Shown here: positions 1 to 64,000 of the stretch, piece after piece | Layout of the letters: each line of letters opens with the position of its first letter | How positions within the stretch are numbered: position 1 is the first letter of the stretch | Assembly: GCA_019058315.1 (NCBI GenBank) | Contig: JAHPZH010000001.1 | Coordinates: 71,938 to 135,937 of the forward strand | Direction: 5' to 3' | DNA from: Candidatus Helarchaeota archaeon | GTDB taxonomy: Archaea > Asgardarchaeota > Lokiarchaeia > Helarchaeales > RDOG01 | DNA length: 64,000 nt | Translations under genes and position numbers: made by a program | Notes under the pieces: model-generated | What the model was told of the DNA's origin: nothing | What the model saw: the letters and a program-made list of their open reading frames with translations, nothing else | The model's database searches: none

Positions 1-1
1 T

Positions 2-163
2 GTTCAGAAAATCAAAGATGCGGGCTATCGAGATAAAGTAAAAATTATGGTTGGTGGAGGAACTGTTGATGAACAAGTAAAAATTTATTCGGAAGCTGAT
101 GCATTTGGGGATAGTGCCGTTGATGCAGTAAATTTTGCCAAAAAATGGATGGGTGTTAATTAA
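2..163 (+). CDS. 3' end of a corrinoid (cobalamin)-binding protein gene, truncated by the window edge
   Basis: Frame 2 is open from the window edge to TAA at 161-163. The translation VQKIKDAGYRDKVKIMVGGGTVDEQVKIYSEADAFGDSAVDAVNFAKKWMGVN resembles the C-terminal end of B12-binding domains of methyltransferase corrinoid proteins. The next gene starts 3 nt later. Confidence 0.5.
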   Translation, partial: VQKIKDAGYRDKVKIMVGGGTVDEQVKIYSEADAFGDSAVDAVNFAKKWMGVN

Positions 164-165
164 TA

Positions 166-1452
166 ATGGCAGAAAAATCACCCAGAAAGTTATTTAAAGA
201 ACGTAAAAAAAGGATTTTCGAAGCTATTGCTCTTAAAGAACCGGATAGAGTTCCGATTAGTCCGATGTCAACATATTGGCCTATGTTATATAAAGGAATG
301 ACACATAAGGAAGCGATGTATGATCTTGAACGCTCATCCCAAGCTATAGTAGATACTGCACTAGAATTTCAATGGGACACTGCTCCAAGCGTTATTGTTA
401 TGTACCCGGTCCGTGCATTCGATATTCTGGACTCTAAATTATGGAAGTGGCCAGGTGCTAAAAACCCAGATCAAAGGGTATCAGATAATTCACCATACCA
501 GTTTTGCGAAGGAGAATACATGAAAGCTGATGAATATAAGGAATATTTTGAAGATCCAACTAGCTATATCATAAGAAAGGTAATTCCTAGACATTACGCG
601 GCACTTTCAGGATTTAAGAGATTTCCTTCAAGAAATGATATGGTTAATGGTTATATGGTAATGTTAGGAGCTCCACTTACCTTTAATTCACCCGAATTTA
701 AAGCTTCTAGCCAAGCATTAGAAGATGCATTAAAGGAAGTTCAAATCTGGTTTCAAAAAGGGATTGAATCTATGATGAAACTTCAAAGATTAGGATTTCC
801 ACCCATTTTTGCGGGAATAGCACAAGCACCTTTTGATGTTGTTAGCGAATTTCTACGAGGTATGAGAGGTAGCATGCTTGACATGTACAGAAGACCCGAA
901 GATTTATTGAAATTAGTCGATTCTATTATTAAACCTATGATAGAAGGTGCATTGAAATTGGCAGTATTACCTGAAGCCCCGCTTGTATTCATACCCCTTC
1001 ATCGCGGAGCCGATGGCTTTATGAATGATAAACAATATTCAAAATTCTATTGGCCGAGTTTAAAAGAACTTATGGTAGGATTAATAAAAGCTGGAAAGAT
1101 CCCGATGCCATTTTTTGAAGGAAAATATAATACCCGTTTAAACTATATAGAAGAATTTGGAAAAGAATATCCTGGAAAAATGGTTGCATGGTTTGACCAG
1201 ACTGATATTTTCAAAGCTAAGGAAATATTTGGAGATAAAATTTGTATTCGAGGAAATGTCCCAGGATCTTTAGTGGTAACTGGAACTCCACACCAAGTTG
1301 AAGAATATGTAAAGAAATGTATTGAAATCGTTGGTGAGAGTGGTGGTTATATACTAGATGGTGGAGTTAGTGGAATTCCAGATGAATCTAAACCTGAAAA
1401 TGTAAAAGCAATGACTGATGCATGCATGAAATATGGAATTTATAAAAAATAA
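166..1452 (+). CDS. URO-D fold methyltransferase (MtaA/CmuA-like corrinoid-dependent methyltransferase family)
   Basis: 428-aa ORF. The N-terminus (KERKKRIFEAIALKEPDRVPISP) and overall pattern resemble uroporphyrinogen-decarboxylase-family methyltransferases. It lies immediately downstream of the corrinoid-protein fragment. Confidence 0.55.
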   Translation: MAEKSPRKLFKERKKRIFEAIALKEPDRVPISPMSTYWPMLYKGMTHKEAMYDLERSSQAIVDTALEFQWDTAPSVIVMYPVRAFDILDSKLWKWPGAKNPDQRVSDNSPYQFCEGEYMKADEYKEYFEDPTSYIIRKVIPRHYAALSGFKRFPSRNDMVNGYMVMLGAPLTFNSPEFKASSQALEDALKEVQIWFQKGIESMMKLQRLGFPPIFAGIAQAPFDVVSEFLRGMRGSMLDMYRRPEDLLKLVDSIIKPMIEGALKLAVLPEAPLVFIPLHRGADGFMNDKQYSKFYWPSLKELMVGLIKAGKIPMPFFEGKYNTRLNYIEEFGKEYPGKMVAWFDQTDIFKAKEIFGDKICIRGNVPGSLVVTGTPHQVEEYVKKCIEIVGESGGYILDGGVSGIPDESKPENVKAMTDACMKYGIYKK

Positions 1453-1505
1453 TTATTTAAATTTATAAATAATTATTACTTATCAATTTTAACGAAGGGA
1501 TTTAA

Positions 1506-1997
1506 ATGAGCGATAAACCCAATCATAGGGTGAAAGGTTACCCATTTTATATACCTAAACCTGTTATAAAAAAAGATGAAAAAGAAATAGGACCTTATGA
1601 GATATTGGAAAGAAAATTTAGCCAAATTTATTCTTACATCAAAGAATGGGATACAAAAAAGCTCGAAGAACTTATACTTTATTTAATTAGGCGAATAAAA
1701 AAAATGGTAATAAAGAAAGAATTAAGTATGGAGGAGAAAGATGATGATCCTTTCGTAAGAAATTCTGATATTCCAATTTTCATTAAAGGATGGGAAGTAG
1801 AGGAGCTCGAAGAACTCATATCATTTATAATAAAGAGAATGGAAAAAACAATTAAAGATGGATATAAAAAAATAATTTCAATATATGTTAATAAAATCAA
1901 AGAAATGAAGAAAGCTGAAATGGAAAAATTGAAGGATGCTGAACGAACTCCAATAAACGATTCTTCTATTCGTTATGGTGTTTACAAACAAGATTAG
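1506..1997 (+). CDS. hypothetical Lys/Glu-rich helical protein with an internal duplication
   Basis: 163-aa ORF with a duplicated segment (EWDTKKLEELILYLIRRIKKMV / GWEVEELEELISFIIKRMEKTI). It ends 11 nt before the GTPase gene. No family recognised. Confidence 0.5.
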   Translation: MSDKPNHRVKGYPFYIPKPVIKKDEKEIGPYEILERKFSQIYSYIKEWDTKKLEELILYLIRRIKKMVIKKELSMEEKDDDPFVRNSDIPIFIKGWEVEELEELISFIIKRMEKTIKDGYKKIISIYVNKIKEMKKAEMEKLKDAERTPINDSSIRYGVYKQD

Positions 1998-2008
1998 TTC
2001 GGAGTTTA

Positions 2009-2956
2009 TTGACTTTGAGTGAAAAAAAATTTAATATTTCTTTTTTAGGATTATATAATGCGGGGAAATCGTCTTTTTTACGTTCATTAAATAATACACC
2101 AAAAAATCAACAAATAGTTGGTAAGACTAGAGGTCCAAATAAAATGGAAATTGAAATTTTGGGTTTTAAATTATATTTATTCGATTTTGGGGGCTTTAAA
2201 GAGCATAGAAATAATTTTCTAGAAAAAAAAGGCAATTATATCAACACTGATTTAATTTTTTATATCGTTGATACTCAAGATAACCACACATTCGGCGATT
2301 CTGTCGAATTTTTTGGCAAAATGCTTCAAGAATTAGAAAAAAATGAAGCCAAGCCAAAAATTGTCGTGTGCCTTCATAAATGTGACCCAGAATTACTTTC
2401 AGATAAGTTTTCATTTATTTATGAAAACTTAAAATTCTTAAACAGCTTATTTAGGAACAGAAGTAAGGGATGGGAAATAACTTATTTGCAGACATCAATT
2501 TATAATTACTCGAGTCTAGTCCGAGCTTATATTAAAGGATTAATAAAAATATTTGTAGATCCTCCAATTATAATGAATACTATCTTTAAAGAATTTATGG
2601 ATAAAACTGATTTCGATGGTATATGCCTTTTTGATCAAGATGGTTTAATTCTATTTGAATTGTATAATCAGACACCATATGCTAGAAAAATCATTGAAGT
2701 AATTGGTTTAAATATGGCACAAATGTCTGAAAAATTAATATCTTATAACGTTGGATTCCCTAATTCGATTCAGGTAGATATGAAGGGACAAACCTTTTTT
2801 AGAAATTTTGAATTAGAGAATGGAAATCGATATTATTTAACAATTTATTCCCGAGATATTGAAAATTTTGAAAAAATTAATAATTCTTTGCCATATTTTA
2901 CCGATACTATTTCAAATGCTATGGAAGATATATTAATTATGATTTCAGATAGGTGA
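2009..2956 (+). CDS. Rag/Gtr-like small GTPase with a C-terminal roadblock-like domain
   Basis: TTG start. G1 is GLYNAGKS, G3 is DFGG, G4 is HKCD (the HKxD variant typical of RagA/Gtr1 rather than NKxD), and G5 is QTSIYN (compare TSIWD in Rag/Gtr1). The C-terminal ~130 aa (FDGICLFDQDGLILFEL...YYLTIYSRD) has an alternating beta/alpha pattern like the Rag roadblock domain. Confidence 0.7.
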   Translation: MTLSEKKFNISFLGLYNAGKSSFLRSLNNTPKNQQIVGKTRGPNKMEIEILGFKLYLFDFGGFKEHRNNFLEKKGNYINTDLIFYIVDTQDNHTFGDSVEFFGKMLQELEKNEAKPKIVVCLHKCDPELLSDKFSFIYENLKFLNSLFRNRSKGWEITYLQTSIYNYSSLVRAYIKGLIKIFVDPPIIMNTIFKEFMDKTDFDGICLFDQDGLILFELYNQTPYARKIIEVIGLNMAQMSEKLISYNVGFPNSIQVDMKGQTFFRNFELENGNRYYLTIYSRDIENFEKINNSLPYFTDTISNAMEDILIMISDR

Positions 2957-2962
2957 TATGAT

Positions 2963-3574
2963 TTGGCAGATGTTCCATTAGAAAGATGTCCAAAATGTGA
3001 TAAAAAACTGATATATCTCAAAGTGAAGCGAAAAAACGATAAGGCAGAGGTAGAAGCTATCTGTCTAGAAGGTCATAAGAAATCCTTTACCACGCCGTTA
3101 GCGAAAAAACCAGCATGGGTTCGTCTCATGGCTCAAAGAATTCTATCCTGTGCTGTTTGTGGAGGGCGTGCAGTTCCAGATAGAGATACAATGAAAAAAG
3201 AAAAATATAAAGATAAATTTAAGGTTAGATGTAGAACGGGTTGTAATGATAAATATGAAAGGGAAGTAGCAAAAGGATTGGCTGATGCTATAAGGAGAAT
3301 GATAGCTAAATCAAGAAAAATGGGTGTAAAACCATTTCAAAAACCTTTTCCCAAACCTGGTGTAAAACCTTATCCGCGAAGAGGTGGTAGATATCCTCGT
3401 CGAAAACCAAGTGGTATGCAGCCAAAACCTAGAATTAAATTAATTGTACCTGAAGAATGTCCAAAATGCGATGCACCTTTAAAGAAGGAACAAATAGAAC
3501 AACTAAGAAAAAATGAAGTTGTTGAGTGTAAATATTGTGGTAGTGCAATCCAAGCTGAAAGAGAAGAAATTTAA
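2963..3574 (+). CDS. multi-zinc-ribbon protein with a Pro/Lys/Arg-rich linker (paralog of 4637-5074)
   Basis: TTG start 6 nt after the GTPase stop. CxxC pairs: CPKCD...CAVCGG...CPKCD...CKYCG. The linker is KPFQKPFPKPGVKPYPRRGGRYPRRKPSGMQPKPR. It aligns by eye with ORF 4637-5074 along its zinc-ribbon parts. Confidence 0.6.
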   Translation: MADVPLERCPKCDKKLIYLKVKRKNDKAEVEAICLEGHKKSFTTPLAKKPAWVRLMAQRILSCAVCGGRAVPDRDTMKKEKYKDKFKVRCRTGCNDKYEREVAKGLADAIRRMIAKSRKMGVKPFQKPFPKPGVKPYPRRGGRYPRRKPSGMQPKPRIKLIVPEECPKCDAPLKKEQIEQLRKNEVVECKYCGSAIQAEREEI

Positions 3575-3652
3575 AAATTACTCAATTTGGTAAATATTTT
3601 ATTCATCTTTTCTATTAAAATAACGGAATTAAATTTTAAATAGTGATGTCAA

Positions 3653-4150
3653 ATGGAGAACGTAGATAGAGTAAAATTATTTAAATTAATATTTTGCATT
3701 ATAATTTGCCAATTAGCCGGTATTATTGGTTCATTTGCTACTGCACCCGCTATTTCGAACTGGTATCAATTCTTAAATAAGCCAATTTTCACACCCCCTT
3801 CATGGTTATTTGCACCAGTCTGGATCTCACTATATATTTTAATGGGAATTGCTACATATATAGTTTGGAATAAAGGTTTAGATGAGTTAAATAATAAAAT
3901 AGGTTTACTTTTTTTCTCAATCCAATTGGGATTTAATACTATATGGTCAATTATCTTTTTTGGATTTAAATCAATTATCGGTGGTCTTATAGTAATTTTT
4001 GTTCTTGATATATCGGTTATAGTAACTATCATATTTTATTTCAAGGTTTCTAAAACTGCAGGAACACTTTTAATTCCTTATATTATTTGGTTATCAATAG
4101 CTACAGCCCTAAATTATTCTTTATTACTTTTGAATCCCTTGCTTTCTTAA
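3653..4150 (+). CDS. tspO: TspO/MBR family tryptophan-rich sensory protein
   Basis: 165 aa with five hydrophobic segments. Family-typical motifs: NWYQFLNKPIFTPPSWLFAPVWISLYILMGIA and LLIPYIIWLSIATALNY. Confidence 0.85.
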   Translation: MENVDRVKLFKLIFCIIICQLAGIIGSFATAPAISNWYQFLNKPIFTPPSWLFAPVWISLYILMGIATYIVWNKGLDELNNKIGLLFFSIQLGFNTIWSIIFFGFKSIIGGLIVIFVLDISVIVTIIFYFKVSKTAGTLLIPYIIWLSIATALNYSLLLLNPLLS

Positions 4151-4189
4151 TTTTTAAAATAAACACAATAGAATTAACAATTTTTTTTT

Positions 4190-4519
4190 CTATTTTCTCT
4201 TTTTAATTGTAATTGAGGGCCATTCTATCCGTTCCTCCCGACATTTAGGACATTTAGATGGGATTTTTAAAGATTTAATTGTCTGCTGAAATATGAAACC
4301 GCACGCTATACAACGTGGAGGGTAAATGGTTAGAGTAACACCCTTATTTTTCAAAGTCATAGCAATACTTTTAATATCGTGAATTAAGGTTTTCTTATTA
4401 GAATATTCCATTTCTCTTAAGCTTGTTTTCAAATCGATAACTGCCCCTTCATTCATTAATAGATTAATCAACCTTTCCTTTCTTGTATTCCAAGTTTTTT
4501 TATCTTCTAAATCAGCCAT
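4190..4519 (-). CDS. small HTH plus C-terminal zinc-ribbon regulator-like protein
   Basis: 109 aa. The N-terminal helical region is followed by CIACG...CPKCR. The architecture resembles archaeal HTH-Zn-ribbon predicted regulators. Confidence 0.45.
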   Translation of the reverse strand: MADLEDKKTWNTRKERLINLLMNEGAVIDLKTSLREMEYSNKKTLIHDIKSIAMTLKNKGVTLTIYPPRCIACGFIFQQTIKSLKIPSKCPKCREERIEWPSITIKKRK

Positions 4520-4636
4520 TTGCGATTTTTATCCTTTTATAATGTGATGATATGTTAGATTAAATTTAAACAGCTATATATGGTAAATTAATATTATTAA
4601 TTGTTTAGAACAGTTTATTTAAATCTGTGATTTGAT

Positions 4637-5074
4637 TTGTTCGATCCTCCTTTAGAAATTTGTCCAAAATGCAATGAAAAATTAGTATATATTAGGAGTA
4701 GACAGAAAAAAGATGAAATAGATGTCGATGCAATTTGTCTTAATGGACATAAGACAACTTTCACTATATCGAACAAAAAAAGAACAGCTCATAAAGATTT
4801 AATAAGGGAAAGGATTTTTTCTTGTGCAATTTGTGGAGGACCGGCTTTTCCAGACTATAAAGGTTCTTTTAAGAAAGAGTTTAATAAGACTAGTTTTAAG
4901 GTTAAATGTAAATCTGGATGTAACGATAATTATTTAAGGGAATATGAGAAGGAATTACCCAAAGAATGCCCTAGATGTGGTACTCCATTAACAGAAGAAA
5001 AGCTTGAAAAACTGAGAACTCAAGCAATACTTGATTGTTCGAAATGTGGTTTATGGGCAATGTTCTCCTATTAA
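4637..5074 (+). CDS. multi-zinc-ribbon protein (paralog of 2963-3574, lacks the P/K/R linker)
   Basis: TTG start. CPKCN...CAICGG...CPRCG...CSKCG. It is collinear with 2963-3574 (PLE-CPKC--KL-Y...AICL-GHK--FT...SCA-CGG...FKV-C--GCND-Y-RE). Confidence 0.6.
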   Translation: MFDPPLEICPKCNEKLVYIRSRQKKDEIDVDAICLNGHKTTFTISNKKRTAHKDLIRERIFSCAICGGPAFPDYKGSFKKEFNKTSFKVKCKSGCNDNYLREYEKELPKECPRCGTPLTEEKLEKLRTQAILDCSKCGLWAMFSY

Positions 5075-5176
5075 CCTATTTCGATTATAACTTAGTTTTT
5101 TTTATAAAAATTAGAAAGTTAGTCATTATTAAGTAGATAATTGAAATTGCATTATTAATAACAAAAAGTGATATGA

Positions 5177-6028
5177 ATGCCAAAGGATATGAATGGAAAA
5201 ATCTGCCTTATTACGGGTGCTAATTCAGGAATAGGAAAAGTCACAGCTCTAGAATTAGCTAAATTAGGTGCAAAAGTTGTTATGTTTTGTCGTAATTCAA
5301 AAAGAGGAGAAGATGCATTAGCTGAAATTAAACAAAAATCTGGAAATGCTTCTGTAGATTTAATGATTGCTGATCTTGCATCTCTAGATTCAGTTCGTCG
5401 TTTTGCAGCCGATTTTAAGGCAAAATACAATAAATTACATGTATTAATTAACAATGCCGGAATTCATTATCCCGAACGTAAATTGACTATTGATGGATAT
5501 GAAGCAATGTTTGCTGTAAATCATTTAGGCCATTTTTTATTGACTTTGTTGTTACTTGATATGATAAAAGCCAGTGCTCCTGCTAGAATCATTAATGTAA
5601 GTTCTGAAGCTCATGTCTTTAGTAAAATAGACTTTGATGACTTGAATCTGGATAAAAAATTCAATGAATTTCAAGCATATGGTCGATCAAAATTAGCAAA
5701 TATCTATTTTACATACGAACTGGCTGAGAGGCTAGCAGGAACAGGAGTTACAGTTAATTGTCTTCATCCTGGCATGGTGAAAACAAATTTCCAAAGATAC
5801 TCAAAAATGGTTCAAGATGCTATCAAGAAAGCCCCTCCCGGTCTACTGATAAGTCCTGAAGAAGGAGCTAAGACTACAATATACTTGGCAACATCAACAG
5901 AAGTCGAAAATGTTACCGGAAGATATTTTGAAAATTTAAAGGCTAAAAAATCGTCAAGAAGGTCTTATGAGAGAGAGATACAAAAAAAATTATGGGAAAT
6001 TAGTGAAAAACTTACTGGTTTGGCATAG
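5177..6028 (+). CDS. short-chain dehydrogenase/reductase (SDR), retinol-dehydrogenase-like
   Basis: TGANSGIGK cofactor motif, NNAG, and catalytic YGRSK (YxxxK). Confidence 0.85.
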   Translation: MPKDMNGKICLITGANSGIGKVTALELAKLGAKVVMFCRNSKRGEDALAEIKQKSGNASVDLMIADLASLDSVRRFAADFKAKYNKLHVLINNAGIHYPERKLTIDGYEAMFAVNHLGHFLLTLLLLDMIKASAPARIINVSSEAHVFSKIDFDDLNLDKKFNEFQAYGRSKLANIYFTYELAERLAGTGVTVNCLHPGMVKTNFQRYSKMVQDAIKKAPPGLLISPEEGAKTTIYLATSTEVENVTGRYFENLKAKKSSRRSYEREIQKKLWEISEKLTGLA

Positions 6029-6122
6029 TTAAGATAATTGAATCTCTTTTAATCTTCCTTAAATTAAAAAAATCGATAAGTACAATAGAAACTATTTTTA
6101 TTATTTTTTAGGAGTTTAGATA

Positions 6123-7025
6123 ATGGGTGCTGTACGAAAAATTAAACACATTTCGAAAAGTATTCCAACCATTGAAGGTGCAGGAGTTCATTTAAAGCGA
6201 GCTTTTGGTTTTAATGAAAGTCCTTCCTTGGATCCATTTTTATTGTTAGATGATTTTCACTCTGATAATCCTAAATACTATTTAGCGGGATTCCCATGGC
6301 ATCCTCATCGAGGCATTGAGACGATTACTTATATGCTCCATGGTGAAGTTGAACATGGAGATAGTTTAGGTAATGGTGGTGTCATTAGGTCTGGAGATGT
6401 TCAGTGGATGACTGCGGGATCTGGAATCATTCATCAAGAGATGCCCAAGTCAAATCATAAAGATAGTTTGTTATGGGGTTTTCAATTATGGGCAAATCTT
6501 CCTGCCTCACAAAAGATGATGGATCCCCGCTATCGAGATGTTAAAAGAGAGCAAATTCCAGAAGTTAATTTGAATAATGATGTGAAGGTGAGAATCATAT
6601 GTGGAGAAATTAATGGAACGAAAGGACCTGTCAAGGATATTGTTATTGATCCAGAGTATTTAGATATAACAATTCAACCAAATTCAGAATTTATACATCC
6701 AGTTAAGATTGGGCATACTATCTTCGCTTATGTTATTGAAGGAAAAGGATATTTTGATCAAAATCAAAATAAATTAATTGATGCAGAAAATCTGGTTATA
6801 TTCGAAAATGGTGATGAAGTAAGAATTAAAACTATTGATGATAATGTTCGTTTTTTATTAATTTCGGGCAAACCTATTGGTGAACCAGTCGCTTGGTATG
6901 GACCTATTGTTATGAATACACAAGAAGAGCTAAGAATAGCCTTTGAGGAATATCGTAATGGATCATTTATTAAACATAAAAAGAGTATTTTTCAGACTGA
7001 AGGAGCTTCTTATTATAAAAAATAA
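6123..7025 (+). CDS. pirin family bicupin protein
   Basis: GFPWHPHRGIETITYMLHGEVEHGDSLGN metal-binding cupin motif. The 300-aa length is typical of pirins. Confidence 0.85.
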   Translation: MGAVRKIKHISKSIPTIEGAGVHLKRAFGFNESPSLDPFLLLDDFHSDNPKYYLAGFPWHPHRGIETITYMLHGEVEHGDSLGNGGVIRSGDVQWMTAGSGIIHQEMPKSNHKDSLLWGFQLWANLPASQKMMDPRYRDVKREQIPEVNLNNDVKVRIICGEINGTKGPVKDIVIDPEYLDITIQPNSEFIHPVKIGHTIFAYVIEGKGYFDQNQNKLIDAENLVIFENGDEVRIKTIDDNVRFLLISGKPIGEPVAWYGPIVMNTQEELRIAFEEYRNGSFIKHKKSIFQTEGASYYKK

Positions 7026-7065
7026 GTGAAAAAATAAAACTAAAAGCCTTACTTTTTATTTTTTA

Positions 7066-7782
7066 TTAATCTTTAAAATAAGGGCAATTATTTTTCAAAC
7101 ATTCTTTATTTAATTCATTAAATTCGCATTTATGTTCTTTATTTATATCTAAAACCACATCAAAGTTCTCTTTTAAGAATTCAACAGCTTCTTTTATCGC
7201 TAAAAAAGAATCCCTTTTACAGCATCTTGGGCCTCCATGCTCTGCTATTGTTTGTAAACTTTTAGTAGTCATCATAATACTTTGCTTCCATTCTTTAACT
7301 TTCAAAGGTGTTGAACCTGTTATTAAACTAATAAATATGCCTGTTCCAATCCCTGCTCCACAAGCGCCCCAAAAGCCGCAAAAACCACCCAAGACTTGTT
7401 TAGCTCTTCTGCTTGCCTCAACTATCTTTTTTTTCTTCTCTTCGTAATCCCCTCTCTTATTATAGTACGCTGCGAGAAGAACTGCGGGAACCATAAAATG
7501 ATGCTCTGGACCATGCATCTTTACTTGTGGGTTTCTCATTAAGATACATGCCATTTCTAGGGGGTCTTCCAGTTTAGTATTAAAACAGAATTCTTTAATT
7601 AAATCATAGGCTGATAAACTATGGCAATGATCACAAATATAATGTCCATTTACACATTTAGTGTTTGATTCATATATATTTTTGCAATAAGAACATTCCA
7701 TTTCTTCAGATTCATTAAGATATGTTAATACGTCTCCACAAACAAGACAATTTACTTTATGATTTGTAATTTCTTCTTCCAT
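7066..7782 (-). CDS. cysteine-rich protein with an N-terminal zinc ribbon (function unknown)
   Basis: 238 aa. CLVCGD...CSYC...CVNGHYICDHCH at the N-terminus, a glycine-rich GGFCGFWGACGAGIGTG segment, and more Cys residues at the C-terminus. Confidence 0.5.
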   Translation of the reverse strand: MEEEITNHKVNCLVCGDVLTYLNESEEMECSYCKNIYESNTKCVNGHYICDHCHSLSAYDLIKEFCFNTKLEDPLEMACILMRNPQVKMHGPEHHFMVPAVLLAAYYNKRGDYEEKKKKIVEASRRAKQVLGGFCGFWGACGAGIGTGIFISLITGSTPLKVKEWKQSIMMTTKSLQTIAEHGGPRCCKRDSFLAIKEAVEFLKENFDVVLDINKEHKCEFNELNKECLKNNCPYFKD

Positions 7783-7825
7783 TATTCACCACTAAATTAC
7801 GTAATAATCAAAAAAAAAAGATAGG

Positions 7826-8398
7826 TTATTTAATAAGGAATGTAAACGCTTGAGGAGCGTATGCTATAATTCCTCCTAAAATAAATCCAAGAATTGCCGG
7901 TCCTGCGTCTTTAAATGCAATTGACAAAGAATGAAGTATTAATATAAGTGACCAAATAGTAAAAACTGCTGTTACAATGCCTACTGGGATTGCCATTTCA
8001 GGAATTATCCCTAAAAGTGAAAAAGCGTTTACAATTACTAATGGAAAATTTGAGTATCCAGTTGCTCTAAAAGTATGCAAAATAGAATTTGCTTCTCCAC
8101 CAACTGCATTACCTATCAAGTAAGTGAAAATCCACCATAGAATCGGGGTTGTTACTCGAAAAATTGCTTCTAATGCGATTCTTAAAGTGCTGTAAATCCC
8201 AAAGAATACAGGAGCCCATATAGCATAAGTTTTATCTGAAACTAACAAGTAACTTAAGACACCTAAGCCAATTGATAATATAAAATATATAGCTGCCATT
8301 AAAGTTGATCCTTCGTCATCTATGATTTGTTCAAGATTCTCTTTTTTATTACGCATAAAATTTTTTAATTTATTCAATTCCTCACTCATCAAAATCAC
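7826..8398 (-). CDS. multi-pass membrane protein (possibly Yip1-domain-like)
   Basis: 190 aa. A short polar N-terminus is followed by about five hydrophobic helices. The family assignment is tentative. Confidence 0.4.
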   Translation of the reverse strand: MILMSEELNKLKNFMRNKKENLEQIIDDEGSTLMAAIYFILSIGLGVLSYLLVSDKTYAIWAPVFFGIYSTLRIALEAIFRVTTPILWWIFTYLIGNAVGGEANSILHTFRATGYSNFPLVIVNAFSLLGIIPEMAIPVGIVTAVFTIWSLILILHSLSIAFKDAGPAILGFILGGIIAYAPQAFTFLIK

Positions 8399-8970
8399 TT
8401 TATTTAGTAGATTATTTTTTCAAATATTTTTATCTTATAAAAGCATTTCTTTAATCTAAATAAAATATTACATTTCCTAAAAATATTGGATTAATCCTAT
8501 CTTTTATCGAATATTTGCATTAAATAATTATTAAATTAAAAATAATTACTTTTTTAGTAACATATAAAAAAAATAAATAAAAAATTAATTGGTATATTAG
8601 TAAAGAAATAAATTAACTCTTCTTTTAAAAAGTAGGGAATTGTTTATTTAATTCAATATTCATTTTTCGAATAATATTATTTGCTTCCAAAATTTCTAAA
8701 TCTAATACTGTTGTCTTATTTGAAGTTTTTGAAATTCCTTTTGTAATAGTGCTAGAAATTTGACATTCGATACAACCATTAAAACCATTTTCAAAAAATT
8801 TCATATATTCTGTAATAATGTTTTCTCCTGTAAATAAAGAAATTATATTTGAATTTTGATTTAAAACATATAAATATTCAGTTCCTTTGTATTCGAGTGC
8901 GACAATCTTACTATTATTTCTTTTTAAATTATGTAAAATCTTAATTGTTTCTCGCCCTTAAAAATGAATC

Positions 8971-9318
8971 TTAAAAGGTTATCGTTTTTTCATTATATGC
9001 GACTGCTTCGACAATCTCATGCATTCCAACAATTTTACAACCTTCTGCTAAGTCTTCTTGTATAACTCCTCTAGCCTGGCAACAAACCCCGCATACTATT
9101 ACTTTAAGACCTTCGGATATCGCGTTTTCTAAATATTCAAGATGATTTGGATATTCTGCAGGATTTTGAGCTTTCTTAGCAACGAAAATACCGTCTTGAA
9201 GCAAAACCATAGTTACATCATGACCATCCACAATTGCGGTTAATGCAAATCTAAGAGCAGTATAGGGTTTTTCGCGTCCATATGGGGATTCGTAATTGAT
9301 CACACACATTTTGACCAT
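8971..9318 (-). CDS. DsrE/DsrF-like sulfur-relay family protein
   Basis: 115 aa. The pattern (KPYTALRFALTA...VTMVLLQDGIF...VIVCGVCCQARG) is typical of the DsrE/TusD fold with a conserved Cys. Confidence 0.65.
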   Translation of the reverse strand: MVKMCVINYESPYGREKPYTALRFALTAIVDGHDVTMVLLQDGIFVAKKAQNPAEYPNHLEYLENAISEGLKVIVCGVCCQARGVIQEDLAEGCKIVGMHEIVEAVAYNEKTITF

Positions 9319-9411
9319 TTTTTAACACCTTAAAAAATGAAAGAAAGTGAAAATTTAAAAATATCAGAAAAAATTATTATATATATAAGAAAAAGTTATG
9401 AAGTCGTTAAA

Positions 9412-10317
9412 ATGAAGTTAAATTTAGATTTCTTAAAGACTTTTACTAAAATAGCAGAAATTGGTAGCTTTTCCAAAACAGCAGCTAAATTAGGTATTAC
9501 TCAAAGTGCGATTAGCCAACAAATGGATAGTTTAGAAACTTTTTTTGGTGCTAAGTTATTTAACAGAACTATTAAAGGTGTTGAACTAACAGAAGAAGGA
9601 AAAATTTTGTTGAAAAAAAGTAAAATTATTCTAGATAATATTGAATTGGCGAAAAATGAGATTGTAAAATCACTTAAAGAAATCAAAGGTACATTAAGAA
9701 TTTCTGCCAGTACAATTCCAGGACAGCATCTTCTACCTAAATATATTACGAAATTTAAAGAATTAAATCCAAATGTGAATTTTAAAATTGAAGTTAATGA
9801 TTCTGCAATAAGTTTATCAAAATTATTAGAGGATCAAGCGGATCTTGCCGCTGTTGGGAGCTTAATGGGATATGATATTAATAAATTCGATACAATAACA
9901 TTAACAGAAGAAGAATTATGTTTTGTAGTTTCAAAAAATCACCCACTTGCAAAAAAAGATACTTTATCTGCCGAGGATATTAAAAATCAAACGTTTATTT
10001 TAAGAGAATCGACCTCTGGCACAAGAAAAGAAAGTGAAAAGCTTTTAAAAGATCTTGGAATTTCTCTTGATGATTTAAATATTTCGTTTGAATTAACAAC
10101 AACTGAATCTATATTGACCGCAGTTTCAGAGGGGACTGGTATAAGTCTAATTTCTTCTATTGCAGCATCGAAATCAGAAGCTGCAGGATTAATTAAATGT
10201 CTAAGTTTACCAGAAAAAGTTACATCTAAAAGAAAATTATATTTAGTTAAATTAAAAGGAGAAAAATTTGAGAAATACTTAATTAATTCATTCTGGAAAT
10301 TTGTAAAAGAGTTTTAA
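9412..10317 (+). CDS. LysR-family transcriptional regulator
   Basis: MKLNLDFLKTFTKIAEIGSFSKTAAKLGITQSAISQQMDSLE is a canonical LysR N-terminal HTH, followed by a substrate-binding domain. The ORF is open from 9337, but the ATG at 9412 matches family N-termini. It is divergent from the DsrE-like gene. Confidence 0.8.
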   Translation: MKLNLDFLKTFTKIAEIGSFSKTAAKLGITQSAISQQMDSLETFFGAKLFNRTIKGVELTEEGKILLKKSKIILDNIELAKNEIVKSLKEIKGTLRISASTIPGQHLLPKYITKFKELNPNVNFKIEVNDSAISLSKLLEDQADLAAVGSLMGYDINKFDTITLTEEELCFVVSKNHPLAKKDTLSAEDIKNQTFILRESTSGTRKESEKLLKDLGISLDDLNISFELTTTESILTAVSEGTGISLISSIAASKSEAAGLIKCLSLPEKVTSKRKLYLVKLKGEKFEKYLINSFWKFVKEF

Positions 10318-10319
10318 AG

Positions 10320-11411
10320 TTATTTTATATATTTCATTATCTCTTCTTCGTCTAAATCAAAGCTAAGCCCCGGTCCATCTGGAATTTTAACATAACCCTC
10401 TGAATCTAACTGATAGGAACCCGCTTTACTAAAAAGTATGAAATCTGGATAAAATCCATATTCAAAATATGGGCAATTTGGAAGACTTCCAATTATTTGT
10501 AGATTGGCTGCTTGAACTAACCCTGTTCCAAATACATGAGGTATACACAGTTTTCCATATGCTTCAGCAAGACTCCCAATTTTTTTTACGATTGATATTC
10601 CTCCCGACCTTGTTGCATCGGGTTGGATAATGTCATATGCTCCTTTTTGTAATAATGTTTGAAATTCATGAACTCCAAAATTATTTTCTCCTCCTGCTAT
10701 AGAAATGTCCACTTGAGACCTTAATTCGGTTAAGTTATCAATTTCATCACTAAAGACCGGTTCTTCTAACCATTTAAAATGATCATGACTTTCTAATATT
10801 CGAGCTAATTTTAGGGTAGTTTTTAAGTCATAACCCGAGTTTACATCAACCATAACTTCTAATTCACTTGGAGAAAAGTTATCAGTTAATGCATTTATAA
10901 CCACTTTGTCTTTATCTAAACCTTGTCCAAGTCTTATTTTAATAGCTTTAAAATTTCGTTCATCTAATGCAGTTTTTGTCATTTTTACTGTCTCATCAGG
11001 CTTCATCCAATAGGGCATGGAAGCATAAGCCTTTATTTTTCTTTGATATGTTCCAATTATTTGATGAACTGGTTTTCCTAAATCCTTACCTATAATATCC
11101 CATAATGCACAATTAACTAAAGAAATACCTATTGGATTTCCAATCAAGATTCGATAAGTATAATTGATTAAATCTTGAGTTATCGCCTCAATATCATAAG
11201 GATCACGTTTTAGAATTAATTTTTTCCATCGTCGAATGAAAATTGCACAAGCTTCATCTGAATTCACAAAATGTCCAGCTGCAACTCCTTCTATACCTTC
11301 ATCAGTTTTTAATCTTAATAAAGTACCTGTGATTTTGAATTTAGGCATTGCACCTATTTTAATTTTTACTGGTAATTCAAACCAATTTGACTCAATTTCT
11401 TTAATCTGCAT
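10320..11411 (-). CDS. enolase-superfamily enzyme (mandelate racemase/muconate lactonizing enzyme family)
   Basis: 363 aa with a capping domain and barrel. Metal ligand contexts are DVNSGY, LEEP and IAGGE, plus D..QPD. Confidence 0.8.
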   Translation of the reverse strand: MQIKEIESNWFELPVKIKIGAMPKFKITGTLLRLKTDEGIEGVAAGHFVNSDEACAIFIRRWKKLILKRDPYDIEAITQDLINYTYRILIGNPIGISLVNCALWDIIGKDLGKPVHQIIGTYQRKIKAYASMPYWMKPDETVKMTKTALDERNFKAIKIRLGQGLDKDKVVINALTDNFSPSELEVMVDVNSGYDLKTTLKLARILESHDHFKWLEEPVFSDEIDNLTELRSQVDISIAGGENNFGVHEFQTLLQKGAYDIIQPDATRSGGISIVKKIGSLAEAYGKLCIPHVFGTGLVQAANLQIIGSLPNCPYFEYGFYPDFILFSKAGSYQLDSEGYVKIPDGPGLSFDLDEEEIMKYIK

Positions 11412-11503
11412 AATATCACTTTTAAATATCTAAAAAATTCCTATTCAAATGAAATTAGTAATTTCTAATTGATAATTTAATAAAAAAAAGAAAAATTTGA
11501 GTT

Positions 11504-12673
11504 TTAACTTTTTTTCTCTTCTATTGCCTCTTTCTTTGCTTGATGTTTTCCGAGCTGATAAATTGTGTATGCCAAAGTAGCCATTAAATATAAGGAAACA
11601 CCATAAGGATGGTCCACACCAGGAATGAAATGGATAAATTTCATTAGAACAAAAATGGCGAAGATTCCTGTTGCAAATAACATCAATAAAAAGCCAATAC
11701 CGTCAATCAGATAATAATGTAATTGTGTTAACCCTGTGAATGTCCCGGCTATATCAAATATTGGCCATGCTAGTAATCGTATAAAAAACTTAGCAATATT
11801 TAATTTATTTAACTCCATGTATTTATCTTCCGGATGTTTTTTAAGTCTCCAAAGATGGAATACTCCCCAACCTGCGAATAAAGGGATAAAAGCCATTACA
11901 AGTATATAAATATTCTTTCTAATAACATAATTAGTTTCCATCATATCTATTGTGCTTAGACCTGCAGATCCATTTACAGGAGTATAAAACCATCCAGTAA
12001 ATAAAAGTCCACAAGTTACATCATGATACATTTTTCCCAATACATGTGATCCAGTTTCATTAAAAGCATAATAATTCCAAGAAAATTCAGGTCCTGCGAA
12101 TTCATGGTAATATACCTCTACTAGACCGAGACCTATAAAGTCTCCCTCTAAACCAGTATAGTCTGGAGAAAAAATCATGCCTCCTAATTCATCACCAAGC
12201 ATCATTTGAACTGTAGATCGTGCAGAAGGTGGGTCAAAATAAAATATTAATGGTGGTTTTATTTCTTCATTCTCAAGATCAAGTATTACTCCAGTATCTG
12301 TTGAAACGGTATATATTGTAATATTTGTATAACCTGTAACAACTGCCGCTATACCTATTGGTCCTGCCCCTGCTGTGTAAATTTCAACTATTGTTAAAGA
12401 AAAATCATTTCCATTTAATTGTGCCGCAAGTGGACCGGTCACAAGATATTTTGCAGTATAAGGGTTTTCATAGAAATCATCATATACTAAATATTCTCCT
12501 GCCAAAGATGCAATCGCTACACCAGCTACAACACAAATCATGCCGATTGCCAGTATTAGTAAATCTTGTCTCAATGTTTTGTTATTATGGATAGTTTTTA
12601 ATGTTTCCATAATAAATACCCCATAAAAATACCTTTGAAAAAATTTTTTCAAATTATATAAATTGTAATTCAT
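11504..12673 (-). CDS. hypothetical membrane protein
   Basis: 389 aa. An N-terminal anchor helix, a ~220-aa non-hydrophobic domain, then about four C-terminal helices. The start may be the internal METLKT. Confidence 0.5.
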   Translation of the reverse strand: MNYNLYNLKKFFQRYFYGVFIMETLKTIHNNKTLRQDLLILAIGMICVVAGVAIASLAGEYLVYDDFYENPYTAKYLVTGPLAAQLNGNDFSLTIVEIYTAGAGPIGIAAVVTGYTNITIYTVSTDTGVILDLENEEIKPPLIFYFDPPSARSTVQMMLGDELGGMIFSPDYTGLEGDFIGLGLVEVYYHEFAGPEFSWNYYAFNETGSHVLGKMYHDVTCGLLFTGWFYTPVNGSAGLSTIDMMETNYVIRKNIYILVMAFIPLFAGWGVFHLWRLKKHPEDKYMELNKLNIAKFFIRLLAWPIFDIAGTFTGLTQLHYYLIDGIGFLLMLFATGIFAIFVLMKFIHFIPGVDHPYGVSLYLMATLAYTIYQLGKHQAKKEAIEEKKS

Positions 12674-12699
12674 TCTGTTTAAAAATTAATAGTTATTAC

Positions 12700-13022
12700 T
12701 TGGAGGAATCAACAATAAAAGTTAAAGAATTAGGTGTAGCGTATTATGGAAATGTCTATCTAGACCACGCACGCCAAGATTTTAAAGAAATGCAAGAGCA
12801 TGGGTGCAATTGTGGTTATTAGCCTTTTTAATTCCTGCGAATAGAGAGGACGAATTGAAAGAAGCAACTAAAATTATGGCCAAGACTAATGTTGATAGTA
12901 TTTTTGCATGGTGTTATAGAGGTGGGCTTGGAACCTTAATAAAATCAGATAATCCAGAATTAGTTTGGAAGATAGTTGGAGAGGTTTTTAATAAGATAAA
13001 AGAAAATGTTAATAAATTTTAA
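12700..13022 (+). pseudogene. possible degraded gene: two short out-of-frame ORFs
   Basis: A TTG-initiated 40-codon ORF (12700-12822, ...VAYYGNVYLDHARQDFKEMQEHGCNCGY*) overlaps a GTG-initiated 72-codon ORF in another frame (12804-13022). Together they look like the N- and C-terminal remnants of one larger gene. Confidence 0.25.
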
Positions 13023-13047
13023 AATAAAAAAATAAAGAAATTAAGTT

Positions 13048-16000
13048 TTAATCTGATTTATCAGTTTTATCTTTCAATGGAAGGTGTGAATTAGGTCCTT
13101 TTTTACTCATCTTACCTTTAGGCTCTTTTTTAATCTTCTTGGTTTCACTTTTTGTTCCTCTTTTAGTTATCATTATTCCCGCAATTAGAGAAGCTGCAGC
13201 TACAACCCCTAATATTACCAAACCAATTGGCGACATTAATGATTTTAAAATATTATCGTCTGTTGATGTCCCCGGTAAAGGCAAAATAAACTCTTCTGGT
13301 CCAGGTTCTGGTGCAATAACTACATATTGATAAGGTCCCGCGGTATAATCGTTATCGTATGTATCATTAACCCAGATCGAGTAAGCTATTCGTGTCCCAA
13401 TAGGAGAAACCGGAATAGTAAAGTTCCAATAACCATCTAGAATAGTCCCCGATAGTAGATCCATTGTATAATAAGTCGGGGTTCCAGTGTGATTTGAATT
13501 AATTAAAACCGTATCTACTCCCAGATTATCAGTAATATGAACAGTGATATTAACTACTTCTAGCTGATTAGGAGTAGTTGGGTCTCTTGAAACTGATATT
13601 ATATTGGGATCTTCAGAGTCGCTGACTGTATATTGGTATGGTCCATCAGAGTCTTGATTATTAGTTGTATCATTTACCCAGATCGAATAAGTTATTGTAA
13701 TTCCTGCGGAATAAACCGGTATAGTAAAGTTCCAATAACCATCTAGAATAGTCCCCGATAGTAGATTCAATGTATAATTGGTTTGTGTTCCAGTATGATT
13801 TGAATTAAATAAAACCGTATCTACACCTAGATTATCAGTAATGTGAACAGTGATATTAACTGTATCTAGCTGATTAGGACTGGTGGGATCTCTTGAAACC
13901 AGAAGTATATTGGGATCTTCGGAATCACTAATTGTATATTGGTATGGTCCATCGGTGTCTTGGTTGTTAGTTGTATCATTTACCCAGATCGAATAATTTA
14001 TTGTAATTCCTGCAGGATAAGCTGGTATAGTATAGTTCCAATAACCATCTTGAGCCGTCCCTGAGAGTGGGTCCATGGTATAATTTGTTTGCGTTCCATT
14101 ATGATTTGAATTAATTAAAACCGTATCTACACCTAGATTATCAGTAATGTGGACAGTGATATTAACTGTATCTAGCTGATTAGGGCTGGTGGGATCTCTT
14201 GAAACTAGAAGTATATTGGGATCTTCAGAATCACTAATTGTATATTGGTATAATCCATCGGTGTCTTGGTTGTTAGTTGTATCATTAACCCAAATCGAAT
14301 AATTTATTGTAATCCCTGCAGGGTAAGCTGGTATAGTATAATTCCAATAACCATCTTGAGCAGTCCCTGAAAGTGGGTCCATGGTATAATTTGTTGGCGT
14401 TCCAGTATAATTTGTATTAATTAAAACCGTATCTACTGCCATGTTATCAGTAATATGTACGGTAATATTTACTATATCCGACTGATTAGGGGTAATAGGA
14501 TCTCGTGAAACTAAAATTATATTTGGATCTTCCGCATCACTAATTATATATTGATATGGTCCATCAGTTGCATTATTATTGCTAGTATCATTGACCCAGA
14601 TCGAGTACATTATTGTGGTTCCAGCGGGATAAGATGGAATAGTATAGTTCCAATAACCATCTCGAGTAGTACCAGATAGGTGATCCATTGTATAATTAAT
14701 TGGTGTTCCAGTATGATTTGAATTAATTAAAACGATATCTACTCCTCTGTTCTCAGTAATATGCACAGTTACACTTACTGTATCCAAATTACTAGGGTTA
14801 GTTGGATTCCTTGAAGTTAGTATTATATTTGGATCTATCTTATCAATAGGCCACTCAAAGCAAGAATACATTATTTCTGCATCTATTCCCCATTCACCGT
14901 CCGTATTATCATACCATACTACTGATATGTTTCCTTTATTGTCTGTAGCTATTTGAGGATTGAGGCTACCACCATCATTCCAAAGTGTATAATCTTCTGA
15001 AACTACTGACACATTAGACCAACCAGACGTAGAGGTATAATTTATATAAAAAATTTCATCATCAATTCCCCATTCACCATCTGTCATATCATACCAAACT
15101 ACGTATAAAGTTCCACTATTATCCGCTGCTATGTCAGGTGCTAAACTCAAATCAGTATTCCAATGTGTATAATCATCTGAAACTACCGTTGCATTAGACC
15201 ATCCAGAGGAGGTATAATTTGTATACATTACTTCTCTATCAGTTCCCCATTCACCATTTGTCGAATCTTCCCAAACAACATGAATACTACCATTAATATC
15301 CGTATCGATACTGGGATATTCGCTACCACCAGTATTCCACCCGAATAAATCTGAAATCGCAGTAACATTCGACCAACCTGCTCCTGTATTATTTACATAC
15401 AAAATTTCATTATCAGAACCCCATTCACCATTTGTTTGATCCCACCAAACAACATGTTGGTATCCATTATTATCAACAGCAATTTGAGGGTTATTACTTC
15501 CACCATCATTCCATCCAGTATAATCGTCTGAAATTACAGTTGCATTAGACCAACCTGAAGCAGTATAATTTACATACATTACTTCCAAATCCGTCCCCCA
15601 TTCACCAGCCGTAAGATCCTGCCAGACCACATGAATAGTCCCAGTATTTTCATCTATAGCGATGCTTGGAGCACCACTAACACCATCATTCCATCCGTAA
15701 ATATCTGAAATAACAGTTACATTAGACCAGCCAGCCCCTGTATTATTAACATACATTACTTCATAATCAGTACCCCATTCCCCATCTGTCCCATCCCACC
15801 AGACAACGTGTAAATTTCCATTGTTGTCTATTGCGATGCTTGGATCACTACTAGGACCATCATTCCAGTTAGTGTAATCGTCTGAAATTACAGTTGCATT
15901 GGACCAGCCAGTAGCAGTTAAATTTGCATACATTATTTCTCTGTCAGTTCCCCATTCGCCATTTGTATCATCATGCCAGACTACATGTACTACTCCATTA

Positions 16001-17478
16001 TTATCCATAGCTATATCAGGATTATAACTATGATCATCATTCCATCCCATATAAAATGGATGATCTGAAACTGCGGTTACATTCGACCAACCTGATCCTT
16101 TGTAAACATGTAATATATCTGTATCGGTTACTCCACCTCCCCATATACCGGCTGTATTATCATCCCAGACAACATGAACATTTCCAGTATTATTGTCTAT
16201 TGTTATACTTGGATTATTACTAGAACCATCATTCCATCCAGTCTGATTATCAGAAATTACTGTTGCATTAGACCATCCTGAAGCTGTATAATTTGTATAC
16301 ATTATCTCCTGATCAGTTCCCCATTCACCATCTGTATCATCTGCCCATACCACATGTAAAATGTCATTATTATCTATTGCAATATCACCAGCAACACTGG
16401 CTCCGTCATTCCATCCTGTTATATCATCCGAAATCACTGTAGCATTAGACCAACCTGATACGGTAAAGTTAACATAAAATATTTCCCAATCTGCTATTGT
16501 CTGGTCTTCCCAAATCACATGTATCACAGAATTATTATCAGTTACAATCTTGGGATATAAACTTTCTAAATCATTCCATCCATATACATCTGAAATTACT
16601 ATAGTATTGGATACACCAGATGCAGAATAATTTGCATACATGATCTCAGGATCTGATAAACCTCCACCCCAAGCTCCTGTCGTCCAATCATGCCAAACCA
16701 CATGCACTATTCCATTTTTATCAACAGCGATATCAGGATATTCACTATGACCATCATTCCAATTTGTAATATCATCTGAGATTAAAGTTACATTAGTCCA
16801 ACCAGTTCCTGTATTATTAACATACATTATTTCTTCATCAGTTCCCCATTCACCATCTGTATCTTCGGTCCAGACTACATGTATATTTCCATTAGTATCA
16901 GTTGCAATACTAGGTGCATAACTACCACCATTATTCCATCCAGTAATATCATCTGATATTACTGTTGCGTTAGACCAACCAGAAGCCGTATAGTTAGCAT
17001 ACATGATTTCTCTATCAGTTCCCCATTCCCCATTTGTGTCATCATCCCAAACTACATGGATATTTCCATCATTATCTGTAGCTATTCGAGGATTAACACT
17101 CCAACCATCGTTCCAACCGAAAAGATCCGAAATTACTGTTATATTGGACCAGCCAGAAGATGTAAAGTTTGCATACATTATTTCTCTGTCAGTTCCCCAT
17201 TCGCCATCTGTATCATCAGTCCAAACTACGTGAATATTTCCATCTTTATCAACAACTATATCAGAGTCCCAACTAAGATCCCTGTTCCAGTACATGGTCC
17301 TTTTAGTGTCTGTGATAACTGTAGCATTTGACCAATTAGAATCATTCAAATTCATAGTATTTAAATTAAAACCATTGTTGTTAACTATTGGAAACGGTAC
17401 ATTTATAGTAAGTCTATGTGGAATTGTACTTAATATTGTAAGTAACAGAAATTGAGATAAAATTAGACTTAAGATCAA
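13048..17478 (-). CDS. giant (1476 aa) repeat-rich surface protein with a signal peptide, TM anchor and basic tail
   Basis: Hydrophobic N-terminus, 14 propeller-like repeats, 5 beta-sandwich-like 102-aa modules, a TM segment (GLVILGVVAAASLIAGIMI) and a Lys-rich tail. NxS/T sequons are very frequent. Confidence 0.85.
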   Translation of the reverse strand: MILSLILSQFLLLTILSTIPHRLTINVPFPIVNNNGFNLNTMNLNDSNWSNATVITDTKRTMYWNRDLSWDSDIVVDKDGNIHVVWTDDTDGEWGTDREIMYANFTSSGWSNITVISDLFGWNDGWSVNPRIATDNDGNIHVVWDDDTNGEWGTDREIMYANYTASGWSNATVISDDITGWNNGGSYAPSIATDTNGNIHVVWTEDTDGEWGTDEEIMYVNNTGTGWTNVTLISDDITNWNDGHSEYPDIAVDKNGIVHVVWHDWTTGAWGGGLSDPEIMYANYSASGVSNTIVISDVYGWNDLESLYPKIVTDNNSVIHVIWEDQTIADWEIFYVNFTVSGWSNATVISDDITGWNDGASVAGDIAIDNNDILHVVWADDTDGEWGTDQEIMYTNYTASGWSNATVISDNQTGWNDGSSNNPSITIDNNTGNVHVVWDDNTAGIWGGGVTDTDILHVYKGSGWSNVTAVSDHPFYMGWNDDHSYNPDIAMDNNGVVHVVWHDDTNGEWGTDREIMYANLTATGWSNATVISDDYTNWNDGPSSDPSIAIDNNGNLHVVWWDGTDGEWGTDYEVMYVNNTGAGWSNVTVISDIYGWNDGVSGAPSIAIDENTGTIHVVWQDLTAGEWGTDLEVMYVNYTASGWSNATVISDDYTGWNDGGSNNPQIAVDNNGYQHVVWWDQTNGEWGSDNEILYVNNTGAGWSNVTAISDLFGWNTGGSEYPSIDTDINGSIHVVWEDSTNGEWGTDREVMYTNYTSSGWSNATVVSDDYTHWNTDLSLAPDIAADNSGTLYVVWYDMTDGEWGIDDEIFYINYTSTSGWSNVSVVSEDYTLWNDGGSLNPQIATDNKGNISVVWYDNTDGEWGIDAEIMYSCFEWPIDKIDPNIILTSRNPTNPSNLDTVSVTVHITENRGVDIVLINSNHTGTPINYTMDHLSGTTRDGYWNYTIPSYPAGTTIMYSIWVNDTSNNNATDGPYQYIISDAEDPNIILVSRDPITPNQSDIVNITVHITDNMAVDTVLINTNYTGTPTNYTMDPLSGTAQDGYWNYTIPAYPAGITINYSIWVNDTTNNQDTDGLYQYTISDSEDPNILLVSRDPTSPNQLDTVNITVHITDNLGVDTVLINSNHNGTQTNYTMDPLSGTAQDGYWNYTIPAYPAGITINYSIWVNDTTNNQDTDGPYQYTISDSEDPNILLVSRDPTSPNQLDTVNITVHITDNLGVDTVLFNSNHTGTQTNYTLNLLSGTILDGYWNFTIPVYSAGITITYSIWVNDTTNNQDSDGPYQYTVSDSEDPNIISVSRDPTTPNQLEVVNITVHITDNLGVDTVLINSNHTGTPTYYTMDLLSGTILDGYWNFTIPVSPIGTRIAYSIWVNDTYDNDYTAGPYQYVVIAPEPGPEEFILPLPGTSTDDNILKSLMSPIGLVILGVVAAASLIAGIMITKRGTKSETKKIKKEPKGKMSKKGPNSHLPLKDKTDKSD
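13314..14843 (-). repeat. five tandem ~306-bp (102-aa) coding repeats
   Basis: The unit DPNI--VSRDP--PNQ-D-VNITVHITDN-GVDTVLINSNH-GT-TNYTMD-LSGT--DGYWNYTIP-YPAGITI-YSIWVNDT-NN recurs five times. DNA blocks such as gatcttc-gaatcactaattgtatattggtatggtccatc recur about every 306 nt. The middle copies are near-identical. Confidence 0.85.
14850..17337 (-). repeat. fourteen tandem ~60-66-aa coding repeats (beta-propeller-blade-like)
   Basis: The unit GWSN-TVISDD-TGWNDG-S--P-IA-DNNGN-HVVW-D-TDGEWGTD-EIMY-NYT- recurs. I counted 14 HVVW-type cores. Confidence 0.8.
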
Positions 17479-18080
17479 TCTTTTTTTGGTTTTTTTAATC
17501 TTAAAAATCTCCTAATATGTCTATATGTCTAAAAATCCGTTGATTTTGGATATAAAATAATAGAATTTTTTAATAACTTAGTTTTTAAATTTTATAATAT
17601 CCTAGAAAAAGTTAAAATATTTAAAGGTATTCATCTATTATCCTCACTCTTGTAATCTATAAGGTTGATAAGCTCATTTTTACATTAAATAAGGTTGTTA
17701 AGTAATTAACTTACCACAATAAGAATTTTCAATCATAATAATTAATGGTTTAAAATGAATTGATAGGATATAAAAACAGGTTATAGATTTCAAGTAATTT
17801 GTAGAGAAAAAAATAAATTATAAAAATTGGGTTCTAATGTCATTTATCGGATCTATCTGTCCATGGGAAAGTTGATTGAGGTCCTTCCTTGCTTATCTCG
17901 TCTTTATGCTAGCCGTCTTGATTAGTCCCTGTGAGTAAAGTCATTTTCATTGAATATTAACCTTAAGAATTGGTTAATTTATTTTCAAATCGGATATTTT
18001 GAAGAAAAAATTATTAAAAAAACATTTATTTTAAGACAAATTACGTATATTATCACTGATAAAATTGAGAGATTATTGGA

Positions 18081-19445
18081 TTGGAATCAAATTGGAAATA
18101 TTTTAGAACTGTTTTTTTCTTAATTATTGTAAGTTGGTCAATTACTGCACTATTGGGACCAATGGTTAGGGAAATTGCTGTTGATCTACGTGTGGAAAGC
18201 GAGGCACAAATCGGTTTTATAACTTCAATCTTCCTTATTATTGCTAGTTTATTATCTTTCGTATGGGCTTTCCTAGAAGATCGATACTCAAGAAAATCTC
18301 TATTAATTTCTGCTGGTTCGTTGAATTTTATTGCAATATTATTAATTAGTTTAACAAATACATATTTTGATTTATTTTTATTTCATGTGGTTGCAGCCAT
18401 AGGGTATGCCGCAATCTTTCCAATCGGATGTAGCATGACTATGGATTATATCATTCCAGAGGAGCGTGCTAAAGCATTTTCGCTTCTTAGTATAGCAAGA
18501 ACTATAGGAATTGGGTTATCTTATATTTTATCAGGAATATTAGTGGATGTAAGTTGGAAGCTACCCTTCCTAATTATTTCAATTTTAGGTTTTGTAAATA
18601 TTATTTTTCTCTTTAAAATAAAGGATCCGAAAAAGGGGAGTAGAGAAAAAGCATTATCCCATATTCTATCAGAAAGACTGATATATAATTATCATATTAA
18701 TAGAGAAGATATCAAGGTACTTGTTAAAAATAAAGCATCATTATTAATTTTTCTATTCAATTTCTTTCTAGTTTTAGCATCCGGAAGTATATATTATTAT
18801 TTAATTACAATGCTAAAATCTGATCATAATTTTTCTTCCATCGCTGCTACTCTATTTGTGGTAGCGACTTATAGTGATGGAATGGTCGGGAACTTGCTTT
18901 GGGGGAAAAGAGCCGATAAAAAGTTTACTGAGAGACTCGAAGGAAAAGCGCATGTTTTATTAGAATCATTAATTTTAGGTCCACCTTTTCTAATTATTGC
19001 TTATTCATTAGTTTTTTCAGTTGATCAAATTGAATTGGTTATTATTTTCGCAATTATAATTGCTATTGGAGTATTTCTTGTATCAGGTTTAATTTCCATC
19101 TCGAATTCAATATTAGGAGATAACAATCCCCCAGAGTTAAGAGCAACAGCCTTTTCGATGAATAATTTCTCACAAACTATTGGGCGAAGTATTGGAATCG
19201 TACTAATAGGTTTGTTCTTCAATATGTTCGGAGGAACTGTTTATTTGGGATTTGGAAATTTTGTCAATCTATTTGGAGAGGGTTATCGATGGGGTTTTAT
19301 TATTATGAGTTTATTGTACTTTCTTGGTTTTATTTTTATTATTCCATTGAAGAAAATCTTACCAGATGAAATAAATAAATTAAATAATATATTAAAAGAA
19401 CGAGCAAAAAAAATAGATAAAAAATCTAAATCAAATAACAAGTAA
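18081..19445 (+). CDS. MFS transporter
   Basis: 454 aa with about 12 hydrophobic helices. MFS motif-A-like FLEDRYSRKSLL lies after TM2. TTG start. Confidence 0.8.
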   Translation: MESNWKYFRTVFFLIIVSWSITALLGPMVREIAVDLRVESEAQIGFITSIFLIIASLLSFVWAFLEDRYSRKSLLISAGSLNFIAILLISLTNTYFDLFLFHVVAAIGYAAIFPIGCSMTMDYIIPEERAKAFSLLSIARTIGIGLSYILSGILVDVSWKLPFLIISILGFVNIIFLFKIKDPKKGSREKALSHILSERLIYNYHINREDIKVLVKNKASLLIFLFNFFLVLASGSIYYYLITMLKSDHNFSSIAATLFVVATYSDGMVGNLLWGKRADKKFTERLEGKAHVLLESLILGPPFLIIAYSLVFSVDQIELVIIFAIIIAIGVFLVSGLISISNSILGDNNPPELRATAFSMNNFSQTIGRSIGIVLIGLFFNMFGGTVYLGFGNFVNLFGEGYRWGFIIMSLLYFLGFIFIIPLKKILPDEINKLNNILKERAKKIDKKSKSNNK

Positions 19446-19619
19446 AATTCCCATTTTTCCTATTCTTTAAAATAAATATTGAAATTTTTTCTTTAACTAT
19501 TTTTAATGTCTTTAATTTATATTTAAATAACCAATTCCTTAAAAACAACCTTTAAATATTAGTTTATAGTAATTTAATAACGTTTGAAAAAAATCAAACG
19601 ACATTTTTTTAATTAATAG

Positions 19620-22085
19620 TTGATGAAAAAATGGATAAAAAAAGAGGAAAAGCAAATGAAAATTAAAAATTATTTATTTTTTACTATTATTCTAATTTCT
19701 TGTGTAGCACTTTCAAGTACACTACTCGATTCCCAAGTAACAATTCCAATTGAGACTATTTCAACGATTAAAAAGCAAAATAAATTATTGGATATAAATG
19801 CGATACTTGATAATATTACAGGAGAATGTAATGCAAGAATTTCTAATCTCTATCATTATGAGAATACCACATTTTCCCAATTCAATAATACAGATAATTT
19901 TACTGTAACTTATCCAGCAAATGGATCTTATCCGACAATAGATTTTGGTAATTTGACTCTTTCAAAATTATCCTTATTAACTATAGCAATGACTGATACT
20001 TTTGTGGAGAAACCAGTAGCTAATAACAGTTCAAGGGCAAAAAATGGAACTGAATTTTATAATGCATATCAACTTGCCCAAAATTTTTCTATTAATGAAA
20101 CATCTCAAGTAAGCAATTTCCATTTATATGTAAAATATCGAAATCTTGGAGCAGTCCTTCCTGGTATAGCTGGAATTGTGTTTGCTAATATTTATAGAGA
20201 AGAAGATTTTAATGGAACTGATTTTGAAGGTGACCCAGTAAATACATATGAGTTATACGGAGGTCTAGCCGATGGTGGAGGGGCGTGGCTCGAAGGTTGG
20301 CTACCAATCGAATTCAACAGTCTATTAGTAAAAGGTAATTATTTTCTAGTAACCTATGTTCAAAGTTTGAGTATAATTCTTAGCCCTAATAATAACAGTT
20401 GGCAAATTCAAAATTATTCAATCCCCTTTCAAGATAAAGGAGTAAGTATGTTTCAAAATGGTACTGGACATTGGAATAATATTTCGGAAGATGGGAATGC
20501 AGATTTTTTACTAACATTAGAAATTGCTCCATATATTGATCCGAGAAAATGGAATTTAACTTGTTATGTAGATAATCAAAAACTAGATCTTATTCATTAT
20601 GAAGAGCCAAATCCCCGTTTTCTAAAATTTCCTTGGACAAGTTACGTCGATTATTATCTTCCTTCTATTCCAAACCAAGATATTAATGTGACTTTTACAA
20701 CAAACCAAACTTTAGGTTGGGTAGTAGTTGGTGCTACATATAGATATATAAATTCTGTAGAAGCTAATGGAACTTTTATAGCTAATTTGAAAAGCCGTAA
20801 GTGGGTTATAAATTATACTTCAGTAAATTCGACTGCTGAAGTATTTCCAATATTTACTTTCCCCTCTGATTGGACAATCAACAAATTCTATAATAGATTT
20901 TATCAGGAAATTATAGAATATGGGATTATGTATTCGAGTATTTATAATGAAACACTTAATGGTCTTTATTATCCTGAAACAGGGGATGGGGAGACAACAT
21001 TTAACTTTTCGGCAATATTTACTTCCCATAATTATGTAAGTAGTATTAACCCCCAGCTCCGTTCTGGAGTTAACTTTAAGAACCAATTCAATTTTAAAGA
21101 AGGAGATACAATAAGATTACAAGCTATAATACAAGATTCTATAGAAAATCCCGCCTCGGGTGGAAATTGCAGTTTTTATATATTTAATCCCTCAAATAAT
21201 TCAATATATTTTGAAAATACAACTGCAATTAATGGTATAGCCAACTCGAATAATATATCAACTTCTGGTTGGGATATAGGCGATTATGTTATTGTAACTA
21301 CATGGACAAATGGGTCTGAAATAGGCTTTAGCTCATTTACATTTTCACTACAAGAGGAAAAAGTACCTTTAATTCCACCCCTTTTCGCAACACCAGAACC
21401 TATATGGTTGTATATTATTACTACTGCTTTAGTTGTGTCAATGGTAATGGTGGGAGGTCTAATAGTAAGACGTAAATTACAAGAGAGAAATTGGGAAAAA
21501 TCTCTTCTACACTTATTCATAATGGCAAAGGATGGGAGATCGATGTATAATTATCCATTTGGGCTTGTAACTAAAGATCCAACTTTAATTTCTGGTATGC
21601 TAACCGCTATGACAAGTTTTGTGAAAGAAACTGTCGGAAGTAAAAAACAATTAAGAACAATTGATCAACAAGATAAAAAAGTTATACTTGGGCATGGGGC
21701 TGTATCCACCGTAGCTGTGTTTGCTGAAAAGGATATATCTATTATCCATAATAAAACTGATGAGTTTCTAGAAGCATTTGAAAGAACGTATGGCTTCAAG
21801 ATAGAACACTGGGATGGATCAACTGAGGTGTTTAAAGGAGTAAATAAATTAGTGGAGAAATATTTTCCAGTTTCTGTTGAATCCAAAATTATCCAAGGCG
21901 TAAGTAGAGAGTTACTTGAATTGAAAGAACGTATAATGTCTACTAATGATCCTAATGAAATTCTTTCTTTACTACAAGAATTCGCAAGCTTAGCTGAAAG
22001 ATACCAAGATGTCATAAGAGAACATTTTAATAAAGAATATGGAGAAATTTTAAAAATTGCTAATAAAAAAATTCAAAATCAGTAA
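19620..22085 (+). CDS. single-pass receptor-like glycoprotein with a longin/roadblock-like cytoplasmic domain (paralog A)
   Basis: 821 aa. N-terminal anchor, a ~570-aa sequon-rich ectodomain, TM (IWLYIITTALVVSMVMVGGLIV), then a ~200-aa cytoplasmic domain (LLHLFIMAKDGRSMYNYPFG...DPTLISGMLTAMTSFVKE...) with a bb-a-bbb-a pattern. Confidence 0.75.
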   Translation: MMKKWIKKEEKQMKIKNYLFFTIILISCVALSSTLLDSQVTIPIETISTIKKQNKLLDINAILDNITGECNARISNLYHYENTTFSQFNNTDNFTVTYPANGSYPTIDFGNLTLSKLSLLTIAMTDTFVEKPVANNSSRAKNGTEFYNAYQLAQNFSINETSQVSNFHLYVKYRNLGAVLPGIAGIVFANIYREEDFNGTDFEGDPVNTYELYGGLADGGGAWLEGWLPIEFNSLLVKGNYFLVTYVQSLSIILSPNNNSWQIQNYSIPFQDKGVSMFQNGTGHWNNISEDGNADFLLTLEIAPYIDPRKWNLTCYVDNQKLDLIHYEEPNPRFLKFPWTSYVDYYLPSIPNQDINVTFTTNQTLGWVVVGATYRYINSVEANGTFIANLKSRKWVINYTSVNSTAEVFPIFTFPSDWTINKFYNRFYQEIIEYGIMYSSIYNETLNGLYYPETGDGETTFNFSAIFTSHNYVSSINPQLRSGVNFKNQFNFKEGDTIRLQAIIQDSIENPASGGNCSFYIFNPSNNSIYFENTTAINGIANSNNISTSGWDIGDYVIVTTWTNGSEIGFSSFTFSLQEEKVPLIPPLFATPEPIWLYIITTALVVSMVMVGGLIVRRKLQERNWEKSLLHLFIMAKDGRSMYNYPFGLVTKDPTLISGMLTAMTSFVKETVGSKKQLRTIDQQDKKVILGHGAVSTVAVFAEKDISIIHNKTDEFLEAFERTYGFKIEHWDGSTEVFKGVNKLVEKYFPVSVESKIIQGVSRELLELKERIMSTNDPNEILSLLQEFASLAERYQDVIREHFNKEYGEILKIANKKIQNQ

Positions 22086-22115
22086 TGTTCCATATTTCTT
22101 TATGGGGTAAAAATT

Positions 22116-24515
22116 ATGAGAAGAAAAAAAACCGTTTTTTGCTTTATATTATCAATATTTTTTGTTATTTGTTTCAATTCATTATTGATTTCACAAACTA
22201 TTGACTTATCTAAATTTGTTCGAATATCTGATAACCCTAATCAATTTTTAAAAATTAGCGCAATTCTCAATAACATTACAGGCAATTGCACTTCAGAAAT
22301 CTATAATTTACATGGTTTTGAAAATAATTCAATAGAAGGGTTCAACAATCCTATGAATTATACAAAAATGGTACCAGCTAATATAACGTTACCTAATTTT
22401 AACCATAGTTTAACTACTTCAAAATTTGAGTTTACTATAACCGCTATGACAGATCCTTTTACAACTTATAGCATAGCAAACGATACCTCAAATGCCATGA
22501 ATGCAACTGATGAAAATAATGCATACATGCTTGCTCAAAACTTTTCTATAGTTGAGCCTTCTCATATTGATTATATCTATCTATATCTAAATTATACAAG
22601 TTGGCTCCCTATAATTTGGGCTGGAATTGTAACTGTGTATATTTATAAAAGTGATCTGATTACCCCTGTTAATGAATATGGTATGTCAATTTTCTTACCA
22701 AATAGTGGAGGTTTTGGAAATTGGACCGCAGAATGGTTCAATGTTAGATTTAACAATATCTTACCAATAGGAAACTATTATTTAGTAATGTATACATCAA
22801 GTACAAGTATTAGGGCACCAAATAATAATAGCTGGCAAATTCAAAATTATACAAACCCAGATGATGATAAAGGGGCAACCTTAACAAAATATGGCAATGG
22901 TTCATGGATCCCAATTGAAAATGATGGTCATGCGGATTTCTTATTAATGATGAATAAATCTACATATGTTAGTCCTTATGATGTTAATCTATCTATTTAT
23001 GTTAATAATGATAAATTAAATTTAAATCATTATTATGAAGAAAATCCAACCTTTCTCAGATTTCCTTGGATAAGTAATGGGATATACTACATCCCTGCTG
23101 TTCCTACTAGTGATATCAACATAACAATTACGGTTGATCAAATTTTAGGATGGGGAGCAGTTATTACTACTACTAGATATGTCAAATTCTTACCAGCAGC
23201 CGGGAATTTTACAGCTTCGTTGGATAGTAGAAAGTGGTCTGTAAATTACACATCAATAAATTCTACTACTGCATTCCTTCCAGTATTTATCTTTCCTATA
23301 GACTGGTCTATTGATAAATTTTATAATAGATTTGGTCAGGAAGTAATAGAATATGGGATAATGTACTCGAAAGTTTATAATAAAACTTATAACGGTATTT
23401 ATTATCCAGAAACTGGAGATGGCGAAACTACATATAATTTTAGTGCCGAATTCACTTCTCTCAATTATGTAAGTAATATATTTCCTCAAATTTATAATGG
23501 AACTGGTTTCCAGACTCAATTCAGTTTTTATAAAGGAGATACAATAAGATTCCAAGCAAATATTCAAGATTCAGAAGGTAATTCGGCTATAAATGGAAAT
23601 TGTACATTTTATCTTTATAATCCCTCAAATAATCTAGAATATTCAGAAAATATTACGGTCGTGAATGGTATTGCTAATTCAGATAATCTAACTAATTTAC
23701 CTAGAGGCGAATATTTAATAATTGTAACTTGGACAAATGGCTCTCAAGTTGGTTTTAATTCATTCACATTTACAATTTCAACAGAAAAAGAATTTTATCC
23801 CTTTATCCCCCCTGCTCAACCAGAACCGATATGGTTATATATTATAACTACAGCTTTAATAGTTCTAACCGTCATGATTGGAGGTCTGATAGCTAGACGT
23901 AAATTACAAGAAAGGAACTGGGAAAAATCCTTACTGCATTTATTTATAATGAATAAAGATGGTCGAGCAATGTATGATTATCCTTTTGGGATAGAGCAAA
24001 AAGATCCAACTCTAATATCTGGTATGCTTACAGCTTTAACAAGTTTTATAAAAGAAACTGTTGGGAGTAAAAAGCAATTGAAAACGATTGATCAAGAAGA
24101 TAAAAAAGTTATACTTGGACATGGAACTTATAGCACTGTTGCAGTTTTTGCAGAAAAAGATCTACCTGTTATACATGAAAAGGCTGCTGAATTCTTAAAA
24201 ATATTTGAAGATTCTTTTTCATCGAAAATAAAACAATGGGATGGTTCAACCTCAATTTTTAAAGGAGTCAGTAGTATAGTTGAGAAATATTTTCCGATTT
24301 CGGCAGAAGCTAAAATTATTCAAGGCGTTGGGAAAGAACTATTATTATTAAAAGAAAGTATTAATTCGACTTCTGATCCACAAGAAGTAATTTCGTTATT
24401 ACAAAAAGTTACTGGATTAGCCGAAAGATATCAAGAAATTATAAGAGAACATTTTAATAAAGAATACGGCGAAATTTTAAAGATAGCAAATCAAAAAGTA
24501 ATCAAATTAGTCTAA
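22116..24515 (+). CDS. single-pass receptor-like glycoprotein with a longin/roadblock-like cytoplasmic domain (paralog B)
   Basis: 799 aa, collinear with 19620-22085. The ectodomain is moderately conserved. The TM and cytoplasmic domain are highly conserved (RRKLQERNWEKSLLHLFIM-KDGR-MY-YPFG...EHFNKEYGEILKIAN). Confidence 0.75.
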   Translation: MRRKKTVFCFILSIFFVICFNSLLISQTIDLSKFVRISDNPNQFLKISAILNNITGNCTSEIYNLHGFENNSIEGFNNPMNYTKMVPANITLPNFNHSLTTSKFEFTITAMTDPFTTYSIANDTSNAMNATDENNAYMLAQNFSIVEPSHIDYIYLYLNYTSWLPIIWAGIVTVYIYKSDLITPVNEYGMSIFLPNSGGFGNWTAEWFNVRFNNILPIGNYYLVMYTSSTSIRAPNNNSWQIQNYTNPDDDKGATLTKYGNGSWIPIENDGHADFLLMMNKSTYVSPYDVNLSIYVNNDKLNLNHYYEENPTFLRFPWISNGIYYIPAVPTSDINITITVDQILGWGAVITTTRYVKFLPAAGNFTASLDSRKWSVNYTSINSTTAFLPVFIFPIDWSIDKFYNRFGQEVIEYGIMYSKVYNKTYNGIYYPETGDGETTYNFSAEFTSLNYVSNIFPQIYNGTGFQTQFSFYKGDTIRFQANIQDSEGNSAINGNCTFYLYNPSNNLEYSENITVVNGIANSDNLTNLPRGEYLIIVTWTNGSQVGFNSFTFTISTEKEFYPFIPPAQPEPIWLYIITTALIVLTVMIGGLIARRKLQERNWEKSLLHLFIMNKDGRAMYDYPFGIEQKDPTLISGMLTALTSFIKETVGSKKQLKTIDQEDKKVILGHGTYSTVAVFAEKDLPVIHEKAAEFLKIFEDSFSSKIKQWDGSTSIFKGVSSIVEKYFPISAEAKIIQGVGKELLLLKESINSTSDPQEVISLLQKVTGLAERYQEIIREHFNKEYGEILKIANQKVIKLV

Positions 24516-24601
24516 ATTCATTCTGTATGAATCTCAAAGTAATAGATTTAAGAATACATTTTTTTAGCAAAAATATATCAAGATTAATTTATATTTTTTA
24601 A

Positions 24602-25099
24602 ATGAAGAACTGGAATAAATTATTAATCATTAAGTGGAGTAGAAATAAGATGGAAGAACTTTTTAAATCTATGGAAAAAAGGATATCTAACTTAAAGAAG
24701 TTAAGTGAATTAATGGTACAAATGAAGGATATTTCTCAATTAATTAAAGGCGACATTCAAAAACTTGATGATTTCAAGGATATGATAAAAGTTAACGAGT
24801 TAGACGAATGGTCTTTTAGTTTAATAAAGAATTTGCAGGAAATTGAAAAAACACAAGCTATTGAAATAGGAAAAGCCGACTTAAAACTAAGTGATTATAA
24901 TTTTCTTAATTGGGAAAATGTGCGTAAAGGACTTTCCGAAAGGGGTGTAAAAGTGATTAAGGATGAACAAGTAAAGCACTTTTTTAATAATGCAATGGTC
25001 ATTGCAATGCAATATTTCACATCCAAGGAAAAAGCAAGAGATAAAGCCAAAAAATTAGTTAAAGAAAGCCGAAAACAAATTAAAAAAAGAAAAAAATAA
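24602..25099 (+). CDS. hypothetical coiled-coil protein
   Basis: 165-aa Lys/Glu-rich ORF with no recognisable motifs. Coding status rests on ORF length alone in AT-rich DNA. Confidence 0.4.
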   Translation: MKNWNKLLIIKWSRNKMEELFKSMEKRISNLKKLSELMVQMKDISQLIKGDIQKLDDFKDMIKVNELDEWSFSLIKNLQEIEKTQAIEIGKADLKLSDYNFLNWENVRKGLSERGVKVIKDEQVKHFFNNAMVIAMQYFTSKEKARDKAKKLVKESRKQIKKRKK

Positions 25100-25271
25100 T
25101 CCAGAAGATTTTTTAGCCAAAAAATTAATTGCAAATAAAAAAATCTAAATTTTTTTATTTTTTCTGAAGTATTTTTTCATTTCATCAATTTTTCTCAATT
25201 TTGCAAAAATCTAAAAAATAATTTTAGAAATTATTAAATGAAATTCAAATTTATTTACATGGAAGCTTAAA

Positions 25272-27026
25272 ATGTCGACTAATCAAGAGAATGCAGTTGA
25301 AGTAACGGATTTATTGAAATATTATAATCTTTCGTCTGGTGAAAGATTAACAGCATTAGATTCTATATCTTTTAATTTAAAAACTTCCGAAATCGTAGGT
25401 ATAATAGGTAAATCTGGCGGAGGTAAAACTACCTTACTTAGAATATTAAGAGGGGTTGAACCTTTTAATGGAGGAAAATTCATTCTTCGTGATAAAAATG
25501 GTGAAATTATTTTAACTCCTGATTCACCTGAAAGTCTCTTCCGTGAAGCAAAAAAGAAGACAGTTATACATTTACAACGTTCCTTTGGTCTATGGGCCAC
25601 AACTGCTTTAGATAATGTAATGAGAAGATTAAATGCTCTAAAGACTGACGATGAAACTGCTCCATTACCAGAAGATTATACAAGTGAATATCAAGAGCTG
25701 AAGGAGAAAGCCCTTGAAATTTTAGATGCAGTAAAATTAAAACATAAAGCGGATCAAGTTGCTCCTGTTATGAGTGGTGGGGAAAAACAACGTCTAGTGT
25801 TAGCTCGACAATTAGCAATTGCAGGTTCCGAAAGAAATATGGGGAAAATATTGCTTCTGGATGAACCTGTTACTATGTCTGACCCATTAACTAAACAAAT
25901 TTCATTAGATTATATAAAGGAATTAAGAAACAAGTATAATCTTTCTATTCTTGTAGCCAGTCACCACCCCCAGTTATTGGAGTACTTAAGTGATAGAATA
26001 ATATGGTTAGAAAAGGGTAAAATTATCAAGATAGGAGATCCAAAGGAAATTGTCAAAGGATTTTTAGATAAAATGCCTGATCCAATTCCTTTAGAACCTC
26101 TTAAATCAAAAAAACCGATAATATCAGTTAAAAATGTTTCTAGGAAATTTTATACGCCTGAAGTGTTAAAGTTAGAGTTCGATATGTCAAACATAAATTT
26201 TGAAGTTTTTGACAGTGAAATTCTGGGTATAATAGGTCCTTCTGGAATTGGAAAAACAGTATTATTAGAATTACTTTCTGGAGTAACTTTACCAAAAGAT
26301 GGCGAAGTACTTTACAATATTATTGGTAAAAACGTCAATATCGGTGTGTTAGGAGAAGAAGCAATGATGTCAAGACGTAATATAAGTTATGTTAGACAAG
26401 AACTTTCGCTTACTCATAATGCAATAGTTAAAGATTTAGCTGCTGCTACATTAGGTCTTAAGGGAGAAAGAGCACTCTATAATGCCAGAAAAAAAGCGAA
26501 AGAACTTAATATTCGTGAAGAGATAATTGATGTTCTTCACCGGTTAAGTGATCTTCCCGATTCTGAGGTGAATATAAGATTGGAAAAACTTGGTTTAGAT
26601 AAAAGTATAATTCATGATTTGTTTCCAATACCTCCATGGTCAGCTATTTCAGACATAGTAATACCTATTTTTAACGAATTTGATCTCCCTTCAAAAATAT
26701 TAGAACGTAAAACGCAAGAACTTTCTGGCGGTGAAAGTATAAGAGTTGCAATTGCATTAGCTCTGCTCTCCAGCCCAAAGGTAATTATTTTAGATGAACC
26801 ATTTGGTGATTTAGATCCTAATACATTACGAAATTTAGCAAATATGATAAAAAGAGTAAATAAAATGGATGTAACCATAATAATTGTTTCTCATCATACA
26901 GAATTTCTTAAAGAAGTCACACATCGTGTTATTTATATGAAGGAAGGAAAGCTTCTTAAAATTGGAGACCCTGATGAAATTACTAAGGAATTTTTAAAGG
27001 ATAGTAGTGCAGAATTCATGTATTAA
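25272..27026 (+). CDS. tandem-NBD ABC-type ATPase without a permease domain (AtwA/component-A2-like or ABC-F-like)
   Basis: Two ABC cassettes. Cassette 1: GKSGGGKTT / MSGGEKQR / LLLDEP. Cassette 2: GPSGIGKTV / LSGGESIR / IILDEP. No hydrophobic segments. Confidence 0.8.
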   Translation: MSTNQENAVEVTDLLKYYNLSSGERLTALDSISFNLKTSEIVGIIGKSGGGKTTLLRILRGVEPFNGGKFILRDKNGEIILTPDSPESLFREAKKKTVIHLQRSFGLWATTALDNVMRRLNALKTDDETAPLPEDYTSEYQELKEKALEILDAVKLKHKADQVAPVMSGGEKQRLVLARQLAIAGSERNMGKILLLDEPVTMSDPLTKQISLDYIKELRNKYNLSILVASHHPQLLEYLSDRIIWLEKGKIIKIGDPKEIVKGFLDKMPDPIPLEPLKSKKPIISVKNVSRKFYTPEVLKLEFDMSNINFEVFDSEILGIIGPSGIGKTVLLELLSGVTLPKDGEVLYNIIGKNVNIGVLGEEAMMSRRNISYVRQELSLTHNAIVKDLAAATLGLKGERALYNARKKAKELNIREEIIDVLHRLSDLPDSEVNIRLEKLGLDKSIIHDLFPIPPWSAISDIVIPIFNEFDLPSKILERKTQELSGGESIRVAIALALLSSPKVIILDEPFGDLDPNTLRNLANMIKRVNKMDVTIIIVSHHTEFLKEVTHRVIYMKEGKLLKIGDPDEITKEFLKDSSAEFMY

Positions 27027-27037
27027 GAGGGAAAATA

Positions 27038-28309
27038 ATGTCGAAGCTTACTCCAGAACAACAAAAAAAATATGATAAAGCTCTAAAATTATATGCCAAA
27101 GCAGAGAAAATGATTGCAAAACAGAAATTTGATAAAGCAAAAGATAACTTCAAAAAAGCGATTAATGAATTCTATTCAATGCAGGCATATGCACAAGCCC
27201 AGAAAATTATTAATAAATTTGTAGAATCCGCTTTAATAGAAAAAGAATATCAAGAAGCCGCTGTTGCCTTGTATCAAGCTGCAAATATCGCCTTAATTGA
27301 AAATAAGGTCAAAAAAGCACTAGAAAATTATAAATCATCAATTAATTTTTTTATAGAACAATCAGGATTTAGCAAGAAAAATGAAGATATAAAATATAAC
27401 GCTTTATGCCTTTCTCCTCTTTGTGAAGCCGCATTAGGTAAATTTGAGTATGCAATTGATTATTTTAAAACAAACCTTAATCAAATTCCTCGCCGATTTA
27501 GAATCAAACTCCCAATTGTTGATTTTTGCACTTCAATTTTTAATACGCTTATTACTAAAAAGATTGAAAATCTAAATAATTCTAAAACAATTTTAAAAGA
27601 TTTAAAGTTACTAGAAGGCGAAACAATATTACTCGAAAATCTCATAAGTATTGCTGAACTTTATGTAAAAACTAAAATCGAATCTCGTCTAAATAAAGAA
27701 AAAATAGAAGCAGGGGATAGTTTTTCTTTAAATATTTCATTAAACTCGCCTGAAAATATAGAAATTCTTAAATATTATTTGGATTATGACACACAACGAT
27801 TAGAATTAACTAATGTACCAAAAATTTCTGAGAATAAACCTATTGAATTTATATTCGATGCTAAAGTTCAAGGGAAGGCAAAATTTGGACCTCTTTTATT
27901 AACATGTAAGGCAAAAGAAATAGAGTTTCCTTTTAAATATCAAAGCATTTTAAACATATTACCAGGGAGACCAAGACTTCAAATAGATGCTCAAAGTGAG
28001 ATAAATATATTCGAGGGTGATGCCTTTGATTTTGATTTCGAAATAACAAATAGAGGTAAAGGAGAGGCTATTAATTTAGCTGTAACACTTGAGGTTCCCG
28101 AAGAAATTATGATCATAGCAGGCACTAAAGAAAAAAAACTTTATTCCCTAAATTCTCAAGAAAATTATATTTTCACATTTCCTCTACAAGCCATAAAGAG
28201 CGGAGCTTATGAAGGAAAAATCCTTATTAGTTTTGAAATTCCTCGAGGTATTTCTAGTAAGCCGGAAGAGATAGAGGAAGTAAAAACAATTAATTTTAAA
28301 GTTACTTAA
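27038..28309 (+). CDS. hypothetical protein: helical-repeat N-terminus plus two beta-sandwich (CARDB/NEW3-like) C-terminal domains
   Basis: 423 aa. The start is 11 nt after the ABC ATPase stop. The C-terminal pattern FEITNRGKGEAINLAVTLEVPEEI is typical of CARDB-like domains. No signal peptide seen. Confidence 0.5.
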   Translation: MSKLTPEQQKKYDKALKLYAKAEKMIAKQKFDKAKDNFKKAINEFYSMQAYAQAQKIINKFVESALIEKEYQEAAVALYQAANIALIENKVKKALENYKSSINFFIEQSGFSKKNEDIKYNALCLSPLCEAALGKFEYAIDYFKTNLNQIPRRFRIKLPIVDFCTSIFNTLITKKIENLNNSKTILKDLKLLEGETILLENLISIAELYVKTKIESRLNKEKIEAGDSFSLNISLNSPENIEILKYYLDYDTQRLELTNVPKISENKPIEFIFDAKVQGKAKFGPLLLTCKAKEIEFPFKYQSILNILPGRPRLQIDAQSEINIFEGDAFDFDFEITNRGKGEAINLAVTLEVPEEIMIIAGTKEKKLYSLNSQENYIFTFPLQAIKSGAYEGKILISFEIPRGISSKPEEIEEVKTINFKVT

Positions 28310-28370
28310 TAAAAAATAATATTATTATCATAATTTATTTTTAAAAATAACTCAATAATTTGTTTATAAG

Positions 28371-28910
28371 TTATAAAGCGAGCCCGAATTCATAAGCGTT
28401 TTTTAATTCTTTTTGATTATTTTTAATCTCTCCCCTCTCATAAGCAGATGCTAGTATCTTACCTGCAAATTCCATCCCCAAATAATCAAAAGACATTTTA
28501 AACATCTCAATTAATGGTCCACAAGCTTTTGGTCCTTCTTCTGATGGGGAAACAATAACTCCTTTTTTATTCTTTAATTTCTTAGTTTCAATAAACGGTC
28601 GCATTCTATCAATTAAAAGCTTCATCTGTCCAGTTGGGCCGTACCAATATATTGGAGTCCCAAAGATTATTAGATCGGCATTTTCCATCTTCGAATAAAT
28701 TTCATGCATCATATCTTCTATAGTACAAATGAATAATCCTCTTTTACAATTACGACAATCGATACATGGAAGAATTTCATAATCATATAAGTAAATTTTT
28801 TCACTTATATGTCCATTCTCTTTAGCCCCCTCTAATATTTTTTCAACTAATATATCCGTATTGCTCCCTTTCCTAGGGCTTCCAATTAAAGCTAAAATCT
28901 TCATAGTCAA
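28371..28910 (-). CDS. flavodoxin-fold NAD(P)H-dependent FMN reductase / iron-sulfur flavoprotein (Isf-like)
   Basis: MKILALIGSPRKGSNT N-terminus, a Cys cluster LPCIDCRNCKRGLFIC, and GTPIYWYGPTG. Confidence 0.75.
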   Translation of the reverse strand: MTMKILALIGSPRKGSNTDILVEKILEGAKENGHISEKIYLYDYEILPCIDCRNCKRGLFICTIEDMMHEIYSKMENADLIIFGTPIYWYGPTGQMKLLIDRMRPFIETKKLKNKKGVIVSPSEEGPKACGPLIEMFKMSFDYLGMEFAGKILASAYERGEIKNNQKELKNAYEFGLAL

Positions 28911-28935
28911 TCATTAAAATAGAGGGAAAATTTAA

Positions 28936-29628
28936 TCATACCTTTAAATCAAAAAACAAGTCAATTCCATATTTATCATAAAGCTCATCAATCAGGTAAA
29001 TCAATGGGTTTAAATGACTTTTATAACGATCCCAAACAAGATGAGTTGTTTTTTCTCTTCTTTGTGCAAAATGTAAGAATCCCTCGCTATCAAAACATGG
29101 ATCTTTTGGTCGGGGCGTTACTTGAATCGTAGGAGGAACATCTGGATATTCTGCATTGAATAAAATTTTCGAAACTCTTACCACACCATCTCTCCATTTA
29201 GATGATACATAAATACCCTTTTCCGGGCGTTTTTTATCTATGTATTTCCATTCACTACCGTTTATTTCCACTATGTATTTTAGATGGGTTTTAAACAACT
29301 CAGTTCCACTTTTAATTTTACTAGAAATACTCCCACCTATGGGTTCCGGAATCCAGTATATCTTATCTGTGTCTTGTGCTATTTCCCCTATCGTGTTGCG
29401 AAGAGATATTGGTACTTTTCGACCTTGTGTAATATAGTAAAGTTTTATTGTTAGCATGTTAATTCCGACGTTTCTAACATTGCCATATCCTAAATTTAAA
29501 ACGTCTAAGATTCGATCATTATATTTCCATAATAATCTACTGGCAACATCCCTGATAATCTCATCTTCTTGAGATTCAACATAATCTGTGGTCCCAATAA
29601 GTGGATTAACCCAAGTTATTTCTTTCAA
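28936..29628 (-). CDS. two-domain protein: N-terminal ~99-aa domain ending in Gly-Gly, fused to a UBC/E2-like (or RWD-like) domain
   Basis: 230 aa. The C-terminal ILFNAEYPDVPPTIQVTPRPKDPCFDSEGFLHF resembles the E2 core (YPxxPP...HPN...C) and has a conserved Cys178. The N-domain ends ...YWIPEPIGG(98-99). It is a paralog of the 30585-31295 pair. Confidence 0.5.
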   Translation of the reverse strand: MKEITWVNPLIGTTDYVESQEDEIIRDVASRLLWKYNDRILDVLNLGYGNVRNVGINMLTIKLYYITQGRKVPISLRNTIGEIAQDTDKIYWIPEPIGGSISSKIKSGTELFKTHLKYIVEINGSEWKYIDKKRPEKGIYVSSKWRDGVVRVSKILFNAEYPDVPPTIQVTPRPKDPCFDSEGFLHFAQRREKTTHLVWDRYKSHLNPLIYLIDELYDKYGIDLFFDLKV

Positions 29629-29700
29629 TGTGTTTCCGTCTTTAATTTATTATCAATTATTTAGAAATTAAAATTAATATTTATAAATTAGGTTTTTAAT

Positions 29701-30468
29701 TTGATGAAAAGATTTTTCTTTGGTCCTGTTCTTTCTCGTAGATTGGGTTTTTCTTTAGGGATTGATATATTACCCGATAAAAAGACTTGTACTTTTGACT
29801 GTCTTTACTGTGAAATAGGAAAAACTCGACGAGTTACCTCCCCAAAAACCCGTTCTCCTTTCCTAATAGAAAATAAAAAGAATTTTGAATTACAATTAAG
29901 AAATATCTTATCTCAAGATATATTAATCGATACATTAACATTTGCAGGATATTCGGGTGAGGCAACATTAAATAGTGAATTAAATACATTTTTAAACATT
30001 ACAAAATCTGTAAGATCTGACCTGCATAAAGAAAATATCCCAATATCCATTTTGACTAATTCCTCAACAATTAATTTTCCTGAAATTAGAAAAATATTAA
30101 TGAATTTTGATAATATAGTTGCGAAATTAGATGTTGGAAATCAAGCTTCTTTTATGAAGGTGAATCGTCCACATTTTTTAGTTCCACAAATTTCTGATAT
30201 TATAAATGGTTTAAAGCAATTAAGGGAGGAGCTTGATAAGAATCGACTCGTTATTCAGACTCTTTTGTTTAGTGAAAATAATGATAGAAAAAACATTGAT
30301 TCATTAATTGAAGCTTACAATATTATCAATCCAAATAAAATTCAACTTTACTCGATTGCCCGTCCACCCGCATATGCCGTAAAAAAAATAGATGGGCTTC
30401 AATTGGAACAGATAAAAAAGAATATGCAAGATGTATTAAAAACCAATATTAAAATTGAAACTTATTAA
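29701..30468 (+). CDS. radical SAM protein (small stand-alone type, function unknown)
   Basis: FGPVLSRRLGFSLGIDILPDKKTCTFDCLYCEIG contains CxxxCxxC. 255 aa. TTG at 29701 or ATG at 29704. Confidence 0.75.
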   Translation: MMKRFFFGPVLSRRLGFSLGIDILPDKKTCTFDCLYCEIGKTRRVTSPKTRSPFLIENKKNFELQLRNILSQDILIDTLTFAGYSGEATLNSELNTFLNITKSVRSDLHKENIPISILTNSSTINFPEIRKILMNFDNIVAKLDVGNQASFMKVNRPHFLVPQISDIINGLKQLREELDKNRLVIQTLLFSENNDRKNIDSLIEAYNIINPNKIQLYSIARPPAYAVKKIDGLQLEQIKKNMQDVLKTNIKIETY

Positions 30469-30584
30469 AAAGATATTTGTAGTATTGATTTTAAAATTTC
30501 ATTAAACAAGAAAAACCAGAAAAATAAAAAAACATAATTTCTTTTATCCATTAATAAATTAACTTATATTATGGTGCAAAATAG

Positions 30585-30893
30585 ATGCCAGAAATGACAT
30601 ATGTCTGCCCGCAAATAGGTAGTACAGATTATTTAGATTATGAAGAAGATACGACCTTCGAAGATCAAATAAATGAACTAAAAGAGAAATATTTACGAGA
30701 TATTCTTGATTACGTTCAGCAATTTCGAAATATACGTCAAAATATAGGATTAGATCAAATTACTGTAAAGATACACTATATTGATGCTGAAGGTATCAAA
30801 CAAACAATTGGACTTAAAACTTACGTTAAGGCAATGGCTGAACGTCATATTGATAAGATATATTGGGAACCCGAACCCATTGGAGGGCATTAA
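30585..30893 (+). CDS. stand-alone homolog of the N-terminal domain of 28936-29628, ending ...PEPIGGH
   Basis: 102 aa, collinear with residues 1-99 of the fused paralog. The Gly-Gly at residues 100-101 is followed by one His and TAA (30891-30893). Confidence 0.55.
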   Translation: MPEMTYVCPQIGSTDYLDYEEDTTFEDQINELKEKYLRDILDYVQQFRNIRQNIGLDQITVKIHYIDAEGIKQTIGLKTYVKAMAERHIDKIYWEPEPIGGH

Positions 30894-30932
30894 ACCAAAC
30901 TTTTAATATAAGGGTATATCTAGAGGAAAAAA

Positions 30933-31295
30933 ATGCAGCAAACTTCTAAACAAATCTTTGCAAGTCATATTTACGATTTGACAGTTCGACCCGGTTATTA
31001 TCGCTCTACATGGAAACTAATTAATAAAAAAATACCCTTAAAAGGAGCTTTCGGTCATTTTATGGGCAAGGATTTTCGAGTAATTGTAATAAAAATCTTA
31101 TTTAATTCAAAATATCCCGAAAATCCTCCAAAAATTATTAGCACTCCTCCTATCCGCGATGTTTGTTGGGATAATAAGGGTGTGTTACATTGGGCTAGAT
31201 ACGGGGGAGAGTTTGTATGGAGTAAATATAAAGATCACTCCAATCCATTAATTTATGTCGCAGATGAAATTACTGAAAAATATAAAACCATGTAA
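30933..31295 (+). CDS. stand-alone UBC/E2-like (RWD-like) domain protein
   Basis: 120 aa. ILFNSKYPENPPKIISTPPIRDVCWDNKGVLHW aligns with the C-terminal domain of 28936-29628, including the Cys. It has its own GAGG motif about 8 nt upstream of the ATG. Confidence 0.55.
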   Translation: MQQTSKQIFASHIYDLTVRPGYYRSTWKLINKKIPLKGAFGHFMGKDFRVIVIKILFNSKYPENPPKIISTPPIRDVCWDNKGVLHWARYGGEFVWSKYKDHSNPLIYVADEITEKYKTM

Positions 31296-31319
31296 AAAAA
31301 AAATTGATTTTTAGATCTA

Positions 31320-32912
31320 TTACTTTTTAATTATTATTGCCACTAACACTAGAATTACTATCGCCATAGCACCAATTATTATCAAGAGAATAAGAGGATC
31401 AATTGGAAAACCCGCACCTGTCGGTATAGGTATAAAATTATCCATAGGTTCTGTAGACACTAATGAAACTTTTTGTGCATATATATCATAATCACTTAAG
31501 CTTCTATTATCCTGCCACGTTATGATAGCAACTCCAGAACTAACGTAAATAATCTCATGATTTTCTTGCAAACCATATTCTGTACATACTGGCAGACCCT
31601 TACCAACATATTGCAAAATACCATTTTTATCGAGCATTTGTGCATAGATTGATCCATTAGCATCTTCTTCTTTATCTATCCAAGAGATAAATGAATTTCC
31701 TGAGGAGTCGCAGCAAATCCTAGACTGTTGTTGATCACTGGGTGAAGTACAAACAGGGGTACCATTATTTCTCCATAATGTGGTGCCTATTGGGTTAATT
31801 TTTTGAGTATAGATATCCTCCTCATAAATATTTCGTAAATCCTGCCATGTAATAATTGCATTTCCCTCACTATCACAGCAAATTTTTGGATAGAATTGGC
31901 TATATTCTGCTGTACAAATTGGTGTGCCATTGAGAGTCCAATAAACAGTACCAGTTGAGTCGATTTTTTGTGCATATATATCTGTATATGTACCGTTTCT
32001 ATTATCCACCCAAGTGATAATTGCATTACCAGAACTATCACAGCAAATATCAGGCCAATATTGACTGTCAGTTGCATTACAAATTACAGTACCATTGTCT
32101 TGCAATTGTGAATGACCTGTAGAATTAATAAATTGACAATAGATATCGTTATCTGATGTTGTCATATTTCTATAGTCTTGCCAAGTAATAATTGCGTTTC
32201 CTGCACCATAAACACTAATTTTTGGAAATGTTTGGATGTTTATAGCATTGCAAATTATTTTTCCGTTAGTTGTCCATTGGACAACTCCACTCGAATTAAT
32301 TCTCTGGGCATGGATATTAGATGTTGCAAATTCATCATTTATCCATGTAAGAATCGCACCGCCTAAATTATCGCTGCAAATTTCTATCCTTGATTCATCA
32401 TTAGGCAAACCAGTAATTTGCACACCGTTGGCAGTCCATTGCGTAATCCCGTTTGCGTCCACTCTTTGAGCTTTAATATTTTGAGTATCTTCCCATGCGA
32501 TGATTGCCCCCCCAGAACCATCAGAACATATCTGGGGAAGAGTTTGAGAACCAGGAGAGTTACAAATTAATGTGCCGTTAACATCCCATAATGGATTCCC
32601 ATTTGAATCGATTCTTTGAACATAAATACTAGAAATGTCTCTGGAATCCGCCCAAGTAATAATTGCACCACCAGTTCCATCACTGCATATTTCAGGATTA
32701 TATTGGTCTTGTGGCGTTTGTACACATACAGGTGTACCATTAGCTGCCCATTGCGTACTTAAACCATTAGCCTTGAGTTTAGATTTCTCATCAATTTTTA
32801 AAAGTAAGACATTTTGATTGCTAAACCCTGTATATGAATTTATAGCTAAAATGGAAAACATCAAGATTGGGATTAAAATTAAAAACCTTTTCTTCATTTT
32901 TAACAAATCCAA
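31320..32912 (-). CDS. secreted 8-repeat (propeller-like) protein with a C-terminal TM/KK sorting-signal-like tail
   Basis: Signal-like N-terminus. Eight repeats of NGT-IC-----Q--P-IC-D--G-AIITW-D-R----IY-Q-I---G. The C-terminus is ...TGAGFPIDPLILLIIIGAMAIVILVLVAIIIKK (motif, TM, short basic end). Confidence 0.7.
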   Translation of the reverse strand: MDLLKMKKRFLILIPILMFSILAINSYTGFSNQNVLLLKIDEKSKLKANGLSTQWAANGTPVCVQTPQDQYNPEICSDGTGGAIITWADSRDISSIYVQRIDSNGNPLWDVNGTLICNSPGSQTLPQICSDGSGGAIIAWEDTQNIKAQRVDANGITQWTANGVQITGLPNDESRIEICSDNLGGAILTWINDEFATSNIHAQRINSSGVVQWTTNGKIICNAINIQTFPKISVYGAGNAIITWQDYRNMTTSDNDIYCQFINSTGHSQLQDNGTVICNATDSQYWPDICCDSSGNAIITWVDNRNGTYTDIYAQKIDSTGTVYWTLNGTPICTAEYSQFYPKICCDSEGNAIITWQDLRNIYEEDIYTQKINPIGTTLWRNNGTPVCTSPSDQQQSRICCDSSGNSFISWIDKEEDANGSIYAQMLDKNGILQYVGKGLPVCTEYGLQENHEIIYVSSGVAIITWQDNRSLSDYDIYAQKVSLVSTEPMDNFIPIPTGAGFPIDPLILLIIIGAMAIVILVLVAIIIKK

Positions 32913-33012
32913 TTTTTATTAAAATATATCAAATATACTGAGGTTATAACATATAAATTGGAGTAATAGTTCATAGAGAAATAGAATAATTAAGTTAGAA
33001 AGTCGTGTAGAA

Positions 33013-34086
33013 ATGCGAGTAATTATAGATTCGTCGGTAATTGAATCATGTAAGCAAACAATTCAAGAATGTTATGGTGAAAAAGCGTTTAAAGAAGTAG
33101 GGGGGTATATTTTAGGAATGTTTGACGGCGAAAATTTCCAAGTTAAATCCCTTTATCTTGATAAATATGCTGAATCGACTTCTATCAGAATTAAACTAAG
33201 CGTTGATGCATTCCATGAAGTTGAGGAAATACTTTCCCAATCTCCTGAAATGATGTATATTGGGACATGGCATGTTCATCCTGGGACAGATAAACCCGCA
33301 TACTCAAATGTTGATGTTTCAACTCTATTTTTAGAACGGGTAATTATAGACACAGATAATCCTGAAAGTTTGAAATGCCCAAAGATTCATATAATTTTTA
33401 ATAATTCTCTAACTGAATATAGTTGTTATACTATGGATATATTTTTTAATTTTTTATGCGAACCTCTTGATTCATCTGTTGCCAAAAATTTAGTTGAAGC
33501 TGAATTGCTTGAAATTGGGCTAGATGCCCTTACGGAATCTAAAACCTTGCTAAAACTAGAAACTCTTGAAAGTTATATCAATTTACAAAAAAATATCGAA
33601 GAAGTGTATAATAATCTCGATTTAATTTCTGACCAAATCAATTTTGCACTTGACTTTTTTAATGAACTTGAATGGTATAATAAAGTTGAAAATAAAATCG
33701 AAAAAATAATTAAGAATGAGATTAAAAATGGAGAAAGAATTGGAGTAATCTCTTCTGAAAACGAGAAAAAAATCGAAAGCTTGAAATATAGACCTAAGAA
33801 TATAAAAAATTCATATACAGATGGATCTTTAGTAGGTTTTTGGGTATTATTTCCATACGAAAGTATCAGCGATATGTTTTTGAAAATTTTTTATGCTAAT
33901 TTCTTCAAAAAAATTGAGACTGAACCTGGAGATGTCTTCTTATTCTTCCTAGTTCAAAAAATTAAGGAAGAAATCATGATTAAACCGTTTTTTTTAAATT
34001 TCACATCATTTGAAGGAATATCATATATAGAATTAGAAATGACTTTGATTGAGGATGACAATGAAAATAATGTTTCAGAATCCTGA
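33013..34086 (+). CDS. JAB/MPN+ (JAMM) metalloprotease with a long helical C-terminal extension
   Basis: E28 (KEVGGYILG) plus H87-x-H89-x8-S98-x2-D101 (WHVHPGTDKPAYSNVD) is the JAMM motif. About 230 extra C-terminal residues. Confidence 0.8.
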   Translation: MRVIIDSSVIESCKQTIQECYGEKAFKEVGGYILGMFDGENFQVKSLYLDKYAESTSIRIKLSVDAFHEVEEILSQSPEMMYIGTWHVHPGTDKPAYSNVDVSTLFLERVIIDTDNPESLKCPKIHIIFNNSLTEYSCYTMDIFFNFLCEPLDSSVAKNLVEAELLEIGLDALTESKTLLKLETLESYINLQKNIEEVYNNLDLISDQINFALDFFNELEWYNKVENKIEKIIKNEIKNGERIGVISSENEKKIESLKYRPKNIKNSYTDGSLVGFWVLFPYESISDMFLKIFYANFFKKIETEPGDVFLFFLVQKIKEEIMIKPFFLNFTSFEGISYIELEMTLIEDDNENNVSES

Positions 34087-35140
34087 TACGGGTGAAACAA
34101 TATATATCGAGGATGAGGAGCTTCTTATCAGAGATATTGCCAATAAAATAATGAAAGAATACAATCTAGAAAAACCACCAATCTTCTTCACCCTTATGAA
34201 AGAAGACCCAGTATCAGAAACTTATCTAGAAGAAGATGATAAATTAAAAACAATTAATGAAGAAAAATTGGATGTAAAGACACCAATATGGTGGCGATCG
34301 TCAGAAATTGATCTAGATTTAATTTATAAACTTCGAACAGAACGCTATGATAGATCGGGTTATGAGCTAGAAAAAATCGGAAAAACCAAGGTATTAATTG
34401 CAGGTGTGGGATTATTAGGAGCGGATATTGCGTTTGATTGCGCAGTTTTAGGAATAAAGGACCTTACAATAATTGATTATGGGTCTGTAGATTGGTTTAA
34501 TATCTATCGACAAAGTCTCTATTCCAAAAAAGATGTATTTAAATCGAAAGTTGAAGTGGCAAAAGAAAATCTCGAGGATATGGGGGGTGTAAATGTTAAA
34601 TCATTAAAAATTGAGATTCCAAGTTTTATTTATCTGCCAGAAGATAAAAGTATAATACAAAATTCCATTTTAAAAATTGAGCCTGAAGTTAAAAAATGTG
34701 ATATAATAATTACTGCTCTTGATACATTCAGCGCTAGAATGATAATGCAAACTTTAGCTTTAGCAAATGATAAAATCCTTATTAATACGGCGGCTGGTCT
34801 AGTAGGTGGGGTAGTTCAATTAGTGAGAATTAAGCAAAATGATCCTTGCTTGGCATGTGGTATTTATTTTGATAGAAATCAAGATGTGGGTGCGTGCACT
34901 TTGGCATCGTTTGGTACTCCTAAAATCATATCTGGAATTACAATGGAAATTTTGACAAATCTGATTGAAGAAAGAGAAATCAAATATAACCATTTTAAAT
35001 ATATTCCCCAAACTTACCAAATAGAACAAAGTAATTTTATAAAAGGCAAAGAGTTCTGTGATTTTTGCGATAGGGAGAAAGGAATTATATTTAAATATAA
35101 AAATGGAGAAAAAAAAGCCCTAATTGATTGGTTATATTGA
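34049..35140 (+). CDS. E1-like (ThiF/MoeB/UBA family) adenylyltransferase with an N-terminal beta-grasp-like domain
   Basis: Nucleotide-binding VLIAGVGLLGADIA, IDYGSVDWFNIYRQ, Zn-type CLACG and CDFCD pairs, and candidate catalytic Cys GACTLASFG. The N-terminal ~80 aa (KIMFQNPDTGETIYIEDEELLIRDIANKIMKEYNL...) has a bb-a-bb pattern. It overlaps the JAB gene by 38 nt (26 nt if it starts at 34061). Confidence 0.75.
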   Translation: MRMTMKIMFQNPDTGETIYIEDEELLIRDIANKIMKEYNLEKPPIFFTLMKEDPVSETYLEEDDKLKTINEEKLDVKTPIWWRSSEIDLDLIYKLRTERYDRSGYELEKIGKTKVLIAGVGLLGADIAFDCAVLGIKDLTIIDYGSVDWFNIYRQSLYSKKDVFKSKVEVAKENLEDMGGVNVKSLKIEIPSFIYLPEDKSIIQNSILKIEPEVKKCDIIITALDTFSARMIMQTLALANDKILINTAAGLVGGVVQLVRIKQNDPCLACGIYFDRNQDVGACTLASFGTPKIISGITMEILTNLIEEREIKYNHFKYIPQTYQIEQSNFIKGKEFCDFCDREKGIIFKYKNGEKKALIDWLY

Positions 35141-35277
35141 TTTATATGAAAATTTATTTATTTAAAGATAAATAATAACATTTTTTAATATAATTTTTAA
35201 TGTAAAAGCACGCATTAATTTATTATTGTCATACTAAATTAGTTTCAAGATTTCAAATAAATAGGAGAAAAATTAAG

Positions 35278-36123
35278 ATGGTTGAAATTACATTAACCCC
35301 TAAAAAAGATGCATTCTCTTCAAAAATTCCTCTTGAAGCAGAAATTATTACAACAGATAATCTCGCTGGAAAATCTATTGAGGAAATAAAAAAACTGCCA
35401 GTATGGAAAGGAAATCGTGAAAAAAATCTAGGAGAATTTTTCGATGTAAAAGGAGGAAAAGCAGATGCTCCAGCAGATATAAAAATAATCATCGATGGTG
35501 ATATTCCGATGGTAAAAGGGATTGGAACAAAGATGACTGCTGGTGAAATAGTTGTCAAAGGTAAAGCAGGAATGCACACAGCAGATCTATTAAATGGTGG
35601 AAAAATCACAGTGGAAGGAGACGTAGATGACTTCTGCGGCTCTGAGATGAAAAAGGGAGAATTTATTGTGAATGGAAATGCAGGAAATTACTTTATCGCA
35701 GCAGCTAGGGGTAATTGGCAAGGTATGACTGGTGGAAAAGTTGTAGTTAATGGCAGTGTTGGTTCTGAAATGGCTGCTTGGGTTCGTGGTAAGACGACCC
35801 GGATAGAAATCAATGGAAATGTTAAAGGTTTTGCGGCTGTTCATATGCACGGAGGATTGCTTATCATAAATGGAGATGTTTTAGATAGATTAGGAGCTGA
35901 AATGGCAAGGGGAATTATTATAGTTAATGGAAAATTGGAATCTATTCTACCATCATTTAAATATTCAGGGGAAGTGCAAGAGATAGAAGTGAATGAAACT
36001 GAAAAAATTACTGGAAAGTATTTACAATTCAATGGTGATTACGCCCAATTAGGTGTAAAATCAAAATATTTTGGTAGAATTTTCCTCGCTGCGGATAAGA
36101 ATAAACATTTAATTCCAAAATAA
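35278..36123 (+). CDS. FwdC/FmdC-like GXGXG beta-helix protein (formylmethanofuran dehydrogenase subunit C / GltB C-terminal domain family)
   Basis: MVEITLTPKK...PLEAEIITTDNLAGKSIEEIKKLPVWKGNREKNLGEFFDVKG matches FwdC N-termini and is followed by repeated G-x-G turns. No other fwd genes are adjacent. Confidence 0.65.
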   Translation: MVEITLTPKKDAFSSKIPLEAEIITTDNLAGKSIEEIKKLPVWKGNREKNLGEFFDVKGGKADAPADIKIIIDGDIPMVKGIGTKMTAGEIVVKGKAGMHTADLLNGGKITVEGDVDDFCGSEMKKGEFIVNGNAGNYFIAAARGNWQGMTGGKVVVNGSVGSEMAAWVRGKTTRIEINGNVKGFAAVHMHGGLLIINGDVLDRLGAEMARGIIIVNGKLESILPSFKYSGEVQEIEVNETEKITGKYLQFNGDYAQLGVKSKYFGRIFLAADKNKHLIPK

Positions 36124-36208
36124 TTTGCTTTTTTTATAAAATATTATAAATAAAATTAACTTAATTATAGTTTAAATATTCTAATTAATTAAAACGGTAG
36201 TTAATTTT

Positions 36209-37375
36209 ATGCCAAAACCTGAAAATTGGATACTTATAAAGGTCCACGCTAATACAAAATTAGATATTCCAAAGACAAAAATTCCACATCATAAAACTTG
36301 CGGGTTTCTTTCAAGAAGATTAAAAAATTTGTTAATGGATTCATTTGCATATGCATTTATTTCAGCAATAAATGAACCATATTTTAAAGTAGCAATAGGA
36401 AAATCTGATGAAGCTTTTGAAAAAAGGTTTTTAAATGTAATCAAGCGAACCTTTTTGAAAGAGCTAGTATTAGAGGTCTTTAGAAAGGGTGGTTTGGGAT
36501 ATGGTAAAAAAGGATACTTAGAACCACTTCCTTATTCAAAGCCCTACTGGGAGTATGACTTCGTAAATGCTAAAAGATTCGATGTTGATGGTAATCTAAA
36601 GGGTTTTATTGATGTAAAAGTTATTTATATTAATTACTCTTCTGAAAAAAACGTTACAATTGAAGAATTAGACACCACAAAAATAAAAAGATCGAAAAAA
36701 GCTTCAAAAGATGCTCCAGATATATCGCATCCTTTAGGAATATTGCTTGAAGCACCATGGCGTCATTATTATAAACTAATTGAACAAACTAAAAGAAAGA
36801 ATGGTGACAAATTAGAGGTTCCATTCGAAATTCTATTCGTTTTAGCACCTTGGTTTGATCAAACAGTTGAAGGTGAAATTTTAGATTTATTAGAAGAATA
36901 TGTGCACCTTGATCATTCTAAAAAATCATTACCTATTCCTTCACAAGTACCTAAATTAATCGAGAGATATTTCCCTCTTGTTGAAGAAAGACCAGCGAGT
37001 TCCGATTGGATTTTGGAAAACTGGAATAAAATTTATGATGTTATTGGTTATGAGGCCGAGAGATCTATTAAAGATTTAGAAGGATTTTGGTTATGGGTTT
37101 TGGGTGTTGTCGACAAAGGAAAAGCAAAAAAATTCGTGAATGTATACTACGATGATCAAATAATGATGAACATTGAAGGAAAAGATACTGCGATCTGGAG
37201 CTCTGTGGTTCCCCCACCATATCCGCGAATTTATTCTTCTTATCTTAAAAAGAAAGAAGCTGGAGAAGACGTATCTCCTCCTGATATCGATCCGGATCAT
37301 CCAGATTATAATTTGAATAACCATGCAATCGATGTTTTTTCAGATGATGTAAAACCAATAACAGATTATATTTAG
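36209..37375 (+). CDS. hypothetical protein
   Basis: 388-aa ORF with no recognisable motif. Confidence 0.5.
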   Translation: MPKPENWILIKVHANTKLDIPKTKIPHHKTCGFLSRRLKNLLMDSFAYAFISAINEPYFKVAIGKSDEAFEKRFLNVIKRTFLKELVLEVFRKGGLGYGKKGYLEPLPYSKPYWEYDFVNAKRFDVDGNLKGFIDVKVIYINYSSEKNVTIEELDTTKIKRSKKASKDAPDISHPLGILLEAPWRHYYKLIEQTKRKNGDKLEVPFEILFVLAPWFDQTVEGEILDLLEEYVHLDHSKKSLPIPSQVPKLIERYFPLVEERPASSDWILENWNKIYDVIGYEAERSIKDLEGFWLWVLGVVDKGKAKKFVNVYYDDQIMMNIEGKDTAIWSSVVPPPYPRIYSSYLKKKEAGEDVSPPDIDPDHPDYNLNNHAIDVFSDDVKPITDYI

Positions 37376-37407
37376 ATTTTACATTCTTTTTTATTTTTTT
37401 AATTGAT

Positions 37408-38421
37408 TTAACATAGCTTATATGCTGAAATTACAACTTCTAGAGCTTTTTTACCATCTATAGCATTTGCAACTGGTTCTTTATTTTCTAAAATACATTC
37501 AACAAAATGGTCTGTCATTTTTTTCTTAACATTTTCCATAAACATATCTGGTTTTAGTGACTGAACTAATTCATTTCTTTTTAATTTCTTTGGAAAAAAT
37601 TCGATTTTGGGTTCAGATTTATAATTCAATGCTTGTAAACTTATTATACCATTGAATCCATGGACCTCGATAATATTAGATGGAAGATCACACCAACTTG
37701 TTTCAAGCTCGCATATAATACCGCTCTTAAATTTAAAAACTACACTTGCGACATCTTCCCAAGTCATTTCTTTACAGAAAGTTCCCATAGAGGCTCCTGT
37801 CAGCTCTGAGATATCACCAAACAACCATATTAATGTATCAATATGATGAATTCCTAAATCCAATAAGACTCCTCCCCCAGCTTTTACTTTATCAAAGAAC
37901 CATCTATCTTTACTGCTTGCTCTCCAAGAAGTATAAGGTCCTTTATGAGAAAATCTTGCCCTTACAAATGAAATTTCTCCCAGAACTTCTTTATCAATAA
38001 TTTCTTTTAAAATTTGATATGCAGTCCAAAACCTCTGATGAGCTGCATACATAAATATTATTTTTGCCTTATTTACAGCAGCTATTATCTTATTTGCATC
38101 TTCAAGATTTGTGGTTAATGGCTTTTCACAAAAAACATGTTTCCTTGCTTCTGCTGCAGCTATAGCCATTTCAGCATGTAAGTAATTTGGCGTACAAATA
38201 ACAACAGCATCAATATCTTCCTTTTCAAACATTGTATTATAGTCTGTATAATATGATGTCATTTCAAACTTTTTAGCAAATTTTTCTGCATGTTCTTTAG
38301 TACGTGATGTCACACTAACTAGTTCAACATTTGGATTCTGATTAAAAAGTCCAGTATTTTCGTAAGCAACTGCACCGGCCCCTAAAATTCCAAAACGAAT
38401 CTTTTTCAAAATAAATATCAC
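37408..38421 (-). CDS. Gfo/Idh/MocA family NAD(P)-dependent oxidoreductase
   Basis: IRFGILGAGAVA Rossmann start, a HVFCEKP motif, and a C-terminal alpha/beta domain of typical length. Confidence 0.8.
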   Translation of the reverse strand: MIFILKKIRFGILGAGAVAYENTGLFNQNPNVELVSVTSRTKEHAEKFAKKFEMTSYYTDYNTMFEKEDIDAVVICTPNYLHAEMAIAAAEARKHVFCEKPLTTNLEDANKIIAAVNKAKIIFMYAAHQRFWTAYQILKEIIDKEVLGEISFVRARFSHKGPYTSWRASSKDRWFFDKVKAGGGVLLDLGIHHIDTLIWLFGDISELTGASMGTFCKEMTWEDVASVVFKFKSGIICELETSWCDLPSNIIEVHGFNGIISLQALNYKSEPKIEFFPKKLKRNELVQSLKPDMFMENVKKKMTDHFVECILENKEPVANAIDGKKALEVVISAYKLC

Positions 38422-38560
38422 CGATTATTAAATTAAATTAGATCATTTCAACAAATTCAGTAAAATTTTACATTAATTAATGTTAAATAAGACTAATCTA
38501 TACTAATTTAATTCTAAGTATATTATAATTCCCAAATTATCAAAGTTTTAAGGCGTTAAT

Positions 38561-40063
38561 TTGAAAAGTTATGACGTAATTATCATTCATCCACCAAGAG
38601 TAATGGAACCAGATTATGGTAAGCACACAAAATTTGTTCGAAGTACATATATTTTTATTCCAATGGGTGTTTTTGCAATTGCTGACTTTCTTGAGAGGGA
38701 AGGGTTTGGAGTTAAAATTATTAATTATCCTTTAGAGCAATATTTAAACCGGAAATGGTCTTTGGCTGAGTTTCTTAAAAAAATTAATTTTAAGGTATGT
38801 GGAATAGATTTACATTGGATCCACAACGCACATGGAGTCATTGAAACTGCAAAGATTGTGAAAGAGGTAAATCCTAATGCTAAAGTGGTTTTCGGAGGTT
38901 TTAGCGCTTCTTATTATCATGATCAATTATTGAAATACTATAAAAATATTGATGCAGTAATTAGAGGAGAAGGTGAAATTCCTCTTTTGAATTACGTTCG
39001 TAATACTAATAAAAATCATGATTTAGATTCTGTGGCTAATTTATCTTATCGAAATGCCTCTAATCACATCAAAATTAATCCTATTTCTTATGTAGCAAAA
39101 TCATTGAATGAATTCAATTTTACTAATGTAAATCTCTTAGAGAATGCAAAAAAATATTTCGAGTATAGTAGAAGAATTATGGGAATTTCTCTTAATCTAC
39201 CCATAGCTAGAGGATGTCCCTTCAATTGTCCTTGTTGTGCAGGAGGGCAAAGGGCTCAACAAAAATTATCGGGACGGGATAAGGTAATTTTCAGAAACCC
39301 AGAAAAAGTAATAGAAGATATCCACAATATCTTGGATAAATATAACATCCCTAGCGTTTTTTTTGGACATGGTACCTATCCCACAAATTTGAAATATTGG
39401 AAAAATCTTTTTAAATTGATTCGTAAGGAAAAGTTCGATATTAGCGGTGATTTGGAAATATGGAGGCTGCCATATCCCAAAGATATGTGGGAATTGTTTT
39501 ATAAGACCTTCACTCGTAGACATTCATCGATTAGTATTTCTCCTCGAACTATGTCTACAAATGTACATAATAAGGTTGCAAAAATCTGTGATCCTACTTT
39601 TCAATTTCCTAAAAATCAAATTCAAGATTTAATAAAAAATGCAAATTTATTCAGAATGACTCTAAGAATATGGTTAACAATAGGTTATCCATTTCAAACC
39701 CGTAGAGATGTTCTTAAAGATTATTTATTTACAATAAAATGTCTCATAAAATATGGAAGTTCCAATTTCAAACCAATTACTATTATGAGTGAACCATATT
39801 ATATTTTTCCTGGTTCACCTGCTCATGAGGATCCCAAAAGTTTTGGAATCAAATTAGATTATAATTCCTTTCCACAAATAGTTGATGCATTTAAAAGAAT
39901 AAAAGTAACATATACAAATAGAGTTTTAAACTATGAAACTAAGTATTTTTCGAAAACCACAAATCTTATAATAAATGATCTATTATTTTTAACTGCTGCA
40001 CCCATGTTTTTAACGAGAGGTGCGAAATATCCCAAAGAAAAAGATGTAACTATTTTTAAGTAA
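38561..40063 (+). CDS. B12-binding-domain radical SAM enzyme (class B)
   Basis: TTG start. The N-terminal Rossmann-like YDVIIIHPP...GVFAIADFLEREGFGVKIIN is typical of the class B cobalamin domain. The CxxxCxxC is ARGCPFNCPCC. Confidence 0.7.
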   Translation: MKSYDVIIIHPPRVMEPDYGKHTKFVRSTYIFIPMGVFAIADFLEREGFGVKIINYPLEQYLNRKWSLAEFLKKINFKVCGIDLHWIHNAHGVIETAKIVKEVNPNAKVVFGGFSASYYHDQLLKYYKNIDAVIRGEGEIPLLNYVRNTNKNHDLDSVANLSYRNASNHIKINPISYVAKSLNEFNFTNVNLLENAKKYFEYSRRIMGISLNLPIARGCPFNCPCCAGGQRAQQKLSGRDKVIFRNPEKVIEDIHNILDKYNIPSVFFGHGTYPTNLKYWKNLFKLIRKEKFDISGDLEIWRLPYPKDMWELFYKTFTRRHSSISISPRTMSTNVHNKVAKICDPTFQFPKNQIQDLIKNANLFRMTLRIWLTIGYPFQTRRDVLKDYLFTIKCLIKYGSSNFKPITIMSEPYYIFPGSPAHEDPKSFGIKLDYNSFPQIVDAFKRIKVTYTNRVLNYETKYFSKTTNLIINDLLFLTAAPMFLTRGAKYPKEKDVTIFK

Positions 40064-40202
40064 AATTTTTTCGTCAATTTTAATCTTTTTTGAATGATTA
40101 ACGATTTTATTGATAAGTTTTTTAATAATTTCAATTCATTTTAGAAATTTTTATATATTATTTGCTTGATTGTAATTAAAGTAAAAATTTTGGAGATAAC
40201 TC

Positions 40203-40778
40203 TTGAAAGACAATAGCTTTTCTAAATTATTTGTATTAAGCTTCATAATATTTATTTTTAGTTCTTTAATGCTCCCAATTATCAAATATTTTATTGATAT
40301 CATCGCTGAAATGTTATTTGTATTCCAATATAAATTCTTTTATCAATTTCATATCAACTTTAATTTATTATTATTCGAAGAAATTCTTCCCTATTTGATT
40401 TTAGCTTGGTTAATTAGTGAAATGTTCATTTGTCCTTGTATAATTAAAGCAAGACTCTCCAAGAGATTCAAAAATTTTATTTTAAGTTATATAATGAAGA
40501 AAAAATTTGACCATTTCGAATTTAATTCAATAAAATATGAAAATAAAAGGAAGCAATCCAAAGAGAAGAAAACTAGTGATGAAATATATGTTCATTTTAC
40601 TCCTAAATTAGGAAAAAATGAATCCCATTTTAATCAAGAGAGAATAAAATATAATAATAATCCTCCTGATTATAATATTTCAAATTTTTTAAGAAAATTT
40701 TCAAATATCTTTAATATTTTTTTATTATTTTTTTCAAATTTTTTTTCAAACCTATGTTCACTATGGAGGGGGAAATAA
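40203..40778 (+). CDS. hypothetical membrane protein (low complexity; coding status uncertain)
   Basis: 191-aa TTG-initiated ORF, Phe/Ile/Asn-rich, with 2-3 hydrophobic segments. It could be an AT-rich artefact. Confidence 0.3.
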   Translation: MKDNSFSKLFVLSFIIFIFSSLMLPIIKYFIDIIAEMLFVFQYKFFYQFHINFNLLLFEEILPYLILAWLISEMFICPCIIKARLSKRFKNFILSYIMKKKFDHFEFNSIKYENKRKQSKEKKTSDEIYVHFTPKLGKNESHFNQERIKYNNNPPDYNISNFLRKFSNIFNIFLLFFSNFFSNLCSLWRGK

Positions 40779-40901
40779 TCGTTTGAACTCATTTTTTAAC
40801 TATACTTTAAATGGAAATAATTTCTATTTTTTGGTTTCTTTACTATTAAACTTTCAAATATCTATTTATTTTAAAAAATTAACAAAAGAAGGTGAGAAAA
40901 A

Positions 40902-42305
40902 TTGGATTGGAAACCCGAAATAAATGAATTATATGAAAAAGTAACAAGTCAAGTACCAGAAGCATTTCGAGATGCTGTAAAACCAATGCTTAGGCAAGCT
41001 GCAGAGAAAGCTGCGATACTCCGTAATTCTGCCTATGTAAGCGAAGATGATTTACTGTCATCTCTATTTGATATTACACCAGAGGCATTTAAACCAACGG
41101 TTGTATCAGATTTGGAAAATTTAGGAATTGCTACAGGAAAATATATTGAACTATCAGAGATAAGAAAAGACTATTCACGCACTTGGGATGAGATTAGTGG
41201 AGCATTTCTACCAGGGGTGTATCATTTTACTATGTTTTTAACTGATAGATGTAATCAGAAATGTATGCATTGTGCTGCTGAAAATCCTATACATCGTCCC
41301 GAACTCTCAACTGAACAATGGATTCAAATTATAGAAAATGTTGAACAGACCCTTAGAAAACGTGGTAGAAGGGGTTGCTATATATGGTTTGGTGGTGATC
41401 CAACTTTACGTAAAGATTTGAAAGATCTTATAAAATACTGTGGGGAAAAAGGTTATTACCAAGCAGTTTCAACTAATGGAATGCTATTTACAGAAGAACT
41501 TGCAAAACTTTGTGCAGAAGTTAAAATGTCACATGTTTTTATTAGCTTTGATAGTGTTTATCCTGAAAGAGCTGCAAAGATAAGAGGAGTTCCAAAAGCT
41601 TACGAGGCAGCAGAAAAAGCTATTAAATTAGCACTGAAATATGGCCATTTTGTAATTTGTACAGCAACAGTACAAAAAACCAATTTTGACGAACTTGATG
41701 AAATAAAACAACTCATGGAGAGTTGGGGTGTAATCCCTTATTTCAGAGCCGTTATAAAACAGAGAAGTGCTGCAGTAAACTGGGATGAGATTGGACTAAG
41801 TCATGAGGAATATAAAAAGTTCTATGAATTTAAATATAAACATGTTGTTGAGGCTATTAGAAAAGGTGAGGGTTCATCTCTCAATAAATTCTATACTTAT
41901 GATATGGTTCCTTTTATGGAATGTCCAATAAATATAAAAGAACTTACTGCACTTGAATGGGGAGTTGGTTGTCAAGCATGTCGGTCAGTTTCGGGTATAG
42001 ATATAAATGGAGATTTTTTTCCATGTGATTATCCTTCAGAATTAACTCTTGGAAACGTATTAAAACAACCCTTCGATGAAATAATGGAATCTCAGCTTTT
42101 TAAGGATATAAGAGATAGAAAAAGAATCGGCAAATGCGCATCATGTCACCATCTCGAATTGTGTGGAGGAGGTTGTCGAGTACATGCAGAATGTGAGACT
42201 GGAGATTTTTTTGAATCATTTCCGTATTGTTGGCATGAAATGGATCATAAACATGAAGAAATTGCTGAAGTTCCTAAAGAAAAAGAGATACCCGCAAGTA
42301 AATAA
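40902..42305 (+). CDS. radical SAM/SPASM enzyme with an N-terminal PCP_red-like module (paralog 1; NirJ/AhbC/AhbD-like core)
   Basis: TTG start preceded by GGTGAG. CxxxCxxC is DRCNQKCMHC. The C-terminal auxiliary-cluster Cys pattern is GVGCQAC...FPCDY...GKCASCHHLELCGGGCRVHAEC. The N-terminal 80 aa is shared with three neighbouring proteins. Confidence 0.8.
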   Translation: MDWKPEINELYEKVTSQVPEAFRDAVKPMLRQAAEKAAILRNSAYVSEDDLLSSLFDITPEAFKPTVVSDLENLGIATGKYIELSEIRKDYSRTWDEISGAFLPGVYHFTMFLTDRCNQKCMHCAAENPIHRPELSTEQWIQIIENVEQTLRKRGRRGCYIWFGGDPTLRKDLKDLIKYCGEKGYYQAVSTNGMLFTEELAKLCAEVKMSHVFISFDSVYPERAAKIRGVPKAYEAAEKAIKLALKYGHFVICTATVQKTNFDELDEIKQLMESWGVIPYFRAVIKQRSAAVNWDEIGLSHEEYKKFYEFKYKHVVEAIRKGEGSSLNKFYTYDMVPFMECPINIKELTALEWGVGCQACRSVSGIDINGDFFPCDYPSELTLGNVLKQPFDEIMESQLFKDIRDRKRIGKCASCHHLELCGGGCRVHAECETGDFFESFPYCWHEMDHKHEEIAEVPKEKEIPASK

Positions 42306-42329
42306 TTTAAATGAATATGGTGTAAATTC

Positions 42330-43742
42330 ATGGAATGGGAAGAAGAAACCAAAGATTTATACAAAAAAATAACTGAAAATATTCCTGAAGGCTTTCGGAA
42401 CTCAGTAAAACCCTTAATTTACGAAGCAGCAGAGAAAAGATGCGTAGAACGTAATGGATCCTATGTTAACGAAGCAGATTTAATAACTGCAATTTTTGAT
42501 ATAACTCCAGAAGCATTTAAAGCTATGATGACTGATGATCTAAAATCCTTGGGGATTAACGTTGAAAGATACATTGAACTTAAAGATATTAGAGATCGAT
42601 ATAGACTTTCATGGCAAAAGCTAGAAGATGCTTTTCATCCGGGAAATGTACACTTTGCAATGTATATTACAGAAAAGTGTAATCAAAAATGTTTGCATTG
42701 TGCCGCAGATGAAAAAGTTGAACGCCCTGAGTTAACAACAGAACAATGGTGTGAAATAATAGAGAATATTGAGACAGGATTGAGAAAAAATGGTCGACGT
42801 GCTTGTTTTATATGGTTTGGAGGAGAGCCCACATTGCGGGAAGACATCCATGATATCATGAAGTTCTGTGGTGATAAAGGTTACTATCATGCAATAATAA
42901 CCAATGGTGTGAGGTTTGCAGAAGAATTTGCTAAATCTTGCTCTGATAATGGAATGAGCCACGTTTTTGTGAGTTTCGACAGTGCAGATCCTATAAAAAA
43001 CGATAAAATACGCGGAATGCCCGGTGGAAAAACCTTAGAATCGGCAAAGAAAGCAATCGATAATTGCTTGAAGTATGGTTTATTCGTTTGCTCATCAATA
43101 ACCGTAATGAAACATAATATTGATGAACTTGAAGATCTAAAAGCAATATCCGAGAGTTGGGGTTCACAACCATATTTTAGAGCAGTGGTTAAACAAAATA
43201 GAGCTGCTGATTATTGGGATGAAATTGGTTTAAGTCAAGAGGACTATAAAAAATTATATGAATTTAAGTATAAACATGCCATAGAAGCTATAAGGGATGG
43301 AAAGGCAGGAACTCTACCAGCATACGAAATATATGAAATGACACCCTTTATGGAATGTCCTAAGGACGACAAGGAAATGACTGGAATTGAGTGGGGTGTT
43401 GGATGTCTCGCTTGCAGAACTATGATGGGCATTGGGGTTGATGGAACTATATATCCTTGTGGTTATCCTACTAAACTGACACTAGGTAATGCATTGAAAG
43501 ATAAATTTGAAGATGTTCTTAATACACAAATTTATAAAGATATTCGAGATAGGAAGCGCACTGGTAAATGTGGAGAATGTCACCACCTTAAATATTGCGG
43601 TGGAGGATGTAGAGTGCATACAGAATGCGAAACTGGGGACTTCTTCGCTTCTTTCCCTTACTGCTGGCATGAAATGGATCATGAACATGAAAAACTAGAA
43701 GGTTTTGTTAAGGAAAAAGAATTAGAAATTATAAAGAAATAA
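42330..43742 (+). CDS. radical SAM/SPASM enzyme with an N-terminal PCP_red-like module (paralog 2)
   Basis: EKCNQKCLHC, GVGCLAC...YPCGY...GKCGECHHLKYCGGGCRVHTEC. Roughly 55-65% identical by eye to 40902-42305 over its full length. Confidence 0.8.
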   Translation: MEWEEETKDLYKKITENIPEGFRNSVKPLIYEAAEKRCVERNGSYVNEADLITAIFDITPEAFKAMMTDDLKSLGINVERYIELKDIRDRYRLSWQKLEDAFHPGNVHFAMYITEKCNQKCLHCAADEKVERPELTTEQWCEIIENIETGLRKNGRRACFIWFGGEPTLREDIHDIMKFCGDKGYYHAIITNGVRFAEEFAKSCSDNGMSHVFVSFDSADPIKNDKIRGMPGGKTLESAKKAIDNCLKYGLFVCSSITVMKHNIDELEDLKAISESWGSQPYFRAVVKQNRAADYWDEIGLSQEDYKKLYEFKYKHAIEAIRDGKAGTLPAYEIYEMTPFMECPKDDKEMTGIEWGVGCLACRTMMGIGVDGTIYPCGYPTKLTLGNALKDKFEDVLNTQIYKDIRDRKRTGKCGECHHLKYCGGGCRVHTECETGDFFASFPYCWHEMDHEHEKLEGFVKEKELEIIKK

Positions 43743-43752
43743 AAATCAAAAA

Positions 43753-44166
43753 ATGGAGTTGATGAAAATTATAAACACGAAAGAAGAATGGGAATCTTAT
43801 TTAGATAAATTCATAGAGGGTTATAATATTTTACCTGAGTTACCTGCAATAATTCAATCCATAGCCCCATTGGTTTTTAATTATGTAATAACTGATCGCC
43901 CAGAAATGAGCTATTGGTTTTTAATAGAAAAAGACAAAATAAGTTGGGGATTGGGGCAATATTCTGGAACTAATCATCCAACTATCATCCATAAGACTGA
44001 TTTTGAGACCATGAAAAAGGTTAATTCAGGTGAGACTGATCCTATTCAAGCAACAATGTTGGGGACTTATAATGTCGATGGTGATGTTTCTAAACTCATG
44101 GCATGTGCATCCTTACTTCCGCTTGGAGTAAAAGCACATGCTTATGCTCTAGAAAAAATAAAATAA
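43753..44166 (+). CDS. SCP2 (sterol/lipid carrier) domain protein, UbiT-like architecture
   Basis: 137 aa. The C-terminal pattern DPIQATMLGTYNVDGDVSKLMACASLLPL resembles the SCP2 signature (A---G-l-i-GD---l--l--l). Confidence 0.55.
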   Translation: MELMKIINTKEEWESYLDKFIEGYNILPELPAIIQSIAPLVFNYVITDRPEMSYWFLIEKDKISWGLGQYSGTNHPTIIHKTDFETMKKVNSGETDPIQATMLGTYNVDGDVSKLMACASLLPLGVKAHAYALEKIK

Positions 44167-44178
44167 TGGAGTAATAAA

Positions 44179-45387
44179 ATGAATTTTAAATATAATACAG
44201 ATATAGAAAAGATGCATTATGATATTATAAAGGCTGCTAAACTCGCTGATGCTCCATACAATGAAGATATAATTCAAAGAATTCTTAAAGCTTATAAGGA
44301 TTTTTTTAGAGGTTCGGTTGTTACCTTTGTAACTTCAACTAAGCCAAAGAACAAACGCACTCTGTCAATCCGTTATGTGGAAATAGATGTTAAACATGAT
44401 CCTTATGAAATTGCGATATCTAATAATCTACTTAAACAAGAAAAACATTTAATCCACCATTTATTAACCGAAATTAAAAGTAATTATCCCATTATGGGGT
44501 ATGGAGTGGATGCTGACGTAAATTATGGTGTAACGAAAATTTGGAGTTTCTTTCAAATTCCACAACCCTTAGAAAAAGCATTTAAAACACCTGCAGTTCC
44601 TGAAAGTATCCAGAAATTTACAGATTATTTTAAAAAATATGACCTTGATGTTTTTCATCTATTTGCTTTAGATTTCCGTAATAAAACTGCTAATGTATAT
44701 TTTATGGTGAAGGATCCAAAAGCAAACCCAGCTGATAAGGTTGCGAACATGATTTCAGACTTAGGTTTAAAAGTTCCATCACAAGAGATACTTGAACATT
44801 GCTCCAAAGCATTAACAATTTATCTTACATTTGCGTGGGAATCCTCCATGGTTGATAGAATATGTTTCGGAACTGCCGTTGATGATCCTAGCTTGATCCC
44901 AACACATTTAGACCCATTATTAAAAAAGTATTCACAAAATGCACCATTTCAATCAAAAAATCGCCTATTTATTTACAGTATAACACCATCACGTTCAGGT
45001 GACTATATCAAAATCGAAAATGATTATATGGGGGAGATGATTAATTTAATGAAATCTGGAATTCAAGCTGAAGTTTGGATGGATGACTTAAAAAAACAAA
45101 GAGAAAATGTTCAGCCAAAAACTGTTGAACTAAGTGGGGTTAAGTGGGTAGATGGAGTTTCAATATTATTTGAAAAAATTACAGATGATATTCCCGAGAC
45201 GTTCCGTTCATTTGTAAAACCTATGCTGCTTGAAACTGCCGAAAAAAAAAGTCAAATTAGAAATGGAAATGGAATTACTGAATCGGATCTTATAACTGCA
45301 CTATTAGAAATAACACCAGAACCATTCAAACCTGACGCAATTAATAATTTGAAAAAATTAGGAGTAGATATGCAAAAATATATTTAA
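44179..45387 (+). CDS. ABBA-fold aromatic prenyltransferase (NphB/CloQ family) fused to a C-terminal PCP_red-like module
   Basis: By-eye alignment to remembered NphB blocks: GSVVTFVTSTKP-KNKRTLSIRY vs GGSVVVFSMASGRHSTELDFSI; YGVDADVNYGVTKIWSFF vs FAIDGEVTGGFKKTYAFF; LFALDFRNKTANVYF vs MTSMDYKKRQVNLYF; VDRICFGTAVDDPSLIP vs IDRLCFAVISNDPTLVP. No TM segments. The last 80 aa form the shared module. Confidence 0.65.
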   Translation: MNFKYNTDIEKMHYDIIKAAKLADAPYNEDIIQRILKAYKDFFRGSVVTFVTSTKPKNKRTLSIRYVEIDVKHDPYEIAISNNLLKQEKHLIHHLLTEIKSNYPIMGYGVDADVNYGVTKIWSFFQIPQPLEKAFKTPAVPESIQKFTDYFKKYDLDVFHLFALDFRNKTANVYFMVKDPKANPADKVANMISDLGLKVPSQEILEHCSKALTIYLTFAWESSMVDRICFGTAVDDPSLIPTHLDPLLKKYSQNAPFQSKNRLFIYSITPSRSGDYIKIENDYMGEMINLMKSGIQAEVWMDDLKKQRENVQPKTVELSGVKWVDGVSILFEKITDDIPETFRSFVKPMLLETAEKKSQIRNGNGITESDLITALLEITPEPFKPDAINNLKKLGVDMQKYI

Positions 45388-45426
45388 TTCTTAATTTTTT
45401 GATCACAAAATAAAAATTAAAAGGAA

Positions 45427-46836
45427 GTGATTGCAATTCAATTTACTGTAGCAACAAATTGGGATTTTAAACTAATAGATGAATTAGCTAAATACCCTGT
45501 GAAAGATATTTATGGAGTTGCAAAATTTTCGATAGTTGGTCATGGTAGACCCTCATTTTTATTAAATGAAGTTTCAGAAGAAGAAATTGCGGAGTATATT
45601 CGAAAAATTCATGAGAAAAAAATGAAATTTTCTTATTTATTAAATGCACCTTGTATGAATAACATGGAATATGATGCTGAATATCATAAAAAGCTGTTAA
45701 ATTACATTCAATGGATTTGTGATATTGGATCAGATAATGTAATAGTTACAACACCTTTTTTAATCAGTCTTATTAAAGAACAATTTCCAAAATTGAAAAT
45801 TCGGGTTTCAACTATAGCCCACGTTAATAGTGTGAATCGAGCAAAATTCTATGAAGCATTGGGTGCAGAAGAAATCACTCCTGATGTAATGATTAATCGC
45901 GATTTTAAGACTTTGATAAAAATTAAAAAAGCAGTGAAATGTGACATTGTTCTGCTTTTAACTGATGGTTGTTTATATCAATGTCCCTTTAGATATTATC
46001 ATTATAATATCCTTGGGCATTCTTCCCAATCTTCCCACATACTTGGAGGTAATTATGTAGATTTTTGCATATTAAATTGTAGTGCTATTAAATTCTCTAA
46101 TCCTACCGAAGTAATTAAAGCAAGATGGGTTCGCCCTGAAGATTTATCCCATTATGAAGCTATCGGGATTGATAAATTTAAAATTGCTGGACGCCGTATG
46201 CCTACTAAATGGATTCTTCGAGCAGTGAAAGCATTTTCTTCTCGAAAATATAATGGGAATCTTATAGATATAATCCAAGGTTTTTCTATGTCCGTTGGGG
46301 TTGAGAAAGATCCAAATGCTAAATTTATCGACACGATTGATAAAGAGCCTAAAGCAAAACTTATAATTGATAATACTAAATTGGATGGTTTTATTGATTT
46401 TTTTAAAAAACAAGATTGTATATCAATGTGTGATGACTGCAAATATTGTGAAAATTGGGCAAAAAAAGCTGTAATTCTTGATAAAGAGCAAGCTCCTAGG
46501 TATGTCGAATCATTAGAAGGTTATATTAAAGATATCACTACGAGCCGAGAATTTGGTATTGAATCGGTTAAACCAGAAAAGAAGAAGAAAAAAGGCTTAG
46601 AATGGAATCCTGAAACTGAAAAAATTTTTGAGGATTTAATTCAACTATCTCCCCAACAATTCCAATCAATGGCAAAGATGGTTATTTCTTCAATGTCAGA
46701 AGAAAATGCAAAAAAAAGAGATTCTAAGGTAGTAGAAAACCAAGATATTGTAAAAGCATTTATTGCTGGAACTCCTGAACCTTTTCAAGCAGATATGAGA
46801 GAAGGACTTAAAAAATATGGTCTATTAAACGAATGA
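45427..46836 (+). CDS. peptidase-U32-family protein (UbiU/UbiV/RlhA superfamily) fused to a C-terminal PCP_red-like module
   Basis: GTG start. The N-terminal FTVATNWDFKLIDEL...YGV...GHGRP and FSYLLNAPCMNN...NRDF...LLLTDGCLYQCPF pattern matches a U32 subfamily, with Cys ligand candidates. The last 77 aa form the shared module. Confidence 0.65.
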   Translation: MIAIQFTVATNWDFKLIDELAKYPVKDIYGVAKFSIVGHGRPSFLLNEVSEEEIAEYIRKIHEKKMKFSYLLNAPCMNNMEYDAEYHKKLLNYIQWICDIGSDNVIVTTPFLISLIKEQFPKLKIRVSTIAHVNSVNRAKFYEALGAEEITPDVMINRDFKTLIKIKKAVKCDIVLLLTDGCLYQCPFRYYHYNILGHSSQSSHILGGNYVDFCILNCSAIKFSNPTEVIKARWVRPEDLSHYEAIGIDKFKIAGRRMPTKWILRAVKAFSSRKYNGNLIDIIQGFSMSVGVEKDPNAKFIDTIDKEPKAKLIIDNTKLDGFIDFFKKQDCISMCDDCKYCENWAKKAVILDKEQAPRYVESLEGYIKDITTSREFGIESVKPEKKKKKGLEWNPETEKIFEDLIQLSPQQFQSMAKMVISSMSEENAKKRDSKVVENQDIVKAFIAGTPEPFQADMREGLKKYGLLNE

Positions 46837-46877
46837 TAGAAAGGTAATTTTTAATTTTTTTTTATAGTGACGTATAA

Positions 46878-47501
46878 TTGAAAACTGTTATAATAACCTC
46901 ACCACACCCCGATGATGCTGTATTAGGTTGTGGTGGAACAATCATCAAATCCATCCAAGAAAATACACAAGTTTATGTCATTTATCTAACAGATGGAAGG
47001 GCTTGTTATACTTATCTTAAAATTAAATCCAATTTAACTCCATCAGATGTTGCAGCAGGAAGAAAGAAAGAAGCAATAGAAAGTTGTAGAATTTTAGGAG
47101 TTCCAGAATCAAATCTAAAATTTCTTGAAATTTGGGATAGAGAACTTGGGAAACCAAAAAATTTTAAAAAAGCACTAGCTGCTGTAAAAGAATTAGTGAG
47201 AAAAACTAATCCTTATAGAATCTTTGGTCCAGTTTTTAAAAATAGACATATTGATCATCAAGCAACCCATGATATTATATTAGAAGTTCTTAAAGATTGT
47301 CCTGATATTGAATTTTATATGTACGGTCTTCAGAAATCTATTGGAAAATCAGATTTAAAAATTGATATAACTAGTGTTAGAGAACAAAGAGCAAAAGCTA
47401 TGTTTATTCACGAAATTGAGCTTGTTTATGAAAGAGATATTTATAAAATTTTAGCAAAACAAACAAAGGAAAGATTTAGATTATATAGAAGAAGTAATTA
47501 A
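46878..47501 (+). CDS. PIG-L/LmbE family N-acetylglucosaminyl deacetylase
   Basis: TTG start. SPHPDDAVLGCGGT zinc-binding motif plus a downstream HIDHQATH. Confidence 0.75.
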   Translation: MKTVIITSPHPDDAVLGCGGTIIKSIQENTQVYVIYLTDGRACYTYLKIKSNLTPSDVAAGRKKEAIESCRILGVPESNLKFLEIWDRELGKPKNFKKALAAVKELVRKTNPYRIFGPVFKNRHIDHQATHDIILEVLKDCPDIEFYMYGLQKSIGKSDLKIDITSVREQRAKAMFIHEIELVYERDIYKILAKQTKERFRLYRRSN

Positions 47502-47707
47502 CAATTTTTTATAAAAATATTTTAAAAATTTAATATAACTATCCATTTTTTATTATTTCTTATCTTATGTTTATTTTTTTTTAATGATGGATAAAAAATT
47601 AAATTAAAAAAAATCTAAATTATTAAAAAGATAATAAATTTCAAATAATTAATATAGATTCCTTATCAATAAATCAAGTAATAGAATGAATTATTTGAGG
47701 ATTTAAA

Positions 47708-48238
47708 TTGAAAAGGTCTTCTTGGCAAGGATTATTCATCTTATTTAACCTTTGTGGGATTATTCTTGCAATTTCTGGTATATTACTTGCCACGCTTGCC
47801 TTAAATGATTTCATAATTTTGGCTAATAATAGCTATATTTTTAGATTTTTTTGGGGATTCATAGAAATTTGGCTTAATTTTCTATTTTTTATTACTAGTA
47901 TTGTCCCCTTATCTCTGGATATAGTCGCGATAATTTTAAGTATTGAGGCAGCAATTTCCGTTATCAGCCTAATTCTCTTACTTGATTTTTCTCAGGTTCA
48001 AGGGTGGCGATTTAGGTTCTTAATTTTTAGTGGTATTTTTAATGTAGTACTTATTTGTATTGGATTAGGTCTATTTGATGCTACATTAATTAACGCAAAA
48101 GTGAATTGGCTACTAGGAACATTCTTCTTTACTCCTTTAACCTCCTTAGGCGGTTCAATCCCTATTTTAATAGGAGTAGCACTTATGGGTGTCAATGTAT
48201 ATATATTTTTTAGTATGAGAAAAGACAAAAATTATTAA
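47708..48238 (+). CDS. hypothetical multi-pass membrane protein
   Basis: 176 aa, TTG start, five hydrophobic helices, no motif recognised. Confidence 0.45.
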   Translation: MKRSSWQGLFILFNLCGIILAISGILLATLALNDFIILANNSYIFRFFWGFIEIWLNFLFFITSIVPLSLDIVAIILSIEAAISVISLILLLDFSQVQGWRFRFLIFSGIFNVVLICIGLGLFDATLINAKVNWLLGTFFFTPLTSLGGSIPILIGVALMGVNVYIFFSMRKDKNY

Positions 48239-48252
48239 AAATAAAGAGTTTT

Positions 48253-48945
48253 TTAAAGAACCGCGTTTCCAATTAAGTTTCCAATCTCAAAATTTTTCTG
48301 AATTTCATGTCCAATCTTTTTATACTTTTCTATTTTCGATTCTGGAACTTTTAAAATTCGTAAAAATGGCTCAATTTCATTTATTTTTGCGAAATATATT
48401 AAATCATTATTTTCTCTTACTTCCTTTATTAAATCTATTTCCTGTAGATTAAAAAGAAAATCTTGGACTATTTGAGATTTTAATTTAGACTTTTTTGCTA
48501 ATATGTTCAAATTGATACCAGGCTCTAATAAAATATATTCCAAAATCCTAAAAATCTTGTCATCTCTAAGTAAAAGAATATTATTATCTAATTCTGAATT
48601 TATTTTGAAATCAAAATAAGTTATTTTATTTTTAAATCTCCTACTTCTTATATATTCAAATTTCTCAAGCATCCTTAAGTGCCAAGCTGTCTGATGAGGC
48701 GATAACTCTAGATTTCTTTGAATATCTCTTAAATGAGCGCCTGGGCTGTTGAAAACGTATTCATAAATTTTGTTCCTTGTATTGTTATTTAAGACGGAAT
48801 CTTTTGTTATTTTAGAATCTTCAAATAAAACTTTTTTTGAAAATAATCCGTAAATCGCTTGATTAATTTCAACATTCGAATATTTTAAGTTTAAAACGGA
48901 AATAGTGTATAATTTTTCAACATTTAAAGGACTTACTTTAACCAT
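48253..48945 (-). CDS. double winged-helix (ArsR/TrmB-like) protein, copy 1; the true N-terminus may lie upstream
   Basis: Two wHTH-like units (IYEYVFNSPGAHLRDIQRNLELSPHQTAWHLRMLEKFEYI and ILEYILLEPGINLNILAKKSKLKSQIVQDFLFNLQEIDLI). It is a paralog of 52831-53580 and lies directly downstream of a giant surface protein gene. Confidence 0.65.
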   Translation of the reverse strand: MVKVSPLNVEKLYTISVLNLKYSNVEINQAIYGLFSKKVLFEDSKITKDSVLNNNTRNKIYEYVFNSPGAHLRDIQRNLELSPHQTAWHLRMLEKFEYIRSRRFKNKITYFDFKINSELDNNILLLRDDKIFRILEYILLEPGINLNILAKKSKLKSQIVQDFLFNLQEIDLIKEVRENNDLIYFAKINEIEPFLRILKVPESKIEKYKKIGHEIQKNFEIGNLIGNAVL

Positions 48946-49044
48946 TTTTTTTGCTAATTCTAATATTGACCTCTCAATGGGTAAGAGATTTAATGTTTTA
49001 ATATAAATTCACCCTAAATATATTCCTTTTAAAATAAAAAAAAA

Positions 49045-52000
49045 TTATTTGATATTCTCAAGATATCTTAGAAATTCCTCTCTTTCTTTTGGAGATAAAC
49101 TAGCTAATTCCTTTAGAATTGTTGCTTTTTCAGCGTTATCCGGAATGTTTAATTTTAAAATTCTTATTACTTCATCTTCAGATAAGAAGGAAATGTCTCG
49201 CTTTAAATCAGTTAAATATTTTTCCTTTTTGAGTCTATTTAATAAGAATTCTAAATTAGCAGAGCTATCTTTTTTATGTTCCATTCGAGGAGCTAAAGAA
49301 TCTATTTTTTTCTTCTTCTTTGCTAATTTCTGCTTCGATATTTTTTGCTGAGTTGAGGTTTGTCTTTTTCTTATTACAATAACACCCACAGTGCCAGCTG
49401 AGGCTCCTACTATTCCAATTATTATAATTATAATAGTTATTGTATTATTAGGTGGTGGTATCCAAGGAATCCTAAAAGGACCTTTTATTTTTATTTTTAT
49501 AATTAATGATTCACCTGTATTATTTGCCTCATCAACTGGAATTATTTCGTACGTATATTTTTTCTTTGAAGCGTTGAGATCCATATAATACGTTAAAGAT
49601 GTTATTCCCAAATATTCTCCGTCTCTTCGAATAATATAATTTACAGAATTATTATCTGCCGATGGAAACCATGAAATTGTGATATTACCTGATTGGATTA
49701 TAACGCTTTTATATGTTGGTTTTGTGGGAGGAGTATCATCGAATGTTAAAATTATTGTCGTTATATTTTGATTCCCGAATGTATCATTAGCTCTTATCCA
49801 AAATTGAACTACTTGATCACTATTGAAACTTGATAAATCAATATCGAAAGAACCAACAAATGAATTTGTCCAAGTTAACTGTGTAACATTTGCCCTCCAT
49901 TCCACAGTTGAAATATCTAGATTATCATCAGTAATAGTCAGATATATAAAGGCTGGCTTATTTAAGACTGTTTCATTCTGAGGAGAATCTAAGACAATTG
50001 AAGGGTTAATACTATCTGTATCCCATGTTGCAATATCCAAAACCCTCGCCGATTCACCAGTTATTGTATGTGTGTCATTATAGATAACCATAACAGTATC
50101 TCCAACTTGAACCAAGATTATATCTGAAGGATCGTTACTTGAACTCGTACTAAATGTGAAATTCCCTGTAAATATGCCAGTAGTTGGTCCAGTCTCACCT
50201 AACTGAACTATTATGCCAGAATTATCACTAGAACTATTTACATTGACATCAACATAATCATTTCCACCCGTTGTATCTAGATCTGAATCTATTACTGTTA
50301 TCATAGCAACTGTTCCTGTTCCGTAATATGCAGTTGAATCCAAAGTTATGGATCCTGTTACTGTTTCGATCCAGGTTGCTGTATCTACCATTTGTGCTGA
50401 AGCACCAGTAACATCATATAAGTCATTATAAATCACCATAATTATGTCCCCATCTTGAGCACGAATAATATCCAAAAGATCACTACTAAAGTTACTGCTG
50501 AATGTGAAATTTCCCATAAATATACCTGTCGTTGAACCAATTTCAGTTAATTGAACATATATTCCACCCACGTCACTTGAACTATTAACAAGCACTGTTG
50601 CATTATCAGGCGAAGCCGATATGTCTAGATCTGAATCATTTAACATTATATTCGCAACAGCATCTGTTCCATAGTAAGTTGCTGAATCTAAATTTACGAT
50701 ACCAGTAACTGTCTCAATCCAAATGGCTGTATCATTTAAGCTATCATGAATTACCATGATAGTATCACCATCTTGAGCCCAAATAATATCTAAAGGATCG
50801 TTGCTTGAAGTAGTGCTAAATGTAAAAGTTCCGCTAAATATAGCTGAATTGACTGCTGTTTCAAATAATTGAACCATTATACCTGGATTATCACTTGTGC
50901 TATTTACAGTTACGTTTACATTTTCAATAATTGTAGAATTCAAATTATAACTACTATCAATAACCGTTATAGTTGCTATTGCTGCTGTTCCATAGTAGTA
51001 TGTTGAATCAAGATCTAAAGTTATAGTCACTGTATCTATCCAGATTGCAGTATCTTTTGGTTGTGCGAAAGCTCCAGTAATTGTATGTGAATCATTATAC
51101 ATTGACATAATAGTATCACCATCTTGAGCCCAGATTATATCTGCAGCATCATTACTTGAGGTATTGTTGAATGTAAAACTTCCAATAAAAATGCCTGTAG
51201 TAGCTCCAGTTTCATCTAAACGAACAACAATTCCAGTAGGATCGGAGGTACTATTTACATTCACATCTACATAATCCATTGCTCCCGTTACATCCAGATC
51301 TGAGTCGACAACTGTTATAGTAGCTATAGCCCCAGATCCAACATAAGTAGGAGAATCTAGATCTATGGTTCCTGTAACTGTTGCAATCCAAATTGCACTA
51401 TCTAATGTTTGGGCTGGCATACCTGTTACAGTGTGAGAATCATTATACCTCGTAGTTATTATATCACCATCTAGAGCTAAAATTATATCTAAAGGGTCAT
51501 TACTTGCGGTAGTGCTAAATGTGAAAGTCCCCATAAATACTCCTGTTGTTGGACCTGTTTCAATTAATTGGACATTTATACCAACAATATCGCTTGTACT
51601 GTAAACATCTACGCCTACGCTATCAGGCGCCCCCGTTATATCTAGATCCGAGTCGCTTACTGCAATAACAGCAATTGCTGCTGTTCCATAATATTGAACC
51701 TCATCTAAAATTATGGTTCCAGTCACCGTCTCAACCCAAGTCGCGGTATCTGTAACATTATCATGAATAGCCATAATAGTGTCTCCGTCTTGAGCCCAGA
51801 TTATATCCGCAGGATCGTTGCTTACTATAGTACTAAATGTAAAAAAGCCTGTAAAATAACTTGTATTAACTCCAGTTTCAGTTAATTGAACAGAAATACC
51901 CGTGATATCAGTTGAACTATTAACACTAACATTTACGATATCAAGAATTGTAGGATTTAAATTATAACTAGTATCAAAAACCGTTATATTAGCGATTGCC

Positions 52001-52527
52001 GAGACTCCATAATAAGTAGTAGCATCTAATTCTATAGTTTTACTTGCTGATTCTAACCATGTTGCACTATCGCTTAGACTAACATTGTCATGTGCAACAA
52101 TAGTATCACCATTTTGAACTAGAATAATACCCAATGTATAATTACTTTCAACTGTGCTAAATGTAAAATTCCCTATGAATATACTAGTATTATATCCAGT
52201 TTCTATTAAATCAATTATGATACCAATAGAATCACTAGAACTATTTACGAATATCCACGCAGTATCATTGGCTCCCTCATCAAAATTATATAATTCCTCA
52301 TTTAGGGTTATGGTAGCAACTGCACTCGTTCCATAATAAACTTCAGCATCTAAATTAAGTGTTCCCCTAATTTCCATGGTATAACTATCATTTTCATAAG
52401 GCATAGAAAGTATTGAACTATTTAAATTACTTGAAGAGATCAAATTTGCAAAACTTATGAAAAATATTACTGTTATTGTAAAAGTCAAAGCTATCTTAAG
52501 TCTTTTATTTTTCATTTTACTCACCAA
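49045..52527 (-). CDS. giant (1160 aa) repeat surface protein with an Fn3-like domain, a TM segment and a conserved cytoplasmic tail
   Basis: Signal/anchor N-terminus, seven ~105-115-aa repeats, a membrane-proximal region shared with 53637-56432, TM (IIIIIIGIVGASAGTVGVIVI), and a ~130-aa cytoplasmic tail. Confidence 0.85.
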   Translation of the reverse strand: MVSKMKNKRLKIALTFTITVIFFISFANLISSSNLNSSILSMPYENDSYTMEIRGTLNLDAEVYYGTSAVATITLNEELYNFDEGANDTAWIFVNSSSDSIGIIIDLIETGYNTSIFIGNFTFSTVESNYTLGIILVQNGDTIVAHDNVSLSDSATWLESASKTIELDATTYYGVSAIANITVFDTSYNLNPTILDIVNVSVNSSTDITGISVQLTETGVNTSYFTGFFTFSTIVSNDPADIIWAQDGDTIMAIHDNVTDTATWVETVTGTIILDEVQYYGTAAIAVIAVSDSDLDITGAPDSVGVDVYSTSDIVGINVQLIETGPTTGVFMGTFTFSTTASNDPLDIILALDGDIITTRYNDSHTVTGMPAQTLDSAIWIATVTGTIDLDSPTYVGSGAIATITVVDSDLDVTGAMDYVDVNVNSTSDPTGIVVRLDETGATTGIFIGSFTFNNTSSNDAADIIWAQDGDTIMSMYNDSHTITGAFAQPKDTAIWIDTVTITLDLDSTYYYGTAAIATITVIDSSYNLNSTIIENVNVTVNSTSDNPGIMVQLFETAVNSAIFSGTFTFSTTSSNDPLDIIWAQDGDTIMVIHDSLNDTAIWIETVTGIVNLDSATYYGTDAVANIMLNDSDLDISASPDNATVLVNSSSDVGGIYVQLTEIGSTTGIFMGNFTFSSNFSSDLLDIIRAQDGDIIMVIYNDLYDVTGASAQMVDTATWIETVTGSITLDSTAYYGTGTVAMITVIDSDLDTTGGNDYVDVNVNSSSDNSGIIVQLGETGPTTGIFTGNFTFSTSSSNDPSDIILVQVGDTVMVIYNDTHTITGESARVLDIATWDTDSINPSIVLDSPQNETVLNKPAFIYLTITDDNLDISTVEWRANVTQLTWTNSFVGSFDIDLSSFNSDQVVQFWIRANDTFGNQNITTIILTFDDTPPTKPTYKSVIIQSGNITISWFPSADNNSVNYIIRRDGEYLGITSLTYYMDLNASKKKYTYEIIPVDEANNTGESLIIKIKIKGPFRIPWIPPPNNTITIIIIIIGIVGASAGTVGVIVIRKRQTSTQQKISKQKLAKKKKKIDSLAPRMEHKKDSSANLEFLLNRLKKEKYLTDLKRDISFLSEDEVIRILKLNIPDNAEKATILKELASLSPKEREEFLRYLENIK
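50037..52380 (-). repeat. seven tandem ~105-115-aa coding repeats (beta-sandwich-like)
   Basis: The unit A-W-ETVTG-I-LDS--YYGT-AIA-ITV-DSDLD-TG--D-V-VNVNS-SD--GI-VQL-ETG-TTGIF-G-FTFST--SND--DII-AQDGDTIM--YND recurs seven times. Confidence 0.8.
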
Positions 52528-52577
52528 AACGAAGATAAGTCATTATCCTATCTTATTACTAATTTCCGATTTTTTCT

Positions 52578-52600
52578 CTTATAAATGCGTTTGGTTCAAT
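52578..52600 (-). promoter_or_regulatory. putative TATA-box promoter with a conserved upstream block (copy 1)
   Basis: The minus strand reads ATTGAACCAAACGCATTTATAAG about 52-74 nt upstream of the 52527 start. About 19 of 23 positions match the element at 56508-56530, against an otherwise unalignable AT-rich spacer. Confidence 0.35.
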
Positions 52601-52830
52601 ATTTCTTTTAAGGAAATAGTATATCTAATTTAAATAATGGTGTTTAAGCCAATTATGGACATAATCTATAAAAAAATGTTTAAATTAACTATTTTAAATT
52701 AAAATTACATAAATATTAAATTAATCAAATTATTTAATTTCATTTAAAAATGAAAATTCATCAAATTTTAATTGAAATTAAAAAATATCTAGTTTTGGAT
52801 ATTAAAAAAAATGAACAATGAAAATACTTA

Positions 52831-53580
52831 TTATTTAGTAATTAATCCCCAATCTCCCTTTGAAATTATGTTATTGTTATTTATACATTTTAGAGTTTCT
52901 ATTTCTCTGTACTTTTTTATTTTTACTTCTGGAACTTTTAATATTTTTAATATTGGCTCAATTTTTTCCATTTTTCCAAAATATCTTAGAGTATCTTTTT
53001 CTAATGCTCCAAATACTAAATCTAGCGATTGTAGATTAAAAGTAATATTCTCAACAACTTCCGCCTTTATTTTAGCGTTCTTTGCTAATGTATTTAAATC
53101 AATACCAGGCTCTAATAAAATATTTTTTAAAACTCTCAAAAAACTTACATCCCTAAGCATAAAAATGGATTTAAATAATTCAGGATTAATTTTAAAATTA
53201 AAATAGGTTATTTTATTGCTAATTTTATTTTTTCTAATAAAACCAAATTCTTCAAGCATTTCTAAATGCCAAATAGTTTGATGAATTGATAAATCCAGAG
53301 TTCTTTGAATTTCTCTAAAATGAGAGCCAGGGTTACTGGAAATATATTCAAAAATTTTATTCCTTATTTGATTTTTGAGGGCTGTATCTTTTGTAATTTT
53401 AGATCCTTTAACTAATATTCTTTTTGAAAATAGTTGGTAAATGGCTTGACTAATTTCACTATTATCATATCTTAAATTCAAAATTGATATAGTATATAAT
53501 CTTTCAATATTTATTGGACCTATTTTCAATAATTTTTTAGCCAATTTTAAAACTGATCTCTCGATTGGTGAAAGGTTCAA
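52831..53580 (-). CDS. double winged-helix (ArsR/TrmB-like) protein, copy 2
   Basis: 249 aa, collinear with 48253-48945 (IFEYISSNPGSHFREIQRTLDLSIHQTIWHLEMLEEFGFI; LKNILLEPGIDLNTLAKNAKIKAEVV). It lies directly downstream of the giant gene 53637-56432. Confidence 0.65.
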   Translation of the reverse strand: MNLSPIERSVLKLAKKLLKIGPINIERLYTISILNLRYDNSEISQAIYQLFSKRILVKGSKITKDTALKNQIRNKIFEYISSNPGSHFREIQRTLDLSIHQTIWHLEMLEEFGFIRKNKISNKITYFNFKINPELFKSIFMLRDVSFLRVLKNILLEPGIDLNTLAKNAKIKAEVVENITFNLQSLDLVFGALEKDTLRYFGKMEKIEPILKILKVPEVKIKKYREIETLKCINNNNIISKGDWGLITK

Positions 53581-53636
53581 TTGGCTTATTTTATATTCAC
53601 CTCAAAATTAATTACGTTTAAAAATTAAAAAAATTT

Positions 53637-56432
53637 TCAATTATCTTGAAAATTTTCGAGTGCTTCTATTAATTTTCTTCTTTTTTTTGGATTTAAATTT
53701 GCTAATTCCTCTAATATTAGTGTTATATCTGAAAAATTAAAAATATTTAATTGTAAAATTCTTTTTAATTCGTCATTAGATACTACAGTAATTTCTTGCT
53801 TGAAATTATCTAAATAATTTTCTTCTTTAAGATTTTTAAATAAACTATTAAGAGCAGCAACATTATCCGTCCCAAATTTTGTTCGAGGAATTAATAAACT
53901 CATTCCTTTCTTTCCTTTTTTTCTTTTATCCAACTTTAACTTTTTTCCTTTTGTTGGAATGATATTTCGTCTTTTTCGTATTATTAAAACACTTGAACCA
54001 CAAACAGCGCTTCCTACTATCCCTAAGATTATTATTATGATAATTTTACCATTGTCTGGAGGAGGAAACAGAAATGGGGGGAGCTTAATTGGACCAATAA
54101 TTCTGAATTTAATTATTAGTGCCTCACCTGTATTATTTGCTTCATCGACTGGAATTATTTCATATTTATATTTTCCATGGCTTAAATTCTCAAGTTCTCT
54201 ATAATAATTTAAAGTTGTATTTCCCAAGTATAGACCATTTCTCCAAATTTGGTAAAATACAACATTATTATCTGAAGAGGCAGTCCATGAGAGAGTAATA
54301 TTACCTTGCTGAATTGTTATTGCTGGATTCGTAGGTTTAGTTGGAGAAGTATCATCAAATGTTAAAATAATAGTTATTGAACTCTGAGTTCCGACTATAT
54401 CACTTGCTCTTATCCAAAATTGAATTACTTGGTCACTTGTAAAACTTGATAAACCAATATCATAAGAACCAATAAAAGAATTAGTCCAGCTGGTTTGGGT
54501 TACATTTGCTTTCCATTCTACAGAAGAAGAGTTCAAATTATCATCAGTTATAGTCAGATTAATATAAGCAGGTTTATTTATTACTGTTGCGTTCATAGGT
54601 GAGTTCAAGATAATTGAAGGTGCTGTATTATTAATTGCAGAAATAATACCTACATTAAGCAACAAATCTGTTTTATATCTTCTATATTCAAGTTTTGCTC
54701 TTTCAAGATCTGAAACATTATCAAACATATCATAAATAAATCTAAAATTATAAGGTTCCGTAGCTAGTAGATCCCCTTCACTAGCCGTGATGCCACCACC
54801 ACACACTCCCAGTTCAGTATAAGATGATATGTCATTATAATACATATAAGGTGTAGTTCCAAATGAAGAAAGAGGATCAACAAATTCTTTTCTTGGTAAA
54901 TAAGCCCAAAATCCTCCATGTGTCTGCGAAGCAACCATAACATAATCTGGAAGTCCCTCATTAGAAGCAGGCGGAACTTGACCTGGATCTAATGTCGGGT
55001 TTCCTCCGTTTTGTAAATCATCATCTGTGTCACTACCATTAAAATATAGATATTTTTCATTACTAATTGTATAATTGGGATTGGCATCTCCAGGAGTATA
55101 TCCAGGATAACCTCCGGGATTACCACCAAGAACTGCAGAAAAATCGTCTCTTATGGAAGAATTAATTCTGATAGTCTCTAAATAAAGACATATAGGGTCA
55201 TAAGTGACACTAAGACCTACTTCGGGAAGATCTATTTCTATTTTGGTTTCACTTGTTTGTTCCATATTATTATAAAAATGATTCTCCAGCGTAGCGTGAA
55301 TGTATACATCTACATCTACCGAAAAAACGGTCAAACCAACATGTATATATGTCTGTTTCAATAAAATAACACGGATAGGACCATTCTTAATTGCCAATCG
55401 GTCGCCTTCTGTATCCCAACCAACCCAACCTCGGGTATTTGAAGGATCTGGCGAAGATAGTTGAATAGCTTCTTCATTTGGATTATCTATTCCACATGCT
55501 GTACCATTGTAATATATTCCAGACCAATTGCCATGTGTCATCAAATCCAAATGAAATGTTCCAAAAATGGGAATATTAATCTGAACTGACCCAAAGCTTT
55601 TCGAACCTTCTTCTAATATATCCATTCCATCAGAACTTGGAGATAATATTCTTAATAAATTCCGAATATCTGGATCATAAGCATCAAAACTTGTTTGATA
55701 AGTTTGAGTAGTTATAGTCAAATTGGATGGATCCCAATTCACATAACTTTCATATAGGGGTATCCCTTGGCCGGTTTCATTATTATAATAAATATACATA
55801 AATGATTGCCCTCCATCAACAGGATCGGTTATGTTAATATTTATTCTATAAGGAAAATTCGATTCATTCCACCAAACTGTAGATGGAACCCATTTCCCAT
55901 TTTCTGCATAAAAACAAATTTCATCATCATAATCTATAGCATATGGTATTTGAAGTCCAGTATCTCTACCATATGGATCAGTCGGTTCATAATTATTTGA
56001 ACCATTTTGAGAAACATAAGTATAAGAATAATTAAGTATAGGTCCATTTTGCCATGTTAAAATCCACCCCTTCTCATCTATTTGAAATGGAACTTCAATC
56101 CATTGATTTGAAGTATTATAGTATAAAATTCGAATGTGACTTTCATTCAAACCTTCTAAAGCATTAAATATATACGGACTTTCAATCATTTGTATTATTA
56201 TAGGATAACCAACCCTTGTTAAATTAGGATTATTTGCATCATTAGTAGTTAAATCAAGAATTTCTTCTTTAGGAATATTGATTTCGTTAGCCATATTATT
56301 ATAATTAATAGGAGGTATAGTAATATTATAATTATAGAGAGAGATAATATTAGCAGTAGTAAACAAAAATATTGCTGCAACCGTTAAAATTAGGGAAATT
56401 TTAAATTTTTTATTTTTCAAATTCTTCACCAT
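53637..56432 (-). CDS. large (931 aa) surface protein with a unique N-terminal domain and the shared Fn3-like/TM/cytoplasmic-tail region
   Basis: Anchor N-terminus and a ~600-aa non-repetitive sequon-rich domain. From SIILNSPMNATVINKPAY onward it is collinear with the C-terminal ~320 aa of 49045-52527, including the TM and tail. Confidence 0.85.
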   Translation of the reverse strand: MVKNLKNKKFKISLILTVAAIFLFTTANIISLYNYNITIPPINYNNMANEINIPKEEILDLTTNDANNPNLTRVGYPIIIQMIESPYIFNALEGLNESHIRILYYNTSNQWIEVPFQIDEKGWILTWQNGPILNYSYTYVSQNGSNNYEPTDPYGRDTGLQIPYAIDYDDEICFYAENGKWVPSTVWWNESNFPYRININITDPVDGGQSFMYIYYNNETGQGIPLYESYVNWDPSNLTITTQTYQTSFDAYDPDIRNLLRILSPSSDGMDILEEGSKSFGSVQINIPIFGTFHLDLMTHGNWSGIYYNGTACGIDNPNEEAIQLSSPDPSNTRGWVGWDTEGDRLAIKNGPIRVILLKQTYIHVGLTVFSVDVDVYIHATLENHFYNNMEQTSETKIEIDLPEVGLSVTYDPICLYLETIRINSSIRDDFSAVLGGNPGGYPGYTPGDANPNYTISNEKYLYFNGSDTDDDLQNGGNPTLDPGQVPPASNEGLPDYVMVASQTHGGFWAYLPRKEFVDPLSSFGTTPYMYYNDISSYTELGVCGGGITASEGDLLATEPYNFRFIYDMFDNVSDLERAKLEYRRYKTDLLLNVGIISAINNTAPSIILNSPMNATVINKPAYINLTITDDNLNSSSVEWKANVTQTSWTNSFIGSYDIGLSSFTSDQVIQFWIRASDIVGTQSSITIILTFDDTSPTKPTNPAITIQQGNITLSWTASSDNNVVFYQIWRNGLYLGNTTLNYYRELENLSHGKYKYEIIPVDEANNTGEALIIKFRIIGPIKLPPFLFPPPDNGKIIIIIILGIVGSAVCGSSVLIIRKRRNIIPTKGKKLKLDKRKKGKKGMSLLIPRTKFGTDNVAALNSLFKNLKEENYLDNFKQEITVVSNDELKRILQLNIFNFSDITLILEELANLNPKKRRKLIEALENFQDN

Positions 56433-56507
56433 TATTGAATTCTTATATTTTAAATGGCAAAAATATAAAATCCAGCATCTTATTTGATATAAAAATTTAA
56501 TTTATTC

Positions 56508-56530
56508 TTTATAAATGGGTCTGGAACAAT
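56508..56530 (-). promoter_or_regulatory. putative TATA-box promoter with a conserved upstream block (copy 2)
   Basis: The minus strand reads ATTGTTCCAGACCCATTTATAAAG about 76-98 nt upstream of the 56432 start. It matches 52578-52600. Confidence 0.35.
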
Positions 56531-56643
56531 CTAAAATTAAAAATTCAATAGCTTTACATCTATTGATTATGTTTAGAAAGTGGAAAAAGAATAAAAATTG
56601 AAATCAGTTAAAATTTTTTCCTTAATTAGAAAATAAAAATGTT

Positions 56644-57300
56644 TTAGATATTCTTAAAATAAAATTTTGAATTATTTAATAGTTCGAGAACTTCATTTTC
56701 ATTTAAATCATACCAATGTTTATATGCCGAAGCTACTGCAAAATATCTTGTCCTTCTTATGTCAGGACAAATTAAATCATCTATTAAAGGACCGACTTTA
56801 TCAACTGAACTTCCAGAAGCAGTAGGAACGGCAACAATAATTTTACTAATTGACCTTTTTTTAATTGAATTAATTGCTGCTATCATAGTAAAACCAGAAG
56901 CAAGACCATCATCAACCAAAATCACATCCTTATCCGTAAGATCCAAAAATTTCTCGTCTGATTTATATAAAGAAATTCTATCTTTAATTTCCTTCATTGT
57001 CTTTTCAGCTTGCTTTTTAATTTGGTCTTCAGTTAGTCCTAAAGCCATTACTAAACCTTTATTTAAAATAATTTCTCCATCTCTTGTAATTGACCCAAAA
57101 CCAGCTTCTGTATTCCACGGAATTTTGATTTTTCTAATAATGAGAATATCAAATGGTATTTTTAATATATCCGATATTTCCTTGGCAACAGGAACTCCAC
57201 CATTTGGGATTGCTAGGATTACTGCATTTTTTAAATACAGTTCGTCTTTAAGTTTTTCAGCTAAAACCCTTCCAGCATGAAACCTAGTTTCATAAATCAT
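56644..57300 (-). CDS. phosphoribosyltransferase (type I PRTase) family protein
   Basis: PRPP-binding loop VILVDDGLASGFTMIAA. 218 aa. Confidence 0.8.
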   Translation of the reverse strand: MIYETRFHAGRVLAEKLKDELYLKNAVILAIPNGGVPVAKEISDILKIPFDILIIRKIKIPWNTEAGFGSITRDGEIILNKGLVMALGLTEDQIKKQAEKTMKEIKDRISLYKSDEKFLDLTDKDVILVDDGLASGFTMIAAINSIKKRSISKIIVAVPTASGSSVDKVGPLIDDLICPDIRRTRYFAVASAYKHWYDLNENEVLELLNNSKFYFKNI

Positions 57301-57342
57301 TTGCTTTTAATCACCGAATTAAAAAATTGCTTATTGGACCTT

Positions 57343-58206
57343 TTAAAAAGGATCATATTTAGCAAAGAGAAATGGTATCATCTTCTCTTCGTCCAATTCT
57401 TTGAACTCCAAATCAAGAGATATTGAAGTATCGGCTTTTAAGTAAAAAGCACCAATGATTTCCGACGGTTTTAAAAGACATATGGGATCAAATGGTGATT
57501 CATGGAATCCCAACTTTACATTGTCCATTGACCGGAACGAATGAGTTTTATTTACCTTTGCCCACAGCTTCATTAGGCGTGGTTTATAAGCATAGTATGG
57601 TCCGTCATGACCAAGAAGAGGCCCCATAACTTGATGAAGGTGGTAAGTTGGTTTCTCTAATAATTCGGTAAGTATTCTTGAGTCAAGTTCTTTAGGCTCA
57701 ATCTCTCCCTCTGCTTCAACAAGAGTAATCCCCCTTCGAATGGTTTTACAGGAAAATTTATTCCCATCTTTTTTGTATTCGAATTGACCTACCTTTTTCT
57801 GGGTTCCTATCATCTCGCGTCCCGCCATAGCACCAATATCAGACTCAATAAAGATTGCTATTGGATAAAATCCTACTGTCCCATTGAAGTCCGCGAAGGC
57901 TCCAGTGATATTCTCATAATAACCCATATTTAACCCATCATTACCTTTACCATCGTTTAGATTTAGCTGCTGTACGAATAAATTAAGCAAAGGCATTGCG
58001 GTCATAGTCTTTAAAGGTGGGGGAAGAAATTTCTGGATTATATCGATATCTTTTATTTTAAAAAGATACGCATAGTATTCAGCGTTAAATAATTCCCAGC
58101 GTAATCTTTTTGCCATAGCCTTACTTTCATCTGGATCAAGACCATAAAGAGGTTTTATTTCATATTTTGTTGGATTGGGGTTTGTTTTAAGTATCTCATA
58201 CTTCAT
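57343..58206 (-). CDS. acetoacetate decarboxylase (ADC) family protein
   Basis: By-eye collinearity with clostridial Adc: NAEYYAYLFK...FLPPPLK vs NREYFNIVYR...VVPEPLE, and AGREMIGTQKKVG vs VGRELSAYPKKLG (catalytic Lys context). Confidence 0.6.
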   Translation of the reverse strand: MKYEILKTNPNPTKYEIKPLYGLDPDESKAMAKRLRWELFNAEYYAYLFKIKDIDIIQKFLPPPLKTMTAMPLLNLFVQQLNLNDGKGNDGLNMGYYENITGAFADFNGTVGFYPIAIFIESDIGAMAGREMIGTQKKVGQFEYKKDGNKFSCKTIRRGITLVEAEGEIEPKELDSRILTELLEKPTYHLHQVMGPLLGHDGPYYAYKPRLMKLWAKVNKTHSFRSMDNVKLGFHESPFDPICLLKPSEIIGAFYLKADTSISLDLEFKELDEEKMIPFLFAKYDPF

Positions 58207-58421
58207 ACTGCTCTCCTTCTCAATATTTTTTAATTTGTTTTATTTAATGAAATAAAATATAATTTCACTTTTTGTTTTTTGAAATTGATACTTTTATACT
58301 ACATATAAAAATTTCTTATGAAAAATTAAAAAGAAATATAGTAAATAAAAAGTTACAAACAAAAAAATAAAACTTATCTTATTTTTATAACATATAATAT
58401 AAAAAGAAGAGGTATGCATTT

Positions 58422-60665
58422 ATGGAAAATAAAGAACTAAGTCCAAATGAGGATGAAATAAAATTTATTCGAACAACATCCACCTTTGATTGTGGAGGAC
58501 GTTGTCCGATAAAACTTCATGTTAAAAATGACAAAATTCTCCGTGTTGAAGGAGATGATTATGAAATAGAGGATGAACAGCTTCGAGCCTGCTTGAGATG
58601 CCGTGCATTTCGCAAATATGTTCATCATCCAGAACGTTTAAAATATCCTCTTAAGAGGGTAGGACCTAAGGGAGAAGGGAAATTTGAACAGATTTCATGG
58701 GATGAAGCTTATGAAATAATTGCTAATAAGCTAAAGCATGTAATTGAAAAATACGGAAACTCCAGCGTTTTCCTAGCTAGTGGTGGAGGTTTTTTGGGTT
58801 CCTTTCATGATGGTACTTTTGCAATGATGAGATTATTTAACCACCTTGGCGGTTTTGCCACCCATTATGGAAATGTCTCATCTGAGGGTGCCGTTTGGGC
58901 GTGTTTAGCACAATATAATTCGGTTTTTGTAGGTCATAGTCGTGAAGATCTATTAAATTCAAAGCTTATTATACTGTGGGGATGGGATCCAGCAAGAATG
59001 ATATCTGGGACTAATACTATGTACCATGTAATAAAAGCCAAGGAAGCTGGGGCGAAAGTTATTTGTATAGATCCAAAATACACCGATTCCGCTGTTGTAT
59101 TAGCTAATCAATGGATTCCGATTTACCCAGGTACTGATGCAGCGATGATGGTTGCAATAGCTAATGTTATGATTAAAGAGGGACTTCATGATCAAGCATT
59201 CCTTGATAAATATACTGTTGGATTCGATAAATTCAAAGATTATGTAATGGGAAAAGAGGATGAGGTAGAAAAAACACCTGAATGGGCTGAAAAAATCACT
59301 GGGGTGGATGCTTCGATAATAGAGCAACTGGCTCGGGAGTATGCAACTACTAAACCAGCTGCCCTAATGGATTGCCAAGGTCCAGCACGCAGTGCTATTG
59401 GTGAACAATATAATCGATGTGCCATGACTTTATGTGCAATGACTGGAAATGTAGGACGCCCTGGAGGAAGTGCTGGGGGAGGTTTAATGGGTATTCGCCC
59501 TGGTCATATGTTTTATGGTATGAGAATACCGCCTGGTAAGAATCCAGCAGAAGCAGGTGGACCAAAGGTAAGCAGATCCCTTAATTTAAAACTTCGCCTG
59601 GTTAAACGCGTTCATATTAATAAAATGTTTGATGCCATTGCTAAGGGTAAAGCTGGAGGCTATCCGTTTGATGTTAAGTTTGCTTGGTTTGTCAATAATA
59701 ATTTTTTAAACCAACTTGGTAATACGAATAAATCTGCTGAGGCATTGAAGAAACTCGATTTTATGGTTGTTGCGGAGCTATTCTTAACACCCACAGCTAG
59801 ATATGCAGATATTGTACTACCAGTAACCAGTGCTGCGGAAAAAAATGATTTAACTCGACCTTGGCCTTCTGGACCTTATTTTACATATGTAAACAAAGCC
59901 ATTGAACCATTGGGTGAGTGTAAATCAGATTTGACAATCGCTGAAGAATTAGCTGAAAAACTCGGAATAGATAACTTTGAAAAATATGAGGAAGAAAAAA
60001 CTCTTAAGAATTTTATTAAAGCGAGACCCGATACAGGTAGAGCGATGCCAAAACGTAAAGATCGGGAAAAATACAAAGAAACAGCTGTTCATAGACTCAA
60101 GTTATCTGAGCCTATCGTCGCATTCAAGGAACAAATTGAAGACCTCGAAAATCATCCTTTCGATACTCCTTCTGGAAAGATTGAAATATTTTCTCAGAAA
60201 GCAGCTGATATAAAAAATCCACTTTGTCCTCCGATTCCAAAATACATTAGCACATGGGAAGATAGAAATGATCCGCTATTTGAAAAATATCCTTTACAAC
60301 TTTTATCTCCCCATCCCAGAAATAGGGTTCATTCCGAGTTATATAAAGTTAAATGGTTAGCAGAAGTTGAACCTCATGTTGCTTGGATTAATCCAGTCGA
60401 TGCTGAACCTAGAGGAATTAAAGATGGGGATGAAATTTATGTATTTAATGATAGAGGGAAGATCCTAATAAAAGCATGGCTTACTGAACGTATAATTCCT
60501 GGTGTTATAAGTATATCCGAAGGTGCTTGGTACGCCCCTGATGATAATGGCATTGATAGGGGTGGATGTGTAAATACTTTAACTAAAGATGCATATTCAG
60601 CTGGTGGGGCCTCAGCTTTAAAAACATGTCTTGTTCAAATAAGCAAAGTTCAAGGAGGAAAATAA
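58422..60665 (+). CDS. molybdopterin (bis-MGD) oxidoreductase catalytic subunit, DmsA/YnfE-like, no Tat signal
   Basis: N-terminal FS0-type region TSTFDCGGRCPIKLHVKNDKILRVEGDD...LRACLRCRAFRKYVH, like DmsA (CGSRCPLRMHV...RACLRGRS). 747 aa. No twin-arginine leader. Confidence 0.8.
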   Translation: MENKELSPNEDEIKFIRTTSTFDCGGRCPIKLHVKNDKILRVEGDDYEIEDEQLRACLRCRAFRKYVHHPERLKYPLKRVGPKGEGKFEQISWDEAYEIIANKLKHVIEKYGNSSVFLASGGGFLGSFHDGTFAMMRLFNHLGGFATHYGNVSSEGAVWACLAQYNSVFVGHSREDLLNSKLIILWGWDPARMISGTNTMYHVIKAKEAGAKVICIDPKYTDSAVVLANQWIPIYPGTDAAMMVAIANVMIKEGLHDQAFLDKYTVGFDKFKDYVMGKEDEVEKTPEWAEKITGVDASIIEQLAREYATTKPAALMDCQGPARSAIGEQYNRCAMTLCAMTGNVGRPGGSAGGGLMGIRPGHMFYGMRIPPGKNPAEAGGPKVSRSLNLKLRLVKRVHINKMFDAIAKGKAGGYPFDVKFAWFVNNNFLNQLGNTNKSAEALKKLDFMVVAELFLTPTARYADIVLPVTSAAEKNDLTRPWPSGPYFTYVNKAIEPLGECKSDLTIAEELAEKLGIDNFEKYEEEKTLKNFIKARPDTGRAMPKRKDREKYKETAVHRLKLSEPIVAFKEQIEDLENHPFDTPSGKIEIFSQKAADIKNPLCPPIPKYISTWEDRNDPLFEKYPLQLLSPHPRNRVHSELYKVKWLAEVEPHVAWINPVDAEPRGIKDGDEIYVFNDRGKILIKAWLTERIIPGVISISEGAWYAPDDNGIDRGGCVNTLTKDAYSAGGASALKTCLVQISKVQGGK

Positions 60666-60667
60666 AA

Positions 60668-61228
60668 ATGCAACTTGGTATTTATTTTAATCAAACTCGG
60701 TGTACTGGTTGTAATGCTTGTCGAATCGCCTGTAAAGACTGGAATGACATTGAAGCTGGACCGGAGAACTGGATGAAAGTATTATATCATGAAGAGGGAA
60801 AACTTCCTAATATTTATGTCTGCTACATGATTAGACCTTGTTTTCACTGCATTGATCCTGTCTGTATTCCTGCATGTCCTATTAATGCAATAACAAAAAG
60901 AAAAGAAGATGGTATCGTAATCGTAGATAGTGATAAATGTATTGGTAAGGATGAGTGTGGCAATAAATGTTTAAAAGCATGTCCATATGATGCTCCACAA
61001 TTTGGAGCTGAAAAAAACTCAAAGATGAGAAAATGTACGTTTTGTATAGATCGAATAAAGGATAACAAGAAACCAGAATGTATTGATGCTTGCCCAACCA
61101 GAGCGCTCGATTCCGGACCTTTAAATGAATTAAAAACAAAGTATGGCAATATTAATGAAACTATAGGATTTAAATATTCAGAAAGATGCAAACCAGCTAT
61201 TATTTTTAAGCCCAAAATCAAGAAATGA
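60668..61228 (+). CDS. 4Fe-4S ferredoxin-type electron-transfer subunit (DmsB-like)
   Basis: MQLGIYFNQTRCTGCNACRIACKDWN plus further CxxCxxCxxxCP groups. GGAGG lies about 10 nt upstream of the ATG at 60668. The ORF is open from 60626 but overlaps the upstream gene. Confidence 0.8.
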   Translation: MQLGIYFNQTRCTGCNACRIACKDWNDIEAGPENWMKVLYHEEGKLPNIYVCYMIRPCFHCIDPVCIPACPINAITKRKEDGIVIVDSDKCIGKDECGNKCLKACPYDAPQFGAEKNSKMRKCTFCIDRIKDNKKPECIDACPTRALDSGPLNELKTKYGNINETIGFKYSERCKPAIIFKPKIKK

Positions 61229-61323
61229 AGAGCGAAATATCTGGTTAGATTTATACTAAGTCTTTTAATATAGTATTATTATTAAAAAGATTGTAATATT
61301 CCATCAAAAATATGTGATATATA

Positions 61324-62082
61324 ATGAGCTTTGAAAAAAATATTGAGCTCGCAGCTAAATGGATAGCAAAATCCAAACACTTTGTTGCATTTACTGGTGC
61401 TGGAATTAGTACAGAATCGGGATTGCCAGACTTTAGAGGACCTGATGGTGTCTGGACCAGAAGAGATAAGGGGCTACCACCACCAAAAACTACAAAACCT
61501 TGGCATATGGTGGAACCTAACAGCGGCCATCTAGCACTTGTAGAGCTCCAAAATATGGGCATTTTAAAGTTCTTGATTTCCCAAAATGTAGATAACTTGC
61601 ACATAAAATCCGGAATTAAACCTGATTTAATTGCAGAATTACATGGAAATACCACATTAATGGTTTGTTTAGAATGTGGAAAAAAGGATACTCTTGAAGC
61701 CTTTGGCTGGGATAAAAAAATTTGGGGTTCGGGATATAGAACTTCTCCAACCAGTCCTGGACAACCTAAATGCAATGTCTGTAAAGGAAGAATAATCTCA
61801 AGTATTGTAAACTTTGGTGATTCGTTACCTGAAAAAGATTTGACCCTTGGATTCTATCATGCCAAGCAATCCGATGTTTTTTTCGTTATCGGAAGTAGTT
61901 TAGTCGTTACACCTGCAGCTAACATGCCACAAGTTGCATTACAATCTGGAGCAAAATTAATATTGCTAAATAAGGGAGAAACACCATTTGATAATGCTGC
62001 ACATATTAGGTTCTGGGAAAAAATAGGTGATGTTCTGCCAGAGATTGTAAAAAAAGTGAAAAAAATAAAAGAAACTAATTAA
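61324..62082 (+). CDS. Sir2-family NAD-dependent protein deacylase (sirtuin)
   Basis: FTGAGISTESGLPDFRGPDGVW, QNVDNLH, and the zinc ribbon CLECG...CNVCKG. Confidence 0.85.
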   Translation: MSFEKNIELAAKWIAKSKHFVAFTGAGISTESGLPDFRGPDGVWTRRDKGLPPPKTTKPWHMVEPNSGHLALVELQNMGILKFLISQNVDNLHIKSGIKPDLIAELHGNTTLMVCLECGKKDTLEAFGWDKKIWGSGYRTSPTSPGQPKCNVCKGRIISSIVNFGDSLPEKDLTLGFYHAKQSDVFFVIGSSLVVTPAANMPQVALQSGAKLILLNKGETPFDNAAHIRFWEKIGDVLPEIVKKVKKIKETN

Positions 62083-62172
62083 ATTTCTTGATTAAAATAT
62101 TTAATTTTCGTCTAATTTAATTGATTACAATTAAAATAAAAAAAAAAATAGTTTTTAAAATTTATTAAAGAA

Positions 62173-63786
62173 CTATATCAACTCTGAAAGCATCTGAATT
62201 AAAAGACTTATGTCATTTTGGACATTCTCAATTCTATTCTGTAAATCATTAGCCACATCATCATCGATAGATCCAAGCTTATCAGCAATTTTTATAATTT
62301 TACTAAGAATGTTCAGTCTTATCTTTATTAAATATACATTTATTTTTGCTTTGAGGATTTTATCATTTAGATATGCATCTATTGCGTCATTAATATTGTC
62401 TAATGCTTTGTCAGTTAATTTATTTAAAATACATTTTACACATCCTTGGGTTTCGGTCTCGATGATTTCGTCTATATCCGTTAGTTGTTGTAATATATCG
62501 TTCATCAGCTCTAATATTGGGTCTGGAACTTCTAATTGGCAGTATTTATAATAAAGTCCATATGTTCCGTCCCGATTATCCACCCAAATAATATAAATCC
62601 TATTATTATATGTTGCGACGACCGCTGGCCATGCTGAAACACCCGTGGCGTTAGTAAGTTGAATTCTTTCACTCCAACCATTTTGATCCTTAACTTTATA
62701 GTATATTTCAGCATCTCCTGTTATTGCATCAGAATAAGCTAGATGTACCTTATTATCAGGACCAACTGCAATGTTTCGGTAAAGGGGAGCATAACCATAA
62801 GGACCCCAATCTACTATATCAATGAGTTCTATTTCGCTCCAAATATCATTTTCTATATCATAGGATCTATAATTAAGATCAGTTGAACCTCCTGAAGAAT
62901 TATACCATTCAATATGAACTATGTTATCCGATCCTATTGCCATAGCTGCTTCAGGCCTATGTGCTTGAATTGTTACTGGAAATTCATCAGACCATTCTAT
63001 ACCATCATATGAAATATGATATAATGTCTCAAGCGAACCTAACCGCCCATCAGTATACACTATATGAAGATTTCCTATCTGATCTATTTCAAATTCGTAA
63101 ATACAAGAATCTCCAGAACCATTAGTTACCCGATAATCTTGACTCCAAGTAGTCCCATCAAAAAATTTGTAATATACTTCTGAATCTTCATTTTGAGGAT
63201 CGTCTCTTTTATCTGGCCAAACCACATGAATTCTATTATCAATTCCAATTTCAATATATGGATACCATTCTCCGGCTGAAGAATTAGTAATTTGTTCCAC
63301 TCCGCTCCAGATATTCCCATCGAAAGAATTATAATAGACATTACTACTTTCCCCTACAGCTTCCATCCAAACAATATGTACTTTATCATCAGGTCCAATA
63401 GCTATTGCGGAGTAGACAGAAATATCCGAACTATTAGAGACTTGATAATAGTTAGTCCAAGAATTTCCGTTAAAACAAGCATAATAGATTTCATAATTTC
63501 CAATTTTATCATCATTCCAAACAACATGTATATTATTATTAGAATCAACTGCAGCATAATGATAAGGATGAGATGCTGATAAATTAATAAATTTAGTATC
63601 TTCGCTCCAAGAATTAGATGCCATCGAAATTTCTGAATCAGGATTGGGTATATTAGAATTTTGGTTTATGTTTGTGGATAATATGTCTAAAAGAAGTACT
63701 TGACTATTATTTGAGTTAATAAAACTCAGTCCAACAGTTCCTAAGAGCAATATAGTAAAAACTATTCCAAATATCGTTTTTTTCAT
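62173..63786 (-). CDS. secreted seven-repeat (propeller-like) protein with a C-terminal helical domain
   Basis: Signal peptide. Seven repeats of the -HVVW-D---G--EIYY-----G--WS type, related to the repeats in 13048-17478. The C-terminal ~120 aa is helical. Confidence 0.75.
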   Translation of the reverse strand: MKKTIFGIVFTILLLGTVGLSFINSNNSQVLLLDILSTNINQNSNIPNPDSEISMASNSWSEDTKFINLSASHPYHYAAVDSNNNIHVVWNDDKIGNYEIYYACFNGNSWTNYYQVSNSSDISVYSAIAIGPDDKVHIVWMEAVGESSNVYYNSFDGNIWSGVEQITNSSAGEWYPYIEIGIDNRIHVVWPDKRDDPQNEDSEVYYKFFDGTTWSQDYRVTNGSGDSCIYEFEIDQIGNLHIVYTDGRLGSLETLYHISYDGIEWSDEFPVTIQAHRPEAAMAIGSDNIVHIEWYNSSGGSTDLNYRSYDIENDIWSEIELIDIVDWGPYGYAPLYRNIAVGPDNKVHLAYSDAITGDAEIYYKVKDQNGWSERIQLTNATGVSAWPAVVATYNNRIYIIWVDNRDGTYGLYYKYCQLEVPDPILELMNDILQQLTDIDEIIETETQGCVKCILNKLTDKALDNINDAIDAYLNDKILKAKINVYLIKIRLNILSKIIKIADKLGSIDDDVANDLQNRIENVQNDISLLIQMLSELI

Positions 63787-64000
63787 TTTTATCCCATCAT
63801 TATTAATTTATTGAATCCTCTAATTTTAGAGTGAATATTAATTTTTTTCGCAATATAAAAAGATTTCTTTATGAATCTTACTAAAAATAAATAATTAACT
63901 TGTGATTTATCAAATATAAAACATTAAAAATTGCGAAATTTATGAAATATTAAATTATAAAGCCAATATCTTTTATCTCATTGATTTATATTATAGAAGT

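Follow-up and report, generated by a model that had tools for sequence, protein, structure and literature searches.

The question raised by this locus is whether an archaeal surface protein can present, on the inner side of its membrane, a domain of the kind on which eukaryotes dock small GTPases. In the 64 000-nucleotide stretch of Candidatus Helarchaeota DNA studied here (the window), two adjacent genes had been predicted to encode single-pass proteins of 821 and 799 aa, with diverged ectodomains and a better conserved cytoplasmic part of longin or roadblock type, and a Rag-like GTPase gene in the same window had been proposed as a possible partner.

The gene pair and its ectodomains

Both open reading frames were indeed found open on the plus strand, as are all features of the pair given below, with gene 1 at 19620..22085 (821 aa from a TTG) and gene 2, separated from it by 30 bp, at 22116..24515 (799 aa). 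Other possible starts of gene 1 are the ATG at 19623, which would be the start of the 820-aa form found in a public collection (P0154), and the ATG at 19656, where M13 opens a signal-peptide-like segment as read from the sequence (residues 13–38, 19656..19733; hydropathy peak at residues 18–38 behind a basic stretch). By hydropathy, both proteins have a hydrophobic signal segment at the N-terminus and a single internal transmembrane (TM) helix, at residues 595–616 of gene 1 (21402..21467), followed by the basic RRKLQERNWEK, and at residues 572–593 of gene 2 (23829..23894). The R, W and K of this juxtamembrane motif are almost invariant across a family of about 780 aa to which both proteins belong. 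Direct scans of the two proteins (P0001 and P0002) and of their tails reached no Pfam or NCBIfam threshold, and because their annotation is "hypothetical" and no Pfam model recognises them, annotation-based surveys miss them.

In both proteins an ectodomain of about 555 aa is combined with a tail of about 205 aa. The ectodomain of gene 1 (residues 39–592, 19734..21395) was modelled by AlphaFold2 (AF2; model m2be4d18c7987) with a pLDDT of 87.1 and with strands only, thus as an all-beta structure, whereas that of gene 2 (residues 28–569, 22197..23822) was delimited by alignment with gene 1. Residues ∼126–305 of gene 1 (19995..20534) form a lectin-like jelly roll, which structural alignment with VIA-align matched to the lectin-like domain of Cwp84 (4ci7_A; Z 12.4 over 150 residues, rmsd 3.3), with capsid and phage-tail jelly rolls as further matches. 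The membrane-proximal residues ∼470–583 (21027..21368) resembled a macroglobulin (MG2)/Ig-like beta-sandwich in both VIA-align (MG2 of complement C5 at Z 13.0, rmsd 1.8, 100 residues; alpha2-macroglobulin at Z 12.8) and Foldseek comparisons (TM 0.75–0.77 by target). For the middle part in between (∼residues 306–469), taken as part of the whole-ectodomain model, no specific structural match was found. Gene 2 gave a weak Pfam Big_1 match. Separately, an ESM Atlas feature search with the ectodomain reached 0.80 to archaeal Lectin_like/Big_1 clusters, which may serve as a lead.

The distribution of N-glycosylation sequons was strikingly uneven, with 29 of the 30 sequons in gene 1 and 27 of the 28 in gene 2 preceding the TM helix; the ectodomains thereby held 29 and 27 sequons, as compared to 10.1 and 11.3 expected from composition, while the tail held 1 against 1.1 expected. 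Because of this asymmetry, together with the positive-inside rule as applied to the basic inner flank formed by the RRK directly after the TM helix, we place the tail in the cytoplasm, in line with what had been proposed. Hydropathy and sequon statistics thus give both proteins the properties of type-I N-glycosylated surface proteins.

The two proteins were 57% identical overall (BLASTP), with 51% identity in the ectodomain (43% in its N-terminal and 58% in its C-terminal half), 80% in the TM helix and 73% in the whole tail (76% in the longin part and 68% in the C-terminal helical part, as described below). The 40–45% initially estimated for the ectodomains by eye therefore holds for the N-terminal half alone and is too low for the whole, while the quoted tail motif was found in both proteins and the tail was, as claimed, better conserved than the ectodomain. 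Synonymous divergence was about 1.3 in ectodomain and tail alike, so that the conservation of the tail cannot be put down to recent gene conversion, and the dN/dS ratios of 0.30 for the ectodomain and 0.14 for the tail show that the tail is under the stronger constraint. Orthologs displayed the same contrast, with identities of 22–29% in the ectodomain and 42–51% in the tail. Of 151 genomes of the class, 34 had such an ortholog, of about 750–810 aa. The tandem arrangement itself was seen again in two further Helarchaeota MAGs (L033 and L034), where gene 1 groups with its counterparts in the tree with an SH-aLRT of 96. The duplication that gave rise to the pair is old, and the two copies have stayed next to each other.

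Fold of the tail and its spread

The original prediction had left open whether the cytoplasmic part was of longin or roadblock type. Modelling of residues 612–821 of gene 1 gave a confident structure (AF2 pLDDT 93.7, pTM 0.82) with the order strand-strand-helix-strand-strand-strand-helix-helix, as in longins, and no differing fold; by DSSP, the tail model has strands at 18–25, 30–35, 69–72, 75–81 and 85–91, and helices at 43–61, 96–118 and 124–137. From the AF2 model, Foldseek and VIA, the longin domain of gene 1 comprises residues 628–752 (21501..21875), and the corresponding domain of gene 2 residues 605–729 (23928..24302; family HMM E 8e-40). Against solved longins the model aligned in VIA with Z 12–14 over 113–123 residues at rmsd 2.4–3.2, with TRAPPC4 (Z 14.2), Fuzzy (13.9), Sec22b (13.0) and VAMP7 (12.6) as the best matches. 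All Foldseek matches, at E 2e-5 to 6e-4, were to proteins of the longin or roadblock kind, including AP2 sigma, COPI, Mon1-Ccz1, TRAPPC1 and LAMTOR.

These matches also bear on the alternative of a roadblock/MglB-type domain, which would make the tail a platform of the kind formed by MglB-like GAPs. Roadblock chains, among them MglB, LAMTOR2 and MK-D1 roadblocks, did match in VIA at Z 11–12, and one of the 55 family members gave a weak Robl_LC7 match (E 0.0066). However, the roadblock chains aligned over only 99–105 residues and left the last helices unaligned, whereas longins included both C-terminal helices, and since roadblock chains thus cover fewer residues at Z 11–12, the longin is the better fit. 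Sub-threshold Pfam matches likewise point to longin families, and we consider a roadblock identity improbable. That the tail is a longin and is located in the cytoplasm is, on the other hand, highly probable.

Sequence searches alone gave a fainter signal. None of the Pfam longin families (Longin, Sybindin, Fuz_longin_1, Intu_longin_1 and Clat_adaptor_s) was found in P0001, P0002 or the tails at E up to 1, and searches of PDB sequences with a single tail and with a profile gave nothing significant, with TRAPPC1, Trs23 and MON1A at E 0.5–1.6. Among the 55 family members, four matched Intu_longin_1 and four Fuz_longin_1, all under threshold. Only a distant paralog (L023) did pass Fuz_longin_1, with 40.8 bits as compared to a cut-off of 26.1, a further paralog (L020) matched Intu_longin_1 at 3.3e-4, and the family HMM links the two tails to these paralogs.

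Behind the longin, each protein has a C-terminal helical bundle specific to the ∼780-aa family, at residues 753–819 of gene 1 (21876..22076, from the helices of the model) and 730–796 of gene 2 (24303..24503, 68% identical to gene 1). Its helices in the gene 1 tail model (142–163, 167–183, 185–191 and 193–208) are conserved in orthologs, and in the VIA comparison no structural match covered the bundle.

We then surveyed the architectures in which the longin occurs. An HMM of the longin-tail family, built from paralogs of the same genome, matched 143 of its open reading frames, including gene 1 at E 6e-38; with a longin directly behind the TM helix, both genes belong to this family. About 45–50 of the 143 carry the tail on polytopic membrane proteins and about 12 on single-pass glycoproteins; among the architectures are membrane proteins of 5–7 helices, an MFS transporter, TPR scaffolds and six fusions with Ras-like GTPases. 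The genome also has 20 stand-alone longins. A membrane receptor with such a tail is consequently not the unusual design that it was first taken for, the same tail being found in 143 open reading frames of this one genome. The profile furthermore matched 119 of the 121 genomes searched, and the tail represents a domain family that extends throughout the Asgard phylum and is combined with interchangeable front ends. In relatives (P0023 and P0070) a KaiC-like ATPase follows the same tail, and in L024 a winged helix, for which reason the longin tail may be a general adaptor.

Possible partners of the tail

The Gtr1/RagA-like GTPase proposed as partner is encoded at 2009–2956 (PF04670, E 1.3e-16), as claimed, but its presence cannot serve as evidence of coupling. 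The genome has about 110 small-GTPase open reading frames, 24 of them Rag-like; the gene at 2009–2956, which is the nearest GTPase gene to the pair, lies 16.7 kb away, the genes between them, on both strands, being unrelated, and because of the number of GTPase genes, one at such a distance is expected by chance (∼13% for a Rag-like gene). If this GTPase were the specific partner, held by the pair as by a Ragulator-like membrane anchor, its location in the same 64-kb window would agree with that, as would the Rag-like genes found near orthologs in two other genomes, 350 bp upstream in G031 and at 1.7 kb in G005. Those two GTPases, however, had their best matches in the present genome in other copies (C11:392049 and C1:192904, respectively), and in L033 the 10 kb on either side of the syntenic pair held no GTPase gene. 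We therefore regard a specific pairing with this GTPase as very improbable.

More generally, among 14 ortholog loci in other genomes a GTPase was found within about 5 kb in five, of different subfamilies and orthologous neither to the Rag-like GTPase of the window nor, except for two from one genus, to each other; no conserved GTPase neighbour was seen across these loci and the copy on C11 of the present genome, which itself lies 1.7–2.1 kb from a pair of longin and Ras-like genes. Longin genes were located at most 5 kb from a GTPase gene in 33% of cases, as compared to 16% of other open reading frames, an enrichment that overstates independence because related, tandemly arrayed genes are counted. 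Behind the gene of the nearest non-orthologous paralog (L030), a 1570-aa single-pass glycoprotein, a gene for a Ras-family GTPase follows on the same strand after 13 bp, and the two appear to share an operon. Complex prediction with the two cytoplasmic tails gave scores of 0.51–0.59, with one control at 0.36, and bears neither way on their pairing. It is from the fold and from patterns at the family level that we infer a coupling of the tail to GTPases.

The analysis shows, or models with high confidence, that the two genes encode members of a single conserved ∼780-aa family of surface glycoproteins, and their architecture is predicted with the same confidence to consist of signal peptide, lectin-like jelly roll, middle beta domain, MG/Ig-like stalk, TM helix, longin and helical bundle. 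In this family the longin tail would serve as a platform, fixed at the membrane, on which a soluble partner from the cytoplasm is docked or regulated, with a small GTPase as the likeliest such partner. The position or ligand of the ectodomain would set the site of its recruitment or switching, and the tandem pair would fit a two-subunit longin platform as in eukaryotes. Taken as a whole, we find this explanation slightly favoured; that the partner is a small GTPase we propose tentatively, at somewhat less than even chances. Since the inner tail is a longin, the fold that eukaryotes use for docking small GTPases, the two products are candidate membrane anchors for such GTPases. The most specific version, a receptor whose two longin tails together form a membrane-fixed platform resembling TRAPP or Mon1-Ccz1 and recruit or activate a lipid-free Asgard small GTPase at the site where the lectin-like ectodomain meets its ligand or a partner cell, is rather unlikely.

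The tail could instead serve generally as an adaptor or for dimerisation and play no part in GTPase function; the proteins would then be surface adhesins or lectins tied to a scaffold, to the cytoskeleton, to an ATPase or to a SNAP-like protein with TPR and Ig regions, whose gene lies 2.5 kb downstream. The large variety of unrelated modules with which the domain is combined (TPR scaffolds, MFS, winged helix, KaiC-like ATPase) would agree with this, as would the lack of a conserved GTPase neighbour. The downstream gene in question (27038–28309) is single-copy and encodes a conserved 423-aa protein with a SNAP-like TPR region and an Ig domain; in L033 it is likewise downstream, at 7.4 kb. Four genomes of another genus have its ortholog directly beside that of the receptor, and four more have it within 11–17 kb, but it is unlinked in most genomes carrying the receptor. 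Solved longins beyond SNAREs and coat adaptors are, moreover, mostly GTPase platforms, and the six paralogs fused to GTPases, as well as the sister receptor L030 with its apparent operon, speak for a GTPase connection. A purely adaptor-like tail hence seems to us a less probable alternative, but one to be taken seriously.

The identity of the partner matters beyond this locus. Lokiarchaeum was reported to be without CAAX motifs and prenyltransferases (PMC4917890, Table 1), and its GTPases therefore need another route to membranes; Asgard archaea encode about a hundred small GTPases, which in an analysis cited in PMC4917890 are without lipid anchors of the eukaryotic type, and their route to the membrane, as well as their control, bears on how eukaryotic trafficking arose. 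One concrete candidate is a conserved glycoprotein family with a longin just under the membrane, beside the multi-helix, MFS and TPR versions. If the tails do form a receptor platform, this would be a prokaryotic pathway from surface receptor to small GTPase, and might represent a precursor of the longin exchange factors localised at membranes; should the tail bind no GTPase, the family still shows that Asgard membrane proteins use longins as a general module for output to the cytoplasm.

Comparison with known systems

Ragulator-Rag at lysosomes and SRX-SRbeta of the SRP receptor are membrane-tethered platforms of roadblock or longin type that hold a small GTPase. LAMTOR2 of Ragulator matched the tail at Z 11–12. 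The anchor in Ragulator is, however, the lipidated LAMTOR1, and in SRX-SRbeta it is the GTPase that bears the TM helix; both are without an ectodomain, unlike the gene pair.

In the longin SNAREs Sec22b, VAMP7 and Ykt6 the longin, which matched the tail at Z 11–13, is cytoplasmic in a membrane-anchored protein, as here, but their order of longin, SNARE motif and C-terminal anchor is the reverse of that in the pair, where the TM helix precedes the longin. A reverse-order SNARE-like fusion protein (TM helix, longin and helical SNARE-type motif), perhaps serviced by the nearby SNAP-like protein, could be imagined from the ∼70 aa of helices behind the longin and from the gene for a SNAP-like TPR protein close by. 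Yet Pfam detected no SNARE motif in either protein, with neither Synaptobrevin nor SNARE models matching, the position of the TM helix relative to the longin is the wrong one for a SNARE, the helices are modelled as a compact bundle forming one unit with the longin (pTM 0.82), and SNAP matches are common among generic TPR proteins (e.g. L029), so that we give this reading hardly any credence.

Longin dimers form GTPase platforms in TRAPP, Mon1-Ccz1 and Fuzzy-Inturned (PMC10933270). The best match of the tail was in the TRAPP core, TRAPPC4/Trs23 and TRAPPC1/Bet5, which is an exchange factor for Rab1/Ypt1 (2j3t_D, Z 14.2, rmsd 2.4, 121 residues; 3cue_C, Z 12.3), and the present pair, too, amounts to two related longin subunits, encoded side by side. 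TRAPP subunits are, however, soluble, with neither TM helix nor ectodomain, the sequence identity is 8–10%, and one of the 55 family members gave a weak Sybindin match (E 0.0036). Mon1-Ccz1 (Rab7; Mon1 at Z 11–11.7) and Fuzzy-Inturned (Rab23; first longin of Fuzzy at Z 13.9, with L023 passing Fuz_longin_1) are heterodimers of paralogous longin proteins, and the present pair is likewise one of paralogous longins. In contrast to the gene pair, these proteins have three longins per chain and no TM helix of their own, being recruited to membranes by lipids or proteins.

The Asgard longins themselves are described in the literature searched as soluble longins and as fusions with GTPases or two-component proteins (Klinger et al. 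2016 as cited in PMC4917890; PMC10933270). They belong to the same phylum-wide family, longin-GTPase fusions occur in this genome too, and the solved Lokiarchaeota longin dimer 8yqg matched the tail at Z 11.0. An Asgard longin linked to a TM helix or ectodomain was not found described in the literature searched, while the tables of Klinger et al. 2016 may list such proteins; the gene pair differs from the longins described there by the signal peptide, glycosylated ectodomain and TM helix ahead of the longin, the longin family itself being already known in Asgard archaea. The multi-helix-longin and TPR-longin proteins of the genome have the same tail by HMM, including the juxtamembrane R-x-W, and their genes are often paired. 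From these the two proteins differ by their large glycosylated single-pass ectodomain and by the additional C-terminal bundle, which is exclusive to the ∼780-aa family.

Tandem paralogs and the history of their locus

The two genes (gene 1, 19620-22085, 821 aa; gene 2, 22116-24515, 799 aa) are both on the + strand with a gap of 30 bp, in a window that corresponds to contig C3:71938-135937 of the source genome G000 and has a G+C content of about 30%. Both proteins start with a basic stretch followed by a hydrophobic signal-like segment, and each has a single internal TM helix (residues 595-616 in gene 1 and 572-593 in gene 2) with the motif RRKLQERNWEK directly after it. Whole-protein identity was 57%, with 80% over the TM helix, 76% over the following 135 residues and 68% over the final 70 residues. 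These values confirmed the observation of two adjacent single-pass paralogs with a more conserved tail, while the ectodomain identity of 40-45% given in the original prediction was correct for the outer, N-terminal half (43%) but not for the whole ectodomain (51%). Across orthologs, the corresponding identities were 22-29% for the ectodomain and 42-51% for the tail. The higher conservation of the tail is not the product of a recent conversion event between the two neighbours, since dS was about 1.3, near saturation, in both ectodomain and tail; with a dN/dS of 0.14 in the tail compared with 0.30 in the ectodomain, the contrast results from stronger purifying selection on the tail.

The closest named relatives, encoded in MAGs of 'Candidatus Helarchaeota' and 'Promethearchaeota', are annotated as hypothetical. 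Using the ectodomain for searches, an ortholog of about 750-810 aa was found in 34 of the 151 class genomes, usually as a single copy, and the full 210-residue tail with its helical bundle was found in 16 representative clusters, chiefly proteins of 750-800 aa. A tree of this ~780-aa family separated a widespread single-copy clade, including a third G000 copy on contig C11, from a clade with the tandem pair, in which gene 1 clustered with the first gene of tandem pairs on two Helarchaeota contigs (SH-aLRT 96), so that the duplication is an old one. The locus is syntenic with one Helarchaeota MAG contig carrying such a pair (L033), sharing upstream genes for a racemase-family protein and for a protein of about 370-390 aa, and a three-gene set downstream. 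In the window, the syntenic upstream genes are separated from the pair by a gene (13048-17478, - strand) that is missing at that spot in L033, encoding a 1476-aa surface protein. This protein has many ~45-aa repeats (WGTD-EIMY type) and a ~95-aa domain present four or five times, with a TM helix and basic tail at the C-terminus.

Downstream of the pair are genes for a 165-aa coiled-coil protein (24602-25099), a double ABC ATPase (25272-27026) and a single-copy 423-aa protein (27038-28309, + strand), a trio kept in L033. The front part of the 423-aa protein is a SNAP-like TPR region that matches gamma-SNAP at E 2.7e-6, with 17 of 21 orthologs giving a Pfam SNAP match; its rear part is a beta-sandwich with weak TRAP_beta, TRAPPC13_C and DUF11 matches. 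Its gene follows the pair at a distance of 2.5 kb in the window and 7.4 kb in L033. Orthologs occur in 130 of the 151 class genomes; they adjoin the receptor's ortholog in another genus (four genomes), are 11-17 kb from it in a further four genomes, and are on separate contigs in most others. This neighbourhood may reflect old synteny or a functional tie.

Fold and topology of the receptor-like proteins

Neither protein was recognized by Pfam or NCBIfam, and PDB sequence searches with the tail gave nothing significant. An AF2 model of the tail (residues 612-821; alignment of 55 sequences) reached pLDDT 93.7 and pTM 0.82, with a juxtamembrane helix, a strand-strand-helix-strand-strand-strand-helix-helix order and then a four-helix bundle. 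Foldseek matches in the PDB were longin or roadblock proteins only (AP2 sigma, COPI, Mon1-Ccz1, LAMTOR, TRAPPC1 and MglB). Upon re-alignment, TRAPPC4 gave Z 14.2 over 121 residues (rmsd 2.4), followed by Fuzzy (Z 13.9), Sec22b (Z 13.0) and VAMP7 (Z 12.6), with Z 11.0 for the solved Lokiarchaeota longin dimer (8yqg). Roadblocks scored Z 11-12 and aligned over just 99-105 residues, so the modelled fold supports a longin domain as a better assignment than roadblock. At the sequence level the longin link is indirect: a profile built from the same genome joins the tails to paralogs matching Pfam longin families (L023 above the Fuz_longin_1 threshold; L020 against Intu_longin_1 at 3.3e-4), while longin Pfam matches of the tail-alignment members themselves were all sub-threshold. 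In the ESM Atlas, matches to the shape of juxtamembrane helix plus longin-like domain also included clusters of archaeal surface proteins with DUF11/CARDB (Thermoplasmatota, Methanobacteriota) and large clusters of the bacterial OmpA family (TM ~0.57 by query). Longin-like domains tethered to a membrane may extend beyond Asgard.

With regards to topology, nearly all N-x-S/T sequons precede the TM helix (29 of 30 for gene 1, 27 of 28 for gene 2); composition predicts 10.1 and 11.3 for the ectodomains and 1.1 and 0.6 for the tails. Combined with the signal segment and the basic residues past the helix, this asymmetry puts the large part on the outside of the cell and the tail within it, and the occurrence of the tail domain in soluble GTPase-fused proteins fits a cytoplasmic tail. 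Both the fold and the topology first proposed were supported.

The ectodomain model (gene 1 residues 36-592; 35 sequences; pLDDT 87.1) contained strands only. Next to the membrane, residues ~470-583 resemble MG2/Ig-like domains of macroglobulins (Z 13.0, rmsd 1.8), and residues ~126-305 resemble jelly rolls of the lectin-like type, with Z 12.4 to the Cwp84 lectin-like domain, as would be expected of a binding or adhesion protein, with no ligand named by the fold.

Longin tails across genome and phylum

Searching the whole of G000 with the tail gave 90 matches, and 143 ORFs with an iterated profile, which we classed by hydropathy and length. About 20 were stand-alone domains; in ~32 the domain came first, among them Ras-like GTPase fusions and one with a winged helix; ~45-50 (349-399 aa) had several, mostly 4-7, hydrophobic helices with the domain last, 11 were TPR proteins of ~1120 aa, one was an MFS transporter fusion, and ~12 were single-pass, sequon-rich proteins of 514-2607 aa, three of these from the ~780-aa family. 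The profile matched 119 of 121 phylum genomes and 861 representative clusters at E <0.001. As the census shows, membrane proteins with a longin tail are common in this organism, so that the design, proposed to be unusual, is not so here; the single-pass glycoprotein with an extra helical bundle is one variant among them.

Possible GTPase association and known systems

The Rag-like GTPase gene of the window had been noted next to the proposed coupling. G000 holds about 110 small-GTPase-like ORFs (24 nearer the Rag-like type), or about 1 per 53 kb, and the 16.7 kb between this gene and the pair is therefore a distance expected by chance and no evidence of a link. Close to the same Gtr1/RagA-like gene (2009-2956), on its two sides, are ORFs for possible partners of the GTPase (1506-3574, + strand), one of 163 aa that matches no family and one of 203 aa that ends in a zinc-ribbon-like segment. 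The window also encodes a Yip1-domain membrane protein (7826-8398, - strand; PF04893, E 2.7e-11); eukaryotic Yip1 proteins interact with Rab GTPases.

Of 14 ortholog loci surveyed in other genomes, two had a Rag-like gene, 350 bp upstream of the ortholog in G031 and at a distance of 1.7 kb in G005; three further loci had Ras-like genes at 1.7-5 kb, and nine had no GTPase gene within ~8 kb. Except for two in one genus, these GTPases were not orthologous to each other or to that of the window.

The GTPase signal was better at the family level, with six GTPase fusions in G000 and a GTPase gene within 5 kb of 33% of longin genes versus 16% of other ORFs, the longin genes being related and not independent. 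The nearest non-orthologous paralog, a 1570-aa single-pass glycoprotein (L030), is followed after 13 bp by a Ras-family GTPase gene in the same orientation, while a divergent gene upstream encodes a longin protein of 276 aa (G000:C2:80180-86451; L030, L004, L070), and judged by gene arrangement this locus looks like a receptor-longin-GTPase unit. The third family copy (L069, 788 aa; G000:C11:572586-577630) lies 1.7-2.1 kb from convergent genes for a stand-alone longin (137 aa) and a Ras-like GTPase (191 aa). However, two relatives in the representative library (P0023, 1128 aa; P0070, 714 aa) carry a KaiC/RecA-type ATPase domain (PF06745, E ~1e-21) after the longin tail, showing that GTPases are not the only outputs paired with the tail, which counts against a strict GTPase role. 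A GTPase partner for the tails of the pair is plausible, judging by the fold and the patterns seen at the family level.

The transporter fusion (L032, G000:C5:824007-825629) joins a major-facilitator transporter with ~10 TM helices by hydropathy to a cytoplasmic longin tail, recalling in form transporter-linked GTPase platforms such as SLC38A9-Ragulator. In the part of the literature on Asgard longins and longin-GTPase fusions that was covered, the receptor-like form was not described.

Follow-up and report, generated by a model that had tools for sequence, protein, structure and literature searches.

Within a 64,000-nucleotide stretch of a Helarchaeota (Asgard) genome, which we refer to as the window, lies a group of genes that, on balance, we think encodes a self-contained ubiquitin-like protein (Ubl) conjugation pathway of an uncharacterised family, acting by the steps proposed below. 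The reading of this group as a Ubl-conjugation-type locus, already offered in a preliminary description of the DNA, is supported by the presence of a JAB peptidase, an E1, and E2-fold proteins, and every open reading frame of that description is found where it had been placed.

The first gene (28936–29628, minus strand) encodes a 230-amino-acid precursor in which a Ubl is fused to an E2-like domain, an assignment made from an AF2 model, Foldseek searches, and paralogy. Its N-terminal part (aa 1–99, nt 29332–29628) ends in EPIGG and is joined by a disordered linker (aa 99–105) to the E2-like domain (aa ~106–230, nt 28939–29313). In the AF2 model (pLDDT 77.6) the N-terminal domain has the topology bb-a-bb-a-b, and Foldseek matches it with probability 1.0 to ubiquitin-like folds (ubiquitin, RAWUL, and FERM-F1). 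This GG-ending domain had been taken for a unique one; it is instead a predicted beta-grasp, and is the ubiquitin-like protein itself. Homologs of the 230-aa protein come from Helarchaeota and rare metagenome sequences only.

A second Ubl is encoded as a free precursor of 102 aa ending in ...EPEPIGG-H (30585–30893, plus strand), recognised by its paralogy to the N-terminal domain of the fusion (42% identity, E = 5e-22) and by its match to the Ubl HMM (E = 2.8e-34). The gene ends in a stop codon of its own, behind which lies a ribosome-binding-site-like gaggaaaaaaATG. Because the GG-ending domain is a Ubl and is here encoded alone, the earlier statement that the locus contains no free ubiquitin gene does not hold. 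Similarity of the 230-aa protein to the products of 30585–30893 and 30933–31295 is far beyond chance; the idea of two E2-like paralogs with an N-terminal GG domain is right for 28936–29628 but not for the other copy, whose GG domain is a separate gene. A single residue (His) lies beyond the GG of the free Ubl and would have to come off; among Ubl orthologs the GG is invariant and the tails behind it are variable. Helix 1 of the Ubl is unusually long, sequence similarity to ubiquitin was not found, and ThiS/MoaD was not matched in Pfam.

The JAB/JAMM metallopeptidase (33013–34086, plus strand, 357 aa) has a complete JAMM set (E28, H87, H89, S98, and D101), a catalytic domain spanning aa 1–~145, and a family-specific C-terminal domain (aa ~230–330), both of which run colinearly with the N-terminal half of JAB-E1 fusions from bacteria. 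Its match to Pfam Prok-JAB is weak (0.011) and that to PADLOC JAB models is clear (1.6e-10). As described previously, its gene overlaps that of an E1-like adenylyltransferase (34049–35140, plus strand), a non-canonical E1 of the ThiF family (Pfam 3.3e-31) whose true start, judged by comparison of orthologs, is probably the ATG at 34061. In this protein a Ubl-related N-domain (aa ~5–95) precedes a single adenylation domain, with a G119–G124 loop, R154, D225, two Zn motifs (C267xxC270 and C337xxC340), and a crossover-loop catalytic C283-T, of which C283 lines up with Atg7's catalytic Cys. Across the E1 family D-x-G-x-C-T is invariant and the nucleotide loop, Arg finger, and Zn motifs are intact. 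Searched against the PDB, the family profile matches ATG7 best (4.5e-26, 95 bits), ahead of other E1s (2e-20 or weaker; at most 76 bits for UBA7, UBA5, MoeB, and ThiF); the match to the adenyl_thiF model is 2.5e-22, and in NCBIfam the ThiF model outscores Apg7. The reported fusion of a beta-grasp-like domain to the E1 is confirmed by the homology of the N-domain to the Ubl (hhalign probability 89%, E = 2e-6, about 39 columns covered); the two are reciprocal best non-self matches within the window, and on these alignments the N-domain appears to be a paralog of the Ubl. The E1 is probably homodimeric, and a rhodanese domain is absent from it.

The E2-like (E2L) family is tiny, with 39 clusters among 1.84 billion representative proteins. 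Co-occurrence, on which the preliminary description had made its reading depend, is borne out, with the E2-like family and JAB-E1 linked across distant genomes. In all five non-Helarchaeota contexts examined, a Ubl-E2 fusion is followed directly by JAB and E1, which are fused in four and encoded by adjacent genes in the fifth. Ubl-E2L leads directly into JAB and E1 in loci L005, L006, L012, L019/L020, and L021, and likewise in L004 and L009 from Helarchaeota; the protein P0039 is a Ubl-E2L-JAB fusion. Certain Helarchaeota Ubl/E2L genes lie >8–10 kb from any E1. The genes found beside these relatives bear on the biological role of the system, which might be antiviral or conflict-related, comparable to that of Bil, Bub, or Type II CBASS, and not that of a housekeeping modifier. 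Such a role is compatible with a conjugation mechanism, and we regard it as possible but rather unlikely. It is suggested by the bacterial neighbours (HD-CE proteins with E2L-like domains, caspase-like peptidases, an NB-ARC STAND protein, transposases, and toxin-antitoxin genes), by a HicAB insertion within the L017 locus, by the PADLOC matches of the JAB and E1 to CBASS Cap3/Cap2 and BilC, and by the patchy, rare distribution of the system. However, no PADLOC model matched the Ubl or E2L, the system has no matches among viral contigs, and the Helarchaeota neighbourhood (FMN reductase, ABC ATPase, FwdC, and oxidoreductase) is stable and metabolic, with synteny kept in L004 and L009.

The stand-alone E2-like protein (30933–31295, plus strand, 120 aa) is 41% identical to the E2-like part of the fusion (E = 4e-26), in agreement with the earlier report of two paralogous genes with a UBC/E2-like domain. 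Its AF2 model (pLDDT 93.3, pTM 0.86) has a fold of the UBC/UEV type that is without both C-terminal helices, and its best 50 PDB matches in Foldseek are all E2 or UEV proteins, with modest E-values (about 4e-3) and TM-scores of 0.5–0.6; the best viral matches are giant-virus E2s. A profile search against PDB sequences gave E2 or UEV proteins in 60 of the 60 matches listed (best E = 0.0016). The domain thus models as UBC/UEV with a conserved Cys, and not as the unrelated fold that the preliminary description had considered. The motif that had been noted, YP--PP---------D-C-D--G-LH, can be confirmed and is conserved throughout the family; key residues are YPDVPP161–166, C178, H186, and N207-P-L in the fusion and YPENPP61–66, C78, H86, and N104-P-L in the stand-alone protein.

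Among 57 family members, 54 have the conserved Cys, which is missing from accessory tandem copies in HD-CE fusions and from JAB-fused forms. Cys178 had been proposed to correspond to the catalytic Cys of E2s; its counterpart in the alignment is instead the HPN-motif Asn, while His occupies the canonical catalytic position, and thioester formation is therefore putative. The active-site loop, P-C-[FW]-x3-G-x-L, aligns without gaps to P-N-I-x3-G-x-[IV]. One could suppose that the E2-like protein is a non-catalytic UEV-like adaptor, which merely selects targets or holds the Ubl, and that the E1 transfers the Ubl directly to targets or onto the E2-like protein. The archaeal SAMP/UbaA system is E2-independent; catalytically dead UEVs are among the best structural matches of the domain, and UEV1, Mms2, and the VPS37A UEV-like domain are its best sequence or structure matches; the canonical position is His or variable across the family (H/D/N/K/S/G/M); and some E2L copies are clearly Cys-less (HD-CE fusions, P0035, P0039, and P0047). 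We nonetheless consider an adaptor of this kind unlikely, since about 95% of main E2L copies in archaea and bacteria retain the Cys, which lies within an otherwise E2-like active-site loop and is gone precisely in accessory or duplicated copies, a pattern expected of a catalytic residue.

Two further genes lie among those of the proposed pathway. A surface-repeat gene (31320–32912, minus strand), encoding a secreted or membrane-anchored repeat protein of 530 aa with repeat/lipoprotein-type matches only, separates the E2-like gene from that of the JAB. It interrupts the cluster, as had been observed, but because the orthologous loci L004 and L009 do not have it at this position (there JAB comes directly after E2L) it is a lineage-specific insertion outside the system. 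A radical SAM gene (29701–30468, plus strand, 255 aa) sits between the paralogs, divergent to the fusion gene and upstream of the free Ubl gene. Its product has a CxxxCxxC motif (C30xxxC34xxC37) and matches Pfam Radical_SAM at 2.6e-6, slightly under the gathering score. The gene is linked to Ubl-E2L in Helarchaeota loci L004, L009, and L017/L018, and synteny is kept within Helarchaeota down to 44% identity. Since the family's distribution goes far beyond that of the system, across Asgard and into some bacteria, and since the gene is found in none of the five bacterial-type loci, it is not a core component but accessory or merely syntenic, with a Helarchaeota-specific link. The earlier picture of a radical SAM enzyme embedded in the system is therefore accurate as to position and not as to a core role; the enzyme may modify a pathway component or target, or be only a syntenic neighbour.

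GG-extended sulfur carriers trimmed by JAB are established, yet a sulfur-carrier or cofactor pathway (cf. CysO/Mec+ and QbsE/QbsD), in which the JAB-trimmed Ubl is thiocarboxylated by a ThiF/MoeB-type E1 and passes sulfur to a radical SAM-linked reaction with the E2-like Cys as a persulfide relay, seems to us very improbable, for although the E1 matches ThiF/MoeB models well, in several Helarchaeota lineages the Ubl is immediately preceded by the radical SAM gene, and the window also contains FwdC and a molybdopterin enzyme, members of the radical SAM family are found in Loki, Thor, and Sigyn archaea in the absence of the Ubl system (in one Lokiarchaeon unlinked to any Ubl system) and are missing from the bacterial-type loci, the Ubl is without a ThiS/MoaD match and the E1 without a rhodanese domain, the E1 is nearer ATG7 than MoeB/ThiF among solved structures, a carrier-fused UBC-fold partner is a universal family feature, and the bacterial contexts resemble conflict islands.

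It cannot be maintained that the locus stands apart from every prokaryotic operon type, as Type I Bub operons (6E.1), composed of BubAB, BubCD, and BubE, have the same Ubl-E2 and JAB-E1 layout (Ye, Gong, Chambers & Corbett 2024, PMC11601596). Common to both are a Ubl fused N-terminally to a minimal E2 without C-terminal helices, a JAB fused or adjacent to a single-domain homodimer-type E1, the lack of an E3, and JAB cleavage of the Ubl-E2 fusion after a conserved Gly, which is demonstrated experimentally for BubAB/BubCD (PMC11601596) and putative here; loci L006, L012, L019, and L021 consist of exactly two genes, Ubl-E2 then JAB-E1. Unlike Type I Bub, none of the loci here has a BubE/DUF6527 gene, the E1 crossover loop has an invariant Cys (D-x-G-x-C-T) in place of Bub's invariant Tyr, the conserved Cys of the E2-like domain lies at the HPN-Asn position and Bub's invariant Ser-His is missing from the canonical site, ~270 additional residues (including the Ubl-like domain) lie between JAB and E1, and the host is an Asgard archaeon. 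Bub-type Pfam families gave no sequence match, and no Bub chain is among the PDB matches listed. Judged by gene order and residues, the layout is that of Type I Bub (6E.1), minus BubE and with Cys in place of Tyr/Ser.

Other known systems are also close. Bacterial FtsH-ternary conflict systems, with a Ubl+E2 fusion, JAB, E1, and RING E3 (Kaur et al. 2020, PMC7159879), resemble the loci here, when compared by description, in an E2-fused Ubl with predicted release by the operon's JAB and in the caspase-like peptidase and ClpN-domain genes near L012 and L005, whereas RING E3, FtsH, vWA-MoxR, and EAD occur in none of the loci examined. The eukaryote-like Ub operons of Caldiarchaeum and Asgard archaea likewise have an archaeal host and cluster Ubl, E1, E2-fold, and JAB/Rpn11-type genes; here, in contrast, there is no ubiquitin-family or UQ_con match in Pfam and no RING E3, the E1 is without a separate catalytic-Cys domain, and the Ubl, with its long helix 1, does not resemble ubiquitin in sequence. 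The E1 resembles ATG7 (with ATG10/ATG3) in its adenylation domain and aligned catalytic Cys-Thr, and both ATG7/ATG10/ATG3 and the CBASS pair Cap2/Cap3, whose models the JAB and E1 match, in combining a single-domain E1 with a minimal E2 without the C-terminal helix pair. The N-terminal E2-binding domain of ATG7, however, is replaced by the Ubl-like domain; the Foldseek matches of the E2-like domain are canonical E2/UEV proteins and not ATG3, ATG10, or Cap2; and, unlike in Cap2, E2 and E1 are unfused and a genuine Ubl takes the place of the CD-NTase. With canonical E2/UEV proteins (UBE2L3, Mms2/UEV1) the E2-like domain shares the UBC fold, the YPxxPP motif, and an active-site loop ungapped through the conserved Gly, but it has [DN]-P-C in place of HPN, a His or variable residue at the catalytic-Cys position, no helices 3 and 4, and two invariant motifs peculiar to the family, F-x2-H in helix 1 and N-P-L ahead of helix 2.

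Gene content, folds, motifs, and cross-genome linkage are established directly, and we infer all of the chemical steps and the targets of the conjugation pathway that we favour. In this pathway the JAB would cut after the invariant Gly-Gly, taking the C-terminal His off the free Ubl precursor and splitting the Ubl from the E2-like domain of the fusion, the same step as shown for BubAB/BubCD. The ATG7-like E1 would then adenylate the exposed Gly and load the Ubl onto the crossover-loop Cys283, and its N-terminal Ubl-like domain may recruit the E2-like protein, as does the ubiquitin-fold domain of canonical E1s. The E2-like domain would receive the Ubl on its conserved Cys (C178 of the fusion, C78 of the separate protein), at the HPN-Asn position of the active-site loop and beside the His at the old catalytic position, and from that Cys the Ubl would go on to targets without an E3. 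Helarchaeota possess several Ubl/E2-like pairs, which a single JAB-E1 would serve, and the locus would represent a rare and unstudied tagging kit, in which two Ubls and two E2-like enzymes are joined by a protease for trimming and an ATG7-like E1.

The window has a G+C content of ~31%, and the locus proteins have their best homologs in metagenome-assembled genomes of Candidatus Helarchaeota/Promethearchaeota (Asgard archaea). All of the ORFs named in a preliminary description of the locus are present with the coordinates assigned to them there, and its reading of the JAMM protease and E1 genes stood: the gene at 33013–34086 (+) encodes a JAMM protease (JAB) with a complete catalytic set (E28, H87, H89, S98, and D101), and the gene at 34049–35140 (+) encodes a ThiF-family E1 (Pfam, 3.3e-31). 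As also described, the 230-aa protein encoded on the minus strand (28936–29628) has paralogs on the plus strand, its N-terminal half matching the product of 30585–30893 (42% identity, E=5e-22) and its C-terminal half that of 30933–31295 (41% identity, E=4e-26). The 230-aa protein is composed of a ubiquitin-like domain (Ubl; residues 1–99, ending PIGG), a linker, and an E2-like domain (E2L). The earlier statement that the locus has no free ubiquitin gene proved to be wrong, as 30585–30893 encodes a free Ubl precursor and a second Ubl lies inside the fusion. Overall, the locus stands as a genuine finding, with more coherence than that first account gave it.

An AlphaFold2 model of the Ubl-E2L fusion (pLDDT 77.6) places residues 1–96 in the beta-beta-alpha-beta-beta-alpha-beta order of a beta-grasp fold, with a disordered linker (residues 99–105) directly after the Gly-Gly. 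Foldseek matched the Ubl domain to ubiquitin, SUMO, the Ring1B RAWUL domain, FERM-F1, and Ras-binding domains in the PDB (probability 1.0, target-normalised TM 0.6–0.7). A Ubl sequence profile matched no solved Ubl among PDB sequences, so the fold is assigned from the model together with the GG terminus and genomic context; as modelled, the N-terminal domain of the fusion is a Ubl. The Gly-Gly is essentially invariant across 18 diverse Ubl members, and the tails that follow it in the free Ubls are unrelated (H, L, Y, S, R, KNERR, TSSDE, TLFYETNC, and others), a combination that is, judged from the alignment, the signature of a trimmed precursor. In the window the free Ubl ends EPIGG-H-stop and is separated from the stand-alone E2L gene (30933–31295) by 39 nt containing gaggaaaaaaATG. 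This split, which is present in other Helarchaeota, looks like a designed gene boundary rather than a frameshift; fused Ubl-E2L forms are common in the family.

Because the Foldseek search with the full fusion was swamped by matches to the Ubl domain, the E2-like protein had to be modelled alone. The model of the 120-aa stand-alone E2L, built from a 26-sequence alignment (pLDDT 93.3, pTM 0.86), retrieved only E2 or UEV structures among its best 50 PDB matches (probability ~1, TM 0.5–0.62, E-values 4e-3 to 2e-2), including UEV1, Mms2, Ubc15, UBE2G1/G2, UBE2T, and the VPS37A UEV-like domain, and a search of a viral structure library independently returned giant-virus E2s. Likewise, when an E2L sequence profile was compared with all PDB sequences, each of the 60 matches listed was an E2 or UEV (best E=0.0016). 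Neither Pfam UQ_con nor Prok-E2 matched E2L at E<0.1. The model comprises helix 1, four strands, a short hairpin, and helix 2, and is without the two C-terminal helices of canonical E2s; that helix pair is reported to be absent also from BubB, Cap2, and other non-canonical E2s (PMC11601596).

E2L thus shares the UBC fold of canonical E2s but is without their HPN motif followed ~8 residues downstream by the catalytic Cys. From YPxxPP onward E2L aligns ungapped with reference sequences of canonical E2s, its [DN]-P-C-[FW]-x3-G-x-L-H falling on the canonical H-P-N-I-x3-G-x-[IV]-C, and this alignment puts a conserved Cys (C178 of the fusion and C78 of the 120-aa protein) at the Asn of the HPN motif, eight positions upstream of the canonical catalytic position. 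Every Helarchaeota member has His at the latter, and the remaining members have D/N/K/S/G/C/M there. We considered whether 'DPC' in place of 'HPC', together with the hairpin after the Cys, marks E2L as ATG3/ATG10-like, and do not claim this: ATG3, ATG10, and Cap2 are missing from the best 50 structural matches.

UEVs combine a UBC fold with the lack of an active-site nucleophile, and the absence of the canonical Cys from E2L would suit a UEV-like, non-catalytic protein, with the Ubl transferred directly from the E1. However, the same loop of E2L holds a Cys kept in 54 of the 57 family proteins (~95%), and we consider such a role unlikely. The Cys is missing from the JAB-fused family proteins P0035 and P0039, from the family protein P0047, and from degenerate tandem copies on bacterial HD-CE proteins. 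This pattern of retention and loss fits a functional and probably catalytic residue, which is the reading we prefer. The concern that the E2-like domain might be an unrelated fold without a conserved Cys was checked and did not hold, as the model has a UBC/UEV fold and the family a conserved Cys.

Six archaeal and bacterial E1s share the AGxGLLG loop, the R-Q motif, the LD(S/T)xSxR Asp, and a CxxC zinc motif, and are invariant at D279-x-G281-x-C283-T284 in the crossover loop, where no Tyr is conserved. The locus E1 is 359–363 aa long and has one adenylation domain. Among PDB sequences the best match of both the window E1 and the E1 family profile is the adenylation domain of ATG7 (profile: ATG7 4.5e-26, 95 bits; UBA7 2e-20; UBA5 6e-20; MoeB 1.4e-19; ThiF 1.7e-17), and a distant member from L006, a related locus in another genome, behaves in the same way. 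In the alignment, C283 falls on the Cys of 'MCTVTRPG' in Atg7, which we take to be the catalytic Cys of Atg7 (Cys507 in yeast). The locus E1 therefore has the attributes of an ATG7-type E1, namely a single adenylation domain with a crossover-loop Cys that is closest in sequence to ATG7; given that the ThiF model of NCBIfam scores higher than its Apg7 counterpart, 'ATG7-like' denotes the closest solved relative and not proven orthology. The N-terminal domain with which ATG7 binds ATG3/ATG10 is absent, the matches covering the adenylation domain only (query aa 94–307).

In its place, the N-terminal ~95 residues of the E1 are related to the Ubl of the system, which supports the early suggestion of a beta-grasp domain fused to the E1. 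The relationship was detected by BLASTP (41% identity over 34 aa, E=7e-6) and by profile-profile comparison with hhalign (probability 89%, E=2e-6 over 39 columns), and the two HMMs are mutual best non-self matches among the 429 ORFs of the window. We infer that this domain may recruit the E2-like protein, much as the ubiquitin-fold domain does in canonical E1s. The listed E1 ORF has a TTG start and a 38-nt overlap with the JAB gene (34049–34086); since E1 orthologs begin MK[IV]MFQNPD, the true start is probably the ATG at 34061, giving an overlap of 26 nt. The overlap is only 1–4 nt in L004 and L009, the orthologous loci of other Helarchaeota. The JAB itself scores 1.6e-10 against defence-system JAB models and only 0.011 against Pfam Prok-JAB. 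Each half of a 711-aa bacterial fusion is matched colinearly by the window JAB or E1, including the C-terminal domain of the JAB and the N-domain of the E1, with ~270 extra residues between the JAB and E1 domains.

Searched exhaustively with an HMM, 1.84 billion representative proteins yielded only 39 clusters of the E2L family, spanning fused (220–260 aa), split, and longer forms, most of them metagenome singletons. GTDB species representatives contain at least three loci, from three species that are all Helarchaeota or another archaeon, as retrieved with a probe from a Helarchaeota-level alignment that detects close relatives only. No relatives were found in viral contigs. In L004 and L009 the fusion gene is divergent from radical SAM-Ubl-E2L-JAB-E1, and the surface-protein gene found in the window is absent. 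In all five non-Helarchaeota contexts Ubl-E2L is directly followed by JAB and E1, as separate adjacent genes in L005 (G+C 66%) and as a JAB-E1 fusion of 636–711 aa in L012 (G+C 61%, on an 11.3-Mb contig), L006 (G+C 47%), L019/L020 (G+C 32%), and L021 (G+C 31%); in P0039, Ubl, E2L, and JAB form a single chain. The linkage of Ubl-E2L to JAB-E1 is strong, and the fear that the E2-like genes might not co-occur with JAB-E1 was not borne out across genomes. Helarchaeota genomes carry several Ubl/E2L sets, some far from any E1. The extra pairs or fusions, often overlapping genes, lie apart from any E1 at L007 9694–10372, L011 7706–8387, L017 2219–2891, and L001 10001–10663. These sets suggest that in Helarchaeota one JAB-E1 serves a small family of Ubl/E2L paralogs.

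The radical SAM gene (29701–30468, +) belongs to a broad family found in Hel-, Loki-, Thor-, and Sigynarchaeota and several bacterial phyla; in a complete Lokiarchaeon genome its relative lies among unrelated genes, and none of the bacterial-type loci contains the gene. Among Helarchaeota it keeps its place immediately upstream of a Ubl-E2L pair at an identity as low as 44%, the order in L017/L018 being radical SAM-Ubl-E2L-[HicAB insertion]-JAB. A functional link of the radical SAM protein to the Ubl system is possible, although we lean against it. The protein is not viperin (28 bits against a cutoff of 180 bits), and no solved relative was matched among PDB sequences. The insertion in L017 (7098–7858) consists of the toxin-antitoxin pair HicA/HicB and an E2L fragment of 50 aa, a pseudogene remnant, between E2L and JAB, and points to recent rearrangement inside the locus of one Helarchaeota lineage. 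At the same junction in the window lies the surface-repeat gene (31320–32912, −), whose 530-aa product has a signal/TM segment at its N-terminus and a TM anchor at its C-terminus, along with many ~45-aa repeats (C-x-D/S-G-x-G-G-A-I-I-T-W...); this gene is a lineage-specific insertion, occurring there only in the window genome, and the spot is empty in L004 and L009.

In the bacterial loci L005 (8198–9907) and L012 (8345–9919), HD-CE (PF24391) proteins are encoded directly upstream of the Ubl-E2L gene, and their C-termini hold two degenerate E2L-like domains in tandem, both without the Cys. A 424-aa neighbour in L012 (7048–8322) has a Ubl-like domain without GG. Such an arrangement may represent a UEV/E2-type pairing or an effector-docking module, and duplicated Ubl/E2L modules thus recur across the family. 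The system may serve in defence or in housekeeping: the bacterial contexts look conflict-related, and the Helarchaeota context looks stable and metabolic. Around the locus in the window lie anaerobic C1/redox genes (35278–36123, 38561–40063, 40902–42305, and 58422–60665), encoding FwdC (formylmethanofuran dehydrogenase subunit C, 4e-71), a B12-binding radical SAM protein, a radical SAM-SPASM protein, and a molybdopterin oxidoreductase. Synteny of FwdC with the locus is retained in L004 and L009, as is the gene beside it (36209–37375, +), whose 388-aa product has no family match (389 and 388 aa in L004 and L009). Elsewhere in the window, a 1476-aa ORF (13048–17478, −) matches ENCP4 (putative type 4B encapsulin shell, 4e-16) and DUF7743 and is probably a large secreted or cell-surface protein. 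Two ~800-aa proteins (19620–22085 and 22116–24515, +) have many N-x-S/T sequons and match nothing in Pfam; in the second, a ~200-aa cytoplasmic tail follows a TM segment, and the start of this protein (LLHLFIMNKDGRAMYDYPF...) resembles, by eye, Roadblock/LC7-type domains.

Literature searches for an earlier description of this Ubl/E2L/JAB/E1 family returned no paper. The closest known layout is that of Type I Bub (6E.1), whose two-gene arrangement is the same as the core of the locus family (Ubl-E2 plus JAB-E1). In Type I Bub the E2 carries the Ubl at its N-terminus (BubAB) and a conserved Gly marks where they join, both of which the 230-aa fusion has, and the JAB domain of BubCD has been shown to cleave BubAB after this Gly (PMC11601596). 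JAB and E1 are fused in BubCD, as they are in L006, L012, L019, and L021, whereas the genes overlap in the window and are adjacent in L005. However, the serine protease BubE (DUF6527/PF20137), present in every Type I Bub operon, is absent from the loci examined here, with no PF20137 match among the window neighbours or in the Pfam lists of L004, L005, L006, L009, L012, L019, and L021. Moreover, the Type I Bub E1 has an invariant catalytic Tyr and a crossover loop without Cys, where the locus family has an invariant Cys; its E2 has an invariant Ser (with His and Asp) at the canonical site, where E2L has H/D/N/K/S/G/C/M; and the ~270 extra residues between JAB and E1 set the locus family apart. 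We therefore do not assign the family to Type I Bub, given the missing BubE, the E1 Cys in place of Tyr, the lack of a Ser-His pair, and the extra residues, a judgement based on motifs, the missing BubE, and missing Pfam matches. No chain named Bub is among the PDB matches listed for the E1 or E2L profiles.

Other systems fit less well. Type II CBASS has an E2-E1 fusion (Cap2, with Cap3) that acts on a CD-NTase of its operon, whereas E2L and E1 are encoded separately, all of the loci lack CD-NTase and SMODS genes, and the PADLOC Cap2 models are matched by the E1 part only. Bil (BilABCD) has an E1 with inactive and active adenylation domains and a Cys domain, and a canonical-type E2; the locus E1 has one adenylation domain, and the JABs of relatives match BilC only weakly (1e-5). 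The families of the Caldiarchaeum/Asgard eukaryote-like operon (a ubiquitin-family Ubl, a canonical E2, a RING E3, and an E1 with a Cys domain) are missing, with no ubiquitin, UQ_con, or RING Pfam match at the window locus. FtsH-ternary conflict systems, whose partners include caspase and ClpN, have been described to contain Ubl+E2 fusions with JAB, E1, and RING E3 (Kaur et al. 2020, PMC7159879). Caspase-like and ClpN genes also lie near L012 and L005, but the RING, FtsH, and vWA-MoxR components of those systems, compared by description only, were not seen in the loci examined. A sulfur-carrier pathway of the ThiS/MoaD-ThiF/MoeB type tied to the radical SAM enzyme, for which the neighbouring radical SAM gene would speak, is very improbable, as such systems have no E2 and often a rhodanese on the E1, whereas here an E2-fold partner is universal, there is no ThiS/MoaD match, and there is no rhodanese.

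The reading we favour, with some confidence, is a Ubl-conjugation pathway of four steps. The JAB would trim the Ubl after the GG; the ATG7-like E1 would adenylate the Ubl and form a thioester on C283; the Ubl-like N-domain of the E1 would recruit the E2-like protein; and the Ubl would pass to the displaced E2L Cys and then to targets without an E3. A larger claim, which we regard as a long shot, is that this free-standing Ubl/minimal-E2/ATG7-like-E1 pathway of Asgard archaea and a few bacteria is the closest surviving relative of the ancestor of ATG12/ATG8 conjugation, with a genuine beta-grasp Ubl, unlike Cap2, and an E2 whose Cys, relocated to the HPN position and paired with a His at the old Cys site, would be an unprecedented E2 active-site arrangement.

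If confirmed, the four-step mechanism would represent a third chemical solution among prokaryotic Ubl pathways, with the Cys moved to the HPN-Asn position, next to the Cys at the canonical E2 site used by Bil and CBASS and the Tyr and Ser oxyesters of Bub. The compact four-protein set (all under 360 aa) would be suited to reconstitution in vitro, and the presence of fused and split Ubl-E2 forms in one genome is a natural experiment on JAB processing. An E1 with its own copy of the Ubl fold suggests a route by which E2-recruiting ubiquitin-fold domains originated, and an ATG7-like E1 acting on a true Ubl in Asgard archaea would, if confirmed, bear on the origin of eukaryotic autophagy-type conjugation.

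Follow-up and report, generated by a model that had tools for sequence, protein, structure and literature searches.

At one locus of a Helarchaeota archaeon, two domains that are joined in a single protein in a nearby paralog are encoded by two consecutive short ORFs, the first of which stops one residue behind a Gly-Gly pair. The question raised is whether this arrangement is a broken gene or a working pair, and whether the first product is a Ubl modifier separated from its E2-like partner. The window (the whole stretch of DNA analysed, 64,000 nucleotides) belongs to an Asgard genome assembly of 5.8 Mb, and close orthologues carried the labels Promethearchaeota or Helarchaeota. The features of the locus are collected in Table 1.

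Table 1. Features of the window at and around the split gene pair
Feature	Position	Strand	Basis or details
Fused paralog, 230 aa	28936..29628	-	Ubl 1-97, G98-G99, disordered linker 100-107, E2-like 108-222 (Cys178)
Radical SAM gene between the two paralogs	29701..30468	+	neighbour in the window and in orthologous loci L003 and L010 only
Free-standing Ubl (predicted beta-grasp) protein, 102 aa	30585..30893	+	ORF and sequence, AF2, Foldseek, orthologues
Gly100-Gly101 of the 102-aa Ubl	30882-30887		followed by His (one-residue tail) and TAA at 30891-30893
Intergenic spacer, 39 nt	30894..30932	+	in-frame stops TAA, TAA and TAG; Shine-Dalgarno-like GAGG at 30923-30926
Free-standing E2-like (putatively UBC/UEV-fold) protein, 120 aa	30933..31295	+	profile against PDB sequences; purifying selection
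Invariant Cys78 of the 120-aa E2-like protein	31164-31166		YPxxPP and NPL motifs also present in the protein
Unrelated gene, 530 aa (secreted repeat protein)	31320-32912		between the split pair and the JAB and E1 genes
JAB/JAMM metalloprotease with family-specific C-terminal extension	33013..34086	+	weak Pfam Prok-JAB match; PADLOC JAB models, 1.6e-10
ThiF-type E1 with N-terminal extension of about 95 aa	34049..35140	+	Pfam ThiF, 3e-31; overlaps the 3' end of the JAB gene

The 102-aa ORF was found to end in ...KIYWEPEPIGGH (C-terminus EPEPIGGH) directly before its TAA codon, and the GAGG motif of the spacer lies six nt 5' of the ATG of the E2-like gene. Between its two domains the fused paralog reads ...KIYWIPEPIGG(98-99)SISSKIK..., and in BLASTP comparisons it was 42% identical to the 102-aa ORF (E 5e-22) and 41% identical to the 120-aa ORF (E 4e-26). 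The coordinates, the 39-nt gap, the GAGG motif and the GG junction given in an earlier interpretation made from the letters of the window (the sequence-only reading) all matched the sequence. The spacer is the product of a fission.

That the pair might be a pseudogene in decay, derived from the fused gene, or an error of assembly or sequencing, is suggested by the position of both ORFs in one reading frame, just 39 nt apart, but this explanation deserves almost no weight and is effectively refuted by the following comparisons. At 41-42% identity, the split and fused copies are old paralogs and not the outcome of a recent nonsense mutation. The two-ORF arrangement was kept in three orthologous loci (the window, L003 and L010), the amino-acid identity to the window's pair being 75-78% in L003 and 83-88% in L010 (75-94% for orthologues overall), and in all three spacers a GAGG-type motif was located 6-8 nt before the ATG, together with 2-3 in-frame stops. 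When these three loci were compared, pN was 0.07-0.14 and pS 0.68-0.88 in both halves, with synonymous sites saturated, which indicates that both halves are under strong purifying selection. The stop codon at the junction was unchanged in contigs of three other metagenomes, and indels were confined to the spacer; from a further run, X1, which had the largest share of matching words (1.00), no contig over the junction was obtained. Because the 2-3 in-frame stops in each spacer keep read-through from remaking the fusion, and because of the spacer indels, restoration of the fusion by stop-codon read-through or frameshifting was excluded; an artefact of sequencing is likewise excluded by the orthologues and the contigs of the other metagenomes. 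The argument of the sequence-only reading, that a second ribosome-binding site points to a functional two-gene arrangement and not to a random nonsense mutation, is supported by the conserved split, the excess of pS over pN and the conserved GAGG motif.

For the 102-aa protein, a model with a pLDDT of 89 and a pTM of 0.80 was obtained from AF2 using an alignment of about 30 sequences, and its predicted topology was b-b-a-a-b-b-a-b. The last strand ends at residue 98 and is followed by I-G-G-H as a low-confidence tail, with the Gly-Gly three residues past the strand. When this model was compared with the PDB by Foldseek, 50 of the 50 matches listed were ubiquitin-superfamily beta-grasp domains, among them Ring1B RAWUL, ubiquitin, SUMO1/2, FERM-F1 and PB1, and the target-normalised TM to ubiquitin was about 0.7. 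The N-domain was modelled alike in the fused protein (pLDDT 83), in which residues 98-105 had a pLDDT below 50 (disordered), and ubiquitin-like domains were again among the Foldseek matches listed, together with the VPS37A UEV-like domain. In a profile search against PDB sequences the N-domain had no meaningful match (polyubiquitin at E about 0.5), so that its fold assignment rests on the AF2 models and Foldseek. Neither the N-domain nor the E2-like domain nor the fused protein was assigned to a significant family when scanned with Pfam, NCBIfam and PADLOC; the gathering thresholds of PF00240 and other curated Ubl families were not reached, and sub-threshold UBX and UBL_ZFAND1 matches were seen in single members only. 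On the evidence of the models, the N-domain is confidently predicted to be a beta-grasp, with a C-terminus that is not buried: the strand ending at residue 98, the I-G-G tail and the disordered linker of the fused protein all place the Gly-Gly outside the predicted fold.

Few relatives were found. An exhaustive HMMER search of 1.84 billion representatives returned only 29, and about 70 further relatives were collected by profile searches of 90%-identity clusters; all are named 'hypothetical', and a Pfam domain was found in none of them. The family is unevenly spread, being present in 7 of 301 genomes that were sampled across the phylum. Three architectures were distinguished. The two domains are fused in proteins of about 220-260 aa, or they lie in separate proteins that occur in pairs, the N-domain in one of about 100-130 aa and the C-domain in one of about 120 aa; the third architecture is a triple fusion of N-domain, E2-like domain and JAB (P0028, 659 aa). 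In the alignment of fused proteins, G98, G99, C178 and the motifs Y-P-x-x-P-P and N-P-L were invariant or nearly so. Among the closest fused orthologues, K-x-Y-W-x-P-E-P-I-G-G was invariant and was directly followed by a linker of 2-9 residues, variable in both length and sequence.

The Gly-Gly pair was present in about 50 of the 52 N-domain-bearing sequences first collected, the exceptions being P0007 (GA) and P0024 (WG), and in 38/38 free-standing N-domain proteins with a readable C-terminus; across the family it was nearly invariant down to about 25% identity. The tails behind GG in the free-standing forms comprised 0-24 residues (median 4) and were unrelated in sequence, and the free-standing P0098 ends exactly at GG. 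When the N-domains were placed on a maximum-likelihood tree, the fused and split states had to interchange three times or more, and split pairs were seen in two lineages at the least. One is the clade to which the window's split pair belongs, the other that of the fused paralog; the latter is represented by L011, where the N-domain ends GGTSSDE and its ORF overlaps the E2 ORF. The site of the split adds no independent proof of a role for GG, since any fission in the interdomain linker leaves GG and a short tail.

A profile of the C-domain was searched against PDB sequences, and only UBC/UEV proteins were found among the 60 matches listed, at modest E-values of 1e-3 to 0.1. The secondary structure predicted by AF2 in the fused protein consists of a helix, four strands and a C-terminal helix. 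The domain contains one invariant Cys in the motif D-x-C-[FW]-D, which in the HMM alignment precedes the canonical E2 Cys position by a few residues; neither an HPN motif nor a C-terminal helix pair was found in the domain. Both are also missing in Cap2, BubB and other non-canonical E2s (PMC11601596). Conservation of the Cys suggests that it is catalytic.

In the JAB protein, the JAMM motif is intact (E28, H87-x-H89, S98-x-x-D101), and the protein is predicted to be the processing and deconjugating enzyme of the locus. The E1 had its best matches among PDB sequences in ATG7 (6e-14). Its ...DRNQDVGACTLASFG... aligned with ...DRTLD-QMCTVTRPG... of ATG7, with the E1 Cys ('...VGACT...') on the ATG7 catalytic Cys (Cys507), and G-A-C-T was present in the E1s of bacterial relatives too. 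The alignment of the two Cys residues leads us to expect thioester-based chemistry. The affinity of the E1 to ATG7 is not exclusive, since generic ThiF models score higher in NCBIfam. The N-terminal extension of the E1 is conserved and contains no GG. Over its first 35 residues it is similar to the Ubl domain (BLASTP E 7e-6); homology of the two is weakly supported, with 34-37 residues aligned and an hhalign probability of 46%, a suggestive similarity by which the extension is possibly Ubl-like.

In L010, a Helarchaeota contig, radical SAM, Ubl (102 aa, ending GGL), E2-like (121 aa), JAB (350 aa) and E1 (359 aa) genes form a contiguous, co-directional run of five, with the fused paralog divergent from it. 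From this order, the 530-aa gene that parts the split pair from the JAB and E1 genes in the window is an insertion into the operon. A [Ubl-E2]-JAB-E1 core was recognised in nine loci, six of them from Asgard archaea (L003, L010, L012, L013, L015 and L016) and three of bacterial type (L004, L008 and L009). The JAB gene directly adjoins the Ubl/E2 genes in all six Asgard core loci and in L004. The order is Ubl, E2-like, JAB, E1 in L012 and L013, with the E1 set off by about 2 kb in L012, and fused Ubl-E2, JAB, E1 in L015 and L016. On the GC-rich contigs of bacterial type, an HD-CE (PF24391) protein precedes the fused protein, which is followed by separate JAB and E1 genes in L004 and by a JAB-E1 fusion (667 aa) in L008 and L009. 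At L005 a ThiF-type E1 alone was called downstream of the fused gene, with no JAB; NB-ARC, SMODS, QueC and transposase genes surround L004 and L005. The fused paralogs of L006 and L014 lie far from any E1 or JAB. The radical SAM gene was absent from L012, L013, L015, L016 and the operons of bacterial type, and it is probably not a core component. No other Ubl gene was found in the minimal operons.

Other possible E1 substrates were considered at these loci. An 82-aa ORF between the E2-like and JAB genes of L003 was rejected as a modifier, having no GG end and being absent from the window and L010, and the C-terminus of the HD-CE effector was rejected as a CBASS-like substrate, its ends being neither conserved nor Gly. 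A literature search for HD-CE gave unrelated medical papers only.

From this material, the 102-aa ORF is probably a Ubl modifier with Gly-Gly as its reactive C-terminus, on which the JAB, E1 and E2-like proteins would act. The modifier would be encoded either fused to the N-terminus of its cognate Cys E2-like enzyme or separately with a short dispensable tail. The JAB protease would cut after Gly-Gly, by which the one-residue tail is removed or the Ubl is released from the E2; the E1 would adenylate the exposed Gly, and the Ubl would then probably pass to the Cys of the E1 that was matched to the catalytic Cys of ATG7, from there to the invariant Cys of the E2-like protein, and finally to targets. 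Cleavage, adenylation, thioester transfer and conjugation are all proposed here, as is the biological role, which is possibly one in conflict or defence, given the bacterial operons located among NB-ARC, SMODS and transposase genes with an HD-CE effector. For the JAB step a direct experimental precedent exists by analogy, since in the Bub system the Ubl-E2 fusion BubAB is cleaved by the JAB domain of BubCD immediately behind a conserved Gly (PMC11601596), and BilC trims BilA (10.1101/2023.09.26.559546). The sequence-only reading had offered the N-domain, as a speculation, for the missing modifier of the locus, and this proposal gained support from each comparison made here: the predicted beta-grasp fold, the exposed C-terminus, the conservation of GG in fused and free-standing forms, the alternation of the two forms on the tree and the exclusion of read-through. 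Some observations run against it. In two members the GG is not strict, another gene parts the split pair from the JAB and E1 genes in the window, and the fused genes of L006 and L014 stand apart from such enzymes; against the E2 step in particular, the Cys is displaced from the canonical position and HPN is missing.

The same domains could be arranged to a different end if the N-domain were never conjugated and served the E2 permanently as a ubiquitin-fold accessory domain, for E1 docking, regulation or substrate recognition in cis or in trans, with the Gly-Gly as a mere hinge at the domain boundary. The E1 would then activate the C-terminus of another protein (cf. the CD-NTase in Type II CBASS) or a canonical ubiquitin. 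This is unlikely, though it retains some weight. Its attraction lies in the E1 extension, which is weakly similar to the first strand-strand-helix of the N-domain and lacks GG, so that ubiquitin-fold docking domains may be a theme of the system, and in the E1 and JAB, which match the CBASS Cap2 and Cap3 models; a split in the linker is moreover to be expected in any two-domain protein. A hinge, however, leaves unexplained why an invariant GG stands exactly three residues past the last strand, why P0098 as a free-standing protein ends precisely at GG, and why a JAB is obligatory in every core operon and is even joined to Ubl and E2 in one fusion. As to other substrates, the genome does hold PF00240 ubiquitins, but these canonical forms are encoded on other contigs, beside other ThiF-type E1s of their own, and the HD-CE effectors offer no conserved or Gly-ending C-terminus.

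A sulfur carrier has also to be weighed. In the CysO/Mec and QbsE/QbsD sulfur-carrier systems, a beta-grasp protein ending in GG is combined with a ThiF-type E1 and a JAB that trims the tail. Such parts occur at the present locus as well, and the N-domain could be a carrier of the ThiS/MoaD/CysO/QbsE type, its GG thiocarboxylated by the E1 after JAB trimming and feeding a biosynthetic pathway that involves the radical SAM enzyme, whose gene adjoins that of the Ubl in the window, L003 and L010. Such a role is very unlikely: the radical SAM gene is missing from the four other Asgard core loci and from all operons of bacterial type, genes for rhodanese, sulfurtransferase or cofactor biosynthesis were not found in the conserved core, and the E2-like partner with its invariant Cys, which is universal and often fused, is unneeded by sulfur-carrier systems.

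If the N-domain is a modifier, the locus bears on several questions. Asgard archaea are the closest prokaryotic relatives of eukaryotes, and a component would be added to the inventory of Asgard ubiquitin-like pathways. Genes cut repeatedly by nature exactly after Gly-Gly, with both halves kept functional, provide a clean and testable system, in which a single E1 and JAB accompany both the fused and the split paralog in the same genome, and which may be of use for following the co-evolution of Ubl modifiers, precursor tails and E2s. A much wider reading can be entertained, in which the locus represents an unrecognised thioester-based conjugation system that Asgard archaea have in common with the defence islands of bacteria, and an archaeal relative of the lineage behind the ATG7/ATG10/ATG12-type machinery, with fission showing how free-standing modifiers originate from pro-protein fusions. 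In this reading, the ATG7-like E1, the non-canonical Cys E2 and the self-encoded Ubl-E2 pro-protein would be its parts; it is regarded as a long shot.

Among known systems, the eukaryotic ATG7 and ATG3/ATG10 enzymes and Type II CBASS share several features with the locus. By sequence, ATG7 is the closest relative of the E1 among proteins of solved structure, with the catalytic Cys aligned in a C-T-[VL] crossover motif, but the N-terminal extension of the E1, of just about 95 aa, is probably no ATG7 N-terminal domain. The best defence-library matches of the E1 and JAB are the Cap2 and Cap3 models of Type II CBASS, and the E2 is non-canonical and devoid of HPN as in Type II CBASS and ATG3/ATG10. 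Unlike in CBASS Cap2, the E2 was never fused to the E1, no CD-NTase was found in the core (one weak SMODS match only, several genes away at L005), and a dedicated beta-grasp modifier is proposed to be present.

Separate Ubl, E2, JAB and E1 genes, and a Ubl made with a C-terminal tail that is trimmed by the JAB to expose Gly (a predicted step in the present family), are shared with Bil (BilABCD) and with the ubiquitin operons of the Caldiarchaeum/Asgard type. The Bil E1 differs in its tandem adenylation domains and separate Cys domain, and the archaeal ubiquitin operons differ in encoding PF00240 ubiquitin, a UQ_con E2 and a RING E3, Pfam families not found here. A Ubl and E2 in one polypeptide was described in FtsH-ternary conflict systems, in which release of the Ubl by JAB was predicted bioinformatically (Kaur, Burroughs, Iyer, Aravind 2020; PMC7159879). 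The fusion and the operon JAB as predicted releasing peptidase are alike, whereas a RING E3, an EAD1 adaptor, MoxR/vWA/FtsH and caspase-like effectors, which those systems add, were not found at the present loci.

Bacterial Type I Bub (6E.1) comes closest among the known systems; it is composed of BubAB (a Ubl-E2 fusion), BubCD (a JAB-E1 fusion) and BubE (Ye, Gong, Chambers, Corbett 2024; PMC11601596). As in Bub, the Ubl is an N-terminal fusion to its own E2 in the fused paralog and most family members, a conserved Gly is located at the Ubl-E2 junction, where cleavage was mapped experimentally in Bub, the JAB gene accompanies that of the E1 (the two are fused in L008 and L009, separate in L004, overlapping in the window), and the E2 is non-canonical without the C-terminal helix pair, with no E3. 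Bub works with a Ser E2 and an E1 devoid of Cys (oxyester chemistry), whereas in the present family the E2 Cys is invariant and the E1 has a Cys like that of ATG7. DUF6527 (BubE) was absent from the Pfam annotations of neighbouring genes at every locus, and HD-CE is found in the bacterial relatives instead. No HMM-level relationship of the Ubl and E2 parts to curated families was detected in Pfam, NCBIfam or PADLOC, and the Asgard occurrence and repeated fission are further differences. On account of the Cys in place of Ser, the E1 Cys, the missing DUF6527 and the lack of HMM-level similarity to curated families, the Ubl-E2 family is not a member of Bub. Release of a Ubl-E2 fusion by JAB has so far been demonstrated experimentally only in bacterial Bub, with oxyester chemistry, and the present family would be its cysteine-based counterpart, for which no Pfam, NCBIfam or PADLOC model exists. 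It is best filed as an unannotated Cys-based variant of the known theme of a Ubl-E2 pro-protein with JAB and E1, occurring in Asgard archaea and bacterial conflict islands and showing repeated fission exactly behind the Gly-Gly.

A semi-conserved four-residue tail following the pattern hydrophobic-x-x-F/L was found past the Gly-Gly of the free-standing N-domain proteins P0073-P0096, which form one clade of split Ubls, and the tails in this clade include ILHF, MLHF, LSDF, IRNF, RENF, and LTDF. As judged from sequence, this semi-conservation hints that the tail may be a recognised pro-peptide and not a random linker remnant.

The genes and regions listed below come from the window, the source genome (G000), and related Asgard (L003, L010) and bacterial-type (L004, L005, L008, L009) loci.

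Positions of genes and regions associated with the Ubl-E2/JAB/E1 system
Feature	Location	Strand	Placement or sequence
HD-CE (PF24391) gene	L008:336-2081; L004:6198-7907; L005:6149-8008; L009:211-1986		directly upstream of fused Ubl-E2 gene
530-aa secreted repeat protein, C-terminal TM helix	window 31320-32912	minus	between E2-like and JAB genes
Compact radical SAM gene	window 29701-30468; L010:9111-9887; L003:1-117		immediately upstream of Ubl gene
Tandem-NBD ABC ATPase and TPR/CARDB protein	window 25272-28309; L010:11812-14856		upstream of fused paralog
Canonical PF00240 ubiquitin-like genes	G000 C10:102973-104834; C2:155887-157174		adjoining other ThiF-type E1 genes
Conserved E1 N-terminal extension, ~95 aa	window 34049-34345		MKIMFQNPDTGETIYIE...TPIWWRSSE

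Since the E2-like and JAB genes adjoin each other at three Asgard loci (L010, L012, and L013) and are separated by a single 82-aa ORF at L003, the gene for the 530-aa protein is an operon insertion. The radical SAM gene was found beside Ubl only in the three closest genomes (those of the window, L010, and L003), and not at the remoter Asgard loci or the bacterial loci of the same system. The ABC ATPase and TPR/CARDB genes of the window are syntenic with those of L010, and a TPR423-like gene also lies 3-4 kb away from the orphan fused paralog at the L006 and L014 loci; it is possible that the fused Ubl-E2 copy has a recurrent neighbour among these upstream or TPR genes. The source genome holds eight ThiF-domain genes in total, which, together with the PF00240 genes beside other E1s, indicates that several separate ubiquitin-like systems coexist.

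The E1 extension has a strand-strand-helix pattern with weak resemblance to the Ubl domain, lacks Gly-Gly, and recurs in the bacterial JAB-E1 fusions, where it lies between the two enzyme domains.

By hhalign (77%, E 2e-5, 103 columns), the domain at the C-terminus of the HD-CE protein and the E2-like domain are homologous; the former retains YP..P, G.L.W, and NPL and is missing the Cys. A possible role for this domain on the presumed effector is that of an inactive UEV-like decoy or receptor. In the representative search, P0028 (659 aa) and P0019 (445 aa) carried Ubl, E2-like, and JAB domains in one polypeptide, with the elsewhere invariant E2 Cys replaced by Ser and Arg, respectively. The Ser of P0028 at this position recalls the oxyester E2s of the bacterial Bub system.

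Follow-up and report, generated by a model that had tools for sequence, protein, structure and literature searches.

The window analysed here is a 64,000-nt stretch of DNA from Candidatus Helarchaeota archaeon (GCA_019058315.1, JAHPZH010000001.1 71,938-135,937, forward strand). All ORFs named in the original prediction were found where it had placed them, on the + strand throughout; X denotes a small domain described below.

38561..40063, + strand: class B (B12-binding) radical SAM enzyme (B12-rSAM), Ta0216-like, without X domain (Pfam, NCBIfam)
40203..40778, + strand: doubtful 191-aa ORF in an 838-nt gap
40902..42305, + strand: X + radical SAM + SPASM (rSAM-SPASM), enzyme 1; X is residues 1-85, nt 40902-41156
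42330..43742, + strand: X + radical SAM + SPASM, enzyme 2; X is residues 1-85, nt 42330-42584
43753..44166, + strand: small SCP2-fold protein, putative carrier of hydrophobic intermediates (Pfam, family profile)
44179..45387, + strand: ABBA (PTase_Orf2) aromatic prenyltransferase, residues 1-~305, with C-terminal X at 320-402, nt 45136-45384
45427..46836, + strand: divergent U32-superfamily TIM-barrel Fe-S protein, residues 1-~387, with C-terminal X at 390-469, nt 46594-46833
46878..47501, + strand: LmbE/PIG-L-family deacetylase (PF02585), 41-nt gap to the U32 gene

The six same-strand genes between 40902 and 47501 are separated by exactly 24, 10, 12, 39 and 41 nt, as originally predicted, and SD-like motifs lie 5-12 nt 5' of the rSAM1, rSAM2, ABBA and U32 genes. 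Spacing and synteny make the layout operon-like, and these genes may form a single operon. The predicted families (B12-rSAM, two rSAM-SPASM enzymes, SCP2, ABBA, U32 and LmbE) were all borne out by domain searches.

The B12-rSAM protein matches the Pfam B12-binding domain (61.5 bits), carries CX3CX2C at residue 219, and scores 249 bits with TIGR04190, under the cut-off of 500. Its gene comes first in the form of the cluster conserved in Loki and Odin lineages, with full-length orthologs at the equivalent position in loci L016 (60% identity), L021 and L025. rSAM-SPASM enzyme 1 matches Radical_SAM (76 bits) and SPASM (40 bits) in Pfam and is DUF2621-like over residues 3-83; enzyme 2 is its paralog at about 60% identity. 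Both have CX3CX2C at residue 117 and a complete set of SPASM cysteines (residues 357-443 in enzyme 1). Orthologs of enzyme 1 at 75-82% identity occur in L002, L006 and L016, and the tandem pair is kept in L002, L016, L021, L022, L023 and L025. The nearest solved structures to enzyme 1 are PqqE, SkfB, SuiB and GDGT-MAS. Among named NCBIfam families, AhbD, AhbC and NirJ, which likewise combine radical SAM with SPASM, score highest for both paralogs, but at 100-145 bits against curated cut-offs of 500-650, a three- to five-fold shortfall. Orthology to AhbC/D or NirJ was rejected, the two enzymes being members of the same superfamily only; unlike those proteins, they have an added N-terminal X and no tetrapyrrole gene context.

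The SCP2 assignment is marginal for the window protein itself (Pfam SCP2 22.3 bits against a cut-off of 21.3), and firmer for its family: 12 of 14 members match SCP2 (best E=2.3e-7), and the top three PDB matches of the family profile are SCP2 proteins. The protein is conserved over its entire length, as expected of a folded protein, and is present in all reasonably complete archaeal clusters, either as a separate protein or as a fusion with U32-X or rSAM-SPASM. That 44179-45387 belongs to the ABBA fold had been named beforehand as a test of the original prediction, and it matches PF11468 (PTase_Orf2) over essentially the full length (E=1.8e-63, profile positions 2-284 of 287). By sequence, its PDB matches are AmbP3 (1e-49), AmbP1 (1e-40), EpzP (2e-39), NphB (9e-32) and CloQ (2e-18); the family-invariant residues K120, N172, Y174, R227, Y276, K278 and Y283 are identical in the alignment with AmbP3. 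The earlier impression that such an enzyme is exceptional for archaea did not survive, since enzymes of this clade are common throughout Asgard archaea.

Membership of 45427-46836 in U32 also stood. The Peptidase_U32 match (PF01136, 48.5 bits) covers residues 88-150 only, and 5D88, the sole solved U32 protein, is the top match both by sequence profile (4.9e-9) and by Foldseek (2.8e-9). Cysteines in the pattern C76...C182x3C186...C218 are conserved in 20/20 paralogs, the first of the four aligning with C39 of UbiV, and a further motif, C331x3C335x2C338x2C341, follows. Orthologs with 63-88% identity number more than 120 across Asgard lineages. We regard this protein as a putative O2-independent hydroxylase.

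Two ORFs of the region do not belong to the conserved set. The LmbE protein (PF02585, 92 bits; BshB1, 69 bits against a cut-off of 182.5) has PHPDD and HIDH (HxxH) motifs and is possibly co-transcribed with the cluster, but no LmbE homolog occurs in any of the related loci L001-L026; it is therefore a neighbour rather than a conserved component, and its predicted place in the pathway is not supported. The 191-aa ORF occupies the slot of a conserved ~200-240-aa protein known from other Asgard clusters. It has no Pfam match and aligns with the slot ORF of L021 at a BLASTP E value of 0.42, and a jackhmmer profile of the slot family recovered L016, L022 and L025 at E<=1e-50 without finding the window ORF. 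On sequence comparison the 191-aa ORF is thus not conserved and not detectably related to the slot protein.

X, a domain of ~80 aa that is predicted with confidence to form four helices (pLDDT 92), is common to the prenyltransferase, the U32 protein and the two rSAM-SPASM enzymes. The window has four copies and the collected loci 38, and the domain is rare, 1.84 billion proteins yielding no more than 213 representative clusters. X resembles DUF2621 and PCP_red weakly; its PCP_red matches (E=0.022; 2.2e-6 in P0189; 1.6e-5 in P0255) score under the Pfam cut-off, and Foldseek gave no significant match to a solved structure in the PDB. Its fusion partners are PTase_Orf2 (14 cases), U32 (14), rSAM-SPASM (6-7) and SCP2 (2), and, once each, a class-I methyltransferase, an HpaB-family protein, a 2Fe-2S ferredoxin and LuxC; it also stands alone. 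Several bacterial loci (L004, L012, L019 and L020) have X but no SCP2 gene within reach, so X is not merely a module for docking to SCP2.

With LmbE left aside, the gene set is found again in other Asgard genomes (Loki-, Odin-, Heimdall-, Thor- and Hermodarchaeota) and, outside Asgard, in Thermoplasmata and several anaerobic bacteria. At least 15 loci, independent of one another and drawn from Archaea as well as Bacteria, bring the same five families together, which means that their clustering is not due to chance. The core order B12-rSAM, (slot ORF), rSAM, rSAM, (B12-rSAM), prenyltransferase, SCP2, U32 was reported alike for Loki L021, Odin L025 and the window; by coordinates, the SCP2 gene of the window lies 5' of the prenyltransferase gene. 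The synteny that the original prediction proposed to look for in Asgard genomes is thus present in several lineages, and its statement that no pathway with this gene set had been characterised agrees with a literature search, which found no description of one. The region is one copy of a real, conserved and previously undescribed Asgard biosynthetic cluster. Some variants contain accessory genes: a type-1 IPP isomerase, scoring over curated cut-offs, adjoins the ABBA gene in L012 and L020, a bifunctional DAHP synthase/chorismate mutase (429 bits, cut-off 279) lies beside three U32-X genes in L012, and an HMG-CoA-synthase-like gene lies inside L024. These genes favour a supply of aromatic and prenyl precursors. 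The product of chorismate mutase is prephenate.

What the analysis observed is the set of genes and how it is conserved, the X domain that four enzymes have in common, cofactor motifs and accessory genes; from family chemistry and gene context we infer a substrate, a step order, a product and a role for X. The reading we prefer, with about even confidence, is that the cluster makes a prenylated aromatic, lipid-soluble (quinol- or quinone-like) compound without O2. The soluble ABBA enzyme would first prenylate a shikimate-derived aromatic, with DMAPP or a longer prenyl diphosphate as donor; the SCP2 protein would hold the hydrophobic intermediate; the U32 Fe-S protein would hydroxylate the ring, taking the oxygen from prephenate as UbiU/V does; the rSAM-SPASM paralogs would catalyse radical oxidative decarboxylation or C-C bond formation; and the B12-rSAM would put a methyl group on carbon.

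Among known systems, a close parallel in logic is the proteobacterial UbiT/UbiU/UbiV system for O2-independent hydroxylation in ubiquinone synthesis, in which U32-superfamily proteins with four conserved cysteines likewise work alongside an SCP2 protein in anaerobic hosts. In L006, L016, L023 and L024 a U32-X-SCP2 fusion follows a second, X-less U32 paralog, so that several loci resemble the UbiU/V pair with one member fused to SCP2, and the L012 variant has a cluster-linked chorismate mutase as a source of prephenate. In Zymomonas, ubiT and ubiU themselves are fused (PMC6747719). Prephenate is the oxygen donor of UbiU/V and has been proposed as such for U32 proteins generally, the hydroxylase activity of which has had no in vitro demonstration (PMC10990095). 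The relationship is nevertheless distant: the U32 protein aligned with UbiU at an hhalign E value of 0.0076 over 91 columns and gave no match to UbiV, and the SCP2 protein reached E=0.12 with UbiT, so that orthology to UbiU/V/T was rejected. The cysteine spacing is not CX6CX15CX3/4C and an additional CX3CX2CX2C motif is present; the window has one U32 gene rather than a pair; soluble ABBA prenylation replaces membrane UbiA; rSAM-SPASM and B12-rSAM enzymes replace UbiD/X, UbiE and UbiG; and the cluster enzymes bear X. The predicted analogy to UbiT/U/V plus an aromatic prenyltransferase is therefore strengthened by the fusions and supply genes, but as analogy and not as orthology. Fusions of X to a methyltransferase and an HpaB-family protein were also counted as strengthening it.

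The naphterpin (NphB), clorobiocin (CloQ), phenazine (EpzP/PpzP) and hapalindole (AmbP1/AmbP3) clusters offer a second comparison, based on the full-length PF11468 match, the invariant Lys, Asn, Tyr and Arg residues common to AmbP3, and the isoprenoid precursor genes of some variants; mevalonate-pathway genes lie beside nphB. Unlike those sporadic secondary-metabolite clusters, this one is kept across a whole archaeal lineage in a housekeeping-like manner, in strictly anaerobic and mostly archaeal hosts, with a prenyltransferase fused to X and with O2-independent Fe-S and radical enzymes, not oxygenases, as partners. Some observations count against the aromatic, quinone-like reading. ABBA enzymes usually belong to secondary metabolism and take short prenyl donors, for which a lipid carrier seems less needed; beyond the single U32 gene, no UbiA-type prenyltransferase, polyprenyl synthase or O-methyltransferase occurs within the 64 kb; those lineages of Loki and Odin that have retained the cluster are considered to be fermenters; and our literature search found no report of a quinone in cultured Asgard archaea.

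Alternatively, though this is unlikely, the cluster might tailor membrane isoprenoid lipids (archaeol/GDGT-type or other polyprenyl lipids), with SCP2 extracting the lipid, rSAM-SPASM enzymes forming C-C bonds or rings like Tes/GDGT-MAS and Grs, B12-rSAMs methylating chains, U32 hydroxylating and ABBA prenylating a non-classical acceptor. GDGT-MAS (7TOL) is indeed among the nearest solved relatives of rSAM1 (E=5.7e-7; Tes, 62 bits), and TIGR04072, 'lipid biosynthesis B12-binding/radical SAM protein', is the family nearest to the second B12-rSAM found in Asgard clusters (291 bits), but all lipid-family scores lie under curated cut-offs. The SCP2 fold binds lipids, a CDP-alcohol phosphatidyltransferase adjoins L021, L002 has a PlsC-type acyltransferase, and the LuxC acyl-CoA reductase of P0205 is fused to X-rSAM-SPASM. 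On the other hand, the cluster occurs in bacteria that lack archaeal lipids and have IPP isomerase and DAHP synthase/chorismate mutase genes, PTase_Orf2 members of known function (to which the match is strong and full length) all take aromatic acceptors, and every characterised U32-dependent hydroxylation is of an aromatic or heteroaromatic ring.

It is quite improbable that X is a recognition domain for a ribosomal peptide or small protein, analogous to RRE/PqqD, in a RiPP-like system of SPASM cross-linking and ABBA prenylation followed by hydroxylation and methylation of the peptide. One small domain on several unrelated tailoring enzymes, N-terminal on the SPASM enzymes and also stand-alone, is the pattern of RRE clusters, and in L004, a minimal bacterial locus, the X-rSAM-SPASM and ABBA genes are accompanied by small ORFs and by genes for an ABC transporter and a trypsin-like protease. 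Characterised SPASM relatives are mostly peptide maturases (PqqE, SkfB, SuiB, MftC), which also counts against the aromatic reading. However, X is all-helical, and matching no solved protein it matches no solved RRE/PqqD winged-helix domain. No gene for a precursor peptide came to light: gaps of 10-41 nt are too short for a small precursor ORF, and the 838-nt gap, compared with its equivalents in L016 and L021, has nothing conserved beyond the unrelated slot protein. None of SCP2 (conserved end to end like a folded protein), U32, IPP isomerase or chorismate mutase is characteristic of RiPP clusters, and SCP2, U32 and the supply genes point to a small-molecule lipid substrate.

Modification of a tetrapyrrole-derived cofactor, with AhbC/AhbD/NirJ-like SPASM enzymes remodelling side chains and a PCP_red-like X binding the macrocycle like the C-terminal domain of BchB in DPOR, is very improbable, for although the best NCBIfam matches, the weak PCP_red similarity and a HemN-like rSAM in L011 and L012 speak for it, the first two fall under their cut-offs, genes of tetrapyrrole biosynthesis are not a recurrent part of the clusters, and the aromatic prenyltransferase, SCP2, IPP isomerase and chorismate mutase would be left unexplained.

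Of the prenylated, lipid-carried aromatic or tetrapyrrole-derived cofactor originally predicted, the families and their synteny thus stand and the tetrapyrrole option is left almost without support, while an aromatic product is suggested by the company the genes keep. X, a new finding absent from the original prediction, is the most distinctive feature of the cluster; it probably recruits the enzymes to a shared partner, which may be the substrate on SCP2 or one another, and so lets them act as an assembly.

The ORF list of the window reproduced all the gene coordinates of the original prediction, and Pfam and NCBIfam searches confirmed its domain assignments (B12-binding radical SAM, two radical SAM-SPASM, SCP2, PTase_Orf2, Peptidase_U32 and PIG-L/LmbE). 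The genes are as follows.

38561-40063, + strand, B12 radical SAM protein (B12-rSAM)
40902-42305, + strand, first radical SAM-SPASM protein (rSAM1)
42330-43742, + strand, second radical SAM-SPASM protein (rSAM2)
43753-44166, + strand, SCP2 protein
44179-45387, + strand, ABBA prenyltransferase (ABBA)
45427-46836, + strand, U32-family protein (U32)
46878-47501, + strand, LmbE-family protein (LmbE)

Between the six consecutive genes of the 40902-47501 block, all on one strand, the gaps measure 24, 10, 12, 39 and 41 nt, exactly as had been stated, and the B12-rSAM gene lies 838 nt upstream of rSAM1. SD-like motifs (AGGTGA, GGTG, GGAG, AGGA) occur ahead of rSAM1, rSAM2, ABBA and U32. The G+C content of the window is ~30%, and tRNA and Rfam scans of it found nothing. 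A scan for sigma-70 promoters and terminators gave fewer matches than shuffled sequence; the model is bacterial and the wrong one for an archaeon.

Reading of the translations brought out a feature missing from the original parts list, a domain of ~80 residues, here called X, that is common to four of the enzymes, forming the N-terminal part of rSAM1 and rSAM2 and the C-terminal part of ABBA and U32. The four copies align without gaps, share 13 invariant positions, and are the only ones in the 64-kb window.

The neighborhoods of ABBA and U32 relatives were collected as 22 non-redundant loci, with domains mapped by BLASTP and jackhmmer. The gene order recurs among Asgard genomes, where synteny had been proposed as a check. 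The Loki and Odin loci (L021, L025) both have B12-rSAM, an unknown ORF of ~200-240 residues, two X-rSAM-SPASM, B12-rSAM, X-ABBA, SCP2, and U32-X, and differ from the window in having one more B12-rSAM and in the swapped order of prenyltransferase and SCP2. The Heimdall locus (L022) has U32-X, two X-rSAM-SPASM, B12-rSAM, X-ABBA, and SCP2. The Thor locus (L023) is a larger version that also contains an rSAM-SPASM-SCP2 fusion, a U32 paralog lacking X, a fusion of U32, X, and SCP2, and a GlcD-like flavoprotein paired with a CCG-domain Fe-S protein. Elsewhere, a complete chromosome from Thermoplasmata (L001) and an uncultured archaeon (L006) also carry versions of the cluster, as do bacteria, on MAG contigs of 26-88 kb (Pseudobacteroides, Clostridia, Thermoanaerobaculia, Bacillota; L012-L014, L019, L020). 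The bacterial distribution is taken from these long contigs only, because shorter ones may be mis-binned. The window U32 has >120 homologs at 63-88% identity in genomes named Promethearchaeota and Loki-, Thor-, Odin-, Heimdall-, Hel-, Hermod-, and Hodarchaeota. Together with the base composition and a Gtr1/RagA-type GTPase gene (see below), these homologs assign the window to an Asgard archaeon, most likely one of the Promethearchaeota. ABBA and rSAM-SPASM form the recurrent core, usually joined by U32, SCP2, and B12-rSAM, and all-against-all clustering of the ORFs in the loci showed that little beyond this core recurs. The synteny excludes chance adjacency, and these components very probably make up a conserved biosynthetic cluster.

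LmbE does not share this conservation. It belongs to its family (92 bits, with PHPDD and HxxH motifs), but the original prediction counted it as part of the system, and no homolog was present in any of the 22 loci; to judge by gene content, it is a neighbor, possibly co-transcribed, that lies outside the conserved system.

Three features of individual loci deserve mention. Two short 'Candidatus Deferrimicrobium' MAG contigs (L008 and L011, 2.9-5 kb), together with P0128 from the X-profile search, carry archaeal-type cluster genes, with U32 70% identical to that of the window; these contigs may be mis-binned Asgard or other archaeal sequence. In the larger versions of the cluster, a GlcD-like FAD_binding_4 flavoprotein and a TfrB/GlpC/HdrD-like Fer4_8-CCG protein (L023:13254-15817, L002:7261-9836) stand after an extra X-rSAM-SPASM plus SCP2 pair, and may be a redox module coupling the pathway to an electron acceptor. 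Lastly, a Pfam-less protein of ~200-243 residues is conserved in four loci (jackhmmer E≤1e-50):

L021:3042-3644, conserved protein
L016:3573-4286, conserved protein
L025:3281-4012, conserved protein
L022:8906-9601, conserved protein

In the Loki and Odin clusters its gene lies between those for the Ta0216-like B12-rSAM and rSAM1, whereas in Heimdall it is found upstream of U32, and at least the L016 and L021 proteins have a hydrophobic N-terminal segment. The equivalent slot in the window (40203-40778) is filled by an AT-rich ORF of 191 residues that is unrelated to the proteins of L016, L021, L022, and L025, and was rejected as a conserved gene or precursor.

As the original prediction proposed, the predicted prenyltransferase (44179-45387) matches PF11468 (PTase_Orf2) over its full length, at 215 bits (cut-off 22, E=1.8e-63) and covering profile positions 2-284 of 287. 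Its closest solved relatives are the cyanobacterial enzymes AmbP3 (1e-49) and AmbP1 (1e-40), followed by other PT-barrel enzymes, EpzP (2e-39), NphB (9e-32), and CloQ (2e-18). Residues K120, N172, Y174, R227, Y276, K278, and Y283, which, as in NphB, would line the diphosphate site, do not vary within the subfamily and are shared with AmbP3 in the alignment. The window protein is a putative aromatic prenyltransferase of the ABBA/PTase_Orf2 family. An apparent rarity of the family (30 clusters) proved to be a word-index artefact; divergent forms with N-terminal X are common in Asgard clusters. The window enzyme, whose X is C-terminal, shares 54-61% identity with enzymes from Thermoplasmata, from an uncultured archaeon, and of bacterial type; with the enzymes that bear X at the N-terminus in the Asgard clusters compared (L015-L017), identity is only 39-42%. 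In a comparison of the segment 43753-45387 with L015-L017 and L021-L025, a second, TIGR04072-like B12-rSAM is missing from the window, and its SCP2 gene precedes the prenyltransferase gene. Because of these identities, the missing B12-rSAM, and the gene order, xenologous replacement of the 43753-45387 segment is suggested.

Assignment of 45427-46836 to the U32 family, which includes O2-independent hydroxylases of the UbiU, UbiV, TrhP, and RlhA types, was also part of the original prediction, and was supported by profile and structure. PF01136 scored 48.5 bits against a cut-off of 22.4, with the match limited to residues 88-150; a U32 profile run against PDB sequences matched only Mk0906 (5D88, 4.9e-9), and Foldseek with the AlphaFold2 model placed 5D88 first (2.8e-9), with generic TIM barrels (~1e-5) trailing by roughly four orders of magnitude. 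The pattern C76...C182x3C186...C218 is kept in 20 of 20 U32-like paralogs, with one exception at C76. This cysteine aligns with C39 of UbiV, in a segment where the AlphaFold2 model is poor, and the overall spacing differs from the CX6CX15CX3/4C and UbiV-type CXnCX12CX3C motifs published for [4Fe-4S] binding. A second motif, CX3CX2CX2C, is confined to X-bearing forms. Orthology to UbiU or UbiV was rejected, as hhalign gave E=0.0076 over 91 columns with E. coli UbiU and no match with UbiV; by sequence, these proteins are a distinct and distant U32 subfamily. The window has a single U32 gene, and paired paralogs are found only in other loci. In four of these (L006, L016, L023, L024), a U32-X-SCP2 fusion comes directly after a U32 paralog without X, paralleling UbiV, UbiU, and UbiT. 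A ubiT-ubiU fusion is documented (PMC6747719).

The remaining components are likewise members of known superfamilies, and none of the cluster's components reaches an equivalog cut-off. The window SCP2 protein is a marginal match (22.3 bits against 21.3); 12 of 14 family members match PF02036, and the top three PDB matches of the family profile are SCP2 proteins. UbiT orthology was rejected (hhalign against the E. coli protein, E=0.12). Both SPASM paralogs exceed the Pfam cut-offs for Radical_SAM and SPASM and share CNQKC(M/L)HC at residue 117, with CX3CX2C present in all three radical SAM proteins of the window; the SPASM cysteines of rSAM1 are C357/360/375 and C412x2C415x5C421x3C425. AhbC/AhbD/NirJ identity was rejected, scores being 100-145 bits against curated NCBIfam cut-offs of 500-650. 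The nearest solved structures are PqqE, SkfB, SuiB, GDGT-MAS, and BlsE, and assignment of these predicted enzymes stops at the superfamily level. B12-rSAM has PF02310 at 61.5 bits (cut-off 32.1), Radical_SAM at 28.8 (just under 29.5), and CX3CX2C at residue 219; it matches the Ta0216 family TIGR04190 best, with 249 bits (equivalog cut-off 500).

The X domain links these otherwise unrelated families. In the loci it is always N-terminal on rSAM-SPASM and always C-terminal on U32. Its place on ABBA varies: the window, L001, L002, L006, and L008 have it at the C-terminus, all other Asgard clusters at the N-terminus. One U32 (L015) has two copies, in L020 X stands alone beside ABBA, and it was never found on B12-rSAM in the loci. 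Fusions of rSAM-SPASM with SCP2 lack X, whereas the U32-X-SCP2 fusions carry both. A word-indexed search recovered only short stand-alone proteins and missed known fusions, and an exhaustive profile search was used instead; among 1.84 billion representative proteins, it gave only 213 matches. Of six multi-repeat matches in proteins of 850-1700 residues, the five that were checked are TPR/STAND NTPases and hence false positives. The fusion partners in 43 mid-sized or large true matches were PTase_Orf2 (14), U32 (14), rSAM (7, six with SPASM), and SCP2 (2), plus single cases of a class-I SAM methyltransferase, a [2Fe-2S] ferredoxin of thioredoxin-like type, LuxC, and a member of the HpaB family. 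The methyltransferase and HpaB-family fusions could represent further enzyme classes able to tailor an aromatic ring. Two large proteins have composite architectures: P0205 (949 residues) combines LuxC acyl-CoA reductase, X, and rSAM-SPASM in a single chain, and P0189 (1104 residues) has two X domains and two SCP2-like domains.

The AlphaFold2 model of X is four helices, very confidently predicted (pLDDT 92, pTM 0.81), and no significant relative was found in the PDB by sequence or Foldseek. Recurring matches to histone folds were at only E=0.3-1 and RMSD 7-9 Å, and no relationship is claimed. Pfam gave a sub-threshold or borderline match to DUF2621 and a weak one to PCP_red; literature and full-text searches found no description of DUF2621 or of this gene combination, and X appears to be a hitherto uncharacterized adaptor domain. 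Since no Ser, Cys, or Lys of X is invariant, it is likely to be a binding or adaptor module, not a covalent carrier. A role in SCP2 docking is weakened because bacterial loci (L004, L012, L019, L020) have X and no SCP2 within reach; X might instead serve for X-X co-assembly or recognize a common handle on the substrate. Tentatively, and against the greater likelihood, the pathway might be a metabolon in which X, a new and structurally unprecedented adaptor, would recruit unrelated enzymes (prenyltransferase, U32 hydroxylase, radical SAM enzymes, and methyltransferase) to a shared carrier-bound substrate.

Cluster variants also contain genes for precursor supply. In L012 and L020, the NUDIX gene beside ABBA encodes an IPP isomerase of type 1 (169 and 165 bits, above the curated cut-off of 127), and in L019 a homologous ORF follows ABBA; a type-1 IPP isomerase in this position is a dedicated DMAPP supply. 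L012 further contains a HemN-like radical SAM gene, three U32-X genes, and, adjoining these three, a bifunctional DAHP synthase/chorismate mutase (429 bits against 279). In L024, the prenyltransferase and U32 genes are separated by an HMG-CoA-synthase-like gene. The product of chorismate mutase is prephenate, the precursor of the CloQ substrate 4-hydroxyphenylpyruvate. Prephenate is also the oxygen donor of UbiU/V-dependent hydroxylation, and has been proposed as donor for U32 proteins generally (PMC10990095).

From the observed parts list, conservation, cofactor motifs, and precursor-supply genes, we infer a substrate, an order of steps, a product, and a role for X. ABBA would prenylate a shikimate-derived aromatic, SCP2 would sequester the prenylated intermediate, and U32 would hydroxylate it in a prephenate-dependent reaction, by analogy with UbiU/V. 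The SPASM pair would carry out radical decarboxylation or cyclization, B12-rSAM would C-methylate, and X would co-localize the enzymes. Of known systems, UbiT/U/V together with an ABBA natural-product cluster comes closest in logic. The original reading, an anaerobic route to a prenylated aromatic, holds as to components and synteny, and fails as to LmbE membership.

The chances that the product is a prenylated aromatic lipid made without O2 are about even. That it is a quinone or quinol is possible but rather doubtful. Genes for UbiA, polyprenyl synthase, or quinone methyltransferase, which the original prediction suggested seeking in the genome, were not found among the scanned window ORFs of at least 150 residues. 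Tailoring of a membrane isoprenoid lipid by the cluster is an unlikely alternative to the prenylated aromatic. A RiPP-like system with X as recognition domain is improbable, as no conserved small ORF or precursor was found and the model of X did not significantly match any PDB structure. Tetrapyrrole modification is very improbable.

Outside the cluster, the window encodes a Gtr1/RagA-Arf-family small GTPase of eukaryotic-signature type (2009-2956, +), consistent with an Asgard origin, and a bacterial-type LysR regulator (9337-10317, +) beside a mandelate racemase/muconate-lactonizing-enzyme family gene (10320-11411, -), a pair that may have been acquired horizontally by this archaeal genome. 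A molybdopterin oxidoreductase catalytic subunit (Molybdop_Fe4S4, Molybdopterin, Molydop_binding; 58422-61228, +) is followed by a 200-residue ORF. Downstream of the cluster are two HTH_HVO_0163-type regulators, each adjoining a very large ORF (1160 and 931 residues) in which Pfam found no significant domain. This repeated arrangement of regulator and giant protein is as follows.

48253-48945, - strand, regulator
49045-52527, - strand, giant protein
52831-53580, - strand, regulator
53637-56432, - strand, giant protein

Papers on Asgard archaea predict ETF:quinone oxidoreductase, NDH-2, Nuo, and cytochrome bd, and their models assume menaquinone; the Asgard literature examined on quinone-dependent enzymes describes neither a quinone nor a biosynthetic route. 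A cluster with ~70% identity across the Loki, Thor, Odin, Heimdall, Hel, Hermod, and Hod lineages, combining prenylation, U32-type O2-independent hydroxylation, radical chemistry, and an SCP2 carrier, is a concrete and testable candidate for such a molecule, and a non-quinone product would still be another conserved Asgard lipid. If the proposal is true, prephenate-dependent U32 hydroxylation would extend beyond Proteobacteria and RNA modification, and ABBA prenyltransferases would take a place in conserved archaeal metabolism. X would be a new adaptor domain, whose fusion pattern could be used to find members of the pathway in other genomes.
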